64,000 bases of DNA from Mobula hypostoma (lineage: Eukaryota): NCBI RefSeq assembly GCF_963921235.1, contig NC_086108.1, positions 28,956,001-29,020,000 of the forward strand, written 5' to 3'. This document shows positions 1 through 64,000 of this stretch, one piece after another. Under the pieces are notes generated by a model. It saw only the letters and a list, made by a program, of their open reading frames with translations, had not been told where the DNA came from and did not search any database. The position numbers and the translations under genes are program-made. Numbering within the stretch: the stretch's first letter is position 1; each line of letters begins with the position of its first letter.

Positions 1-564
1 TAAGGAATTTAATTTACAGCACTACTTAGTTCTCCATCTTTCTGCAACTGGACTCATGGTCTGTTACTCATGTTTCATCCACGTTGGTGTGCTAGAACTG
101 ATATACAGGCCTGAGGGTTAGGAGAGGAAAAAGAAAACTATTCAGGATCAGCTTTGGCAACTGTTACATATTAAAACTCTTGGCAGGAACAGTCTAATAT
201 CTTGCTGGGTGTTGAGGGAAATGCATCAATGTCAAACTGGCAAACAAATGGTGACCAATTCCATTGGTCTAGACCAGCCACTCCACCATATTAAATAACT
301 CCCAAAGGAAGCACACTAAAAACTGATGGAAAATAGGCAATTTGCAGCCCTACTTAGCTTTCCCCTCAAAGCAGTGATGGTCTGCAAGACAACAATAATT
401 GCCCTCCAATAAATACATTCTTAAATGAACTGTGAACAAAGGACACATGAAATTCTTCCACGCTTGCAAAAGATGCAATGAAGTGGCTTTGCGAGGACTT
501 AAAAGTAGTTTTGTGCGAGACAGCAAGGGAGCAAATCCCCGATGACATGCGTCACGAGTAAAGC

Positions 565-1342
565 CCTCCCCATCACTGAGCACAACGATCTCAAACGCTG
601 TCGCAGGAAAGCAGCATCGATCGTCAGGGACTCCCATCACCCAGGACATGCTCCCTTCTTGCTGCTATCATCAGGAACATGGTACAGGAAACTCAGGACT
701 CACACCACCAGGTTCAGGGTCGGTTCCTACCCTTTAACCATCAGGCTCTTGAAGCAAAGGGGATAACTTCACTTGCCCCATCAGTGAAATGTTCTCACAA
801 CATATGGACTCACTTTCAAGGACTCAATATATGCTCTCAATATTTATTGTTTATTTATTATTACTTTATTTTCCTACTTGCAGTTTGTTGTCTTTTGCAC
901 ACTAGCTGATTGCCCAAGTTGGTGCAGTCCTTCGTTTGTTCTGCTATGGTTATTATTCTAAGGATTTATTGAGTATGCCTGCAAGACAATGAACCTCAGG
1001 GTTGTACATGGTGACATTTTTTAACTTTATGTATTTACTATATAGCATGAAATAGGTCCTTCTAGCCCTTCAAGCCACACAGCCTAGCAATATCCCAATT
1101 TAACCCTCGCCTAATCACGGGACAATTGACAATGTCCAACTAACCTACCAACCGGTACGTCTTTGGACTGGGGGAGGAAACCCGAGCACCTGAAGGAAAC
1201 CACACAGTCACGGGGAGAGTGTACAAACTCCTTACAAGCAGCAGCACGAGTTAAACTCAGGTCATCCACACTGTAAAGCTTTGTGCTAACCATATGCTAC
1301 CGTGCCACCCATATAAGTAACTTGGTATAAACTTACTTTGAA
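565..1342 (+). mobile_element. Rex1/Babar-type LINE 3' fragment, interrupted by a SINE
   Basis: ORF 542..766 reads KAASIVRDSHHPGHAPFLLLSSG..RFRVGSYP..IRLL, the Rex1-like C-terminus. The 3' tail (..ctcagggttgtacatggtgacat..tttgaa) resumes after the SINE and resembles the tail at about 57970-58030. Confidence 0.75.
1035..1309 (-). mobile_element. tRNA-derived SINE
   Basis: Minus strand begins ggtggcacggtagcatatggttagc (A-box-like), then a B-box-like motif and the core gtactctccccgtgactgtgtggtttcc..ggtttcctccc. Related copies at about 10100-10275, 24189-24400 and 62470-62620. Confidence 0.75.
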
Positions 1343-2317
1343 TGCCTAACTGTTAGGTTTTTAGATGCAAAGTAGTCACCAGGGACAATACCATAGTAGT
1401 CTCCTGTCACGTTGAGAACTCCTGGCTGGTGTGCCCAAGGGCAGCAGTGAGGTAATGGAAGGTGGCACACAAGGCTATCAGAGGAGTCTGCAGTGGAGAC
1501 GAAGGACTTCAAGTCACTTGTAAACATCGTAGAGCTCATCTCCTTACAGGCAAGCTTTGTTTGAAGCTCGCATCCTTCCTTAAATACATGAATATTTCCT
1601 CTCGAACACTGAAGCCATGACATCACAGGTATTGTACACTGACTGGCGCCCTGTGCATGAAAACACACACAACTCAACTTGCCAAATTTGCTCAGACATT
1701 AGGTTAGGCAACTTGCATAAAGTAAATGCAACTTTTAATGCTACACAAATGACAATATTAACCCTAAACATCAGCCACCTCATCAACCAGAGAGGAACTC
1801 ACCACCTGGGGTCCACAGCCCCTTGCTTTACGGTATTGGTCCTTGGCTTAAAAAAGGTTGAGAACCCGTATTAAGAAATGGGAAGTAACCGTGTTGTGAA
1901 GATGCGGGAATCTATTGGTATTGATTTAGTATTGTCAAGTGCACTGAAATACAGTGAAAAGCTTGTCTTGCAGAGTGTTCATACAGAACAAATTATTACA
2001 GAGTGCATTGAGGTAGAACAATAACAATGCAGAATAAAAAATGTAACAGCTAAAGATGAAAAGCACAATAATAGAGCACTCAGAAAACAATACAGGTTGA
2101 AACTCTCTACTCTGGTACCCCTGGGACCAAACGAGTGCCAGATTACAGAAAGTCCAGACATTGAAATTAACCCAAAATCCCCTTTGAGGTAAACACTGCC
2201 TAATCTCTGTTTGCCAATTCACTGCATATTAACTGCTATTTCATAAAGGTAGAATACAGTACAAAGCTTACAACTGAAAGTACTGTACTTTCCTTTGTAT
2301 TTAATGCTGTTAAAACA

Positions 2318-3005
2318 GATAGAAACATAGAAAATCTACAGCACAATACAGGCCCTTCAGCCCACAAAGCTGGGCTGAACATGTCCTGACCTGAGAAATT
2401 ACCTAGGGTTACCCATAATCCTCTATTTTTCTGAGCTCCATGTACCTATCCAGGAGTCTCTTAAAAGATCCTATTGTATCTGCCTCCACCACTGTCGCCA
2501 GCAGCCCATTCCGTGCACTCACCCCACTCTCTGTGTAAAAAACTTCCCCCTACTTCCAAGCACCTTAAAACTGTGCCCTCTTGTGCTAGCCATTTCAGTC
2601 CTGGGAAAAAGCCTCTGACTATCCAAATGATCAATGCCTTTCATCATCTTATACACCTCTGTCAGATCACCTCTCATCCTCCGTCGCTCCAAGGAGAAAA
2701 GGCCAAGTTCACCTATCCAGGCTCCCCAATCCAGGCAACATCCTTATAAATCTCCTCTGCACCCTTTCTATGGTTTCCACATCCTTCCTGTAGTGAGGCG
2801 ACCAGAACTGAGCACAGTACTCCAAGTGGAGTCTGACCTTGGTCCTAAACAGCTGCAACATTACTTCTCGGCTCCTAAACTCAATCCCACGATTGATGAA
2901 AGCCAATGCACGTATGCTTTCTTAACCACAAAGTCAACCTGCGCAGCAACTTTGATTGTCCTACGGACTCGGACCCCAAGATCCCTCTGATCCTCCACAC
3001 TGCCA
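2318..3005 (-). mobile_element. CR1 LINE 3' fragment
   Basis: ORF 2709..2906 LEYCAQFWSPHYRKDVETIERVQRRF is the CR1 ORF2 C-terminus. A (ttctatgt)n-like tail lies at the low-coordinate end. Confidence 0.9.
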
Positions 3006-3051
3006 TATATAATACAATAATGATTAAGAGAAAATGCATATAAACGAAGTT

Positions 3052-3087
3052 AGTCCTGACAAAGGGTCTCGGCCTGAAACGTCGACT
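3052..3087 (+). ncRNA. Hammerhead ribozyme motif in a Penelope 3' fragment (about 3048-3152), G8->A core mutation
   Basis: AGTC CTGACAA A GGGTCTCGGCCT GAAAC GTC GACT. It differs from the intact copy at 51386-51421 only at core G8. Confidence 0.7.
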
Positions 3088-3671
3088 GCACCTCTTCCTA
3101 GAGATGCTGCCTGGCCTGCTGCGTTCACCAGCAACTTTGATGTGTGTTGTATAAACAAAGCTGCTGGCTTGATGCCTCAAATACAGCTGCCCTGCAAACG
3201 AAGGTACCCAATTCAAATCATGTCGGGTCACAGGAGTTGTTGGACCAGAGTGGAGAACTTCAGCCTGCAATTGGATTGGAAAATTCAGCTGAGTTCTTTA
3301 CTTACCAGAAATTATAAAGGAGTGCCATTTTGGGTATATCCGGACTCTGAGATGGTCTTTGGTTACATGGCCCAAGAGAGATGACTAAATAAAGTTCAAG
3401 GGCGTAGTTTTGAGGCAATTCTACTGCCGAAGTTTGGGGACTGGTTAAAAGAAAGACAGGTCTACCTCACAAACTTAGGATTAAGAGACTGATCAGAGGC
3501 CGGTGTAGAGACCAGTGTTGGAAACACACTTTTCGCAATCTATAGCGATTAATCAGGCACAGTATATCTAACTTTGCATACCATACAAAGCTCAGACTGT
3601 AGACTGTGAGGGAGATACAGGAAGGCTAGATGACTGAGCAAAGACATGGCAGATAAAGAAAACTGTGAGCT

Positions 3672-3843
3672 TAAAAAAATGTTGGAGGAACTCAGCAGGC
3701 CAGGCAGCATCTATGGAAAAGGCTAAGCAGTTGATGCTTCAGGGCGAGACCCTTCATCAAGTTTGTCCTTTTCTGTTGAGTTCTTCCAACATTTTGTGTG
3801 TGTTGTCTGGATCTTCAGCATCTGCAGATTCTTCTCATGCTTT
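3672..3843. mobile_element. Short fold-back Penelope-terminus element with degenerate HHR
   Basis: aaaatgttggaggaactcagcagg.. is followed by its inverse ..ctgttgagttcttccaacatttt. A decayed HHR lies on the minus strand at about 3728-3760. Confidence 0.65.
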
Positions 3844-4685
3844 AAGTTAAATACCAGTAAACAATTAAGGAATCAGGAGTACATCACTCTTTATTGCAAA
3901 AAAATTGGAGTACAGGAAATATGCTTCAATTATGTAAAGCCTGCTGAGACTACATCTGGAAGTTCATGTGCGGGTTTACAGAAGGTATACACTTGCAATA
4001 GAGAGAATATTCCGAAGGTCCATCATTCTGATCCCTGGGAGGGAAAGAGAGTGACTCAAAAGAGTATGCAGACTGGACCCGTACTCAGCAGAGTTTAGAG
4101 GAACAAGCGGTGCTCTTGCTCCAAAGTACAAAATTCAGACTGGGCTTGATGGAGTAGGCAGATACTCCTAGATAGGCGTATTTAGGAGGAATTGCGATCT
4201 CAAAATAAAAGAGGCGAGAAGTTTTTTCATTCAGTGTAGTGAAGATTTGCAATATTCTACTGTTGGGTATGTAGACCTAATCTGTGTAATATATTCAAGG
4301 CAGAGTTTGATAGATTTTTAAATATCAAGGGAATGAAGGACGTGGGACTGGTGCAAGAAAGAGGCACATAGAGAAAGCAAATTCAGTCATGATCCTACTG
4401 ACAGGAGGGAGGCTGACGACCTCTGCCAGCTTGCATTTGTTAGGTGTACAAATGCAAGCTAACAGTCCTCATAGTTCAGTGAGTCACTAGACAGCAGGAA
4501 GTACTAGAGTTAAGAATAAACAGTATCTGTGAAGCATCTTATCACATCTCTCCACAACATTGGCAAGCACTACTTTTAATTGTGGCAGATGATACAAGAA
4601 TCATGGTGGCATCTTGCATGGCAGATTGAGGGAGGAAAAAAAACGGGGGGAAGGGCAAGGGCTGAAAGAGGGGGAGGGGAAGGGG

Positions 4686-5499
4686 AGTGGATTCTGTTTA
4701 ATTGGGACAATTTGAACCAGTACATTTTGGCCCAATTAAACCGCTGCCGCAATTAGCCAGATTGTCTTGGAAGAAGGTTAAAAAAGGTATATAAAAAATA
4801 CAAACTAATTAACAATTTATGTATTTATATAAAATAAAGAACAAATTTAAACACTACCAATACTACCGCAGTATTATAAAACTTTTTTATGTTCTTAATA
4901 GTTATAAACGGAGGAATTCATTCAGTGTATGCAGGCATGTGATTTAGATTGACTGTAAATAAACAAAATTAGTGCAGATAATGGACTACCTTCAAACAAT
5001 GCTTCAGACAATTGCATACTCCAAGTTTTCATTTTCATTGTAACATTCAAGGTAATTGTTGATACCTTCAAATTCTTCAAAGTTCCTAACTTGAAGTAGT
5101 AAAATTGTTGCATTTTCACTCCCAGTTATCTCTGGCATCTCCAAGTCTGAATGCTTAAAACTGCAGTGAGCAAAACGGTTCTGAATTGTCTTACTGCACA
5201 TTTCTCTCCAACTATCAGTGACAAAAATCACTGCTTTTTGAACACAAACACAAGTGACATTATTTAAAAGCTGTTCACTTGAAGCATGGTATAGTGTCTG
5301 TCGGCCACACAACTGCAAGTGACTGACGCTAGCTGGAACCAGTTCGGCAACAGTCTCCTGCCCCAATTAAGCAGGATAGTGTCCCAAATAACCAAAGGGT
5401 ATCCCGGCAGTTTTCTCGATTAGTTTTTGTTCTTTAAGAGTTGTCCCGAATAAGAGGTCATCCCAATTAACCAACGGGCTGATTAACCAGAATCCACAG
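4686..5499 (-). mobile_element. Tigger/pogo-type non-autonomous DNA transposon
   Basis: Inverted ends agtggattctgtttaatt / attaaccagaatccacag followed by TA. ORF 5004..5366 holds a transposase C-terminal remnant (DSWREMCSKTIQNRFAHCSF). Confidence 0.7.
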
Positions 5500-6139
5500 T
5501 ATTTTCCATTGCCGTGTTCTCCACTGTGATGTAGCAAATGCAAAAGTCCACATTCAAATGCTAGACACACTATTTTCCAACTTGATAGATGCTTTCTTTT
5601 AAAACTCCTACTTATTAGGAACCCATTCTCCACATTGCCCCAGTCTCCCACTGAGCAGAAAAGCAACTAGATAGAATGAGTGGAACACAGCAGTGACAAA
5701 TGCAAAACAACTGTTTCCATAACTGAATGTTTCTTTCATTTAAGGCCATCTGTGGTCATTTCAAAGCAACTTTTCGTGACTGCAACATTCTAACAGCAGC
5801 ATCTGAAGCTCAGCATTTATCCAGCAGAAGCCTCTTTCAGTTGACTTGGTTCAAAAATTATGAATCATCTGTGCACTACAGTAATCCTACTGGAATGCAC
5901 TTCTAATTGATAAAAGTAAGTCTTCTCCCTCCCCCCCCCCAAATTCATAATTATTACATGAGACTATAACAATGAAAGCAGCTGCAAACACCAAGCTTAA
6001 GCAAGGAGGTCACTAACTTATATTTAAAACTCCAATGACACAAGGGATATAAAAAAAAATACCAACAAGTGAAAGCATAACCACTCACAATAAAAACAGC
6101 TGAAAAGAATGATTCTTGTTTTCCAAAGTTCTTGCCTCC

Positions 6140-6263
6140 ATCCTATCAGCCTGAAACATCGACTGCACCTCTACCTACAGATGCTGCCTGGCCTGCTGCG
6201 TTCACCAGCAACTTTGATGTGTGTTGCTTGAATTTCCAGCATCTGCAGAATTCCTGTTGTTTG
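6140..6263 (+). mobile_element. Penelope 3' terminal fragment (half HHR)
   Basis: Near-identical to the reverse complement of about 42515-42635, the end of the GIY-YIG element. Confidence 0.8.
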
Positions 6264-6559
6264 AGCTTCATCTCTTCTTTGAGCAGGATATTTTCAGTAG
6301 CCATGCAGATAGTGGTATATTTTTCTGATGAGAAGGTTAAACAGCCTGTACCCAGATGCCAGAGCGCAAATTTCATGTTGTGCCCTCAGCCAATATTTAT
6401 TCTTGAACTCACATCATTGAGGAGAATTATCTGCTGACACATCTCAGTACTGCTGCTTCTGGAACTTCTTCACCAGGCAAACATACTTCTGGCAATTTCA
6501 ATATTATTAGACTTGTACTTCATTGGCTTTGATACTTTGGCGAGGTCCTGTGGTGTGCT

Positions 6560-7795
6560 TCACTCATTCAAGCTGCTGTCCCCACAGGCTTCAAATCAGG
6601 CACCATCACCCCAGTGCCAAAGAACTCTATACTTTCAAAACTAAACAACTATCGTCCAGTGCCACTGACACCAATCATCATGAAGAGCTTTGAACAGCTG
6701 GTAATGGTACACGTCAAAACTCCATTCCTGCCACAGTGGTCCTTACTGACAGGAGCACTCTACCACAGATGCTATAGTATCTGTCATTCACCTGGCCCTG
6801 AGACATCTAAAAAACAAAGATACTTATGCCAGAATGCTTTTTCTGAATTTCAATTTGGCATTCAACACCGTTGTCCAACAGACCTCGGTGAACAAACTTC
6901 TAGTCCTCAGTCTAAATACAGCACTGTACAACTGGGTGTTGGACTTCCTAGCTAACAGACTTCTGATAGTCAGGTCAGATCACAACTGCTCTTCTCTCCA
7001 CATCATTCTCAATGTATCCCAGGGATGTGTGATGAGCCACTGCCATACATTGTACTCACACATGAACCGCATGGCCAATCAACTGAGTATTCACATTGTC
7101 AAGTTCACCAAAGACAAAAGTGCTGGGGGATCATCACTAACAATGATGAGTCGACCTATAAAGAGGAGGTAGAAGAGTCTGAGGCCTGGTGCCAAGCAAA
7201 TAGCCTCTTGCTCAATGTCAACAACACAAAGAAGATGGTTATTGGTTTCAGGAGAATTCGCACCACTCACACGCCTCTTTATATTAGCAGCATAGCAGTG
7301 GAAACTCTGCAGTTTCACAGTGGACACTGCACTACAGCAGACAGGAAGGCCTAACAATGGGTAGTCAAAACTGCCGCCAAGGACATACATGCAGAAAGGT
7401 ACCAGAAGGAGGCTAATAACATCATGAAGGATCCCACCCATCCTGCTCATGGACTGTTTGTCCCACTCCCATCAGAGAGAAGGCTACATAGCATCCACAG
7501 CGGGACCAGCACACTCAGAAACAGTTACTTTCCCCAAGCAGCAAGTCTGATCAACACTTCCCATTCCTCCACATCTTCCAACCACCAGTTTCTGTTGGTC
7601 ACCTTACGTATAGACGTTCCTGTGCCTAGCTTCACTTTGTGGACATACAGTCAATGTATATAAGCCACCTTATGTATTTATAGGTTTTTATTAATGTGTT
7701 CTTTACCTTATTGATTTTTTGCCGCATTGTACTTGAAGTAATAATTATCTTGTTCTCCTTTATACTTGTGTACTGGAAATGACAATCTTGAATCT
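6560..7795 (+). mobile_element. Degenerate Rex1/Babar LINE (RT region and 3' end)
   Basis: Frameshifted RT pieces [48 protein letters not shown] and MKDPTHPAHGLF; tail cttgaatctt. Confidence 0.85.
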
Positions 7796-8591
7796 TAGAA
7801 AGCACTGATTCTTTCCTGCTGCCTCCATAAACCAACTGACAGCCCCATTTTTCAGCTGAACAGTACAGAGGCATTTTGGCATTGAAGTTCAAAACTCCCC
7901 GATAGTCCCACAAGTGGAAAGGTGGCAGATGGCATAGTTATCGTCATTAGTTGAGGCACTGAGTTCAGGAGTCATTAAGTTATATTGCAGCTTTAAAAAA
8001 ATTCTCATTAGGCAGCATCTGAGTTATTACATTCAATTCTGTGACTCCACTCAAAGAAGAATGTGGCGACCTTAGAGAAGGTGCAGGAGAGGTTTAGCAG
8101 GACACTGCCTGGATTAGAGAGAATGTACTATAATGAGAGTTTGAGCTTCTTTTTTGGAGCAGCAGAGGGTGAAGGGAGACGTGACAGGACATCATAAAGG
8201 CACAGATATAGTAGACAGCTGGCATCTTTAGCACTGGATTGAAATATCTTATACTAAAGGGCATATATATAGAAATGTGTTGGACAGTAATATCATGAAG
8301 GATCACGCACAACCTGCTCATGGACTGTTTGTCCCACTCCCAGAGAAGAGGCTACACAACATCCGCACCAGGAACAATAGATAGGGAAATAAAGTCTCCC
8401 AAGCCGTCAAGCTGACAAACACCTCGACCCATTAACCCATCCCACCAACACTACACACACATAACCTAGCATCACTTTACGTACATACTGTCTATGTGCA
8501 TAACGGTTACTGAACGGTATGTTTATAGGATTGCTTTTATATTTATCTTGAGGGTTTTATTTGGACTTTTATTGTGTTCTTTATGCTTTAA

Positions 8592-9160
8592 ATTTCCTGG
8601 TTCGGAAATTGCACCATCCCAGATCGCAAGACCCTGCAGTGGATAGTGAGGTCAGCTGAGAAGATCATTGGAGTCTCTCTTCCCGCCATCACAGACATTT
8701 ACACCACACGCTGCATCCACAAAGCAAACAGCATTATGAAGGACCCCATGCACCCCTCATATAAACTCTTCTCCCTCCTGCCATCTGGAAAAAGGTACCG
8801 AAGCATTCGGGCTCTCACGACCAGACTATGTAACAGTTTCTTCCCCCAAGCCATCAGACTCCTCAATACCCAGAGCCTGGACTGACACCAGCCTACTGCC
8901 CTCTACTGTGCCTATTGTCTTGTTTATTATTTATTATTATTTATTGTAGTGCCTGCACTGTTTTGTGCACTTTATGCAGTCCTGGATAGGTCTGTAGTCT
9001 AGTGTAGTTTTTGTGTTTTTTCTTACATAGTTCAGGGTAGTTTATGTATTGTGTCATGTAGCACCATGGTCCTGGAAAATGTTGCCTCATTTTTATTTTG
9101 TGCTGTACCAGCAGTTATGGTTGAAATGACAATAAAAAGTGACTTGACTTGACTTGACTT
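8592..9160 (+). mobile_element. Rex1/Babar LINE 3' fragment nested in an older Rex1 tail
   Basis: ORF 8646..8885 ..IMKDPMHPSYKLFSLLPSGKRYRSI..NSFFPQAIRLLN; aataaa followed by a (gactt)n tail at 9141-9160. Confidence 0.9.
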
Positions 9161-9658
9161 ATTGTGTTTTTGTACTACATCAGATCCTTTACACTCATGA
9201 ACTGAAGAAAAACGATAAACAATCTTGAATGCATTTCAGGTGAAAGGAGGGTAGGATTTCAAAACAGGTTGTGCAGGGCATGTTGATTTATTTCTTTTAA
9301 ACAAAGAGAACGTGGGTGCCAGAAAAGTGCCAGGGTGGGGGTGAAGGCAAATTCAGAACAGATGTTTACGTGGCTCTGAGATACGGACCATAGACAATCA
9401 AAAGAAATTAGTTTAATGAAACATTATTTGCGTAGTTAGTCTGACATGGTGTGCCAAGAGTCTGCTCCTGTATTGTACTGATCTATATTCTACAGGAGAC
9501 CCTGACAGGTTACAGTAGCATTGTAGTGAACGACTAAACCAGAAACCAGCTAGGATCGTCATGTGAAGGCAGAAGTTCAAATCTACAATGGTAGCCAGAA
9601 AATTTAGTACTCAGTTAATAGGGACCATGGAGTTACCTAACTCTAATAAACTCCAATC

Positions 9659-9896
9659 TGTGGCAACACACACACAAAGTGCTGGAGGAACTCAGCAGGC
9701 CAGGCAGCATCTATGGAAAAGAGTAAACAGTCGACGTTTCGGGCCGAGACCATTCATCAGGATGGAAAGAAAGACGGGAAGTCTGAGTTATAAGGTGAGG
9801 GGAGGGGAGGAAGAGATACAAGGTGATAGGTGACAGGTGACATGTTCCCAGGATTTGGGCATTTTGTGTGTGTTGTTGCGGATTCTCATGTTTCTG
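9659..9896. mobile_element. Fold-back Penelope-terminus element with HHR (minus strand, 9729-9763)
   Basis: Inverted ends gcaacacacacacaaagtgc / gcattttgtgtgtgttgttgc. Flanking aaactccaatc (9648-9658) and aaactcccatc (9897-9907) form a candidate TSD. HHR core CTGATGA..GAAACGTC is intact. Confidence 0.7.
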
Positions 9897-10474
9897 AAAC
9901 TCCCATCCGTGTTCATTCAAATCCAATAAAGGGCATTCACTGTACTGACACAGCCTTGCTTTTATTCAACTCCAGCCCTACAACAAAGGCATTAAATCTC
10001 ACAGACAGCATGGGATCAGACTCTTTGGCCGAGTCCTCACCATCTCTATCAGTCTCATTCTCTCTACATTCTAGCAACAGAACCCGCTAGATTCTACCAC
10101 TTACTACACACCAGGAGCAACTTGCTCCGGTCCTTTAGCTTTGGGATGCAGGAGGAAATCGAAACACCCAGAGGAAAGCCACAGAGACTGCAGACTACAC
10201 AGAGAAGACAGAGGTCAGGATTGTACCTAGATTTCTGGCCCTGTGAGACAGCGGCTCTTCCAGCTGTGCCGAAGTGTGGCCTATACCACGCTCTGAGATG
10301 TAATTGCAGTTCACTCATTTCAAGGGCCAAAGCCAAATGGTCTGCTTCTGCTGACCTTAGTAGCAATGACTCCTTTGTGAACCAAGCAGAAGAAACTGAA
10401 GGCTGCAAGGAATCACTGCTGCCCTGGTTCCGATGCTACCAGGAGTGCACAAATATAGACTGGCCATCAGGAGC

Positions 10475-10945
10475 AGAATCAGAATTCAAGTCTATTAGCA
10501 CTAATGTATGCTGTGAAATTTGTTGTTTTGCAGCAGCAGTAAAGTGCAATATATAAAAGTGACTCTAGATAAATAAACAGTGCTAAATAAGAGCATAATA
10601 GCGAGGTGGTACTCATGCACCATTCTGAAATTTGTTGGCAGAGGGAAGCTATTCTTAAAACATTAAGTGTGCATCTTCAGGCTCCTGAATCTCCGTGATG
10701 AGAATGGGCATGTCCTGGATGACAAGGGTCCTTAATGATGGATGCCACCTTCTTGAGGTATCGCCATCCAAAGATGTTCTCAATGATGGGAAGGCTAGTG
10801 TCCATCATGGAACTGGCCTCTGCAGCTTTTTCCCATCCGGTGCATTGGTGCCTCCATAGCAGGTGGTGATGCAATTGATGCAACCAGTTAGAATACTGTC
10901 AACAGTACATGCATAGGAACTTGCTGGTCTTTGGTGATATACCGA
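10475..10945 (-). mobile_element. Rex1/Babar LINE 3' fragment
   Basis: ORF 10677..10883 LKKVASIIKDPCHPGHA; (ttctga)n-like tail near 10475. Confidence 0.75.
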
Positions 10946-11387
10946 AAGTCAAGGTTACAAAGTATATTTATTATCAATGTTGTACAGTTTCCAACCCTGA
11001 GATTTGTCTTCCCACAGGGATTTACAAACACCATACACATTACAAACACCATTTAAAGTAAAATTCTACTCAAGGACCAAACATCCAACGCCTGAAAAAA
11101 AAAAGAACAAATTGTGCAAAAAATAAGAAGCGAGCAAATAACACATACATTAAACATCAAACCGCAGAGTCCCTGAAGGAGAGTCCACATCCACAAGCCG
11201 TCGAGGTGAGTGAAGGCAGTCCAGAAGCTGATAGCCACAAGCCAGGGCCACGGAGTCAGCCAGTTCGTTCCTCAGGCTCTTAATGAAATATAGTCACTAG
11301 GATGCCTTCTTTGTAATTACATCAGTGGCATGGTACCAGGATCGATCTTCAGAGACATTGACAAAATTTGAGATGCTCATCCTTTCT

Positions 11388-13079
11388 GCTCATCCCCCAC
11401 ATGAGCCATCTGTTGTCGGCCCCCAACCAACACATATTCCACTCTTCCCTCTTACCACTCCTCACAGTCTCCCGCCCTGCTCTCATGACTATATCCCTTC
11501 CCCACACGAAACCACCACGGTGGGCTTCAAAGCTGAACAGGTGAGAAGACAGCTGAAACGTCTCAACCCAAGCAAGGCTGCAGGACCGGATGGTATCAGT
11601 ACCAGGGTGCTCAAAGCCTGTGCCCCTCAGCTATGTGGAGTACTTCACCATGTATTCAACCTGAGCCTGAGGCTCCGGAGGGTTCCTGTACCTTGGAAGA
11701 CGTCCTGCCTCGTCCCTGTGCCGAAGACGCCGCACCCCAGTGGCCTCAATGACTACAGACCGGTGGCACTGACCTCCCACATCTTGAAGACCCTGGACAG
11801 ACTTGTTCTGGAGCTGCTCCGGCCTATGGTCAGGCCACACTTAGATCCCCTCCAGTTCGCCTACCAGCCCCGACTAGGAATTGAGGATGCCATCGTCTAC
11901 CTGCTGAACCGTGTCTACGCCCACCTGAACAAGCCAGCGAGCACTGTGAAGGTCATGGTTTTTGACTACTCCAGTGCATTCAACACCATCCGCCCTGCTC
12001 TGCTGGGGGAGAAGCTGACAGCGATGCAGGTGGATGCTTTCCTGGTAGCATGCATTCTTGATTACCTGACTGGCAGACCACAGTATTTGTGCTTGCAACA
12101 CTGTGTGTCCGACAGAGTGATCATCAACACTGGGGCTCCACAGGGGACTGTCTTGTCTTCACCATTTACACCTCGGACTTCAACTACTGCACAGAGTCTT
12201 GTCATCTTCAGAAGTTTTCGGATGGCTCTGCCATAGTTGGATGCATCAGCAAGGGAGATGAGGCTGAGTACAGGGCTACAGTAGGAAACTTTGTCACATG
12301 GTGTGAGCAGAATTATCTGCAGCTTAATGTGAAAAAGACTAAGGAGCTGGTGGTAGACCTGAGGAGAGCTAAGGTAACGGTGACCCCTGTTTCCATCCAG
12401 GGGGTCAGTGTGGACATGGTGAAGGATTACAAATACCTGGGGATACAAATTGACAATAAACTGGACTGGTCAAAGAACAGTGAGGCTGTCTACAAGAAGG
12501 GTCAGAGCCGTCTCTATTTCCTGAGGAGACTGAGGTCCTTTAACATCTGCCGGACAATGCTGAGGATGTTCTACGAGTCTGTGGTGGCCAGTGCTATCTT
12601 GTTTGCTGTTGTGTGCTGGGGCAGCAGGCTGAGGGCAGCAGACACCAACAGAATCAACAAACTCATTCGTAAGGCCAGTGATGTTGTGGGGATGGAACTG
12701 AACTCTCTCACAGTGGTGTCTGAAAAGAGGATGCTGTCTAAGTTGCATGCCATCTTGGTCAATGTCTCCCATCCACTACATAATGTACTGGGTGGGCACA
12801 GGAGTACATTCAGCCAGAGACTCATTCCACCGAGATGCAACACAAGAGCGTCATAGGAAGTCATTCCTGCCTGTGGCCATCAAACTTTACAGCTCCTCCC
12901 TTGGAGGGTCAGACACCCTGAGCCAATAGGCTGGTCCTGGACTTATTTCATAATTTACTGGCATAATTTACATATTACTATTTAACTATTTATGGTTCTA
13001 TTACTATTTATTATTTATGGTGCAACTGTAACAAAAACCAATTTCCCCCGGGATCAATAAAGTATGACTATGACTATTA
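11388..13079 (+). mobile_element. 5'-truncated young Rex1/Babar LINE with frameshifted reverse transcriptase
   Basis: ORFs 11325..12236 (KAAGPDG, NDYRPVALTS, DPLQFAY, DYSSAFNTI, GAPQGTVLS) and 12089..12856 (KFSDGS, YKYLG). It ends aataaa+(tatgac)n and is inserted in a minus-strand Rex1 relic. Confidence 0.92.
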
Positions 13080-14262
13080 TAACTTTCTACTGCTGACCCC
13101 TCCATGAGGACAGGTGCGTGTTCCCTCGACTTACCCTTCCTGAAGTCCACAATCAATTCCTTCGTTTTACTGACATTGGTCTTGTTGCAACAGCACTCAA
13201 TCAGCCAACCTCACTCCTATAAGTCTCCAAGTCACCATCTGAGATTGCGCCAACAGCTGTGTCACTGATGAATTTATAGATTGAAGCTATGACCACTCTA
13301 TTCCAGTTGCTCAGATTTACTGCTGCCTGTTTACCGAGATCTAGTTATCTCGCACTCAACAATCCAGTTCTGTTTATCTCATTAATAATCTAGGTAATAC
13401 ATTTGTCCCACCATGTCACTGAGTAGCTACTTCGTCTATTTAAAAACAAAAATTGCCTGAACAAGCTTTTGAGAACTCATCCTTGAATCACCAGCGATAC
13501 TTTAAATACAGTAGTGACAACTCCTTGACCTGTTGGCACGGCTCCCTCTTTCAGCACAGGATTAATCAGTCTTTCTCCATGCTGAGCATTGGCGGAGAAA
13601 TGCAGGACTTATTCACATGCTGGCAAGAATCCAATCTCAGCCACGCTCGCGGAAAGAAAACAAAGCCTCAGAGAGACTGCCCTGCAAGGCTCGCAGACTT
13701 TATAGACAAACACAGGTTGGCATTGTCCGCTAGCATCTTGCCCTGTCACAGGTACTTTTTCAAACCAAGGCCCCATCTACATTCCCAATTGGGGAAGAAA
13801 AGACACACTGTAGTATTTGCAATATGCTGGGAAAAGTAACCCACCCAACCACCATTAAAATGCATCTGAACCTGTTCTACACCAGTTTGTTTCATACAAG
13901 TTTGCTGCTACTTTTGTCCATAACAGTCTTCAAAAGGCATTCACAAGGTCCTGCAGCCCTTCAGACAATCTCAGGACTTTCAAAGTAACAACAGAAGTCC
14001 AAGTTCTTGTACCATCCTTCACACACAAAAAAAGCAATTCAAACCTCCCCCCCGCCGACCACCCCCAACTCATTTAGAAAGTCTCAGAGACCCTTATGGC
14101 AACAAAGCTTTTTCGACAAATAGTCACTGGTACAATTGGGTCACCTCTAGATTATTAACAATGGGGTTTGCCAGTTTCCTTGACTTCAGGAACTGACCAA
14201 GTATGCATCAAGAGGGATTCACACCAAGAAACAATTAATGCAAAATAAAAGAAATGTAGCAC

Positions 14263-14815
14263 GTGGAGTACTGTGCTCAGTTGTGGTCACCACACTACAG
14301 GAAGAATGTGGAAGCCATAGAAAGGGTGCAGAGGAGATTTACAAGGATGTTGTTTGGATTGGGGAGCATGCCTTATGAAAACAGGTTGAGTGAACTCAGC
14401 CTTTTCTCCTTGAAGCGACGAAGGATGAGAGGTGACTTGATAGAGGAGTATAAGATGATGAGAGGCATTGATCATGTGGATAGTCAGAGGCTTTTTCCCA
14501 GGGCTGAAATGGTTGCCACAAGAGGACACAGGTTTAAGGTGCTGGGGAGTAGGTACAGAGGAGATGTCGGGGTAAGTTGTTTTTTTAAAAAACACAGGCA
14601 GAGAGTGGTGAGTGCGTGGAATGGGCTGCTGGCAACGGTGGTGGAGGCAGATAAGATAGGGTCTTTTAAGAAACATTTAGATAGGTACATGGAGCTTAGT
14701 AATATAGAGGGCTATAGGTAAGCCTAGTAATTTCTAAGGTAGGGACATGTGCGGCACAACTTTGTGGGTCGAAGGGCCTGTATTGTGCTGTAGGTTTTCT
14801 ATGTTTCTATGTTCT
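14263..14815 (+). mobile_element. CR1 LINE 3' fragment
   Basis: ORF 14263..14721 is the CR1 ORF2 C-terminus; tail ttctatgtttctatgttct; same subfamily as 2318-3005. Confidence 0.92.
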
Positions 14816-15114
14816 TGTGTGCTTGCTTCACATATTGAGGAATGTCAGTACCATTTCCTGGTGTCCTTCTTTGTCATCACTCTCCAATTGGTAACCTAAC
14901 TGAACCAAGCAATCGAGCTGGCCAAAAACCACCCATGACTAACATGACAAACCAGTTTTCAAAATCCCACTGCTTCCTGAAGAAAGGCACTCAGGTAATC
15001 TGAGTAACATGTGGCAAATCCAACAACACACCTGAACACAGCATGTTGCGTGGGAGGACAAAACAAAAATGTCAGCAATTCACAAGCGATGTTTCCTTTA
15101 GAAATTATTGTTCT

Positions 15115-16101
15115 CACCTGAAGATCATACATTTACAGGGGAAGAAGTCTAAATGGGAATGCAGAAAATGAATGTTTAGTGACACGCTGCACTTCACAGT
15201 TGTATGTGCTTGAAGCATGTTGTCAACCAGCTGCACGTAGCTTGGTGCTCTGTAGTTGTCAAGGAAATTGTCAACAACATCCTTGAATGCTTTCCATGTG
15301 ATTTTCTCCAGTCCCACTAGAAGTTCTCGAATTGCTTGTCATTGATGACAGGTTTGATTTGTGGACCAACAAAATTGGAGTTAATTTTAACAAAATTTAC
15401 TTGGAGTACTGTGTCCAGTTCTGGTCACCTCACCACAGGAAGGATGTGGAAGCATGGGAAAAAGTACAGAGAAGATTTACCAGGATGCTGCCTGGTTTAG
15501 AGAGTATGCATTATGATCAGAGATTAAGGGAGCTAGGGCTTTACTCTTTGGAGAGGAGACATGATAGAGGTGTACAAGATAATAAGAGGAATAGATAGAG
15601 TGGATAGCCAGCGCTTCTTCCGCAGGGCACCACTGCTCAATACAAGAGGACATGGCTTCAAGGTAAGGGGTGGCAAGTTGACGGGGGATATTAGAGGAAG
15701 GTTTTTTACTTAGAGAGTGGTTGGTGCGTGGAATGCACTGCCTGAGTCAGTGGTGGAGGCAGATACACTAGTGAAGTTTAAGAGACTACTAGACAGGTAT
15801 ATGGAGGAATTTAAGGTGGGGGCTTATATGGGAGGCAGTGTTTGAGGGTCGGCACAACATTGTGGGCCGAAGGGCCTGTACTGTGCTGTACTATTCTATG
15901 TTCTATGTTCTAAAATTGCCTTCCTTAATCTTGGCATCATTATTATTATGACTTGAATTATGAAGTGAAATAAAAATACATTCGATTTCAAAATAATGGT
16001 GCGTAATAGGGAAATTTCATAGTGATTTTCATCATCCAAAACCAAAAATCCATAAGATACACCCAGAAGTATTCAGGAAGCAACATCTTTGTAGTTCAGT
16101 G
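15115..16101 (-). mobile_element. Chapaev3-like DNA transposon relic, split by a CR1 insertion
   Basis: ORF 15114..15317 WKAFKDVVDNFLDNY..SLNIHFLHSHLDFFP. The AKIKEG/FVGPQI motif is split across the CR1. Terminus cagtg at 16097-16101 is followed by TAA. Confidence 0.75.
15378..15911 (+). mobile_element. CR1 LINE 3' fragment with 7-bp TSD
   Basis: LEYCVQFWSPHHRKDVEA; tail (ttctatg)n; TSD aaaattg at 15371-15377 and 15912-15918. Confidence 0.9.
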
Positions 16102-16449
16102 TAATCAGGAACAAACCAACAGAAACTACTCCTGCACATTTATCTAGCACAAACTTGCAAAATCATTTAACTTGTTTTGTAATTTTCCTTGAACATTGAA
16201 AGATCTAATTTTTTTTTACAGAATTCTGCAATAAAAAGATTGAACTACTGCAATATAAAAATAATTCTCAGTGGTTACCATCACAACCACAGGATACCCC
16301 AAAATATTGCACAGTTATTACTTAGTGTAACCATTGATGTAATTTGCTGGCACAGCAAAGGCCTAATAACAGAGGACAACCTGCTCTGGTGGAACTTCAA
16401 ACTGCGTATTACAACAATCCTAACAGGCAGCAGGGGCCTCAGTCTAATG

Positions 16450-16529
16450 CAGGGATTCCCAACCTTTATCATGCCATGGACCCCTACCATTAACCAAGGG
16501 GTCCATGGACCCCAGGTTGGGAACATTCG
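16450..16529. mobile_element. 80-bp hAT-type MITE
   Basis: Ends cagggattcccaacct / aggttgggaac; perfect 8-bp TSD gtctaatg at 16442-16449 and 16530-16537. Confidence 0.85.
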
Positions 16530-17439
16530 GTCTAATGTCAAAGGAGGGAACTTTCATCAGTTGTATACCTTTTCAGAACCACGAGTGTATCAGCCTAGGT
16601 AGGTGCTTGGGTATCAGAGCCAAGAAAGAAGAAATGCTGTTCACCAAATCATGGCCAAAATGTAACCACAAGAATCTGATGCTCTCTGGTACAGGGCCCT
16701 CTTTCAAAAGTCCAGAACTATCAGGCACTTTAACTTGGACAGAGATGTTTTATACACACAGGGAAACGACTAATGTACAGTCTTCCTTCCAAAGGTGACA
16801 GCAGTACAGGAAATTAGTCTATGAAGCAAATGGAAACTTGTGGTCATCTTATTTCCATATGCACTTGGGAAAGATATTTTTGTCACTCGAAGTTATGTCT
16901 GTCCAAAAAAAAAAGGAAAATTGACTTTGGTGCCAATTGGCACTTATTTTTGGAGCAATTATTGAAAGTAAGAAACTTAGCATCTGTCACAGTCACCTCT
17001 TTGTAGCATTAGCTGGAAATTTCCACTTTCAGTGGAACCCTTGGTAATGAAAGAAACACCCACCAAATTAACAATATAGATCATTTTGACAGTTCATTTT
17101 GCACTGGCTGAACAAAGAACACAAGGAATGAAGGCTTTCATAAACAGAAAATCAAAAATTTACAACATTTCATTCAAAAGATTAGGAAAAATGAAAACCA
17201 CACAAAACTAATTTGCCCAAGACTAGTGTGACAAATATAATTCTGGTGGTTAATCTACAGAATAGAAAATAAAGAATCACCTCTTCTTTAGTAAGCACAG
17301 AGTACCTTCCTCGGTAGTCTCTCCAATAATGAATCTATACAGATTATTTAATCAATAAATAAATAAATCTAAATCTCAACATGAAAGGGATGATATATTG
17401 AAATGGTCATGGGACAACAAATGTGAATGGAAAGTCAAC

Positions 17440-18140
17440 TTAAAACAACAAACTGCTGGAGGAACTTAGCATGTAAATCACAAGTATAGAGGCAAAGGAT
17501 TGGTTGACATTTCTGGTCAAAACTGAGAGCGCAGAGGGAAAATGGCTGGCATACAGATGTGAGAGGGAGGGGCGAGGTAAAGGTAGGAATAAATGGAACC
17601 AAAAAAGGGAGGGTGCCAGGAGAGGAAGGGATACAAAAAATGAACAAAGTTCAATAAAGGCCTGATGTTGATTTGTAGGCTACCAAGTGGACTATGAGGT
17701 ATTATACTTCTGTTTACTCTTGGCCTCCTCTAACTCAGCAAGACCAAGCATTTACAAAGCACCAATGGTCCACTCATAATGCTGGCCTTGATTTCCAGTT
17801 ACATTTTTTTCAACACTCCTTCCCATTTCCACACTGACTTGTCTGTCTTTGGTCTTCTCCCCCGCCACAGTGAGGCCAAACACAAATGAGAAAAGCAACC
17901 TCACATGCTGTTTAGACAGCCGACAACTCAATGGTATAAAGATTGAATTTTCCAGTTTAAGGTAACCCACACCCTTGGTGCTCCTTTCCCAGTCCACCTT
18001 TTTTTCTCTCTTCCTTTGTTCACTTTCTCCTATCCCTTTCTCGGCCCTTCATCCCCACTCACTGGCTCCACCAGCATTGGTACCTATCAGCCTCTGTCTC
18101 AGAAACATCAACCATCCCTTTGCCTCCACCGATGTTAGTC
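17440..18140. mobile_element. Old, degenerate Penelope-like inverted composite
   Basis: A minus-oriented terminus (ctgctggaggaacttagc..) is followed by a plus-oriented GIY-YIG C-terminal remnant (..aatggtataaagattgaattttccagttt) and terminus (..tttgcctccaccgatg). Confidence 0.55.
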
Positions 18141-19040
18141 CGCCATCTTGGATGCAGCAGTGCAGCCTGATTATTTCACTATTCTCCGCAATGACAGGAC
18201 AGCTAAGTCTTTTAAAGGCAAAGGAGATGGAGAAAGCTTTATGACCAATTCATCATGGTGCACAGTTCTGCTTATCCGACCTGGAACATCTAGTGGTCAA
18301 GTGCTGTCCATTTTATCTGCCAAGGTAGTTTTCCACCATCATCTTGATAGTGGGGTACATTCTACTTCAGACTAACGTCAGGCAAACACTGGAGGAACTG
18401 AGAAACAATCAGCAGTCATGAAACAGCGCACTGTGATGCTTATCCTATCATTGTGAAGGTTTTCAACCTGGTTAGCTCGAAGAAATCTCTGAACAATTAC
18501 CACCAAAGTATCGCTTGTGGAATCAGAGGAGCCAACACACTGGACCACTGTTATACCACCATCAAGAACGCTTACCGTGCCATCCCTTGCCTGCACTTTG
18601 GAAAGTCTGATCATCTGGTTGTACTTCTACTCCCAGTGTATAGGCAGAGACTAAAGACTAAAGACCACAGCACCAGTGGTGAGGACCAAAATATGGTCAA
18701 GGGAGGTGGAATAGCACTTCCTTTGTGTCTGTGGGCCCGACAACATTCAGAGATTGATCTTTGAGTCTGAATGAATACGCCAGTTGTCACCGACTTCATC
18801 ACCCCGTGTGGATGAGTGTGTGCCTTCAAGAACATACTAGACTTACCCAAACCAAGAGCCATGGATGAACCAGGAATGCTGAGGGCTACATCTGTGGCAT
18901 TCAAGATTGGTGATCTAGAACTATATCAGAAGTCCAGGTATGACCTACAGAAGGCAATTTTAAGGGCGATAGAACAACTCTGATTAAAGTTAGTGAGGAA
19001 TCGGATGCATGTCAGCTGTGGCAGGGTTTGCAGACAATTA

Positions 19041-19757
19041 CAGGTCGACCTTCTATAATCCGGCACCACTGGGACCTGAGGAGTGCCGGATTAGTGAAAA
19101 AGCCGAATTACAGAAGGATCACATTAAGCAATAGCTAACCACCTCATCATACCTTTAAAATATCAAAGGATTCAAAGGTTCATTTAATGTCAGAGAAATC
19201 CTGAAATGCTTTTTCTTCACAACCATCTATGAAAACAGAGGAGTGCCCCAAAGAATGAATAACAGTTAAATATTAGAATGTTAGCAGCAGCGAGCAACAA
19301 TCTCCCCTCCCCACCGGCAAAAAATAAAGCACACCCACTACCAGCACTCAAACGTGAGCTAAGCAATAGCAAAGACACAGACTTGCAGTTACCCCAAAGA
19401 CTACATTGTTCACCCGATAGTTCGACATGCTGCAGGCTCTCTCTCTCCTAATAAAGGAGAAAGAGGTGACTCATGTAAATCAGTACAAGTTAGATAATAA
19501 TGAAACAAATATTAAATGAGTAGCAAGTGAAATGTTAATAAAGTAATATACCGCACAGGAACAGACAAAATAAAGGATACAGGTAAATGTACAGGAATTA
19601 ACTAATACAGAACAGTTGAGCACTTCCGCTTCTAAAGTGAGACGTTTAATATACCTTCAGGCAAAGTTACATGTCTGCAAGTGAGGGGTTGTCAGAAGCA
19701 GAAGTCAGAGAAAGGAGGACTTCTAGACGCCACGTTTCATGTGACCGCCAGGCGGCT

Positions 19758-19790
<33 letters not shown>

Positions 19791-20258
19791 TGCAGTTAAT
19801 GAGGAAAACCTCATTAGTTTCTTTTCCTCTTCTTAATAACATGCTTAAGTTCAGCGGGTCACCAGGTCTCATCTGAGGTCGTAGGCAGAAGAGAACGGAG
19901 CGCCGGTTGGGCGACACTGGAGGGTAGTGCGCGACTGCCGGTAGGCGGGCGAGAAGGTGGACCAACCCAGCGCACGCCACCTCTCCCGCCACTGGCAGGG
20001 GAGACGGGGCAGGTGCCGGGCGGTCGTGCCTCACGCAAATGATATTAATAAATGCTGGAAAACAAGCAGGAATCACCTGTCTATGCTTAGAAGAGGGCAC
20101 CAACACGTGAACAGATCTACTGCAACCAAAACAATGCACAGCAGATTGGTACGGTGGCCAAGAAAATTTGAAATTACCGTTGCTCGGAAAATTTGAAAGC
20201 AGTGCGGATTATCGAAGGAACCGGATTACAGGTAGTCGGATTAGTGAAAGTCAACCTG
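19041..20258. mobile_element. Tc1/mariner-superfamily (Tigger/pogo-like) non-autonomous element containing rDNA
   Basis: TIRs caggtcgaccttctataatccg / cggattagtgaaagtcaacctg; TA at 19039-40 and 20259-60; repeated subterminal cggatta motifs; nested retro-fragment at about 19163-19473. Confidence 0.85.
19705..19881 (-). pseudogene. 28S rRNA 5'-end fragment (dispersed copy), preceded by probable ITS2 end (about 19882-20035)
   Basis: Minus strand: cgacctcagat..gacccgctgaacttaagcat..gaggaaaagaaactaa..gtgaagagggaagagcccagcgccgaatcccc, the conserved 5' end of eukaryotic LSU rRNA. The upstream segment is GC-rich. Confidence 0.9.
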
Positions 20259-23200
20259 TAATTCCTACAAAGCAAAACCTAACATCAAGAATGACAGAGA
20301 TGCTTCTCTCCCAGATGAGCTCAATGTCTTTCATATGCACGCTTTGAAGGGGAGAATAAAACTACACCAATGCAAATCCCAGCAGCATCTGATGATCTCT
20401 GTCTTGGAGGCTGATGTGAGAACGCCTTTCAAGAGAGTGAACCCTCGCAAGGCGTTAGGCCTTGATGGTGTACTTGGTAGGTTCTGAAAACCTGTGCCAA
20501 CCAACTGGCAGGAGTGGTCAAGGACAATCACACCACTGCCCAATAACAGGGTGAGCTGCCTCAACAACTATTGCCCAGTGATACTCACATCTACTATGAT
20601 GATGCGCTTTGGGAGGTTGGTCATGGCTGTCATCAACTCCTACCCAAGCAAGGATCCGGACATGCTGCAATAGGCCTGCAACTGATGCAATCTCATTGAC
20701 TCTCACTCAGCTTTGGATCAGAAGTAGATTAAATGTAATGCCTAATGTTAGTTCTATCAACTGCAGATGAATTAGAAATTGGGCACTGCATACAATAGGC
20801 CAATCTGATGTTCGCTGTCTTACATCAATTCTCTCACAGATCCCTACCTTGTATAGGCACCTTTTCTTCAGCAGAAAGAATGAGAGGTACAGGTAGCAGA
20901 AACCAATAGGGTTATAAAACAAATATAAAATAGAACATATTATAGATTGCTAGGCAAATATAGAAAATACTCTCGGAAAAGAAAGATTAGTTTCAGATTT
21001 TTGTCAATCAGTTATAGCACTGAGGATCAACACCTCCACGTATTTAAAATCTTGCAAAGGCCATGTACCTTGCTCTAATTATGTATAGGATATGTACTTT
21101 GTAATTATGTTTTAGTGGCCACAAATTACTTCAGTAACATTTCCCATTCAAAATTATGTCACCATTCATGCTCTCAAAAGGGAAGTTCCATTTGTGAGGG
21201 GACAAATGACAAACATAACTTTTTTGAATAATCAAATGGCAGAATGTAGGAGATTTAATTTATAAGCCGGTGAGAGTAAAAATAATGAAACTAAAAACAG
21301 ACATCAAGAACATCTGATAAGCTTTTAACCTGGAGGTGGTAGGCAGGTGAGGAAATTGCAAGGTGAAGACCAAAATATCAACAAAGCACCATTCATATAG
21401 GAGCAAATCCCCTTAGATTGGGAAACAACCATTTTGCTTCATTATTAATAAAGAATAAGAGAAAAAATAAACAGAAAATTAAATGAGCTTTAGCATGAAC
21501 TTTCAGAAAGTAAATCAATTCCTAGAAACTAAGAATGACAGCATATTAAAACATAGGTCAAAATCACTGGTATGGCGCTGGTAGCCTTGTGCCTGTGCAT
21601 GGAATCTCCTGCATCTATTAACGGTGTCTACATATTTAAACAAATAGAGACTTTTAGGTGGATTTGTAAGGTTACACTGAACTCACCAAGACAACTTTTT
21701 GAAGATATCACCAGCATAGTTGATGAGGGTGCATCCATGGAGAGAATATTAATATGAACTTTCAGAAAATAAATCTATTCTCAGAAACTAAGAATGAAAG
21801 TATTTTAAAATAGAGGTCTAACTCACTGGTATGGAAGTTGTGATGAAGCACGAGAGTGTGGGGCATTAAAGAATGCACACGCCAGTTGGCTGTACGCACC
21901 ACACTAAATTGGAACCGGCAGTTTTTCACATGACTCAGATGAAGAAACAGAATACAGCCTATCCAGGTTTGCTGGCAAAGCTGTATCAGACATGGATTTA
22001 GAGCAACTGGGAGCAGAAAGTGGCAATGACATTAATAGGTTCCAGCGTAATAGTGAAGACTGTATTTCTAAAGTATTTTAACCACCTTACATGCTGAAAG
22101 GTCTTGAGTTTGTAAAATAAATGCAATGGGTAAAGCAGGCCATGCAAGATTCCTCCAAAAAGATCGGGGCTTTCAATAAAAAAGGAACTAGATACAATGC
22201 TGAAAGTTTGGGGAACTACAGGCCATGGAAACTATAAGAAAGAGTGGAAGAGCAGAACAGAGGGGTTTGGGAACAAAATATATAATGTTGATGGTGAGAA
22301 CAAAAAAAAAGGATAACAAAATAACTCTTTTTTAAACCAGATATGCTGGAGATAGAGATGGAAGGTACGTAACACATAAAAAGTTTTAGTTTGATGCTCT
22401 CTGGGGCACTGGACCCCAGGAAGAATATGTTGGCAGCCATGATACTCAGATAAAAAGATTTAAATAATGAATTATGATAAGCCAGCTTTCTGCTTCCTTT
22501 TACAATTTATCATAATAAGTTTACTCATTGCAACCTGCCCAGGTTTGCCAATAGAAAGACAGCTGGGAAAGTGACCTGCAACACAGGAGCCTACAAAGGG
22601 ACAGGAGGTGGTTGTGAGGAGGCAAGCAGGGTACGATGTGAAGAAAGGTGAGTTTACTCACTTTGGTAGAAAGGAAAAAAAAACAATATTTGAAATGAAA
22701 AACTAGTAAACACCTGTGTAGGGAGAAATCTCAGTGTGATGATTCAGAGATACAGCAAGCAATAAGGTCTTTATTGCAAAGGGTATGGAGTACATATGAA
22801 TGTTGCCATCATGGCCTAGAACATCAGCAAGTATAGAGATGAAGGACTATGCCAGCTCTGCTCTTCAAGGGAAGGTTGACATCTCTTGAAGACAGTGTGA
22901 CAGGGTCATAGGACTGACTGGACAACCTCTCCTATGGCCATGCTTCTCGGGGTCCTATGGTCAATCAGAGATCGAAATGACAGCCATTAAAGGATTTGAT
23001 CAAGACACACACTGCTGGAGGAACTCAGTAGGCCAGGCAGCAGCTATGGAGGGGAATAAACAGTTAATGTTTCTGCCCGAGACCCTTTATCAGTCCCTTC
23101 ACCAAAACTTTGAATAATTAGTGTTAATTAGAATTAGGGCTAAGTTGTTCAGGGGTACTATCAAATAGCACAATGATTCAAAAAGAGGAACACAATGAAT

Positions 23201-24188
23201 AGAAGCAGTGGGGCACCTCGGCCACTGGAATTTGTCCCACAATTCAATATGATTACAGCTGATTTGTCATAGGCCTAAATGCCTCGTCTGTGACAGTTTC
23301 CCCAGGCATCGCAATTCCTTGATCAAAAACATTGAGATGGAATCTAATAAATTTGTAAAAACTGAGGTAGAAATATTTTTGTGAGCTAAGTGTGTTGAGG
23401 TTTATTCCAGCAACAGAGCAAAAATGGAGTTAAGACATCACTGAGCCATGGTCCAGGGCAGACCAGACTCGAGGGGCTGAATGGCCAACTACTGTCACTA
23501 ACCCCAGGTTTACTCATGAGCCAGATCTGCAGAGTGATTGTTGTGGAATCATTGCTGCCCTGTGGTGTATAGAAGGATCACAGTTGTTCACTAAGAATGA
23601 GTAAGATGTACCGTAACAAACAATAGTTACAAGATTTAAAGAGAAAACAGATACCAGAGTAAAGCAGTTTTAACAAAACAGTGTTATGACTCTAAATAGG
23701 GCAGAAAATAACCAAAGAAATAACATGAACAAAACACATGGAACAAAAGTAATTTTCTGCTATGTTGTCCTTATGTCAACTCCACATTCTGCAGGCATTG
23801 TGGATCATTTCCCAGATTCTGTGAAATCAGACAATGCACTGAGTTCAGCAGTCATGCAAACACATGCTCACACCATTACGTACATGTACACAATAGTCTT
23901 GCCTGCCAAGCTACCACAACAAGATGCTGCATCACCACACAGCTTGCTCGGGTGCCAGGACTGAATGTGGGCTGGACCTTTTCCTCTGGAAGGACAACCA
24001 AACCACCCCAACCTCGCAATACTTCACGGGTGCAGAGCTGATCCCTACCCAGCCTTTCTACTTGCAGCTGCTAGAGGAGGAGCAAAAGAGCAGGTTAAAG
24101 CTGCCGTGGAATCCCTTCCCATTTGTGTAGTAACAATGGTTGAAGTTTGAGGCAGGCCCAGGACACAACAAAAACAGCGTCAATCTGT

Positions 24189-24400
24189 TAGCGTTGTGGT
24201 TAGCGCAATGCTATTAAAGCGCCAGCAACCCAGGTTCACTTCCGCCGCTGTCTGTAGGAGCCTGCACGTCATTCCCGTGACCACGTGCGTTTCCTCCAGA
24301 TGCTCCAGTCTTGGTTAGTAGGTTAATTGGTTACATGGGTATAATTGGATGGCGTGGACTCATTGGCTGGAACAGCTTGTTACCATGCTGTGTCTCTAAA
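24189..24400 (+). mobile_element. tRNA-derived SINE
   Basis: A-box-like tagcgttgtggtt, B-box-like ggttcacttcc (24233-24243), core cccgtgaccacgtgcgtttcctcc and an A-rich end. Confidence 0.75.
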
Positions 24401-24447
24401 AAAATTTAAATAGAAAGAGAGTACAAGGTGTCTAAAACGCCCCAGAT

Positions 24448-24515
24448 CAGGAATTGTCAACCTGGGGTCCACGGACTCCTACTGGTCCATGGCATTAAAA
24501 CGTTGGGAAACACTG
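24448..24515. mobile_element. hAT-type MITE, same family as 16450-16529 in opposite orientation
   Basis: cag..ctg ends; TSD ccccagat (24440-24447) / ccctagat (24516-24523). Confidence 0.75.
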
Positions 24516-27443
24516 CCCTAGATAGACATGGTCTAGTTCTTTTTTGATAAGCCTTCTGCTATTGATAAGAATCCAAAAGACTTTGCCAGAGACTAAGAGC
24601 TGATTCCTTACATGCTCCCAAAGGTTGGGTTATCCATTATAATCCTTATGGTGAGAGGTTGGGTTGGACTGATCCTCCAGAGTGCGGATGAGAGGCAGGT
24701 CCTCTGGAATAGGGTTAGGAAGGGAAATGATGCAGCCAGTTAGGATAACCTGTAGAAATTTGCAAGTGTGTTTAGTGACATACTAAATCTCCTCAAACTC
24801 ATAATGAAATATAACCACAGTCATGCCTTCTTCATAGCTGCATCGAATGAGACGTTTGGTCCAGCACAGATTTTCAGGGATACTGACACCCAGGAACTTG
24901 AAATTGCTCACGCTTTCATTTCTGATCCCTCTGAGGATTGGTGTGTGTTCCCTTGTCCTACCCTTTCTGAACTCCACAATCAGTTCTTTGCTGCAACACC
25001 ACTCAATCAGGTGATATATCTCACTCCTGTACGCCCTCTTGCCACCAGCTGAATAGTTGTATTGTCAGCAAATTTATAGAAGAGGAAACTGTGGTAAGCA
25101 GACAAGACAGAGGTGGGGGGACCAAGCTCAAGAATTATTTCGAAAAACCGGGCCATGTGCAACTATCTCAATGAGATCCTCCTGCACTGCAAATTGCCAA
25201 GGATCTGTGATGCTTGTTGCCATGGCAGCAATGACAAGCCCTGGCGCTTCAAATGGAAAAACACATTTCAGCACATAGGGGAATAAGCAGAAAGGAAGGC
25301 AAAGCTGAAGAGCTGGTATCCGAGCGCAAGCTGACAGACTGATTGCTGAATGGGAAAACAGGAAGAAAATAGTAGGGTACAACCACAGTGTCAGTCACTT
25401 TCCAGGCATGAATCGAGAATTCCTGGCTTGTCTAGTAAGAAAATAAAATCAGATGCTTTCATTCATTTATAAATTATGCATAATGTTAGCAATTTTGACT
25501 ACTACAAGCTTGCAGGAATTGAACAGTTAAGGTGTTCTTCAGAACATAATTAAAGATCAAAATGAAAAAGGCTGCATGCAAGTTCTAAAACATTAGCCCA
25601 GAATGAAGCATTCTAAAGCCTCAACTATAAAAGTGAAGATCGTAGGCAGCAAGCTGGATCACGAGTCAACAAGTCACTGCGGGTTTTGAACAGCAGAAAA
25701 GCCAACATTATGGCTATTAAAAAGGTTAGACGAATAGAGAGCTCTTGAGCAGATAAGGGAACCAGCAACAAGAGCCAACAGAAAAGCCAGGTGTGTGGCC
25801 ATCTCTCTCCATCACACATCAAGGACTCCAGGTTTGATCTGTAAACAAATTAACATTTGCCAAACAATTCTGTATCTATTAGGCCTGTAGGATTTTTCCC
25901 CCTATATGCATAACTGAAAACAACTGATTTTAACCTCAAAAATTCTAAAGATCCCCACACTCAGGAAAACAAAATATACTTTAACTACCCTTCGTAATTT
26001 CTCCAAGTCTCCAAAGAGATTTTAAGCAGAAACCATAAATCAACCCACAAACACACTGGTATGATGTATAAACGTTAAATTAATGAAGGAGATAGAATGC
26101 TGCAGCACAAGCAACAACGTGGATATTGTTAAATTGTCATAAAAACACAACTATGTATTAATAGGGGACCATTGTAAATACAACTGGGTGGGGGGAGACC
26201 GAGATTGGCAACAGCATGTTTTCTGTAACTCAGTAGTTTTCCCAGATCAGAACGTTTCCTGTCGGCCAACAATTGCAGATGAGCAGTGCAGTCCGTTGTG
26301 CGAGTTACATTATTAGCAGCTGCCGAATAATCAGCAAAACAGTTTCAAACATCACAAAAAAAAACTTGCCGGCGCATCTGATGCGTTGGTTATATTTACC
26401 CACACAATACATGGGAAAGATGATGTCATATATCTGGCCAGAACTTGCAATGAGCAAGGCACACATACCCAGTCACCAACTGAATTTGTTAGACCACCCC
26501 CCCCCCACACAACACTCCCTCAGGCGTATAGTAATTCTCATAAAGACCTACCTATACACATAAAGACCACATTCAACTGTAACTCACTCATCAATTTTTA
26601 CAGTAGTTCGTGTTTCACCGAATGAAGATAGGGTTTCCCAACATCCTGGCATAAAATTGAGTAGAAATATGAAAAGAGGGTAGTGGAAATAATACGTTTT
26701 ACGAATATTTACACGTGCATTTACCAATTTGTCCCCCCCCCCCGCCATCTCTGTAGATGTTAATTCGAGTTGGGTGTACCTCTCTTTCCATAGCTTTTTA
26801 GTCCGAGCCCCTGTAGTTTTCTGATTGTACATTCATTTTGCCAAGATTCTCACCAACTACAAGGCAATCAACTCCAAGAGGCCTGCGAAGGACTGACCCA
26901 CAGGAAACCATTCTATATATTTTTAAAAATCATATTCTCCCACATAAACACAGCTTGAAAACGTTCTGACCTGTGCATTAACACAGTTAAAATCAAAGAT
27001 TTATCTCTCAGCACACTTCCGAAGCTGTGCTAATGCTGCGTGCAAATAAGTCATTAACCAGGAATTTTTTTTCCCCTTTTGGAGCAAATAAACCATTTTC
27101 TCCTTTTTTCTTGCTGCAGCAGGAAACAGTTTTATTAAACAAAAAAAAATCACTGCAATTTAAAATAAATCATTTTGCGTGTTATTCAAGAAGATCTTTC
27201 GTCCGTGTTTAGAAGACGAATCCAAATTAGACCGAGGAAAGATTGGAGAATTCACAAAACCAGCGATAAAGTGTTGCAAATTAATTGTTGCGAATGCAAC
27301 CAGACATTGAGAAGGAAATCTCAGCGCGAACGCCTTAACTCACCCAGCCCCTCGGCTGCAAAACGCACACGAGCCACCAGGACAAAGGAGTTTAATATTA
27401 AACACACACACACTCACACTCACCAAATAGAACGAACACTCAC

Positions 27444-27720
27444 CGTTCACTGCTTTTATTCTTTTTGCAAGAGGGATCTGGGCAGAACTGCGGCAGTGTG
27501 GCAGAGAGGAGGAGGAGGAGGAGGAGGGGACAGGAAGAGGAAGAGGACGAGGCAGCTGAGAGCTGATGACTGGGTGCGGGTACAGGTCTGGGTGCCGGCC
27601 GTGAGCCGTCCCGGGCTGTGTCTCGTTCGCTTTGAGCCTGACTCACGGCAGCAGCGCCCGGCGGGCGGCAGACCAGCGCCAAAGCCGAGCAGTCGACAGC
27701 ACAACCACCAATCACAGCGA
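27444..27720 (-). promoter_or_regulatory. CpG-rich promoter and probable non-coding first exon of an unidentified minus-strand gene
   Basis: The only non-repeat CpG-dense island in the window. It has CCAAT (27707-27711), a GC box gcgggcgg (about 27661), an AP-1-like tgactca (about 27639), a pyrimidine-rich (TCC)n leader, and a donor GAACG|GTGAGT at 27444/27443. Confidence 0.7.
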
Positions 27721-30700
27721 GGGCAATGCCGTGCAACCATGGAGACAAAGCTAGAACTTACCGGAGCCCGCAACCAAATTAACATTTGCTCGGCTTAAAA
27801 AAAAATTAGAGGGGATAATATTCCAACAACCAGCATCACTTCAATTCCACCCCCATATCTTCCTTTCAGACAACAAGCAGGGCATGTTACATAATTTTTT
27901 GATACTGCTGGCTGCCAACAATGCAAATTTTTTAAAAAGCTGAAGGCTCCGTTTAGTGGAACAACGGCAGCCAAGATGAAACTCCTGGACTAATTGCAGT
28001 ACTGTTTCCTCAAGATTCCCTTAATTGTGATTCTTTAGTGTGGCATTTATTTGATTGAAGAAAAAAAATGGTTTGACATTATAATTTCCATTTTGGTTGC
28101 AGTTATTTGTTCGTATGTACTATGGCATATACTGTACCCAATTGGTTTGTAGAATTCTTACACCACCATTGGTTTGCGTTAGTTGCCTCAGCTTACCAAA
28201 CTAGCAGATATCAAAGAGGCCTTGGACTTTGGAAACATGCTTAATACTCAAAACTTGAATCGGATGTGTTAGATTCTTCAGGAGAGCAATACAGCAGAGG
28301 CCACTGCCTCTAATGTGCTGAACTTGCATTCAAAGCACAGCATTAGATAACACAATTTTGTCTAGAGATGGACATTCCTAAAGATATTGTGGTTTCTTGA
28401 ACCCTCTGTAAATCCCCAATTTACTTCCCCCATTCATGGTTTGGTTGCCCCCTATGTTGTCTCAAAATTAAAATCTGGCATTAAAAACAGGAAATGCTTG
28501 GCAGGTCAAATGGAACCTGTGGAATGAGAAACAGAGTTAACTTTATAAATGTAAATGTAATTAAACCCAGTCCAGATGAATAGTCTCGACCTGAAATGTC
28601 TACTTTCCTTTTCCCTCCCCAGAGGCTGCCTGGCCCACTCTGGTACCTTGTTATGTTGCTTAATATTTCAAATCCAATATCAAAGAACCTCAGATCTGAA
28701 ACATTGACTCTCTTTCTCTCTCTAGAGAAAAGGCCTGACCTGCTGTGTGTTTCTAGTATTTCCTAACAATTTTTCCACGTTACCAGCATCCGCAATTTTT
28801 TTTGACTTTCACTGAAATCTGCCATCCCTTCTTTAACCTTTAACCTCTTTGCTAGCTTCAAGATGCTCCTTAAAACTTATCAGTTTGCCTATGCTTCTGA
28901 TACAATTATCTCCTAACATGCCTCCGTGATGGAGTGGAATTGAGAACATTGAAGCAGAGAGCATTGAAGTATTTTGTTTTGTTAAAGGTATCATATTAAG
29001 GCAAGGTGTAAAAATGTTAGAATTCAGAAACAGACTACACACACCAGCATGTCCAGGGATCATTTTTCCTGTGGATATTTCCCGACAAAATTAGCACCAA
29101 CATGCAAATATATGATTTAGGAGCAGAAGTCAAGCCCTTACTTCCTTGAAACTGCTCCACCATTTAATGAAGTTGTGGTAGATCTAATTGCAACCTCATA
29201 CCTACATTCCTGTTACCCTGCTAACATTTGACACCTTTCTGTTCACATCAAAATTAAAATTAAAAAGTCTTACAATCCTGTGAGGGTAAAAGAAAATTCC
29301 TGTTTTATCTTTGAGTAGTAATCCCTAGATCTAGGTTCAAATGGAAGAAATAATACATATTATTCATTGAATTAGAATACAGTAAAACTGTTAATCCTGA
29401 ACACGGAGAGCTTTGATGGGCCAAGATAGCGATTTTTATAAATTATTTTTGATGGTTCAACTAATATTTAATTCACTTTTTCTTTAGGTATACACAGTAG
29501 AAAAGTATTCTTCTGGTGAATTTAAAGGGAGTGTGAAAAACAAGGCCCTAGCAATTTTTAAAAGCAGCACAACCAACAGGACAAGTTAACATGAAAGGGA
29601 GGTTGAGAACTCTGGGCTCCAATGTGTGGAAATAACAGCGGGAACATGGCTCCAGAGAGTGGTCAGGGAGCATGGCAAATATCACCTGGTGAGCCAGATG
29701 CAAACAGTTTCTAAATAGTTGGATAGTGAATTGTAAGAGTTTTGCTGTATTATGAAGACAAGCAAGAAAATGGGAAGAATTAAAAGGAAAAGGTTTTGAC
29801 CAGTTTTTCTTTTAACATTCTGATGGTCCAATGATGTAACAGCTCAGTATTGCCATCATTAGCCACCCTTCAGTACTGCAGATTTTCTGTAAATGTTAAG
29901 CCAATGTAAATCTCATTTGTCATCGGATTTTAATTATGAAACAATTCTGGAAATTAAAGACCTTGCTATACTTCCATCTGCTTTCCAAAACAAGCCTTGA
30001 ACCTAGTTGCGGTTTTCTGCACAGCAGTGACACTATTGGTCAGTATGAGCATTGCTCTTCTTTTCCCTAGTTGGAATTGTTGTTTTTCAAGTGAATTGCC
30101 TTGAAAAAAATCAGCCACAGAAATGCTGAGATTATCCAGGGATTTCCGGTTTTGTAATTCCCTTCTGAAATTACAAAGTTTAAATTTGATGGCTTAATTT
30201 CTGAGTCATTTTCATGGATGTTGGAAACATAAATTATCTTCTTCTTGGACAGTCCTTCAGAAATGAGGATGGCCTGCATTGCTGAGGGTTCTGAGATGGC
30301 AGCTCAGGCCAATTAAGGGATCCACAGACTGTCTCAGGTAGGCAGGAAGTGGGCAACACGTGGTTACTGTGGGAGATGATGTGATCTTTCTGCTGTTAAC
30401 TCTGATGAAGAGTCTCAGCCCAAAACGTCAATTCTTATTCCCTTCCATAGGTGCTACCTGACCGGCTGAGTTCATCCAGCATTTTGTATGCATTATGCTG
30501 TTTACTCTGTGCTTCTTGGTGCTCCTGTAACAAAGGCACCAGGTTCTCAATGAGAACCTGAAAATTCCTCTTCTCCTGCGCAGTTATGGGTCAGGGATTC
30601 TCAGTGATTCAGTAGAGATGCTTCACTTTTTCAACCAGGCTTGGAAAACATCTTTAAATCTTTTCATCTGTTTGCCCTGTAATCTCATTTCATGACAGAG

Positions 30701-33700
30701 TTTGGAACAGATTATTTGTTTTGAAAATATATTGGGTGTGGGAGAAGACTTTCTTAATGGAGATGATGAAGTGTATTTAGGGCCTTAATGATGGGAACAT
30801 TGGCCTGGCAGAGCACACTTTGGTTTGTTTATCCTGCCAGTGGGTTTGGAGAATACTCAAAACAGAAGCTACCCAACTAGTCTAAGATTGTGCTCATCCT
30901 CTCTCCAAATTTGATCTACCTCATCTGAGGTTATTCCTCTCATGCAGTCATCATCTCCTTATGAAAACAACTAGGTTGTTTGCCTCAACTACATCTTGCG
31001 GTTGCAAGTTCCTCCAACCATTCTCTGAGAAATGTCTTCTTGTTTCTCTTTTTGAGTTAATCTCGGCTCAGTTATACTCTATCACTGGGCCTGAGTTTTA
31101 GCTTCTCCCAAGAGTGAAAAAGTTCTCCTATACCCCATATCTATATCCCACATCATTTGGTATCACCTGCAAATTTTATATCCAGATAGTTCATTTTGAT
31201 TTCAAATCATCAGTGTAAATTATGAATGAGTATGGTCCCAGTATTCATCCTTGTGGATCCCAGTATTCCACCTTTTAGGGAAGTCAGTGAAATATTTCTC
31301 CCCAGGTGATAGATTAACTTAACTCCTGGGTTGCTTCCTATGTGAGACGACAAGAAATATTTATTCACGCAACAACGCCAACGATCATATGAATGGCTGT
31401 CCATTTATGGCATTATTGACATGTAGTGCTTATCTTCAGTTGCCATGGTTTGATGCAATGCACAGACCTCTGTGCTGCCTAAATAAAAAAGGATAGAGAC
31501 TGAGAATGCTCTTCTTTTTCAGTGGCATTCTTTGATCCCAATTCTGTTTGATCCTGATTCCCTACGATCGCTATATGACAGTATGATGGTCCTTTTTCTT
31601 GCAAAGAAAAGCATTTCAGGATTGTATATTGTATAGATTTCTCTGACATTAAATGCACCTTTGAAACCTTTGTATCGGAATAGGAAATGCTGGAAAAATC
31701 CCACCTGGTAAGACAACATTACCATTACTGAAAAATGTTTTGCTAAGTGAAATTTTGAAAATCTGAATATTTAGATGAAATATATTCAGCATGTCTTCAG
31801 CATGTACTCCTTTAATTGGAGAGTGGCACCCTATTTGCACGGCTGACAAATATCTCAGTAACTGAGAAAAAATTCTCTTGAGAATCTGCAGATTGGAAAT
31901 CGAGAAATACTCAACACTGTTTTGTTGATGAAAACAATAATAAAAAGGAGTTAAGAGGTTCCATAATGTAACTAGTTGTGTACATTGATTCGTCCACTGC
32001 TTGTTAAAAGCTCCATAACTACTTTAAAATCTCCTCTTTACATTATAAGCTCCCTTAGTTAAGTTTACACAATTGGAAAATCTGCTGAATGTGTTGACTA
32101 TGTAGTCAAGGGACACGTCCACCGTTAACTCCTATGAATCACCCACCTTTCTATACACCTGTGCCAAGTTAACTGGCACGATTCGTCTGTCAAGTGAAAG
32201 GTAAGTAAAGATTTATTTTTATTTAACTAAACATTGTCAATAGTGGAAGAAGCAGTGCACAGATATCAACTGATCTCAGGACAATGGGACATCTGCCCCA
32301 TTGAGGTGCCTGTAGTGAAGAAGGGAATAATTGATGGAAATAACTCTTCAGTTGCTTCAACAACATTCAAAATGCATAACAGCAGCCAAGACAAAACAGC
32401 CCTTTTAATCATTGCTCCATCACACAAATTCACCCCCTCCATGACCCTTATACTATGGCTGCAGTCTATAGCATCTACAAGATGCACTGCAGAATCTTAC
32501 CAAGATTTTTTTCAGAAGTATCTCACAAATCCACAACATCTACCACAAGAAGGGTTACGGTTGATGACACATAGCGCAGTGGAATTCCAATGCTGTTCAG
32601 GTAGCATACAATCCCAACATGGAAATATGTTGCCTTTCGTTTATCATTGTTTGGTGAAAATCCAAGAACTCCACAACAGGAGTAACCTTACCATACAGAC
32701 AACAGTGGAACAGAATACCTGGTTCAGTACCATATTCTAAAAGTAATCTGTGATGGGCATTGCACGTGACACTAGCATCCTATAATACAAAATACAAATC
32801 CCATTGGGACAAGTTTATACTGACGGTTGTCTTTATCAGAGAATCAAAGAATGCTTGCAGGGCAGAAAAATTGCTATTCAGACCATCATGTTCATGGCAG
32901 CACCAGAGCAGTTCTATCCATCAGCTCTTTCTTTGTAGCTTTGCGACTTTTTCTCCATGTATGACCACAATAGAACCTGCCCCCATCACATCTGCAGGTA
33001 ATATGTTCCAGATTCCAAACATATGTTGTATAAAATAGATTTTCCTCATGTCAACTCTTAATGATCACCTTTTTTACATTCAGGCATTGGGATTTGAGTT
33101 AGAAATATAATGCAAGGACATAATATATGACTAAAACTAAATTATGTTTGTTCATCCTGGTGTAATATCTATTTTAAGAACTCTTCTGGCTTAAGTTATT
33201 AGCTGGACTTGACCCTGCATGCAGTACCATATCAGGTTGAAAAGTACTACTGAAATGACATCATATCTTTCTCATAGTAATCCTCACTATATAATGGTTG
33301 AGTAAATATTAATCCCCAATGCACCATGAATGATGATAGCTACAATTTCAACAGTAACAGAGACTATTTTCTAAGTGCATGCCAGGCCCGTTGTTCCTAC
33401 AGCAAAGTAGGAAAGTGCATTGTTCAAATTTTGATTAAGTGTAAGGTGTAACTCAACATGAAACATCAGATTCAGATTCAGAATCAGATTTAATATTACC
33501 AGAATATGTTGTGAAATTTGTTAACTTTACAGCAGCAGTACAATGAATAACATGGTAAATAAATATAAAAAAAAGCTGAATTACGTTAAGCATATATGTG
33601 TGTGTGTATGTGCGTGTGTTTATATATATATGTGTATGTATGTATAGCTATTAAATAGTTAAAATAAGTAATGCAAAAATAAAGTATTGAGGTAGTGTTC

Positions 33701-33895
33701 ATGGGTTCAATGTCCATTTAGAAACTGAATGGCAGAGGGGAAGAAGACATTCCTAAATCACTGTGTGTGTGCCTTCAGGCTTCTGTACCTCCTTCCTGAC
33801 GGTAACAATGAGAAGAGGGCATGTCCTGGGTGGTTGCAATCCTTAATGATGCAATGCCCTCCTAAGGTACCGTTCCTTGAAGATGTCTTGGATAC

Positions 33896-36800
33896 CCCCA
33901 GGGGTGCCCCAGAGGGGGGGAGGATGAGCACCCCAGTCGGATGGACACAACGACATCAGACCCAGGCATTGAACAAACGACGATGAGGAAGCAGTGTGCA
34001 TGTGGCAAAATCTGCAAGAACGATCGCGGCTTGAAGATCCACCAAGCGAGGATGAAGTGTTTGGCGGGAGCAGGAGCAGCACAATGCACAGGTGTCCAAC
34101 CTGGTGAGACGAAGGAGGGGCCAGGCCCGGAGTCACCCCATAGTGTCCGGAACCTCCAAGTGTTGCAAACTAATCCCTCAAACATGAAGTCTAACAGGAG
34201 GTGGATCAAATAACCTGCAGCTAACACGACTTCACTGTGGAAGCAGTTTGATGAAGATGTTAACCAAATTCTGGAGGCAACGGCAAAGGGAGGGGTTGAT
34301 AGGAAGCTGCAAGCCATGACAACAATTATTGTTAGTATCGCAGCTGAACGGTTCGGAGAAGAGGTGAAGGAAGGCTCCAAAACATCTTACTCGAAGAACC
34401 AAAGAGCATTGAGGATCCACAACATCAGGCAGGAGATGAAAGCGCTGAAGTCCCAATACAAGGAGGCAGGAGAAGAGGAGCGCATTGGCTTGGCCCAGCT
34501 GATGTGCATACTACGAAAGAAGATCAGGGTCCTCCGCCGGGGCAGAGTGGCATCGGAGGCGTCGTTGTGAAAGGGCTCGAAAACGTGCTGCCTTTTTCGC
34601 CAACCCCTTCAAGTTCACCAAGGAGTTGCTGGGGGAGAAGCACAGTGGGAAACTGGCCTGTTCACAGGAAGACATAGACCAACGTCTGAAGAAGATATAT
34701 AATGATCCTGAAAGAGAGCAGGAGTTGGGAGAGTGCGACATCCTAATAGACCCACCTGAACCAGATGTGCAGTTCGACGTGTCAGAGCTGCAACTAAAGG
34801 AAGTCAGAGAGGTCGTCTGCAAAGCAAGGGCAAGCTCGGCTCCCGGACCAAGCAACACCTCGTACAAAGTGTACAAGAACTGCCCCAAACTGCTGCTGTG
34901 TCTGTGGAAGATCCTGAGAATCTTCTGGAGAAGGGGGAAGATCTCAGAACAGTGGAGAGTGGCTGAAGGGGTGTGGATCCCGAAGGAGGAAAATGCCACC
35001 CAGATAGATCAGTTTCGCATCATCTCCCTGCTGTGTGTCGAGGCGAAGATCTTCTTCAGTGCAGTTTCTAACCGGCTGTGCACCTACCTAGCAAAGAACA
35101 CCTATATTGATACATTAGTCCAGAAGGGTGGCATTTCAGGGATGCCGGGCTGTCTGGAGCACATCGGTGTGGTGACACAGCTCATCAGGGAGGCCAGAGA
35201 GAACAAGGGCAACCTGTCAGTGCTGTGCCTCGACCTGGCAAATGCATATGGCTCCATTCCGCACAAGCTGGTGCAGCTCACACTGACCAATTATCACGTC
35301 CCCAGCAGAATCAGAGACCTTATCGCTGATTATTACAGCAACTTCAGGATGAGGGTCTCTTCAGGAACAATTACATCAACCTGGCACAAGGTGGAGGTCG
35401 GCATCATCACAGGGTGCACTATCTCAGTGACACTGTTCTCCCTAGCCATCAACATGCTCACTAAGTCTGCTGAACCAGAGTCCAGAGGGCCCAGAATGAA
35501 TTCCGCTCAACAACAACCACCTATCAGGGTATTCATGGATGACCTCACAGTCACCACAGAATCAGTCCCAGGCTGCCAGAGGATTCTGCAAGGGCTCGAA
35601 AAGCTGGCGGAGTGGGCCCGGATGCGTTTCAAACCTGCCAAATCAAGATCGATGGTGCTGAGGAAAGGGAAGGTGGAGAATAAGTTCTGGTTCAGCATCG
35701 CAGGCACAGCCATCCCAACCATCACAGAAAAGCCAGTCAAGAGCTCAGGTAAAGTTTTTGACAGCTCTTTAAGGGACACAACATCCATTCAGGCAACCTG
35801 CACCAAGTTGGATGGCTGGATGAAATCTGTGGACAAGTCTGGCCTACCTGGGAAGTTTAAAGCCTGGGTGTATCAGCATGGCATTCTTTCCAGAATCCTG
35901 CGGCCCCTCCTCGTCTATGCAGTTCCGATCTTGACAGTCGAAACCTTAGAGAGGAGGGTCAGCAACCACCTCGGGAGATGGCTGGGGCTGCCAAAGAGCC
36001 TGAGCAGCATCGCACTCTATGGACACCACAACAAACTGCAACTGCCCTTCAAATCCTTGGAGGAAGAATTCAAGGTAACAAGAGCCAGAGAAGTGCTACA
36101 ATATAGGGACTCAAGTGACCCGAAGGTGGCTAGAGCAGGGATCCAAGTAAGTACTGGCAGGAAGTGGAGGGCAGAGGAAGCTGTTCAGGAGGCCGAGGCG
36201 AGGCTGCATCACAGGAGGCTGGTGGGAGTGGTCACATGAGGCTGAGCTGGGCTAGGATCCTTTTCAACTCCCCAAATGGACACCAGAGGGAACGAAAGGC
36301 GTCGTCTAGTTCCGGAGGAGGTGAGAGCAGTAGTGGAGGAGATGAGAGCCTGCAAGGCGGTGGGAATGAAGCAACAGGGAGCTTGGACAAGATGGGAGAA
36401 TGCGGTTGAGAGGAAAGTGACCTGGGCTGATCTTTGGAAAGCCGAACCACACCACATCCAATTTCTCATCCAGGTAGTGTACAATGTGCTTCCAAGCCCA
36501 TCAAACCTGCACACATGGAGCAAGGCAGAGTCATCTGCGTGCCCACTGTGCTCCAAGCGAGGAACCCTGGAGCACATCCTCAGTGGCTGTGCAAGGGCAC
36601 TTGGTGAGGGACGGTACAGGTGGAGGCATGATCAGGTCCTGAAGACCATCGCTGAAGCCGTCAGCGTAGGAGTTGAGTGGGCAAAGCGGTCCCGATCCTC
36701 CAAGCAGACCATTGCCTTTGTCAGAGCTGGGGAACAGCCAATACCTGCCAAAAGAACATCTGCAGGCATTCTGACCTCTGCAAGGGACTGGCGGCTGTTG

Positions 36801-37345
36801 GTGGACCTCGAAGGGCAGCTGAAGTTCCCCAACCATATCGCAGCCACCACCCTGTGGCCAGACATTGTCCTAGTGTCTGAGTCTACTAAGCAAGTGGTGC
36901 TGCTGGAGCTGACAGTCCCATGGGAAGATAGCTTGGAAGAGGCCTTTGAAAGGAAGCTCTCCAAGTACGCAGGACTGGTCAGCAACTGTCAGCAGGCTGG
37001 ATGGAGAGCGAGGTGTCTCCCAGTGGAGGCTGGTTGTAGGGGATTTGTAGCCTGTTCTTTAGTTAGAGCATTCAGCATTTTGGGCATCGAGGGAGAGAGG
37101 AAGAGGAGAGCCATCCGCAGTACCACCGATGCGGCAGAGAGGGCCTCAAGATGGCTGCGGCTCACAAGAGGGAAGCCATGGAGTCATAAGTAGCTAGCCA
37201 TCTGGACACAAGCTGGGGTCTGATCAGCCCCAGCTGGGTCACCTGGAGGAGGTTGTATGATGTTGAAAGACCCGAAACACCTGATGATTCCAGGAACATC
37301 ACTGAAGATGTGTCCAGAAGCATCAATAGATGTATGTACACAGCG
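33896..37345 (+). mobile_element. Near full-length HERO-type non-LTR retrotransposon (RT plus restriction-like endonuclease)
   Basis: Direct repeat ggatac at 33890-33895 and 37346-37351 inside the Rex1 host; single long disrupted ORF and a 3' UTR of about 150 nt. Confidence 0.92.
33941..37193 (+). pseudogene. Disrupted HERO polyprotein: N-terminal Zn finger, RT, CCHC knuckle, PD-(D/E)xK nuclease
   Basis: CACGKICKNDRGLKIHQARMKC; QFRIISLL, LDLANAYGSIPH, GIITGCTIS, FMDDL; CPLCSKRGTLEHILSGC, RWRHDQVL, PDIVLV..LELTVPWE. Lesions: TAA 34211-13, +1 frameshift near 34540, TGA 36237-39 and TGA 36243-45. Confidence 0.92.
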
Positions 37346-37568
37346 GGATACTACAGAGGTCAGTGCCCATGATGGAGTTAACAACTAATTTTACAAGTTT
37401 CTCCAACTCTTGTGCAGTAGCAAACCCCCCCCCCCATACTAGATGGTGATGCAGCCTATCAGAATGCTCTCCATAGTACATTTGTAGAAGATTTTGAATG
37501 CCTTAGAGACAAAGCAAATCTACTCAAACTCCGACTGAAAGATAGCCACTGTCTTGCCTTCTTTATAA

Positions 37569-37986
37569 CCCTTACATACTGCTCATATTCTATACCTTCA
37601 CAGTTTGGTCCGGGTCAATTTTGACCCGGCCCAAGAATCTCCTCATAACAAGTGTCTATACCAAATTTTGAACCACAGATCCATTTATAATGTATAAATA
37701 GCCTATCCGACATTAATAAATGGGTGATTAATCCCTAATTAATGTTTCAGAAATCTAAATTCCATTTCAACAGATACAGGTCAAATTTGATTCGGAACAA
37801 CCTCAATATATAAAAAATTGTAGCACCTATACAAAAGTATAAAATTTTTAAATATTTTCATTTTTCACATTTTGGGTCACTTTAGAAAAAGTCATCAAAT
37901 TTTGGTTAAAAAAATGGCATTTAGGGTGTTTGCACTGCTGTCAAATGTCAAAACGGGTCAAATTTGACCCAAACAGTATGTAAGGG
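37569..37986. mobile_element. piggyBac-like MITE
   Basis: TIRs cccttacatactg / cagtatgtaaggg and palindromic subterminal cgggtcaa(a/t)tttgaccc(g) copies. Flanks ataa / tgaa are only imperfect TTAA. Confidence 0.6.
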
Positions 37987-38602
37987 TGAATCAATATGTT
38001 GCGTCCAAGTTAGGTCCTCAGATATTGACACCCAGAAACTTGAAATTGTTCAAGCTCTCTATTTCTGATGCCTCTATAAGGATTGGTTTGCGTTCCCTTG
38101 TCTTACCCTTCCTGAAGTCCACTATCAGCTCTTTCGTCTTACCGACGTTGAGTACAAGGTTGTTGCTACGACACCACTCAACTAAGTTGTATACTTTGCT
38201 CCTGCTTGTATATTGTGCCCTTTTGTCACAGTCTGAAATTCTGCCAGCAATGGTTGTATCATCAGCAAAGGGATAGATGGATGGCATGTGTATAGCGAGA
38301 GTAGAGCAGTGGGTTAAGCACACATCTTTGTGGTGCACCAGTGTTGATTGTCAGCAAGGTGGAGATATTATTTCCAATCCTCACAGATTTTGGTCTTCCA
38401 GTTAGGAAGTCGATGATCTAGTTGCAGAGGGAGGTACAGAAGCCTAGGTTCTAAAAGTTTTCAATCAGGCCTACAGGAATGATGGTGTTAAATACTGAGC
38501 TGTAGTCAGTAAACAACATCCTGATATAGGTATTTGCATTTACATAGGTATTTGTACTTTTTTCCATAGATGCTGCCCGGTTTGCTAAGTTCCTCCAATA
38601 TT

Positions 38603-39400
38603 TTCAAAAGTTTCAAAGGTACATTTCATGTTCGAGAAACGTATACAATGTACATCCTGAAATGTTTTTTCTTTGCAACCTTCCACAAAAACAGAGGAGG
38701 GCTCCAAAGAATGAATGACAGTTAAGTGTTAGAACCCCGAAGTCCCCCCCAGCTCTCCTCCCTCCTGCACATAAGAGGCAGCAAGCAACAATCTCCCCTC
38801 CACCCGCCGGCAAAAAAAAAGCATTGGCACCCGCCAGCGAGCACTCGAGCGTGAGCAAGGCAACAGCAAAGACACAGGCTTGCAGTACTCCAAAGACTAC
38901 ATTGTTCACCCGGCATCTGACATTCCCTAATAAGGGAGAAAAAGATGTTTCCATTTCACAGTGAGAGGGGCGACATTACAAACAACTTGCTGGTTTACAA
39001 TGTTAAAAGTCTGTTGCGTCACTTTTTTCCGAGTTCTGTGCCCAAAGATCTCAGGTCTCTGGGCACATAGCCAGAGATCTTCCGTCTCCAATGACACACC
39101 GATCTCCTGCCATGACACCGACCTTCGATCCACATGTTTCCAGAGTCACGAGATGTCAGTCCTCCGAAGACAAGCTGAACTCTTAGGCCGAGCCCTTGGT
39201 GTGCCGAATAATGGCCAGTCGTGAAACCCTGAGAGCGAGTCCCATTCCCGCAAAGAACCATTGTCAGCATGTAACTCCAGGTCAGGATCTTCAGAAGAAC
39301 CCTGAAAGGGAAAAATAGAGATGTTAAAGATGGAAATAGAGCTGTTTCTGAAGATGCAGGCAAAGGCGTTGCTGTTAGGCGTCATTAATCCTCCTTAGCT
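38603..39400 (-). mobile_element. Non-coding retroposon (SINE-like or non-autonomous LINE), unclassified
   Basis: Its 3' part is shared with about 19163-19473 and 31596-31670. It ends aaatgtacctttgaaacttttgaa and has no recognisable ORF. Confidence 0.6.
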
Positions 39401-39404
39401 CCTA

Positions 39405-39830
39405 ACCTATGTGAGTTGCTCGGTATTTGCATTGTCCAGGTTATCCAAAGCTGTGTGGGGTGCCACTGCAATTGCAACTGCTGTAGACACGTTGCGGCAA
39501 TAAATAACTTGCTGTGGGTCCAGGTCCTTCCTGAGACAGGTGTTGATTCTAGTCATGACCAATCTCTCAAAGGATTTCATCACCAGAGATGTGAATGCTA
39601 CTCGATGGTAGTCGTTAAGGCAGCTCACACTGCTCTTCTTGGGCACTAGTATAATAGTTGCCCTTTTGAAGCAGGTGGGAACTTCCGACTATAACAGTGC
39701 AAGTTTAAAACTATCTTTGAATATTCCCGTCAATTGATTGTCACAGGTTTTTAGAGCCTTACTAGGTACTCCATTGGGCCCTCCACCTTGTCAGGGTTCA
39801 CCCTCTTGTAAAACAGTCTGACAATGGCCT
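39405..39830 (-). mobile_element. Rex1/Babar RT fragment
   Basis: PKKSSVSCLNDYHRVAFTSLVMKSFERLV..LDPQQ in ORF 39407..39646. Confidence 0.8.
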
Positions 39831-40574
39831 CCAACGTCCTTAGTACATTCTTATCTTTCAGTCAGTAGGTTGTGGTCTCAAGTACTGGAGACTTGACCAC
39901 ATGATTCTGGTGACATCCTGGTACAATATGAAGAATCCATTGCGCTGTTGAAGCCGTTGTCTCTCAAGTAAGGCATTAAATCAGATCCATCTGTGCATGA
40001 AAAAGTTAATGAGGTGAAGGTCTGAAGATGAGCAGAGAGTTACCTTGGTATCCTGTCCAGTGTTTATCCCTTCCCTTATATCACAAATGAAAAGGTTATA
40101 TGTGTTGGGTTTGGCAACTGGATTTTTCCATATATACTTTATAGCGAGCTCAGGGATGATTTAACTTTTATTGTTGGCTGTAAGATAAAGAAGCTGAATA
40201 AGTCCGTTTCCCATATCCAGCATGGTTTAGTCTAACAGCAGGAAACTACTTTGATCTGGTCTCTAAGTTCAAAGACTTGTTTGAAAGACTGGTATAGCAT
40301 AAGATTTTTCTGAAAATCAAGTTAAGGTGAGTGTTATTCTCTTTAAACTTTGCTCCTGTTATTTGGTTCCCCTTTATGATGATTGAGAGCAAGTGGATAA
40401 GCTTGAAGAATATTCTATTCTTCACCTCAATAGCTCTTATTACAAAATTAAGATACACTGACCAAAGTAAGAATTATTTTTTTCAATGTAGGATCACCTG
40501 TATTGAATCAAAATTTCCTATGTTTAATCATGGTTATTCTTCCTAATATGGCCACTCCTACCCTCATCAAATAT

Positions 40575-40970
40575 TCTCTTTCTCTCTACAGCCCGTTACG
40601 ACGCTGGCATTTAGAGCAGCAAGGAAGGTCCTCTATCTCTGACAGTGTTCAGGGCTTCCTTCGTCATGTTAGTGTTTTTTTTTACTACTTTCAGTCACAC
40701 AAGTCCCAGAGGAGACTCAGGAATACTGTTGCATACAGATGTAGAAGGACTCTTCATCGCTGTTTCCATAACAATTTTTTTTCACCAGTCAGAGCTGAAC
40801 CCCTGAACCTGGAGGACGAGTGGACCACTCTTAGTCAGGCCTCTGCCCTTTTACCTGTTTGGCATGGCTGACCTTACCAAGAGCCAAAGGATAAAGCCCT
40901 GACTCTTGCCAGCATAGCTCTCTGGGTTATTGAGGCACACAAGCCTCCGAACCCTACAACAAGGTCTTGG
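40575..40970 (-). mobile_element. RTE-derived non-autonomous retroposon
   Basis: Minus-strand head ccttgttgtagggttcggaggcttgtgtgcctcaataacccagagagctatgctgg resembles RTE 5' ends; the 3' end is (ga)n-rich. Confidence 0.55.
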
Positions 40971-42612
40971 ATGATCAAATATTCACATGTTTCTTTAATT
41001 ATGCTCTGGCATGAGGAACTTGGATAATTATTTCCTGATTTTCTGTTGAACCTAACTTAACTTATAGAAGACAATTTTTCGATGTACGTGTACTAAAGCA
41101 TACTTCTGTACACGATAACGTTACTTAAAGCTGAAAAGTGAGCATACATTAAAACAGCAGTGTTATTGCAACAGCCATACATGTAATATTACAGCTGTTT
41201 TAGTGGATGCAGCCCTGGCCAATGTGATTGAGCTTTGCAGGAAGCCTTGTGAGATGGAAAGTTGGAAAAAATTCAAAATCTTGTAGAAGGAAAGGTAAAT
41301 TTCACAGTGTGAGTTTATAGGGAAATAGAGTTATGCAGACATGCAGCACAAAAATGGCTGTTCGATGACAACAGGGAACCATACCCATGTCGACAGTAGG
41401 GAAGCTATAACACGAATCTCATTTACCTGCACTTGGTCCATGGCCATCTGTGCTTTGCTGATTCAAGTGCTTGCCCAGATACTTATAAGACCATAATATA
41501 TAGGAACAGAATTAGGCCATTTGGCCCATTGAATTTGTTCTACTGTTTCATCATGGCTGATCCTTTTTCCCTCTCGGCCCCAATCTCCTGCCTTCTCCCC
41601 ATATCCCTTCATGCCCTGACTAATCAAGAATCTATCAACTTCTGCCTTAAATATACCAAACAACTTGTCTGCCATAGCGGCCTGTAGCAATGAATTCCAG
41701 AGATAACTTTGCACAAGTTGAGAGTATCACTCTCCCCCATCACCTTCTGCAGTGTATCCAGATTCCAGCTGCTCTGTACATGAAGAAGTTCTTCCTAAGA
41801 TTCCCTTCAACACTTTTATCCTTTACCCTTAACTTGTACTTTCAAAATACTGAATTAGAGAAAGTAGTACTGAGAAAGTATGCAAAAACTCTAAAGTACT
41901 ACATTAGAAAGACACATATCATCTCCAGTGAGGAAACCTTCTGATTAGCGCACATAATGCACAGAACAATGAGGTATTCTTTGTCAAACAGTACACAGCA
42001 AAAGTGAAACTAACTTCAGCAATTCAGAAGGGTATGGGAGTCATGAAGAGAAGGATTATGGCTTTATAGTTTTTTTTTGTATCACCCACAGTGCCAGAAA
42101 TGAATTAAAAATTTGTTTACAGAGCAGTGCAGGACAGGAACAGGACCTTTGGCTTGCAATGTTTGTGCTGAACATGATGCCAATTTAAACAGCGTATCTA
42201 CCTGCACATGATCATCCATGCACATCCATTCCATGTCCTTGTAGATGCAGCAAAGATAAGGTATCTAATTGTCAACGAGTACCTGTGGCCTTCCTTGATT
42301 TTCACATACTCTCCTGATAAGACAACATGAATTTTTGTGCTCAGTATTTGATACCTTGAAGAAAGCTTAGAACAGAGAACATAGAACATAGAATAGTACA
42401 GCACAGTACAGGCCCTTCGGCCCACAATGTTGTGCCAACCCTCAAACCCTGCCTCCCATATAAGCCCCCACCTTAAATTCCTCCATACACCTGTCTAGTA
42501 GTCTCTTAAACTTCAAACAACAGGAATTCTGCAGATGCTGGAAATTCAAGCAACATACATCAAAGTTGCTGGTGAATGCAGCAGGCCAGGCAGCATCTGT
42601 AGGAAGAGGTGC

Positions 42613-42648
42613 AGTCAACGTTTCAGGCCGATACCCTTCATCAGGACT
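42613..42648 (-). ncRNA. Minimal type-I hammerhead ribozyme, intact core, GUU site
   Basis: Minus strand AGTC CTGATGA A GGGTATCGGCCT GAAAC GTT GACT. Confidence 0.8.
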
Positions 42649-42942
42649 AACTGAAGGAAGAGTGAGTAAGGGATTTGAAAGTTGGAGGGGGAGGGGGAGA
42701 TCCAAAATGATAGGAGAAGACAGGAGCGGGAGGGATAGAGCCAAGAGCTGGACAGGTGATAGGCAAAAGGGGATACGAGAGGATCATGGGACAGGAAGTC
42801 CGGGAAGAAAGACAAGGGGGGGGGGACCCAGAGGATGGGCAAGAGGTATATTCAGAGGGACAGAGGGAGAAAAAGGAGAGTGAGAGAAAGAATGTGTGCA
42901 TAAAAATGAGTAACAGATGGGGTACGAGGGGGAGGTGGGGCC

Positions 42943-43269
42943 TTAGCGGAAGTTAGAGAAGTCGATGTTCATGCCATCAGGTTGGAGGCTACCCAGACGG
43001 AATATAAGGTGTTGTTCCTCCAACCTGAGTGTGGCTTCATCTTTACAGTAGAGGAGGCCGTGGATAGACATATCAGAATGGGAAAGGGATGTGGAATTAA
43101 AATGTGTGGCCACTGGGAGATCCTGCTTTCTCTGGCGGACAGAGCATAGATGTTCAGCAAAGCGGTCTCCCAGTCTGCGTCGGGTCTCGCCAATATATAA
43201 AAGGCCACATCGGGAGCACCGGACGCAGTATATCACCCCAGTCGACTCACAGGTGAAGTGTTGCCTCAC
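42943..43269 (-). CDS. Penelope GIY-YIG endonuclease domain (fragment of the element ORF)
   Basis: FTCESTGVIYCVRCSRCGLLYIGETRRRLGDRFAEH..EEQHLIFRLGSLQPDGMNIDF. Confidence 0.85.
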   Translation of the reverse strand: MRQHFTCESTGVIYCVRCSRCGLLYIGETRRRLGDRFAEHLCSVRQRKQDLPVATHFNSTSLSHSDMSIHGLLYCKDEATLRLEEQHLIFRLGSLQPDGMNIDFSNFR

Positions 43270-46200
43270 CTGGAAGGACTGTTTGGGGCCCTGAATGGTG
43301 GTAAGGGAGGAAGTGTAAGGGCAAGTGTAGCACTTGTTCCGCTTACACGGATAAGTGCCAGGAGGGAGATCAGTGGGGAGGGATGTGGGGGACGAATGTT
43401 CTTAAACTTCACTAGTGTATCTGCCTCCACCACTGACTCAGGCAGTGCATTCCACGCACCAACCACTCTCTGGGTGAAAAACCTTCCTCTAATATCCCCC
43501 TTGAACTTCCCACGCCTTACCTTAAGGCCATGTCCTCTTGTATTGAGCAGTGGTGCCCTGGGGAAGAGGCACTGACCATCCACTCTATCTATTCCCCTTA
43601 TTATCTTGTACACTTCTATCATGTCTCCTCTCATCCTCCTTCTCTCCAAAGAGTAAAGCCGTAGCTCCCTTAATCTCTGATCATAATGCATACTCCCTAA
43701 ACCAGGCAGCATCCTGGTAAATCTCCTCTGTACCCTTTCCAATGCTTCCACATCCTTCCTATAGTGAGGCGACCAGAACTGGACACAGTACTCCAAATGT
43801 GCCCTAACCAGAGTTTTACAGAGCTGCATCATTACATCACGACTCTTAAACTCTATCCCTCGACTTATGAAAGCTGACGCCCTATAAGCTTTCTTAACTA
43901 CCCTATCCACCTGTGAGGCAACTTTCAGGGAGTTGTGGACATTAACCCCCAGATCCCTCTGCTCCTCCACACTACCAAGTATCCTGCCATTTACTTTATA
44001 CTCTGCCTTGGAGTTTGTCCTTCCAAAGTGTACCACCTCACACTTCTCCGGGTTGAACTCCATCTGCCACTTCTCAGCCCACTTCTGCATCCTATCAATG
44101 TCTCCCTGCAATCTTCGACAATCCTCTACACTATCTACAACACCACCAACCTTTGTGTCGTCTGCAAACTTGCCAACTCACCTTTTTACCCCCACATCCA
44201 GGTCGTTAATAAAAATCACGAAAAGTAGAGGTCCCAGAACAGATGCTTGTGGGGCACCACTAGTCACAATCCTCCAATCTGAATGTACTCCCTCCACCAC
44301 GACCCACTGCCTTCTGCAGGCAAGCCAATTCTGAATGCACCTGGCCAAACTTCCCTGGATACCATGCCTTCTGACTTTCTGAATAAGCCTGCAGTGTGGA
44401 ACCTTGTCAAATGCCTTACTAAAATCCATATAGATCACATCCACTGCACTACTCTCATCTATATGCCTGGCCACCTCCTCAAAGAACTCTATCAGACTTG
44501 TTAGACACGATCTGACCTTCACAAAGCCATGCTGACTGACCCTGATCAGGCCATGATTCTCTAAATGCCCAGAGATTTTATCTCTAAGAATCTTTTCCAA
44601 CAGCTCTCCCACCACAGACGTAAGGCTCACTGGTCTATAATTACCCGGACTATCCCTACTACCTTTTTTGAACAAGGGGACAACATTCGCCTCCCTCCAA
44701 TCCTCAGGTACCATTCCCGTGGACAACGAGGACATAAAGATCCTAGCCAGAGGCTCAGCAATCTCTTCCCTTGCCTCGTGGAGCAGCCTGGGGACTATTC
44801 CGTCAGGCCCTGGGGACTTATCCATCCTAATGTATTTCAACAACTCCAACACCTCCTCTCCCTTAATATCAACATGCTCCAGAACATCAACCTCACTCAT
44901 ATTGTCCTCATCATCATCAAGTTCCCTCTCATTGGTGAATACCGAAGAGAAGTAATCATTGAGGACCTCGCTCACTTCCATAGCCTCCAGGCACATCCTC
45001 CTACCTTTATTTCTAATCGGTCCTACCTTCACTCCTGTCATCCGTTTTTTCTTCACATAATTGAAGAATGCCTTGGGGTTTTCCTTTACCCTACTTGCCA
45101 AGGCCTTCTCGTGCTCCCTTCTTGCTCTTCTCAGCCCCTTCTTAAGCTCCTTTCTTGCTTCCCTATATTCCTCAATAGACCCATCTGATTCTAGCTTCCT
45201 AAACCTCATGTATGCTGCCTTCTTGCACCTGACTAGATTTTCCACCTCACTTGTCACCCATGGTTCCTTCACCCTACCATTCTTTATCTTCCTCACCGGG
45301 ACAAATTTATCCCTAACATCCTGCAAGAGATCTCTAAACATCGATCACATGTCCATAGTACATTTCCCTGCAAAAACATCATCCCAATTCACACCCACAA
45401 GTTCTAGCCTTATAGCCTCATAATTTTCCCTTCCCCAATTAAAAATTTTCCTGTCCTCTCCAATTCTATCCTTTTCTATGATAACGCTAAAGGCCAGGGA
45501 GCGGTGGTCACTGTCCCCTAGATGCTCACCCACTGAGAGAACTGTGACCTGACCTGCTTCATTACCTAGTACTTGATCTAATATGGCATTCCCCCTAGTC
45601 CACATACTTTGACAGGAATCCGTCCTGGACAACACTTAACAAACTCTGCCCCATCTAAACCCTTGGAACTAATCAGGTGCCAATCAATATTAGGGAAGTT
45701 AAAGTCACCCATGATAACAACCCTGTTATTTTTGCACCTTTCCAAAATCTGCCTCCCAATCTGCTCCTCTGTATCTCTGCTGCTACCAGGGGGCCTATAG
45801 AATACCCCCACTAGAGTAACTGCTCCCTTCCTGTTCCTGACTTCCACCCATACTGACTCAAAAGATGATCCTGCTACATTACCCACCCTTTCTGTAGCTG
45901 TAATAGTATCCCTGACCAGTATTGCCACCCTTCCTCCCCTTTTTCCACCCTCTCTATCCCTTTTAAAGTACTGAAATCCAGGAATATTGAGAATCCATTC
46001 CTGCCCTGGTGCCAGCCAAGTCTCTGTAATGGCTACATCATAATTCCATGTGTGTATCCAAGCTCTCAGTTCATCACCTTTATTCCTGATGCATTGAGGT
46101 ACACACATTTCAGCCCTTCTACCTTACTGTCTTTACACCGTTTATTCTGCTTCTCTTTCCTCAAAGCCTCGCTATATATTAGATCTGGCTTTACAAAGCT

Positions 46201-49079
46201 TGTAAGTAACAAAACTTATATAATTTGCAGATGCAAGAAATCTGAAAAAGAAAAAGAGAAAATGTTAGAAAAACTCAACAGGTAAGGCAGCACCAGAACT
46301 TTTCTGATGTAAAGTTATTGATCTGCTTCTCCCTGTCTAAATGCTGTTTCTTCTTCTAATTATAACATGTGTTATATTACTGGAAGATAATTATATTTTA
46401 AAATAGATTTTCAGTGAAATCAAAATTGAAATCAGAATGGGATTCGACAGGATACAATTCTGCTTTAATTCATTAAACTGTCTTTGAGTGTTGTAAGATT
46501 CTACAATTACATAATTTATTATCTAATTTTATGAAATTCGATGTTCTCTATAATCTGCTGATCAATAATATCCTCATAAATTTTTAGGACTTCATTTTGA
46601 GTAAGGCTGATCAATTCCAATCAATATTTCTGGAGAAGAAATTCAAAAGCTGGAAATTCCAAATTGGAGCTGGATTGAAAAATAGAATTAAACTTGTGGG
46701 CCAAAGGGCCTGTATTGTGCTGTATGGTTTCTATGTTTCTAAACCAGTTCTAAAGTAGAGGATCAACATCAAACTAGTGTGATAGGACTAAACAGTATGC
46801 TTGTATGTTGACATGTGCTGTAACTACAGAACAGGATGCTTTCACTTTTGGCATTACAACTGATTTCTAAACGTAAATCCAAACTGCCTATTCTCCAAGC
46901 AGTTGCCACTGATATCCCTTAAGGAAAGAAATTAACCTGCAAACAAAATATTTTTCTTTATTATTCTGTATAGCTTTGTGATTATTAATTCACAATAGAT
47001 AACACTAAGTACTGCCATAAAGAGTCTCAAGTGATTTGTGGTTTGAAACTAATTAATGCAACACATACAGTTCCTGTGGGACTCATTTGCACTAACATAT
47101 ATAAAGTAGGCCCTATGGGGCAACTTCTGTTTATGTTGTTCCATCGTTAAGTTGTCCACAATTTATTGCTAGGAGTATTCAAATCTAATATACTGATTTC
47201 TTATTGATCACTGAACCACGCCCCTTCGACATACACAAAATAGTCTCCCAATGTGAATATATGACATGTTAAACTTACGGTGTTGCATCACAGGACATGG
47301 CCAGCTCCACAATGCTGCTGAAATAGCACCAAACTATGCTGTTATCCCTGATGCATGAAGAGATCATGTTCAAATCCACTGATGTAGAATTTCTATAAAG
47401 CAATGAGCAAGACCATGCAGTTGTCCAAAATATTGTAGATACCCTGACAATGCAATCTAATTTAAAAATTTGATCAATTGCTACAAATAACTTAAAATTA
47501 TAATTGTTATAGTATAACATAGAATATTCTCCAATTCATCGTCAGGAATACCCGTTGCTAGAAATTGGACTACACCTGAGAATACATTGATGTATGTTCA
47601 TGCTCACTGTTGAGAAATGTGGGTGTGGGGTGCACAGGGAGCTGTAGTCATAAGTCCGTTTTATGTGATTCTACCCAACAGATTACTCTATTGCATATGA
47701 AGTCAAAGGTGTATATGCAAAGGAATAGGCATTGCAGAACAGAAACACTAGTAAGCCCCTGTATAGAGCATTTGCAAGGTAGTAAGTTGAGCAGTGATAG
47801 AGGTGTGGTGTTGTTGTAGCAAGGGTTATAGGAAGGGAAGAGAAGATGAGGAGGGTAGAGGAAGGGTAACGCAGAGAGGATTATCCAATGATCAGCAGAA
47901 CCCAACAAAGGTTGGTGGGGATTGGTTGAGTTGGTTTTCAAAAGCAGGTTGGGCTGTTAGTTTTGTTGACTGGGATGGGTGAGTGGTGCAGGGGTTTCCG
48001 TGAGGACTTAAGTAGTGGGGAAAAGGATAGTGTGAGAACAACCATGAAGAAAACCATGTAAAGGAGAACATATTTGGAAAGGGAACAATCAGGAACTTTT
48101 TCACTGAGTCAGGTAATTTTGGGTCTCCTGTCAATATTACTGAATTGGGACTCGTTTGACTGATTAAGCCCACCTTCAAAGGACCTCGTAAGCACAAAGA
48201 AACATTTGACAAGTGCAATGGAAACTTGCGTTACACATCCTTCAATGGGACTGCAGATGACCATGAGCATCTATATGTGGAGGACTACAATAGAAATCCA
48301 GAAATGTGCTACTGATGCACTCAGCATTCATCTGAGATTTTGCTGAAGTTTCAACACATGGTACAAAATAAAGAAATTTGTAAGCCCATGCTGTAACATT
48401 TACAATATATTAAAATTCTTTCTACATAATATACTACATTGGATCCTAATTTAAAAACATCCCCTGTAGAAAATATGATGTAATTAACTCCAAGCTACTA
48501 AACTTCAGTTGCATGAAGATAGTCTAATACAAATCAGTGTCAAAACAGAACCATGAACAGTCTTAAGTTGATTTTGTATTACATATGCTTCATTTGATAA
48601 TAATTATATTTGCATGGATCTTTCAGTAACTAATATTTCTAAAAACCAAATTAACATTTTGAAGATTAAAAATTTTAAAAGTTTTATATTTTTCTGAGTA
48701 AGTCATTAAATTTAAGCTATCTTTGTGTCTTTTAAATCTTCTGTGTAAGTTTTTATTTAAGGCCTCACTTGCCCACAATAAAGCTGATATTTGAATTGTG
48801 TAGTTTTGGATAAATTGAATCCTAATCTCGCGTATTTTATGTGTCAAATAATACTAAAGGATAGATACGGTGCACACAGCAACACTGAAGGTATTCCATT
48901 GTAGAGTTAGCTGTTTCAACCAGGGCCAAGTATCTGGTCTGAAATATTGATTGAGAGTTGTGATTCTGAAGGCTGGAAGTACATCCTGTACGACAACCAT
49001 GTGCCAGTCTCCTGCTACTAGAGGCTGCACTTGGATAGTTTACTATGGGAACACTATTGATCCACTCTTGACAGTTTCT

Positions 49080-49081
<2 letters not shown>

Positions 49082-49112
<31 letters not shown>
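49082..49112. repeat. (TA)n microsatellite
   Basis: Direct reading. Confidence 0.95.
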
Positions 49113-49115
<3 letters not shown>

Positions 49116-49627
49116 AGGAAAGTTTGGAGTTCAGGTTTAAAAGCTTTGTCACATTTTTTATATAAATAAGAAGTTACATAGTGGTAATTTTGATCTCACT
49201 TAACTTGACGATGGTCAGAGGTGGGTGTTAAGGTTTGGCTCAGTAAATCTATGGAACCTTGATATCAACTTATCGTGACCATGGAAGGCTTGGAGATCTC
49301 TCCTGTAGTTACCTCTGGGGAGGCTCTATCTATCTCTGTTCCTCAAATTTTGACAGTCTCTTTAAGTTCACAGTTGCAGCAACCTGACAGTGAAAGGGGG
49401 ACAGTGACTGTAGGAGCTGGCTGATAAGAGCTTTACTGCACACTATTTACATACCAGAGAGTTAAGAGTCCTCTGACCCCTTGTAGAGATCTACTGCTCT
49501 GAGCTGCCATACCCTGCTCCACTCTACTCATCAACAGTGCTTAATGGGCAATGTCTCCGGAATTTCATACTTTGCAATTCTCCATTCCAGTGAACCATGG
49601 GTGCTTAGTCATTCAAAGCTAAGGGAC

Positions 49628-49856
49628 TGAAGCACCTTCAAAAACTCCAAAAGACTGAAGTTGGGTAAAATACTGAAAGGCTTTTATTCGCTGTACAATA
49701 TGATTTCTATGGTGAGTGTCTGCCCCCGGACTGAGGGGGAGGGGCAAGGCGAACACCTTTATACAGGAATCTGTGGGAGGAGCCACAGGGGCAGTCAGCA
49801 GAGGGGCGTGTCCAGACAGGTAACCCAGTTACAACATATATATATGGTTTACCACA
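49628..49856 (-). mobile_element. Solo LTR (229 bp), probably Gypsy-type
   Basis: Minus strand runs TG..CA with tataaa then aataaa in the expected order. Flanks gggac (49623-27) / aggac (49857-61) form a candidate TSD. Confidence 0.8.
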
Positions 49857-50394
49857 AGGACACACAGTCGACTTCTGGAATCTATGGGACCCAGGGCATT
49901 TGGTGATAGGAACTTTGGAGCTGAATGGCTTTGCTCAGTCCCACTGATTATAGTATTGGTAAATTGCTCCCCTCCTTTTTTTTTCAATACACGATCATTC
50001 TTCTAAACTCCATACAAAGAGTACAGGTCGAAATTTTTAAGCTGTTCATGAAATGAGAGACTTCTCATTCTAGGAGTAAGCTAAGTGCATCTCTTCTGTA
50101 CTATCTCCTATGCTTACGTTATAGTATCATAAACTCTGCGCAGTGCTCTAAGTAAGGGCTCACTGACACTATGCAATGCTTCTCTATTTTTAAATTCCAA
50201 CACCTCAAAAAAGGCTAACAGGCCCTTTCCCTCCCTAACTGCTTCCAGTATGCTAACCTTTTGTGCTTCATGCACGAGAACACATAGATCCGACTCTATT
50301 TCACTCATTTTTTCACAGGAGCCGTGATGTGTTAGTGGTTGTTCTCATTTTCGTATTCTCTAACAGCAAACTGGAACGGATGAAGCAGACTCAT

Positions 50395-50720
50395 GAGCAG
50401 GTTTAATATCACCGGCAAATGTGGAATTTATTAACTTTGTGGCAGCAGTACAATGCAGTACATGATAATATAGGGAAATAAAGTAAATCAATTACAATAA
50501 GTAATTAAATAGCTAAATTAAAAATAGTGCGAGCACCGAGATAACAAAAAAGTGCGGTAGTGTTCATGGGTTCAATATCCATTTAGGAATCGGATGGCAG
50601 AGGGGAAGAAGCTGTTCCTGGATCACTGAGTGTGTGCCTTCAGGCTCCTGTACCTCCTTCCTGATGGTAACAAGGAGAAGAGGGCATGTCCTGGGTGATG
50701 TGGTCCTTAATAATGGACAC
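50395..50720 (-). mobile_element. Rex1/Babar 3' fragment
   Basis: Similar to about 33490-33850 (gaggggaagaagctgttcctg..gggcatgtcctgggtg). Confidence 0.8.
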
Positions 50721-51385
50721 CACACAATCTTTAATTAATACTTAAAGGTAATAACCCAGTGTTATATAAACATGTGAATGTACAGCTGTGATTAAGATAG
50801 AAATTAGACAAATTATACTGTAAGGAAAATGATTTTGTTTTAAGGTTCTTTGAAGATGAAGTATTTATAGAAGGGAGTTAAAATCCACCTTCCTAAAGTT
50901 AGCGTTTTAAGGCCAGTGGGATCTGAAAGCAGAAAACATATTATGTTTAAAACTCTGTTAAACTTTATGCAACATTGTCAGAGCATTTGTGACAAGTCTG
51001 CTTTTTAAATCCATACAGTTTCCCTTTCATGCCATTGAAGCAAGCTGCAAATATCACACAACCTGATATGAAGTATTGATTCACTGACTACGGTATCGGG
51101 ATTTCCATATTAAACTGCATATGTGTGGAAATCCTGAAGTTGTAGCCTGTTGCATAGTACCAAGGACCATTGTTATACAATTGGTTCTGCCAAATTCAGG
51201 TCATTGGTTGGTTCTTAGTCAATCAACATTTGAATATTCACAATCACATCACTGCAATACCCTTTTCAGCCCTCTTTGTCATTTTATAATTTCTTTGATT
51301 TTCACAAGTAAAAGTTGGTATGCAAATATTTATAAAAGTTGCTGGTGAATGCAGCAGGCCAGGCAGCATCTCTAGGAAGAGGTAC

Positions 51386-51421
51386 AGTCGACGTTTCAGG
51401 CCGAGACCCTTCGTCAGGACT
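51386..51421 (-). ncRNA. Minimal type-I hammerhead ribozyme, intact core, GUC site
   Basis: Minus strand AGTC CTGACGA A GGGTCTCGGCCT GAAAC GTC GACT. Stem I is AGTC/GACT, stem II is GGGT-CTCG-GCCT, and ACGT is palindromic in stem/loop III. Confidence 0.85.
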
Positions 51422-51618
51422 AACTGAAAGAAGAGATAGTAAGAGATTTGAAAGTGGGAGGGGGAGGGGGAGATCTGAAATGTTAGGAGAAGACAGGAGG
51501 GGGAGAGATGGAGCTAAGAGCTGGAAAGTTGATTGGCAAAAGGGATATGAAAGGATCATGAGACGGGAGGCCTAGGGAGAAAGAAAAGGGGAGGGGGGAA
51601 TCCTAGAGGATGGTCAAG

Positions 51619-52415
51619 TAGAGTAGAGCTACTAGGAATTGATGTTTCAATCCCAATGGTAAGTTGGCACTCTCGATGTTGGCAGTGGGCTTGGAGTGGT
51701 GACAAGGAGGGAGGGTAGGTACATCATCGGGGTCATCAGGTGGGCACCCTCCTTCTTTGATGTTTCGTTGATAAGCCCACGACATCTCCAGAGGGCTCAA
51801 GGGTGCTACCTGGTGTCCCAGATACACCCCCCTCAGTTCCATACCCCCCTGTCTTCATCTTGCAGCCCAGTTGTTGTCTTTCCTTTTACTCCAAATCCAA
51901 TTGCTGCTTTCTTCTGCTGCATTTGACAAGGACTTGATTGCTTGTTGGAGGAAATGACCCCTCACCCCCATCTTCTTCAATAGACTGGTCGTAGATGTAG
52001 CAACGAATCCCCTGCATCCCACTTCTACAGGGAAAATCTTGGTCTTCCAGCCATTCTGGGCAGCTTCAGTTGCCAGTTCAGAGTACTTAGTCTTTTTCCT
52101 CTCATAAGCTTCTTCGACACCATCTTCCCATGGTACTGTCAATTCCACAACATATGCCATCTTGGCTGTTGTGGACCACAGGACCACGTCTGGCCGGAGT
52201 GTTGTAGCTGCAATGTCTGGGGGAAACACAAGCTTTTTTTCCAAGTCCACGTCCATTTTCCAATTCCGAGCAATCTGCAGAATGCCTACATCTTTGATGT
52301 TATATGGTGCTCTGGAGGTTGGCCTACTGGTACAAATTGTGTAATGTGGACATTTCCTGCCGATGTTTGTGGGAGAGCATTTGTGGTGATTCGCCTCTGT
52401 TCCAAGATTGATGCC
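51619..52415 (-). mobile_element. 5'-truncated HERO-type element, second subfamily
   Basis: ORF 51855..52496 carries RPDVVLWS..VVELTVPWEDGVEEAYERKKTKY..PVEVGCRGF; its 3' UTR differs from that of the 33.9-37.3 kb copy. Confidence 0.88.
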
Positions 52416-53385
52416 AGAGAAAAAGAGAGAGAGAAAAAAATATATATAATAATAAAAAGTAAGTAGCGGATGGGGTACAAAGGGGAAGTGGGGCATTAAC
52501 GGAAGTTAGAGAAGTCAATGTTCATGCCATCAGGTTGGAGGCTACCCAGACAGAATATAAGGTGTTGTTCCTCCAACCTGAGTGTTCCTCCAATCTGAAC
52601 ACCCACGCTCCCTACGCGATTCCCTTGTCCATTCGTCTCCCCCATCCCTTCCCACCGATCTCCCTTCCGGCACTTATCCTTGTAAGCGGAACAAGTGCTG
52701 CACATGCCCTTACACTTCCTCCCTCACCACCATTCAGGGCCCCAGGCATTCCTTCCAGGTGAGGCGACACTTCACCTGTGAGTCGGCTGGGGTGATATAC
52801 TGCGTCCGGTGCTCCTGATGTGGCCTTCTATATATTGGCAAGACCCGATGCAGGCTGGGAGACCGTTTCGCTGAACACCTATGCTCTGTCCGCCAGTGAA
52901 AGCAGGATCTCCCAGTGGCCACACATTTTAATTCCATGTCCCATTCCCATTCTGATATGTCAATCCACGGCCTCCTCTACTTTCAAGATGAAGCCACACT
53001 CAGGTTGGAGGAACAACACCTTATATTCCTCCAACCTCCAGCCTGATGGCATGAACATTGACTTCTCAAACTTCCGTTAATGCCCCTCCTCCACTTCGTA
53101 CCCCATCCGTTATTTATTTATTTATTATTATTATTGTATATATTTTTTCTCTCTCTCTTTTTCTCCCTCTGTCCCTCTCACTATACCCCTTGCCCATCCT
53201 CTGGGATTCCCCCCTCCCCCTTTCTTTCTCCCTAGGCCTCCTGTCCCATGATTCTCTCATATCCCTTTTGCCAATCAACTTTCCAGCTCTTGTCTTCATC
53301 CCTCCCCCTCCTGTCTTCTCCTATCATTTTTGATCTCCCCCTCCCCCTCCCACTTTCAAATATCTTACTAACTCTTCTTTCAGTT

Positions 53386-53421
53386 AGTCCTGACAAAGGG
53401 TCTCGTCCCGAAACGTCGACT
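53386..53421 (+). ncRNA. Hammerhead motif, G8->A core mutation
   Basis: AGTC CTGACAA A GGGTCTCGTCCC GAAAC GTC GACT. Confidence 0.7.
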
Positions 53422-55289
53422 GTACCTCTTCCTAGAGATGCTGCCTGGCCTGCTGTGTTCACCAGCAACTCTTTTATGTGTGTTGCTCGAAATTCCAGCA
53501 TCTGCAGATTTCCTCGTGTATGCAAGTATTTATCCTCAGTTTACAAAGTGCCAATTAGTTTTGTTATCCATAGACTACCTACCACAAGCATCACATGTCT
53601 TCTTATTTTTATAAACTTTGAAGTATATTAAGGAAAAGGAAAATCAAGCAAATGGTAAGATTTTAATGTTTGCATTTAGTGGCATTAGTTTAAAAGCATT
53701 AAAACTCACACTGGTGGGACGCAAAGAGAGACATACTGAAATATACAAGTAACTAATGCAACTATGTAATGGAGAGGTCAAGTTAATATGTAATTACAGT
53801 TAATCTTGGATGGGCTTTCAATTACTTTCAAGATTAGGTATTTTCTGAAGATTAGGAAAAATGTCCCAGTTTTAAAATCTTTGGCCACTTATAGCACAAA
53901 CAATGCAACACATTTTAAAGTGCCTATTAGTTAGAGTCACTGATTTGGAGATTCATTCCTTTGACTTCCATCTCTGTTTGCAAACTTACTTTCTGGTCTT
54001 GGAAAACGCCAAAAGGAATTGGTTTTGTGCACTGTGAAAAAGAGTTTCAGAGGTATTTTTCTCAGGATGAACAATCTCTTGAACTGGTTGATATTCGTTT
54101 CCTGATTACAGATTCCATAATATGTTTTGCTCCAATTTTATGGACATCCTTGGTGTGAAATGCTTGAACTCATGATTGAACACCTCAGGCCATTTTAAGA
54201 TACTAAAATAGATATTGAGAAGGAGGATGTGGAAGGAGTGAAAGAATTAAATGTAATTATGATTAAACGGATCCTTTTATTTATTCTAATCTATCTCAAA
54301 TCTCAAACCTCTGCCACCCAGTCTTCCCTTCCATTATCATAAACTGTAGAGATGAATTAATAGGTACCTAAACATGATGGACACAAACATAATACATTTC
54401 AAATTTATTCTTACAAATTGTAAATTACATTTTTTATCACTAATTTTTATTGTAGCACCAGCAAATTTCATTCAATACAATCAGTTGCTGATTACATTTT
54501 GACTGTTTAACCCAGCCACCCCCCAACCCTCATCGCCATCCCCCCTCCACCCCTCATCCTCATCCCCATCCCCACCCCCCTCTCCACTCTTCTCTCTCCC
54601 CCCGCACCCCTCTCCCCTCCACCAACCAACTGAATAGTAGTACATACACAGGCAGAGCATTCCTATTTTAACAGAAGATCTTTTCAATTAGATATCAAAT
54701 TTGTCCACATTAAGATTGTGTTTGGTCGTGCATCATTTACTCTTGCTGACGATAGTTCCAGGTAAGAAATGTCCAAAAAGCTCTGAAGCCAGTGAGTCCT
54801 TGAAATATCATGAGGAGGTTTCCAACAGGACTACAATCTTCTTAGCTGCAGTCAGGCCTGCCAGCCAGACTTGCGTGTTTTTTCTGTAAGGGAAAGGTGG
54901 GAGTCACATTTAGAAGATGTACAGCGAGGTCCATTGGTAATTGTACCCCCGTTAGTTCTGTAAGAGTACTGATAACCTTCCCCCACATAAATTACATTTT
55001 TGTGTTTTGTGTTTTGTATTTCTCTGTTCCCTCCAAGAACTCTGATTTCACACTACCTTTAAAATTAGTAATTTTCTTGTCAGACAAATTTATCATTCTC
55101 ATCTACAACCTAAACAAAGTAATTAGCCCACTGTTCATTTTATTCAAGTGCTTGAAGAATGAAGAATGATTAAGTTACCTAAAACAATGCTCCTGGATAG
55201 GTAAGGCAACTTGCTGGTCTCCAGCAAGAATTTGATTGTGATGAGGGGTCGACGATAATTGGACCCAAGGTGCTGTTGCATGTTGCAGA

Positions 55290-56395
55290 ACCTTGGCCGG
55301 TATACCTCCTCTGCAATTGGATCCTCGACTTCCTAACCGGAAGACCACAATCTGTGCAGATTGGTGATAGGACATCCTCCTCGCTGACGATCAGCATTGG
55401 AGAACCTCAGGGGTGTGTGCTTAGCCCACTGCTCTACTCTCTATATACACATGACTGTGTGGCTAGGCACAGTTCAAATAACATCTATAAAGTTGCTGAC
55501 GATACAAACATTGTTGGTAGAATCTCAGGTGGTGACGAGCGGGCATACGGGAGTGAGATATGCTAACTAGCTGAGTGGTGCCAAAGCAACAACCTGGCAC
55601 TCAATGTCAGTAAGATGAAAGAGCTGATTGTGGACTTCAGGAAGGATAAGACAAAGGAACACATACCAATCCTCATAGAGGGATCAGGAGTGGAGAGAGT
55701 GATCAGCTTCAGGTTCCTAGGTGTCAAGATCTCTAACCTGGTCCCAACATCTCGATGGAGTTATAAAGAAGACAAGACAGCGGCTATGCTGTATTAGGAG
55801 TTTGAAGAGATTTGGCATGTCAACAAATACACTTAAAAACTTCTATAGTTGTACCGTGGAGAGCATCCTGACAGTCTACATCACTGTCTGGTCTGACGGG
55901 TGGGGGGCTACTGCACAGGACTGAAAGAAGCTGCAGAAGATTGTAGATCTAGTCAGCTCCAGCTTGGGTACCAGCCTACAAAGTAACCAGGACATCTTTA
56001 GGGAGCAGTGTCTCAGAAAGGCAGCAACCATTATTAAGGACCTCCAGCACCCAGGGTATGCCCTTTTCTCACTGTTACCATCAGGTAGGAAGTACAGAAG
56101 CCTGAAGGCACACACTCAGCGATTTAGGAACAACTTCTTCCCCTCTGGATCCAATTCCTAAATGGACATTGAATCTTTGGACACTACCTCACTTTTTGTT
56201 TTAATATACAGTATTTCTGTTTTTGCATATTTTAAAAAATATCTATTCAATAAATGTAATTGATTTACTTGTTTATTTATTATTATTATTTTTATTTATT
56301 TTTTTCTCTGCTAGATGTATTGCATTGAACTGCTGCCGCTAAGTTAACAAATTTCACATCACATGCCAGTGATAATAAACCTGGTTCTGATTCTG
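55290..56395 (+). mobile_element. Rex1/Babar LINE 3' kilobase
   Basis: [65 protein letters not shown]; tail ttctgattctg. Confidence 0.9.
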
Positions 56396-56402
56396 GCACG
56401 CA

Positions 56403-56404
<2 letters not shown>

Positions 56405-56451
<47 letters not shown>

Positions 56452-56452
56452 A
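56405..56452. repeat. (CA)n microsatellite
   Basis: Direct reading. Confidence 0.95.
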
Positions 56453-57509
56453 CGGTTTGGACTCAGGTCTTTATCTCTCCCCTCCAACCCTCTGATGCTT
56501 GAACTTCGCTTATTCACATTCAATATCTCCTTGCCCCTTAACTCTGTACTCCCTCCATCAGATCTTCCAGCTATGACTGTTGCAGAACTCCTCCTTCTCT
56601 TTTGCACACCAGGTCTTCCTCTCTTTCCTCTTGCCCTCTGCTCCTTCTCTTCTTTCCTTGTCCTATTCCTCTCCAATCTATTCACCAACCTGATCATACG
56701 CTCTCTAAACCACTGCACCAAGCTGCCGAGTGGGACAAGGTCTGAAGATCCCTTCTGTATTCCCAGGGATTAACACTGCATATACACTCCCAAAGTATCT
56801 CCAGTAAATGCCTTCTTGATGTTAAGCTCTCTTTCCTATTAGAACTGGATTGAGAGGTTTCTGCTGTCACAACCACAGATTCAGCAGTGCAGTAGATACG
56901 GCAATTGTGCTTGTGAATTTGCACATGTCAGCTAATTATTATTTAATCGTGATAGTATTTAACTCCATACTTGTTGTCATAGTGCTTGCAAGACTTGGAC
57001 AGAGCATAGCAACATCGCTGCCATTTTGCATTTGGCCTTCCCTGAGATATTGAACTTTCAAGTCAACTAACACCGAAAACTAGCGGCATTCGTTTAATGT
57101 TTAGATGTTCTTTTCAGCCACAGTGTAGGCTTTGTTTCCCTTTTGAGAGTTTTAGTTAATGGCCCTGTTTGGCCTAGCGTTTATTGTTTTATTTTCCCTT
57201 TAACACTGTTCGTATTAAAGTCTGTGAACTATCGACCTGCTTCAGTGTCTCTCACTCCACACTTGGGCCATATCCAAATCCAGCAACAGCAAGGTAACAT
57301 CTGCACTTCCTTCTGGTATGCCCAATCAGACGAATCTACTTTTCAGATTGTCTTCTCTAGTTCTCAAGAGGCTATGTCATAACACCACAGAACAGAATCA
57401 AATGAGACCTACTCCCGTTGCTAGTTCTTATATCCTTACTCCCCAGCTTTTTAACCCTTAATCTAATTAACATTATACAGTGAACCACAGCTAGAAATGA
57501 GCGAATCAT

Positions 57510-58260
57510 AAAACATAACACCAGAAGACATAACAGCAGAATTAGGCATTTGGCCCATTGAGTCTGCTCTGTCATTCAGTCATGGCTGATTATTATCCCC
57601 CTCAAACCCAATCTCCTGCCTTCTCTCCATAACCTTTGACACCCTGACTAACCAAGAACCTATCAACCTCTGCTTTAAATATACCCAATGTCTTGGCCTC
57701 CACAGCCATCAATGGCAGTTAATTCCATTGATTCAGTATCCTCTGGCTAAAGATAACTATACTCAACTTCACTTGGCTCATCACTGCAATATTCTCACAA
57801 CCAATGGTCTCACTTTGAGGACTCTTTATCTCATTAGCTCATATTCTCATTATTTATTGCTATTTACTTATATTTACACAGTTTGTTGTCTTCTGCACTC
57901 TGGTTGATCTTTCATTGATTCTATTATAGTTACTATTCTGTAGATTTGCTGATTTTCTACAAGATGAATCTCAGGGTTATATATCTGATAGACAGTATAT
58001 GTATTTGAATAATAAAATTTACTTTGAACTTAAACAAAAATTACCTCTCATCTCTGTTTTAAAGGAATGTTCTTGTATTCCAAGGCTGTGCCCTCAGGTC
58101 TAGGCTCCCCCAACATGGGAAACATCCTCTTTCTTGGCCTTTCAATATTTCTATATCCAATAGATTTCAATGAGATCTCCCCTCATTCTCCTGAACTCCA
58201 GTGAGTACAGGCCCAGAGCCATCAAACCCTTTCATTCCCATAATCAATCGCATGAACCTA
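57510..58260 (-). mobile_element. Degenerate CR1 3' fragment with a nested Rex1 tail (about 57760-58030)
   Basis: gcagaattaggc..gcccattgagtctgct..catggctgat matches the CR1 3' end also seen at about 41500-41700. Confidence 0.65.
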
Positions 58261-60609
58261 ATCTTTTAGAATCCTTTTAGATGAATTTAGAATGCCAAAT
58301 GGGGAAAATTCATGTGGTTAAAACTTCCAGTGCGACAAAATGTCACCAGCAAAATGTAACCAATGTGTAAAAGGAGCCTCTGACAAAATGGTCATAAATA
58401 AAATACTTCTTATGGCTTACAGTTTTGAAAACTGAATTGCACGTTTGTGGTTTTATGAACAAGGTTGATCATTCACTGTTATATAGAGTTTCCATTGTGA
58501 TTCATAATCACGCTGTTTTTTTATTAAAAAATAAACAAGAACCAGCTTGTTTTCTTCCACTTGAATACATTTGTGACACATTTCATATTCCCTTTCCATT
58601 AGCTACCATGTCTTGAGATAATTGCAACAGATAAGAGCAGTTTACCATGAGCATGAGGTGTCCTGTCGGCTAAGAATAATAAACACAGCATTATCCTTGA
58701 TTCCTTTGCCTCAGGTGAAATCTATTCCACCGCTTCAGAACTGTACAGGAGTTGTACACTTGCACTCTCGGACAAAAACACAGCTGGTAGATAAAGGACA
58801 AGGATTAGTATTTTAATATTTTTCAGTTGTTGCTTTTCAACTGAGTCTTTCAACTGTCTGAAGCAGATACAGGTTGTTACAACTGCGGTGTCATATCTGA
58901 TCTTGTGATGACTTTCAGACACATTTTTGCAGACTTAAAAGTTGACTAATCCAACTGACTCTGCCCTGTCTACTTATCCATTGTTAAAACACTTATCCTT
59001 GCAATGAGAATGATGGACAGCAGTAGCTCAGCACAGTAACAGACCCCAGCCCACTTTATCCATAGCCCACACTGACCATTTCACCCTCCTATTCTAATCC
59101 CTGGCTATTTCTAAGCAATCCTGGCCACTGTTCATAATCCCGAGGTCATCTAAACCTCTGGGGCTTGTATCCTGACTTTGCCGTGTCTAAATTCTGGAAC
59201 ACACAGTACAACATCATGATGGGGGTACTTTTTTCCAGAAGGACTACAGCGACTCGAGGAGGTATCTGGCCACCACCATCCCGAGAGCGATTAAGGGTTG
59301 ACCATAAATCCTGGCCTTGCAGCAGCACGCAGGTTATGAGAAATGAATGTGAAATGAAACATAAACTTTAATCCATTCATTCACCCATAATTACCTTTAC
59401 AGAAGAGTCCTAAAATTGCAAAAGAATCATAATTAAATAAGGTGCCACACAACTGGAAATGAACGTATCGTGAAGTGAAGACAAAAGGGACAGCAGGTCC
59501 TGCAATCCAGGGGAAATAACACCTGGAAACACTCAATGGAATAAGCAGGATGTCTGATAAAATGTCAAATTCAATGTTTCAGGTTGAAACAGGATGAATG
59601 GAGGGTCTCAACCTGAAACATTGACCAAATTTTGCCTCAGCAAGTGGCTGTGGGGAAGTGGCACAAAAGAGGAGTTGAGGCCTGTGGCAGATCAATCATT
59701 GTCATGTTCAATTCGTCGGGGAGGAAGTGATATACTCTTGCTCCTATGTTTTTAATATTCTTTAATTTCCATGATTTATTATAGTTTATCATTTCCAATG
59801 AAATCAGTAGTGTGAAGTGCTGAGGTATCCTCCATGAAATTAGAATCCACTGGCATTTTCAGCCTAAGCTTACTGAAAACGTTGGTCTTCTGATTTTACC
59901 AGCACCATGTAGCTCACAAGTGCTCATGCTAATAGTATGAGAAATGATCAACCTGGATTGTGACTGTCTTTCTGTTGAGCTTGATGCACAGCTGCTTGTG
60001 TTTGCCTGGCTGAGGGCAGAAAGAAGGGCTCATCTGTGAGGTCCAGATCTGATTAGTCATAAAGCAGAACACATTAAATTCAGCCGTTACTTGAAAATGG
60101 GCTCTGTTTAGTCTTGTGGCTGATTTTTTTCCCTGTTATAGTTCTCATTCAATTAATTAATTTTAATTATCTTGATCCTGTCTGGTGAAGGGCACAGTTG
60201 GTAGCCCTTTCGTCACTGAATCAGGAAGTCATGTGTTCAAATCTCACTCAAGCAACCTACGCACATCATCTAGTATTGGTAGTTCACTTCAATGCAGAAC
60301 GAATGCGGCTTATTTGAGCGACCAGATGCATTCAAAGAAAGATTGAGACAGTTCTCTGTCACGTTCTGATAAGCATCTATTCCTTGATCAGAAGCACTAA
60401 ACTGTGTCCTTTTTCTTCACTGAAATTTGAGTCCTCCTAAAACTCAAACAGAGTCCTGCATATACGCCTTCCTGACTTTGTCCATAGAGATACTAGCTCT
60501 GTCTCAAAACCTCAAAGCCATGCAGGGCTGCTGCTGATCTCTGTTACACCTCACAGCCTGCTAAACAAAAGAGACCTCATCAACTTTTCCTTCAGCCCAC
60601 AGGAGTAGG

Positions 60610-61290
60610 CAAAATTGATATTTGCCTACACTGCACACTTTCCCAAAGTCCAGGCATTCATATTCTGTAGTCATATGTTTATAGAAACTTCCCTAGCAAC
60701 GTCCCTCCGGGAAGCCTTGCGGCATCCCATGACCCCCACGTATAAAGCATACTCCTCCTGTGGGACATGTTCAGGACTCTTCAACTCAGTACACCTCCAC
60801 CCCACTCCCATCATTGTAGCACCCATCCAATCAGTAGCCTCACTCCTCAGTATCTGGAAGAGTGTTGCTTGCGTTGTGTTACGTCCTTTTAATACCTGGC
60901 AGCAAGGGTTGCACTGACTGAGTAAAATGATGACAAGTTTGATAAAAAGGCGATACTTCAGATGCCCTCTGCCCCTCCACATTGCCCTATGCATAGGAGA
61001 GGCTCCAAGTTCAGCATGGGAAGCTACCACACGGTCTTTGACAGATCTGGGTCAGGGTCCTGTAGCAAAGAATGTGAGATGATCTGCCTTCACTGCCATT
61101 GTGATGTGTCATCACCTTCTGCCAACTCCACTGCTGAGGTCTTGATCGGTTTGCTCTTTGCCTGAAACCACCCTACTGACCTTACTGCCAAGGGTGAACC
61201 TACCAGGAGAAAATGTAAGCTTCAGATAGCTTTATTCTTGTGACCTCAGACGCTCACTAGCCTCTCCACCATGGCAAGGTGACAACCCTT
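60610..61290 (-). mobile_element. Degenerate RTE-like 5' region
   Basis: The end ..ccttactgccaagggtgaacctaccagg..gcctctccaccatggcaaggtg resembles about 40850-40970. Confidence 0.45.
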
Positions 61291-61696
61291 GAATCCTCAA
61301 TTCCCTGCTTATAGATTTTCTGATAAACTTGAACATGCGTCAAAAATTTCATTCAGCAAACCTGTCAGTTTTTCCTTCAAAGAAAAGTGCTGTAGGTACT
61401 GTACATTTGATCCCTGCATTGAATGGGGTGTCGGGGAGAGATGCATTGCTAGAAATAGTCAGCGTCAAGATTTTGAACAGGGCTCAGCCACGTCACATGC
61501 ATCAACAAATGTAAGTTGAAATAAGTACATTTTGCGCTTATCTATTTACTTACTCCTCCACTTAAGTTTCGTGAAAGCAAATTTTATTCCTTATCTCAGA
61601 TATTTGTTTAGTGATTTGTGAAGGGTGAATTTCTGTTTCTCAAGCATTCGTAACATGGGAGTTGCCTCTACTGGAGATATGAAATAAAGCAGAAGA

Positions 61697-63824
61697 GATT
61701 GTGCATTGCAAGCTTTATAACTCTAGCTGCCTGTTAAATTGCGTTCCACACTGTTTCACATATCCTGCATTAGCGTTCAGTTTTTGCAGGTGCTCTAAAA
61801 TTAATTTTGTTTTTAAGTCAGGGAGTACTCAAAAATATTTAATGTGATATCCATATCTCCACAGTATTGTGATGAACGGCAGCAGAAACATATAAGGCTG
61901 TTAAGAAAGAAGTTTTACTAAAAGTAGAGAAACTGCGGAGCCTATTGCAGGAACAAATGTTGGGTGCATACATTAGACATGAATTTAATAATATTATGGG
62001 AGCTCATTCTAATATAGAGGTGTCCATAAAGCAGGCATTCTAAACCTGGATTAAGTATGTTTTATGGAAATGTAATACAACACTGAAGAAGGTTATTCTC
62101 CTCTCAATGCAGTAGTCCCATCAGACCTATTCCCTAAAAGGCTTCTGAATTGGCTGCAGTGATGCCAGGCTGTACACTCACTTCCGTGCACTTCAGTTCT
62201 GAATGCTATTTGCTTACTTTGGTTGTTTGCACAATTTTTTTCAGTTGTTTTTTCTCTGCACGTTGGGTCTTCTTTTGTTTTAGTGGGTCTTATCGGGGGT
62301 TCTTTGTGGTTGCTGGTAAGGAGATAAATCTCAAGGATGTATAAAACTTAGAACGTTAGAACTTTGAACTCTTTCCTGATTTTTCTGGATCTGAACAACT
62401 TGCTCTCTCTTTTACGCTTGTCAACTCCATTTTATTTGGCACTTACTTATTGCAATGGGCAGTGTGCAGGAACAATTAACCTACTAGATCACCATTGGAA
62501 TGTGGAGGGAACTGGTGCACCCAGGGGAAACTCACACAGTCACAGGGAGAGTGTGCAAACCCCACACCAACAGTCAGATTCGAAGCATCAGCCTTAGAAT
62601 TGTGAGGCAGTAACACTATCTGACAATTTACTAATTGAGGGCTGGCGAGTAAGTGCAGGGAGATGTGCTTCAAGGTTTAATGTTGAAGGAAGTGATCTAT
62701 GGGAAAGGCAAAACCTTTCTCAAATTATTTGTGACTAAGTTCAATCCTTCAGACTGGTTCCCTAAAGCTAATTACCCTCTTACTGACGATTCAGTCCTGC
62801 TTTGGAGAAGATTGTCAAAACTTTCGGTCATCGATTGTTCAATGAGGAGTGAAAATGAAAAGTGGTGACACGGAATCAAATGCAGTTAATTTATTCATGT
62901 AAGAACAATCTTGCTGCCTAAATCAGCATGTAAACAATATAAATCTGATTTTCTTTCAAAATATTCTTAAAAACTTGGCATGGTGATAAATGAAGTTTGA
63001 TACTCCACCTGCCAGTTGGACATCTCTCAATTAAACCAGCACAAGTTGAATTGATCATGGATTACCAAGCAAAACATAAACACATTAACTTCACCCAGAC
63101 TCGTGAGGTAAACATTTACTCTCTGCCTTCTCACTGCAAATAACCTTTGTAACCTTTAACCATCTCTCCTCATTAGCAATGCAGATAATAGTCCTGGATT
63201 GGCATGGCATTGGCAGTGCAGCTGGTGAGGCAGACAGAGGAATAACTCATGGGTGGGCATGAATGGTCCTTGGGAAGTTGGAGATAATTGAAGGAGTCCC
63301 CTCTCTTATCAGAGGTTGAGATACTGTTCTGAGAATGTAGCACACTGACAATGGATGTCTACACTGATTCAATGCAGCATAAGCAGTTTTTGTTTCAAAT
63401 GAATCAGGTGGATAATTAAAATGAGCAGCTTTTCTCTACCAGCTAAATCAAGGCAGATGTGAGTGAAGTTACAATCCTTATTTCTGTATTTTATCTCCAC
63501 TCGGTACTGTTGAGACTTTTGTCATGATCTGTTTTTTTTTACATCAGATGCTATTTAATGTGCATCAGTTTAATATCACTGAATGCTATTAGCCTGCTCG
63601 TTAAACAAAAACAATTTTCCATCAACGTTATTACTTTTACTTTAAGCCTCACCAATTCTGGAACTGATCCAAGCTCATCTTTGGCTAGCTGGGATCTTGG
63701 GTTGTTTTCATTATCATCTGTTCTGTCCCTCTGTGCAACTGCTGGTTTTGATTTTGCATTGCAAGCTTTATAACTCGAGCTGCCTGTTTAATTCCATTCT
63801 ACTCTGCTTCACATATCCTCCATT
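61697..63824. repeat. 75-bp dispersed direct repeat (61697-61771 and 63750-63824)
   Basis: Ungapped alignment with 9 mismatches in 75 by hand count. Confidence 0.85.
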
Positions 63825-64000
63825 GCTCGGGGACTTGAACCTTTTTGATCTTTAGTCCTTACTGAGCTCAAGATCCACTCTCAGCCATTGGGCATTTACC
63901 TAGTTTTCAACCTTTAAAATATTCCTCTGTGTCAGAATTTCTTCCAGATTTGGAATGTGATATTTTTTCAGATTTGTAACACAGCATAAGCAGTTCAAGA

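Follow-up and report, generated by a model that had tools for sequence, protein, structure and literature searches.

Hammerhead motifs of the window

The window, by which we mean the whole analysed stretch of 64 kb, carries on its minus strand, at 51385-51422, a motif that reads as stem I, CUGACGA, an inserted A, stem II (GGGU-CUCG-GCCU), GAAA, a C-G pair, UC and, beyond the predicted cut, the second half of stem I. Stem I has five pairs, one of them U-G, and stem II has four pairs and a CUCG loop. In hammerhead numbering the motif comprises C3-A9, the extra A, G10.1 to U11.1, G12-A15.1 and a C15.2-G16.2 pair without a loop, and its GUC triplet ends at 51390. The motif is ordinary in kind: it belongs to the minimal type-I hammerheads (min-HHRs), and it lies in a pLTR of a Penelope-like element (PLE). 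An earlier reading made from the sequence only had placed the motif at 51386-51421, and its letters and coordinates were correct when the minus strand was read again. The copies of the family are collected in table 1.

The descriptor used here combines the core, a loopless palindromic stem III, an NUH triplet and at least three pairs in each of stems I and II. Two sites pass it in the 64-kb window (51386 and 42613), against a mean of 0.003 and a maximum of 1 in 300 dinucleotide shuffles, none of which reached 2. The core-only search adds 9729 (three sites; shuffle mean 0.27; 0/300 shuffles reach 3). The bare pattern CTGANGA..GAAAC is a weak discriminator, with three matches in the window and three also reached in 6 of 100 shuffles. 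No hammerhead family was returned by an Rfam scan of the window at the gathering score, and a metagenome pattern scan for the motif gave 0 matches.

An HMM built from seven copies recovered 14 remnants in the window at E≤0.012, namely all 13 copies of the earlier list and a tail-only remnant at 38553; the best match in the reversed window, which served as the control, had an E of 1.7. The weakest matches are those at 59605 (E 0.001) and 17510 (E 0.012). Both the CUGAnGA and GAAA boxes and an NUH triplet are present in three of the 14 remnants (51386, 42613 and 9729). Among the five near-complete copies, the nucleotide inserted after A9 is always A and the palindromic 15.2-16.2 region without loop III is always ACGU, while a short stem I (3-5 pairs) and stem II are found in four; the exception is 9729 (corrected span 9728-9765), which has only two in-register stem I pairs and a U at 10.1. 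The G10.1-C11.1 pair is G-C in 53386, G-U by a CpG change in 51386, 42613 and 3052, and U-C in 9729, and no window copy unites the core, both stems and G10.1-C11.1, 51386 being one base short. The sequence-only reading had called 51386, 42613 and 9729 core-intact; the core letters are indeed kept, but none of the three has the full consensus, so that "intact" is too strong: the first two have a G10.1-U11.1 wobble and the third has lost stems I and II.

Table 1. PLE copies, their parts and their flanking repeats in the window
Feature	Position	Strand	Remarks
Decayed copy	3671..3768	-	HMM
HHR (G8A) and downstream end only	3050..3149	+	100-bp insertion from stem I on
Copy truncated within stem II, with tail	6145..6257	+	
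Older-subfamily copy	9659..9817	-	HHR 9728-9765: core letters kept, stems I and II broken
Decayed copy, left arm of old head-to-head pair	17445..17521	-	
Decayed copy	22996..23101	-	HMM
Decayed copy	28568..28660	+	HMM
Decayed copy, 3' half	28694..28756	+	HMM
Decayed copy	30393..30489	+	HMM
Downstream end only, no ribozyme core	38553..38609	+	HMM; absent from the earlier list
5'-truncated PLE copy A	42516..43399	-	Perfect 12-bp TSDs 42504-42515, 43400-43411
min-HHR, core intact, GUU triplet (cut site), G10.1-U11.1	42612..42649	-	
Open C-terminal ORF fragment, CX4CxxC linker and GIY-YIG	42946..43399	-	152 codons
Left TSD of B/C pair	51318..51333	+	Matches 53518-53533 at 15/16; final 2 nt perhaps the element's
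pLTR/3' end of arm C, short end without tail	51334..51618	-	92% identical to 53189-53476
min-HHR, core intact, G10.1-U11.1 wobble	51385..51422	-	Cut after 51390 (predicted)
Unrelated, presumably RLE-type, non-LTR 3' fragment inside arm C	51619..52416	-	49% aa identity over 138 aa to 36246-37190 ORF
C-terminal GIY-YIG fragment and start of 3' UTR, arm C	52417..52588	-	tblastn 93% over 30 aa
Arm B: broken zinc-linker and GIY-YIG fragment, 3' UTR/pLTR, HHR, long end with tail	52630..53517	+	
min-HHR with G8A (read as CpG decay, C3 uncompensated) and stem II mismatch	53385..53422	+	
Right TSD of B/C pair	53518..53533	+	
Decayed copy	59598..59632	+	HMM

The host element and its insertions

Copy A shows the order of parts at the 3' end of the element: the stop of the ORF, about 300 nt of pyrimidine-rich UTR, the motif and a further 101 nt. 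The ORF fragment at 42946-43399 matches Pfam PF01541 (GIY-YIG) with 24 bits against a cut-off of 22.6, and a linker zinc finger (C-X4-C-xx-C) is present in its frame. The best protein match, at 95% identity, bears the name of Mobula hypostoma, and 11 of 16 protein matches carry Mobula or Hypanus names; the element is likely that of a ray. Several ray homologues (P0001, P0003 and P0012) run upstream into a PLE-type RT with YIDD/YVDN, and RT-EN relatives of 800-1000 aa exist that are 23-52% identical. In the available portion of Craig et al. 2021 (PMC8557442), the CX2-5CxxC linker is given as a mark of Neptune and Nematis and as missing from Penelope/Poseidon. The linker zinc finger speaks against the Penelope/Poseidon clade for the window element, which is likely a Neptune-type PLE by a linker motif that Nematis shares. 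Neither a full-length element nor a tandem pLTR-ORF junction was seen in the window. As the sequence-only reading had stated, the motif is found on the sense strand of the attached coding sequence; this holds at 42613, 53386 and 51386, and at the old pair 17445-18125 as far as weak matches show.

The 51386 copy belongs to a single head-to-head insertion, of which arm C runs from 52588 to 51334 on the minus strand and arm B from 52630 to 53517 on the plus strand, and only arm B has the long end with the tail. The non-LTR fragment split arm C at a later time; we take this fragment to be RLE from its PD..ELTVPWE motif. It sits within the CT-rich UTR of the arm. The 3052 copy is a 100-bp insertion between 11-bp TSDs at 3039-3049 and 3150-3160 (10/11), and the older head-to-head pair at 17445-18125 has a plus-strand arm with a GIY-YIG remnant (17809-17916) and the 3' half of an HHR near 18102-18125. 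The bounded copies are 5'-truncated, have AT-rich TSDs of 11-16 bp and are in some cases head-to-head. Past the predicted cut they continue for about 56-66 or 100-101 nt. Both an inverted partner and a tail of 30-40 bp on one side have been described for PLEs. The insertion at 3050-3149 takes in stem I from its outer edge onwards, and the corresponding edge at 53386 is where 227 contigs of run X19 part from the copy, which reflects either truncation or a subfamily boundary. Two further regions, 3671-3830 and 59545-59632, are possible very small head-to-head PLE pairs with weak second arms (E 0.6 and 3.5).

Decay of the motifs

The reference for scoring changes was the CpG-aware majority of five copies, in which the 38-nt motif has five CpGs. 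Changes were counted in the four youngest copies, 9729 being left out as a member of an older subfamily. Deamination-type changes affect 7 of 40 CpG bases, compared with other changes at 2 of 112 non-CpG bases (Fisher p=0.0013), in a test that is partly circular because the majority was built from the same copies. The CpG o/e of the window is 0.31. G8A, C11.1U, C17U and the U at N7 are all changes of the CpG-deamination type, and 51386 differs from the five-copy majority by one base.

G8A likely abolishes hammerhead cleavage. The sequence-only reading had called it a natural variant; by the counts above it is CpG decay and not a functional variant. A U3-A8 covariant of the kind found in Schistosoma was rejected, as C3 is kept in both G8A copies (3052 and 53386). 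In contigs of four public runs on arm B, position 8 is G in 88-96% of the summed depth and the stem II G (G11.4) is present again in 88-99%, and no majority change at 53409 is found among the changes listed. The apparent catalytic variants are methylation scars. In PAc, the Poseidon of Anolis carolinensis (Frangieh et al. 2024, PMC11167929, cited throughout from the portion available), G8C kills the ribozyme.

Stem pairing over the 14 copies is 68.9%, above every slid control. Covariation of stems I and II, which the sequence-only reading had named as a test of itself, does not show in the 14 copies of the window, since 344 of 500 shuffles score as high; this is expected of copies in neutral decay.

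Proposed life cycle and activity of the copies

With high confidence we interpret the motif as a min-HHR at the 3' end of truncated, CpG-mutated copies of a likely Neptune-type, likely ray PLE, in which the copies are most likely inert and only the version of the source element would cut, likely as a dimer or with the element's protein. The inertness of the window copies, taken separately, is held with much the same confidence. In the proposed cycle, the endonuclease would nick AT-rich DNA and reverse transcription would have two alternative start sites downstream of the ribozyme, a choice that would account for the optional tail of ~35 nt. The reverse transcriptase would read through the uncut motif and would usually stop early, making the ribozyme the most-copied part of the element. 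The copied RNA was likely uncut, because the bounded copies reach 56-101 nt past the cut site. After insertion the five CpGs of the motif would deaminate, yielding G8A (likely dead), C11.1U, C17U and a neutral U at N7. In the source element, two motifs could share a four-pair ACGU helix.

It is quite improbable that the solo copies 51386 and 42613 are instead working ribozymes in host transcripts, acting through long-range or trans dimers or with the PLE protein. Both pass the descriptor on the same strand, the motif lies in exons of two gene models, a dimer with the shared four-pair ACGU helix can be drawn at -11.5 kcal/mol, and min-HHR dimers and trimers of Schistosoma cleave weakly (PMC4209133, in the part available). 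However, each lacks G10.1-C11.1 and they lie 8.8 kb apart, each being the nearest same-strand passing partner of the other. The fold of 51386 also favours non-catalytic forms: the active dimer, at -11.5 kcal/mol, is less stable than a pair of misfolded monomers (-22) or the best dimer (-30.3), the tertiary energy of the core being ignored, and cleavage would therefore need help. A minus-strand transcript would moreover bury 51386 in a duplex of ~288 bp with the antisense of arm B, and for Anolis PAc the available part of PMC11167929 reports no detected RNA ends at the cut site. The idea that the copies cleave as dimers here is not supported: neither passing copy has a same-strand partner close by, and the one vertebrate PLE ribozyme that has been reconstituted worked only with the PLE protein, while insertion could do without it (PMC11167929). 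Because it is one base off the majority, 51386 may keep some activity if a partner or the protein is supplied.

Very improbable is the reading of the copies as monomers of a retrozyme or SINE-like unit, non-autonomous and propagated through a circular RNA of its own. Many copies do consist of the HHR and the downstream end only (3050-3149), and animal non-LTR retrozymes, according to the accessible part of a preprint (bioRxiv 10.64898/2026.07.22.740005), share a type-I HHR in pLTR-derived repeats and are reported in one chondrichthyan. Such retrozymes are defined by two or more tandem units in a row that have complete HHRs, whereas the window has no head-to-tail array of intact units; its sole close same-strand pair, 28569/28696 (127 nt apart), is fully decayed. 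The 5' ends of the copies range from stem II to within the ORF, and GIY-YIG coding sequence is attached to three of the best copies; the pattern is one of a coding element truncated at its 5' end and not of a fixed unit. There is next to no chance that the hammerhead likeness arose by accident within an ordinary repeat: covariation over the 14 copies does not exceed shuffles, no Rfam hammerhead family matches and the monomer fold z-scores are about 0 (as expected because a min-HHR without stem III has no stable monomer fold), but the core letters, inserted A, palindrome, two stems and pLTR position all fit the published cross-phylum consensus.

Coding and splicing at the motif

The sequence-only reading remarked that the motif recurs in the ORF track as a spurious peptide, PDEGSRPETST. 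This is partly borne out: a PDEGSRPET frame occurs in two Mobula gene models, neither of which has an RT domain. As an ORF N-terminus of the kind seen in PAc, the peptide matches only these two of 10 candidates, and it was found at the start of none of the 44 long homologues inspected (P0019-P0062, of 46), which are 23-52% identical. By analogy with PAc the PDEGSRPET frame may have a coding role, because the PAc ORF starts inside its ribozyme. Its presence in gene models flags PLE read-through. Ray gene models P0001-P0006, P0012 and P0016-P0018 contain pieces of the element, by exonisation or annotation read-through; the names of these NCBI models are STARD3NL X3, ABHD14A X1, DIPK1C X2, mucin-2 X2 and CHID1 X1.

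In three copies a pyrimidine tract followed by AG ends 2 nt before stem I (53360-53385 on the plus strand, 51423-51445 and 42650-42672 on the minus strand), and in arm B only, TACTAAC lies upstream of the tract. The tract and AG could function as a 3' splice site, in which case a vertebrate Neptune element would have kept an intron end of the Penelope style and would splice ribozyme exons into many ray host mRNAs; we regard this as quite improbable. If true, the element's protein could switch on cleavage in host mRNAs of rays. The intron of D. virilis Penelope ends at helix I, and several published motifs have AG there, in the available part of PMC4209133. The Mobula model P0017 joins the peptide at a phase compatible with splicing, as judged without its exon structure. 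Against the splice-site reading, the three UTRs are 79-80% pyrimidine throughout. They contain no GTRAG donor, and no GT..AG joint ends at the AG of the tract among the 15 of 304 joints listed. The branch-point A is replaced by T at 79-84% of depth in two runs and at 20-24% in the other two.

Comparison with published elements

The signatures of PLE min-HHRs are described in Cervera and De la Pena 2014 (PMC4209133), to the extent that the paper was available, as a nucleotide between 9 and 10.1, a palindromic loopless 15.2-16.2, a U-rich 5' flank and a short stem I; activity there is absent as a monomer and low as a dimer. The window motif agrees with these min-HHRs in CUGAnGA with an inserted base, a stem II starting with G, GAAA, the C-G palindrome and NUH. 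It is also alike in its stem I of 3-5 pairs, its U-rich 5' flank, its position after the EN domain and its mostly solo occurrence in truncated copies with some opposite-strand neighbours. The closest of the examples listed there is the Neptune of Acropora digitifera (BACK01051917), which shares the core, the inserted A, a four-pair stem II with a 4-nt loop and CGUC. Stem II has four pairs in the window motif and 7-8 in the motifs of Schistosoma and teleosts, and the window family looks more uniform and denser (14 remnants in 64 kb) than the families of that paper. The text of its Table S1 and Fig. S3 names no cartilaginous fish (no shark or ray term).

PAc (PMC11167929) and the window element both insert at AT-rich targets and carry the HHR close to the end of the pLTR. 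Beyond the HHR both have two 3' ends, separated by about 35 nt, and uncut RNA is copied in PAc as it likely is in the window element. PAc differs in its Penelope/Poseidon clade, the window element being of likely Neptune type, and in the start of its ORF within the HHR. The main substrate in PAc is RNA that has not been cut, and its ribozyme depends on the PLE protein for cutting; two internal start sites of reverse transcription define the tail, and ribozyme mutants still insert. The Neptune EN+ PLEs, in the portion of PMC8557442 cited above, share the C-terminal GIY-YIG, the CX2-5CxxC linker, CCHH-type residues, the pLTR, the inverted 5'-truncated partner and the one-sided tail. Unlike theirs, the window targets are AT-rich with TSDs and not obviously microsatellites, and the window copies are not full-length. 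No account of the ray family was found in a literature search for Penelope hammerheads in cartilaginous fish or Penelope in Mobula, although the supplement of the retrozyme preprint may list it. The motif is a known PLE feature, here extended to a ray family that was not found in print.

Abundance and significance

One copy drew 50,070 and 54,784 contigs from two public runs of unrecorded kind, numbers that are not copy number; the very large population expected in the sequence-only reading is supported. If the window is typical, 14 remnants in 64 kb correspond to about 220,000 per Gb (120,000-370,000), and two passing motifs in 64 kb to about 31,000 per Gb (4,000-113,000). Cervera and De la Pena 2014 (PMC4209133) had already counted min-HHRs by the thousand in single genomes of fish and amphibians, with about 4,000 for coelacanth and 9,000 for Xenopus. 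The importance of the locus reaches little beyond annotation; a vertebrate family that is young, uniform and high-copy lends itself to the question of whether PLE hammerheads are ever cut in vivo.

Other features of the window

A nearly full-length non-LTR retroelement, which we take to be of RLE type, occupies 34503-37193 on the plus strand, with RVT_1 and zf-RVT in two frames. Other LINE RT fragments lie at 11301-12856, 43266-45344 and 6533-7663, with RVT_1 confirmed at 11301 and 44181. Of the 500-bp bins of the window, 27500-28000 alone resembles a CpG island (GC 0.53, o/e 0.66). A decayed rDNA fragment is located at 19761-20000 on the minus strand, with an Rfam LSU match at 19779-19858 and GC-rich, ITS2-like sequence upstream.
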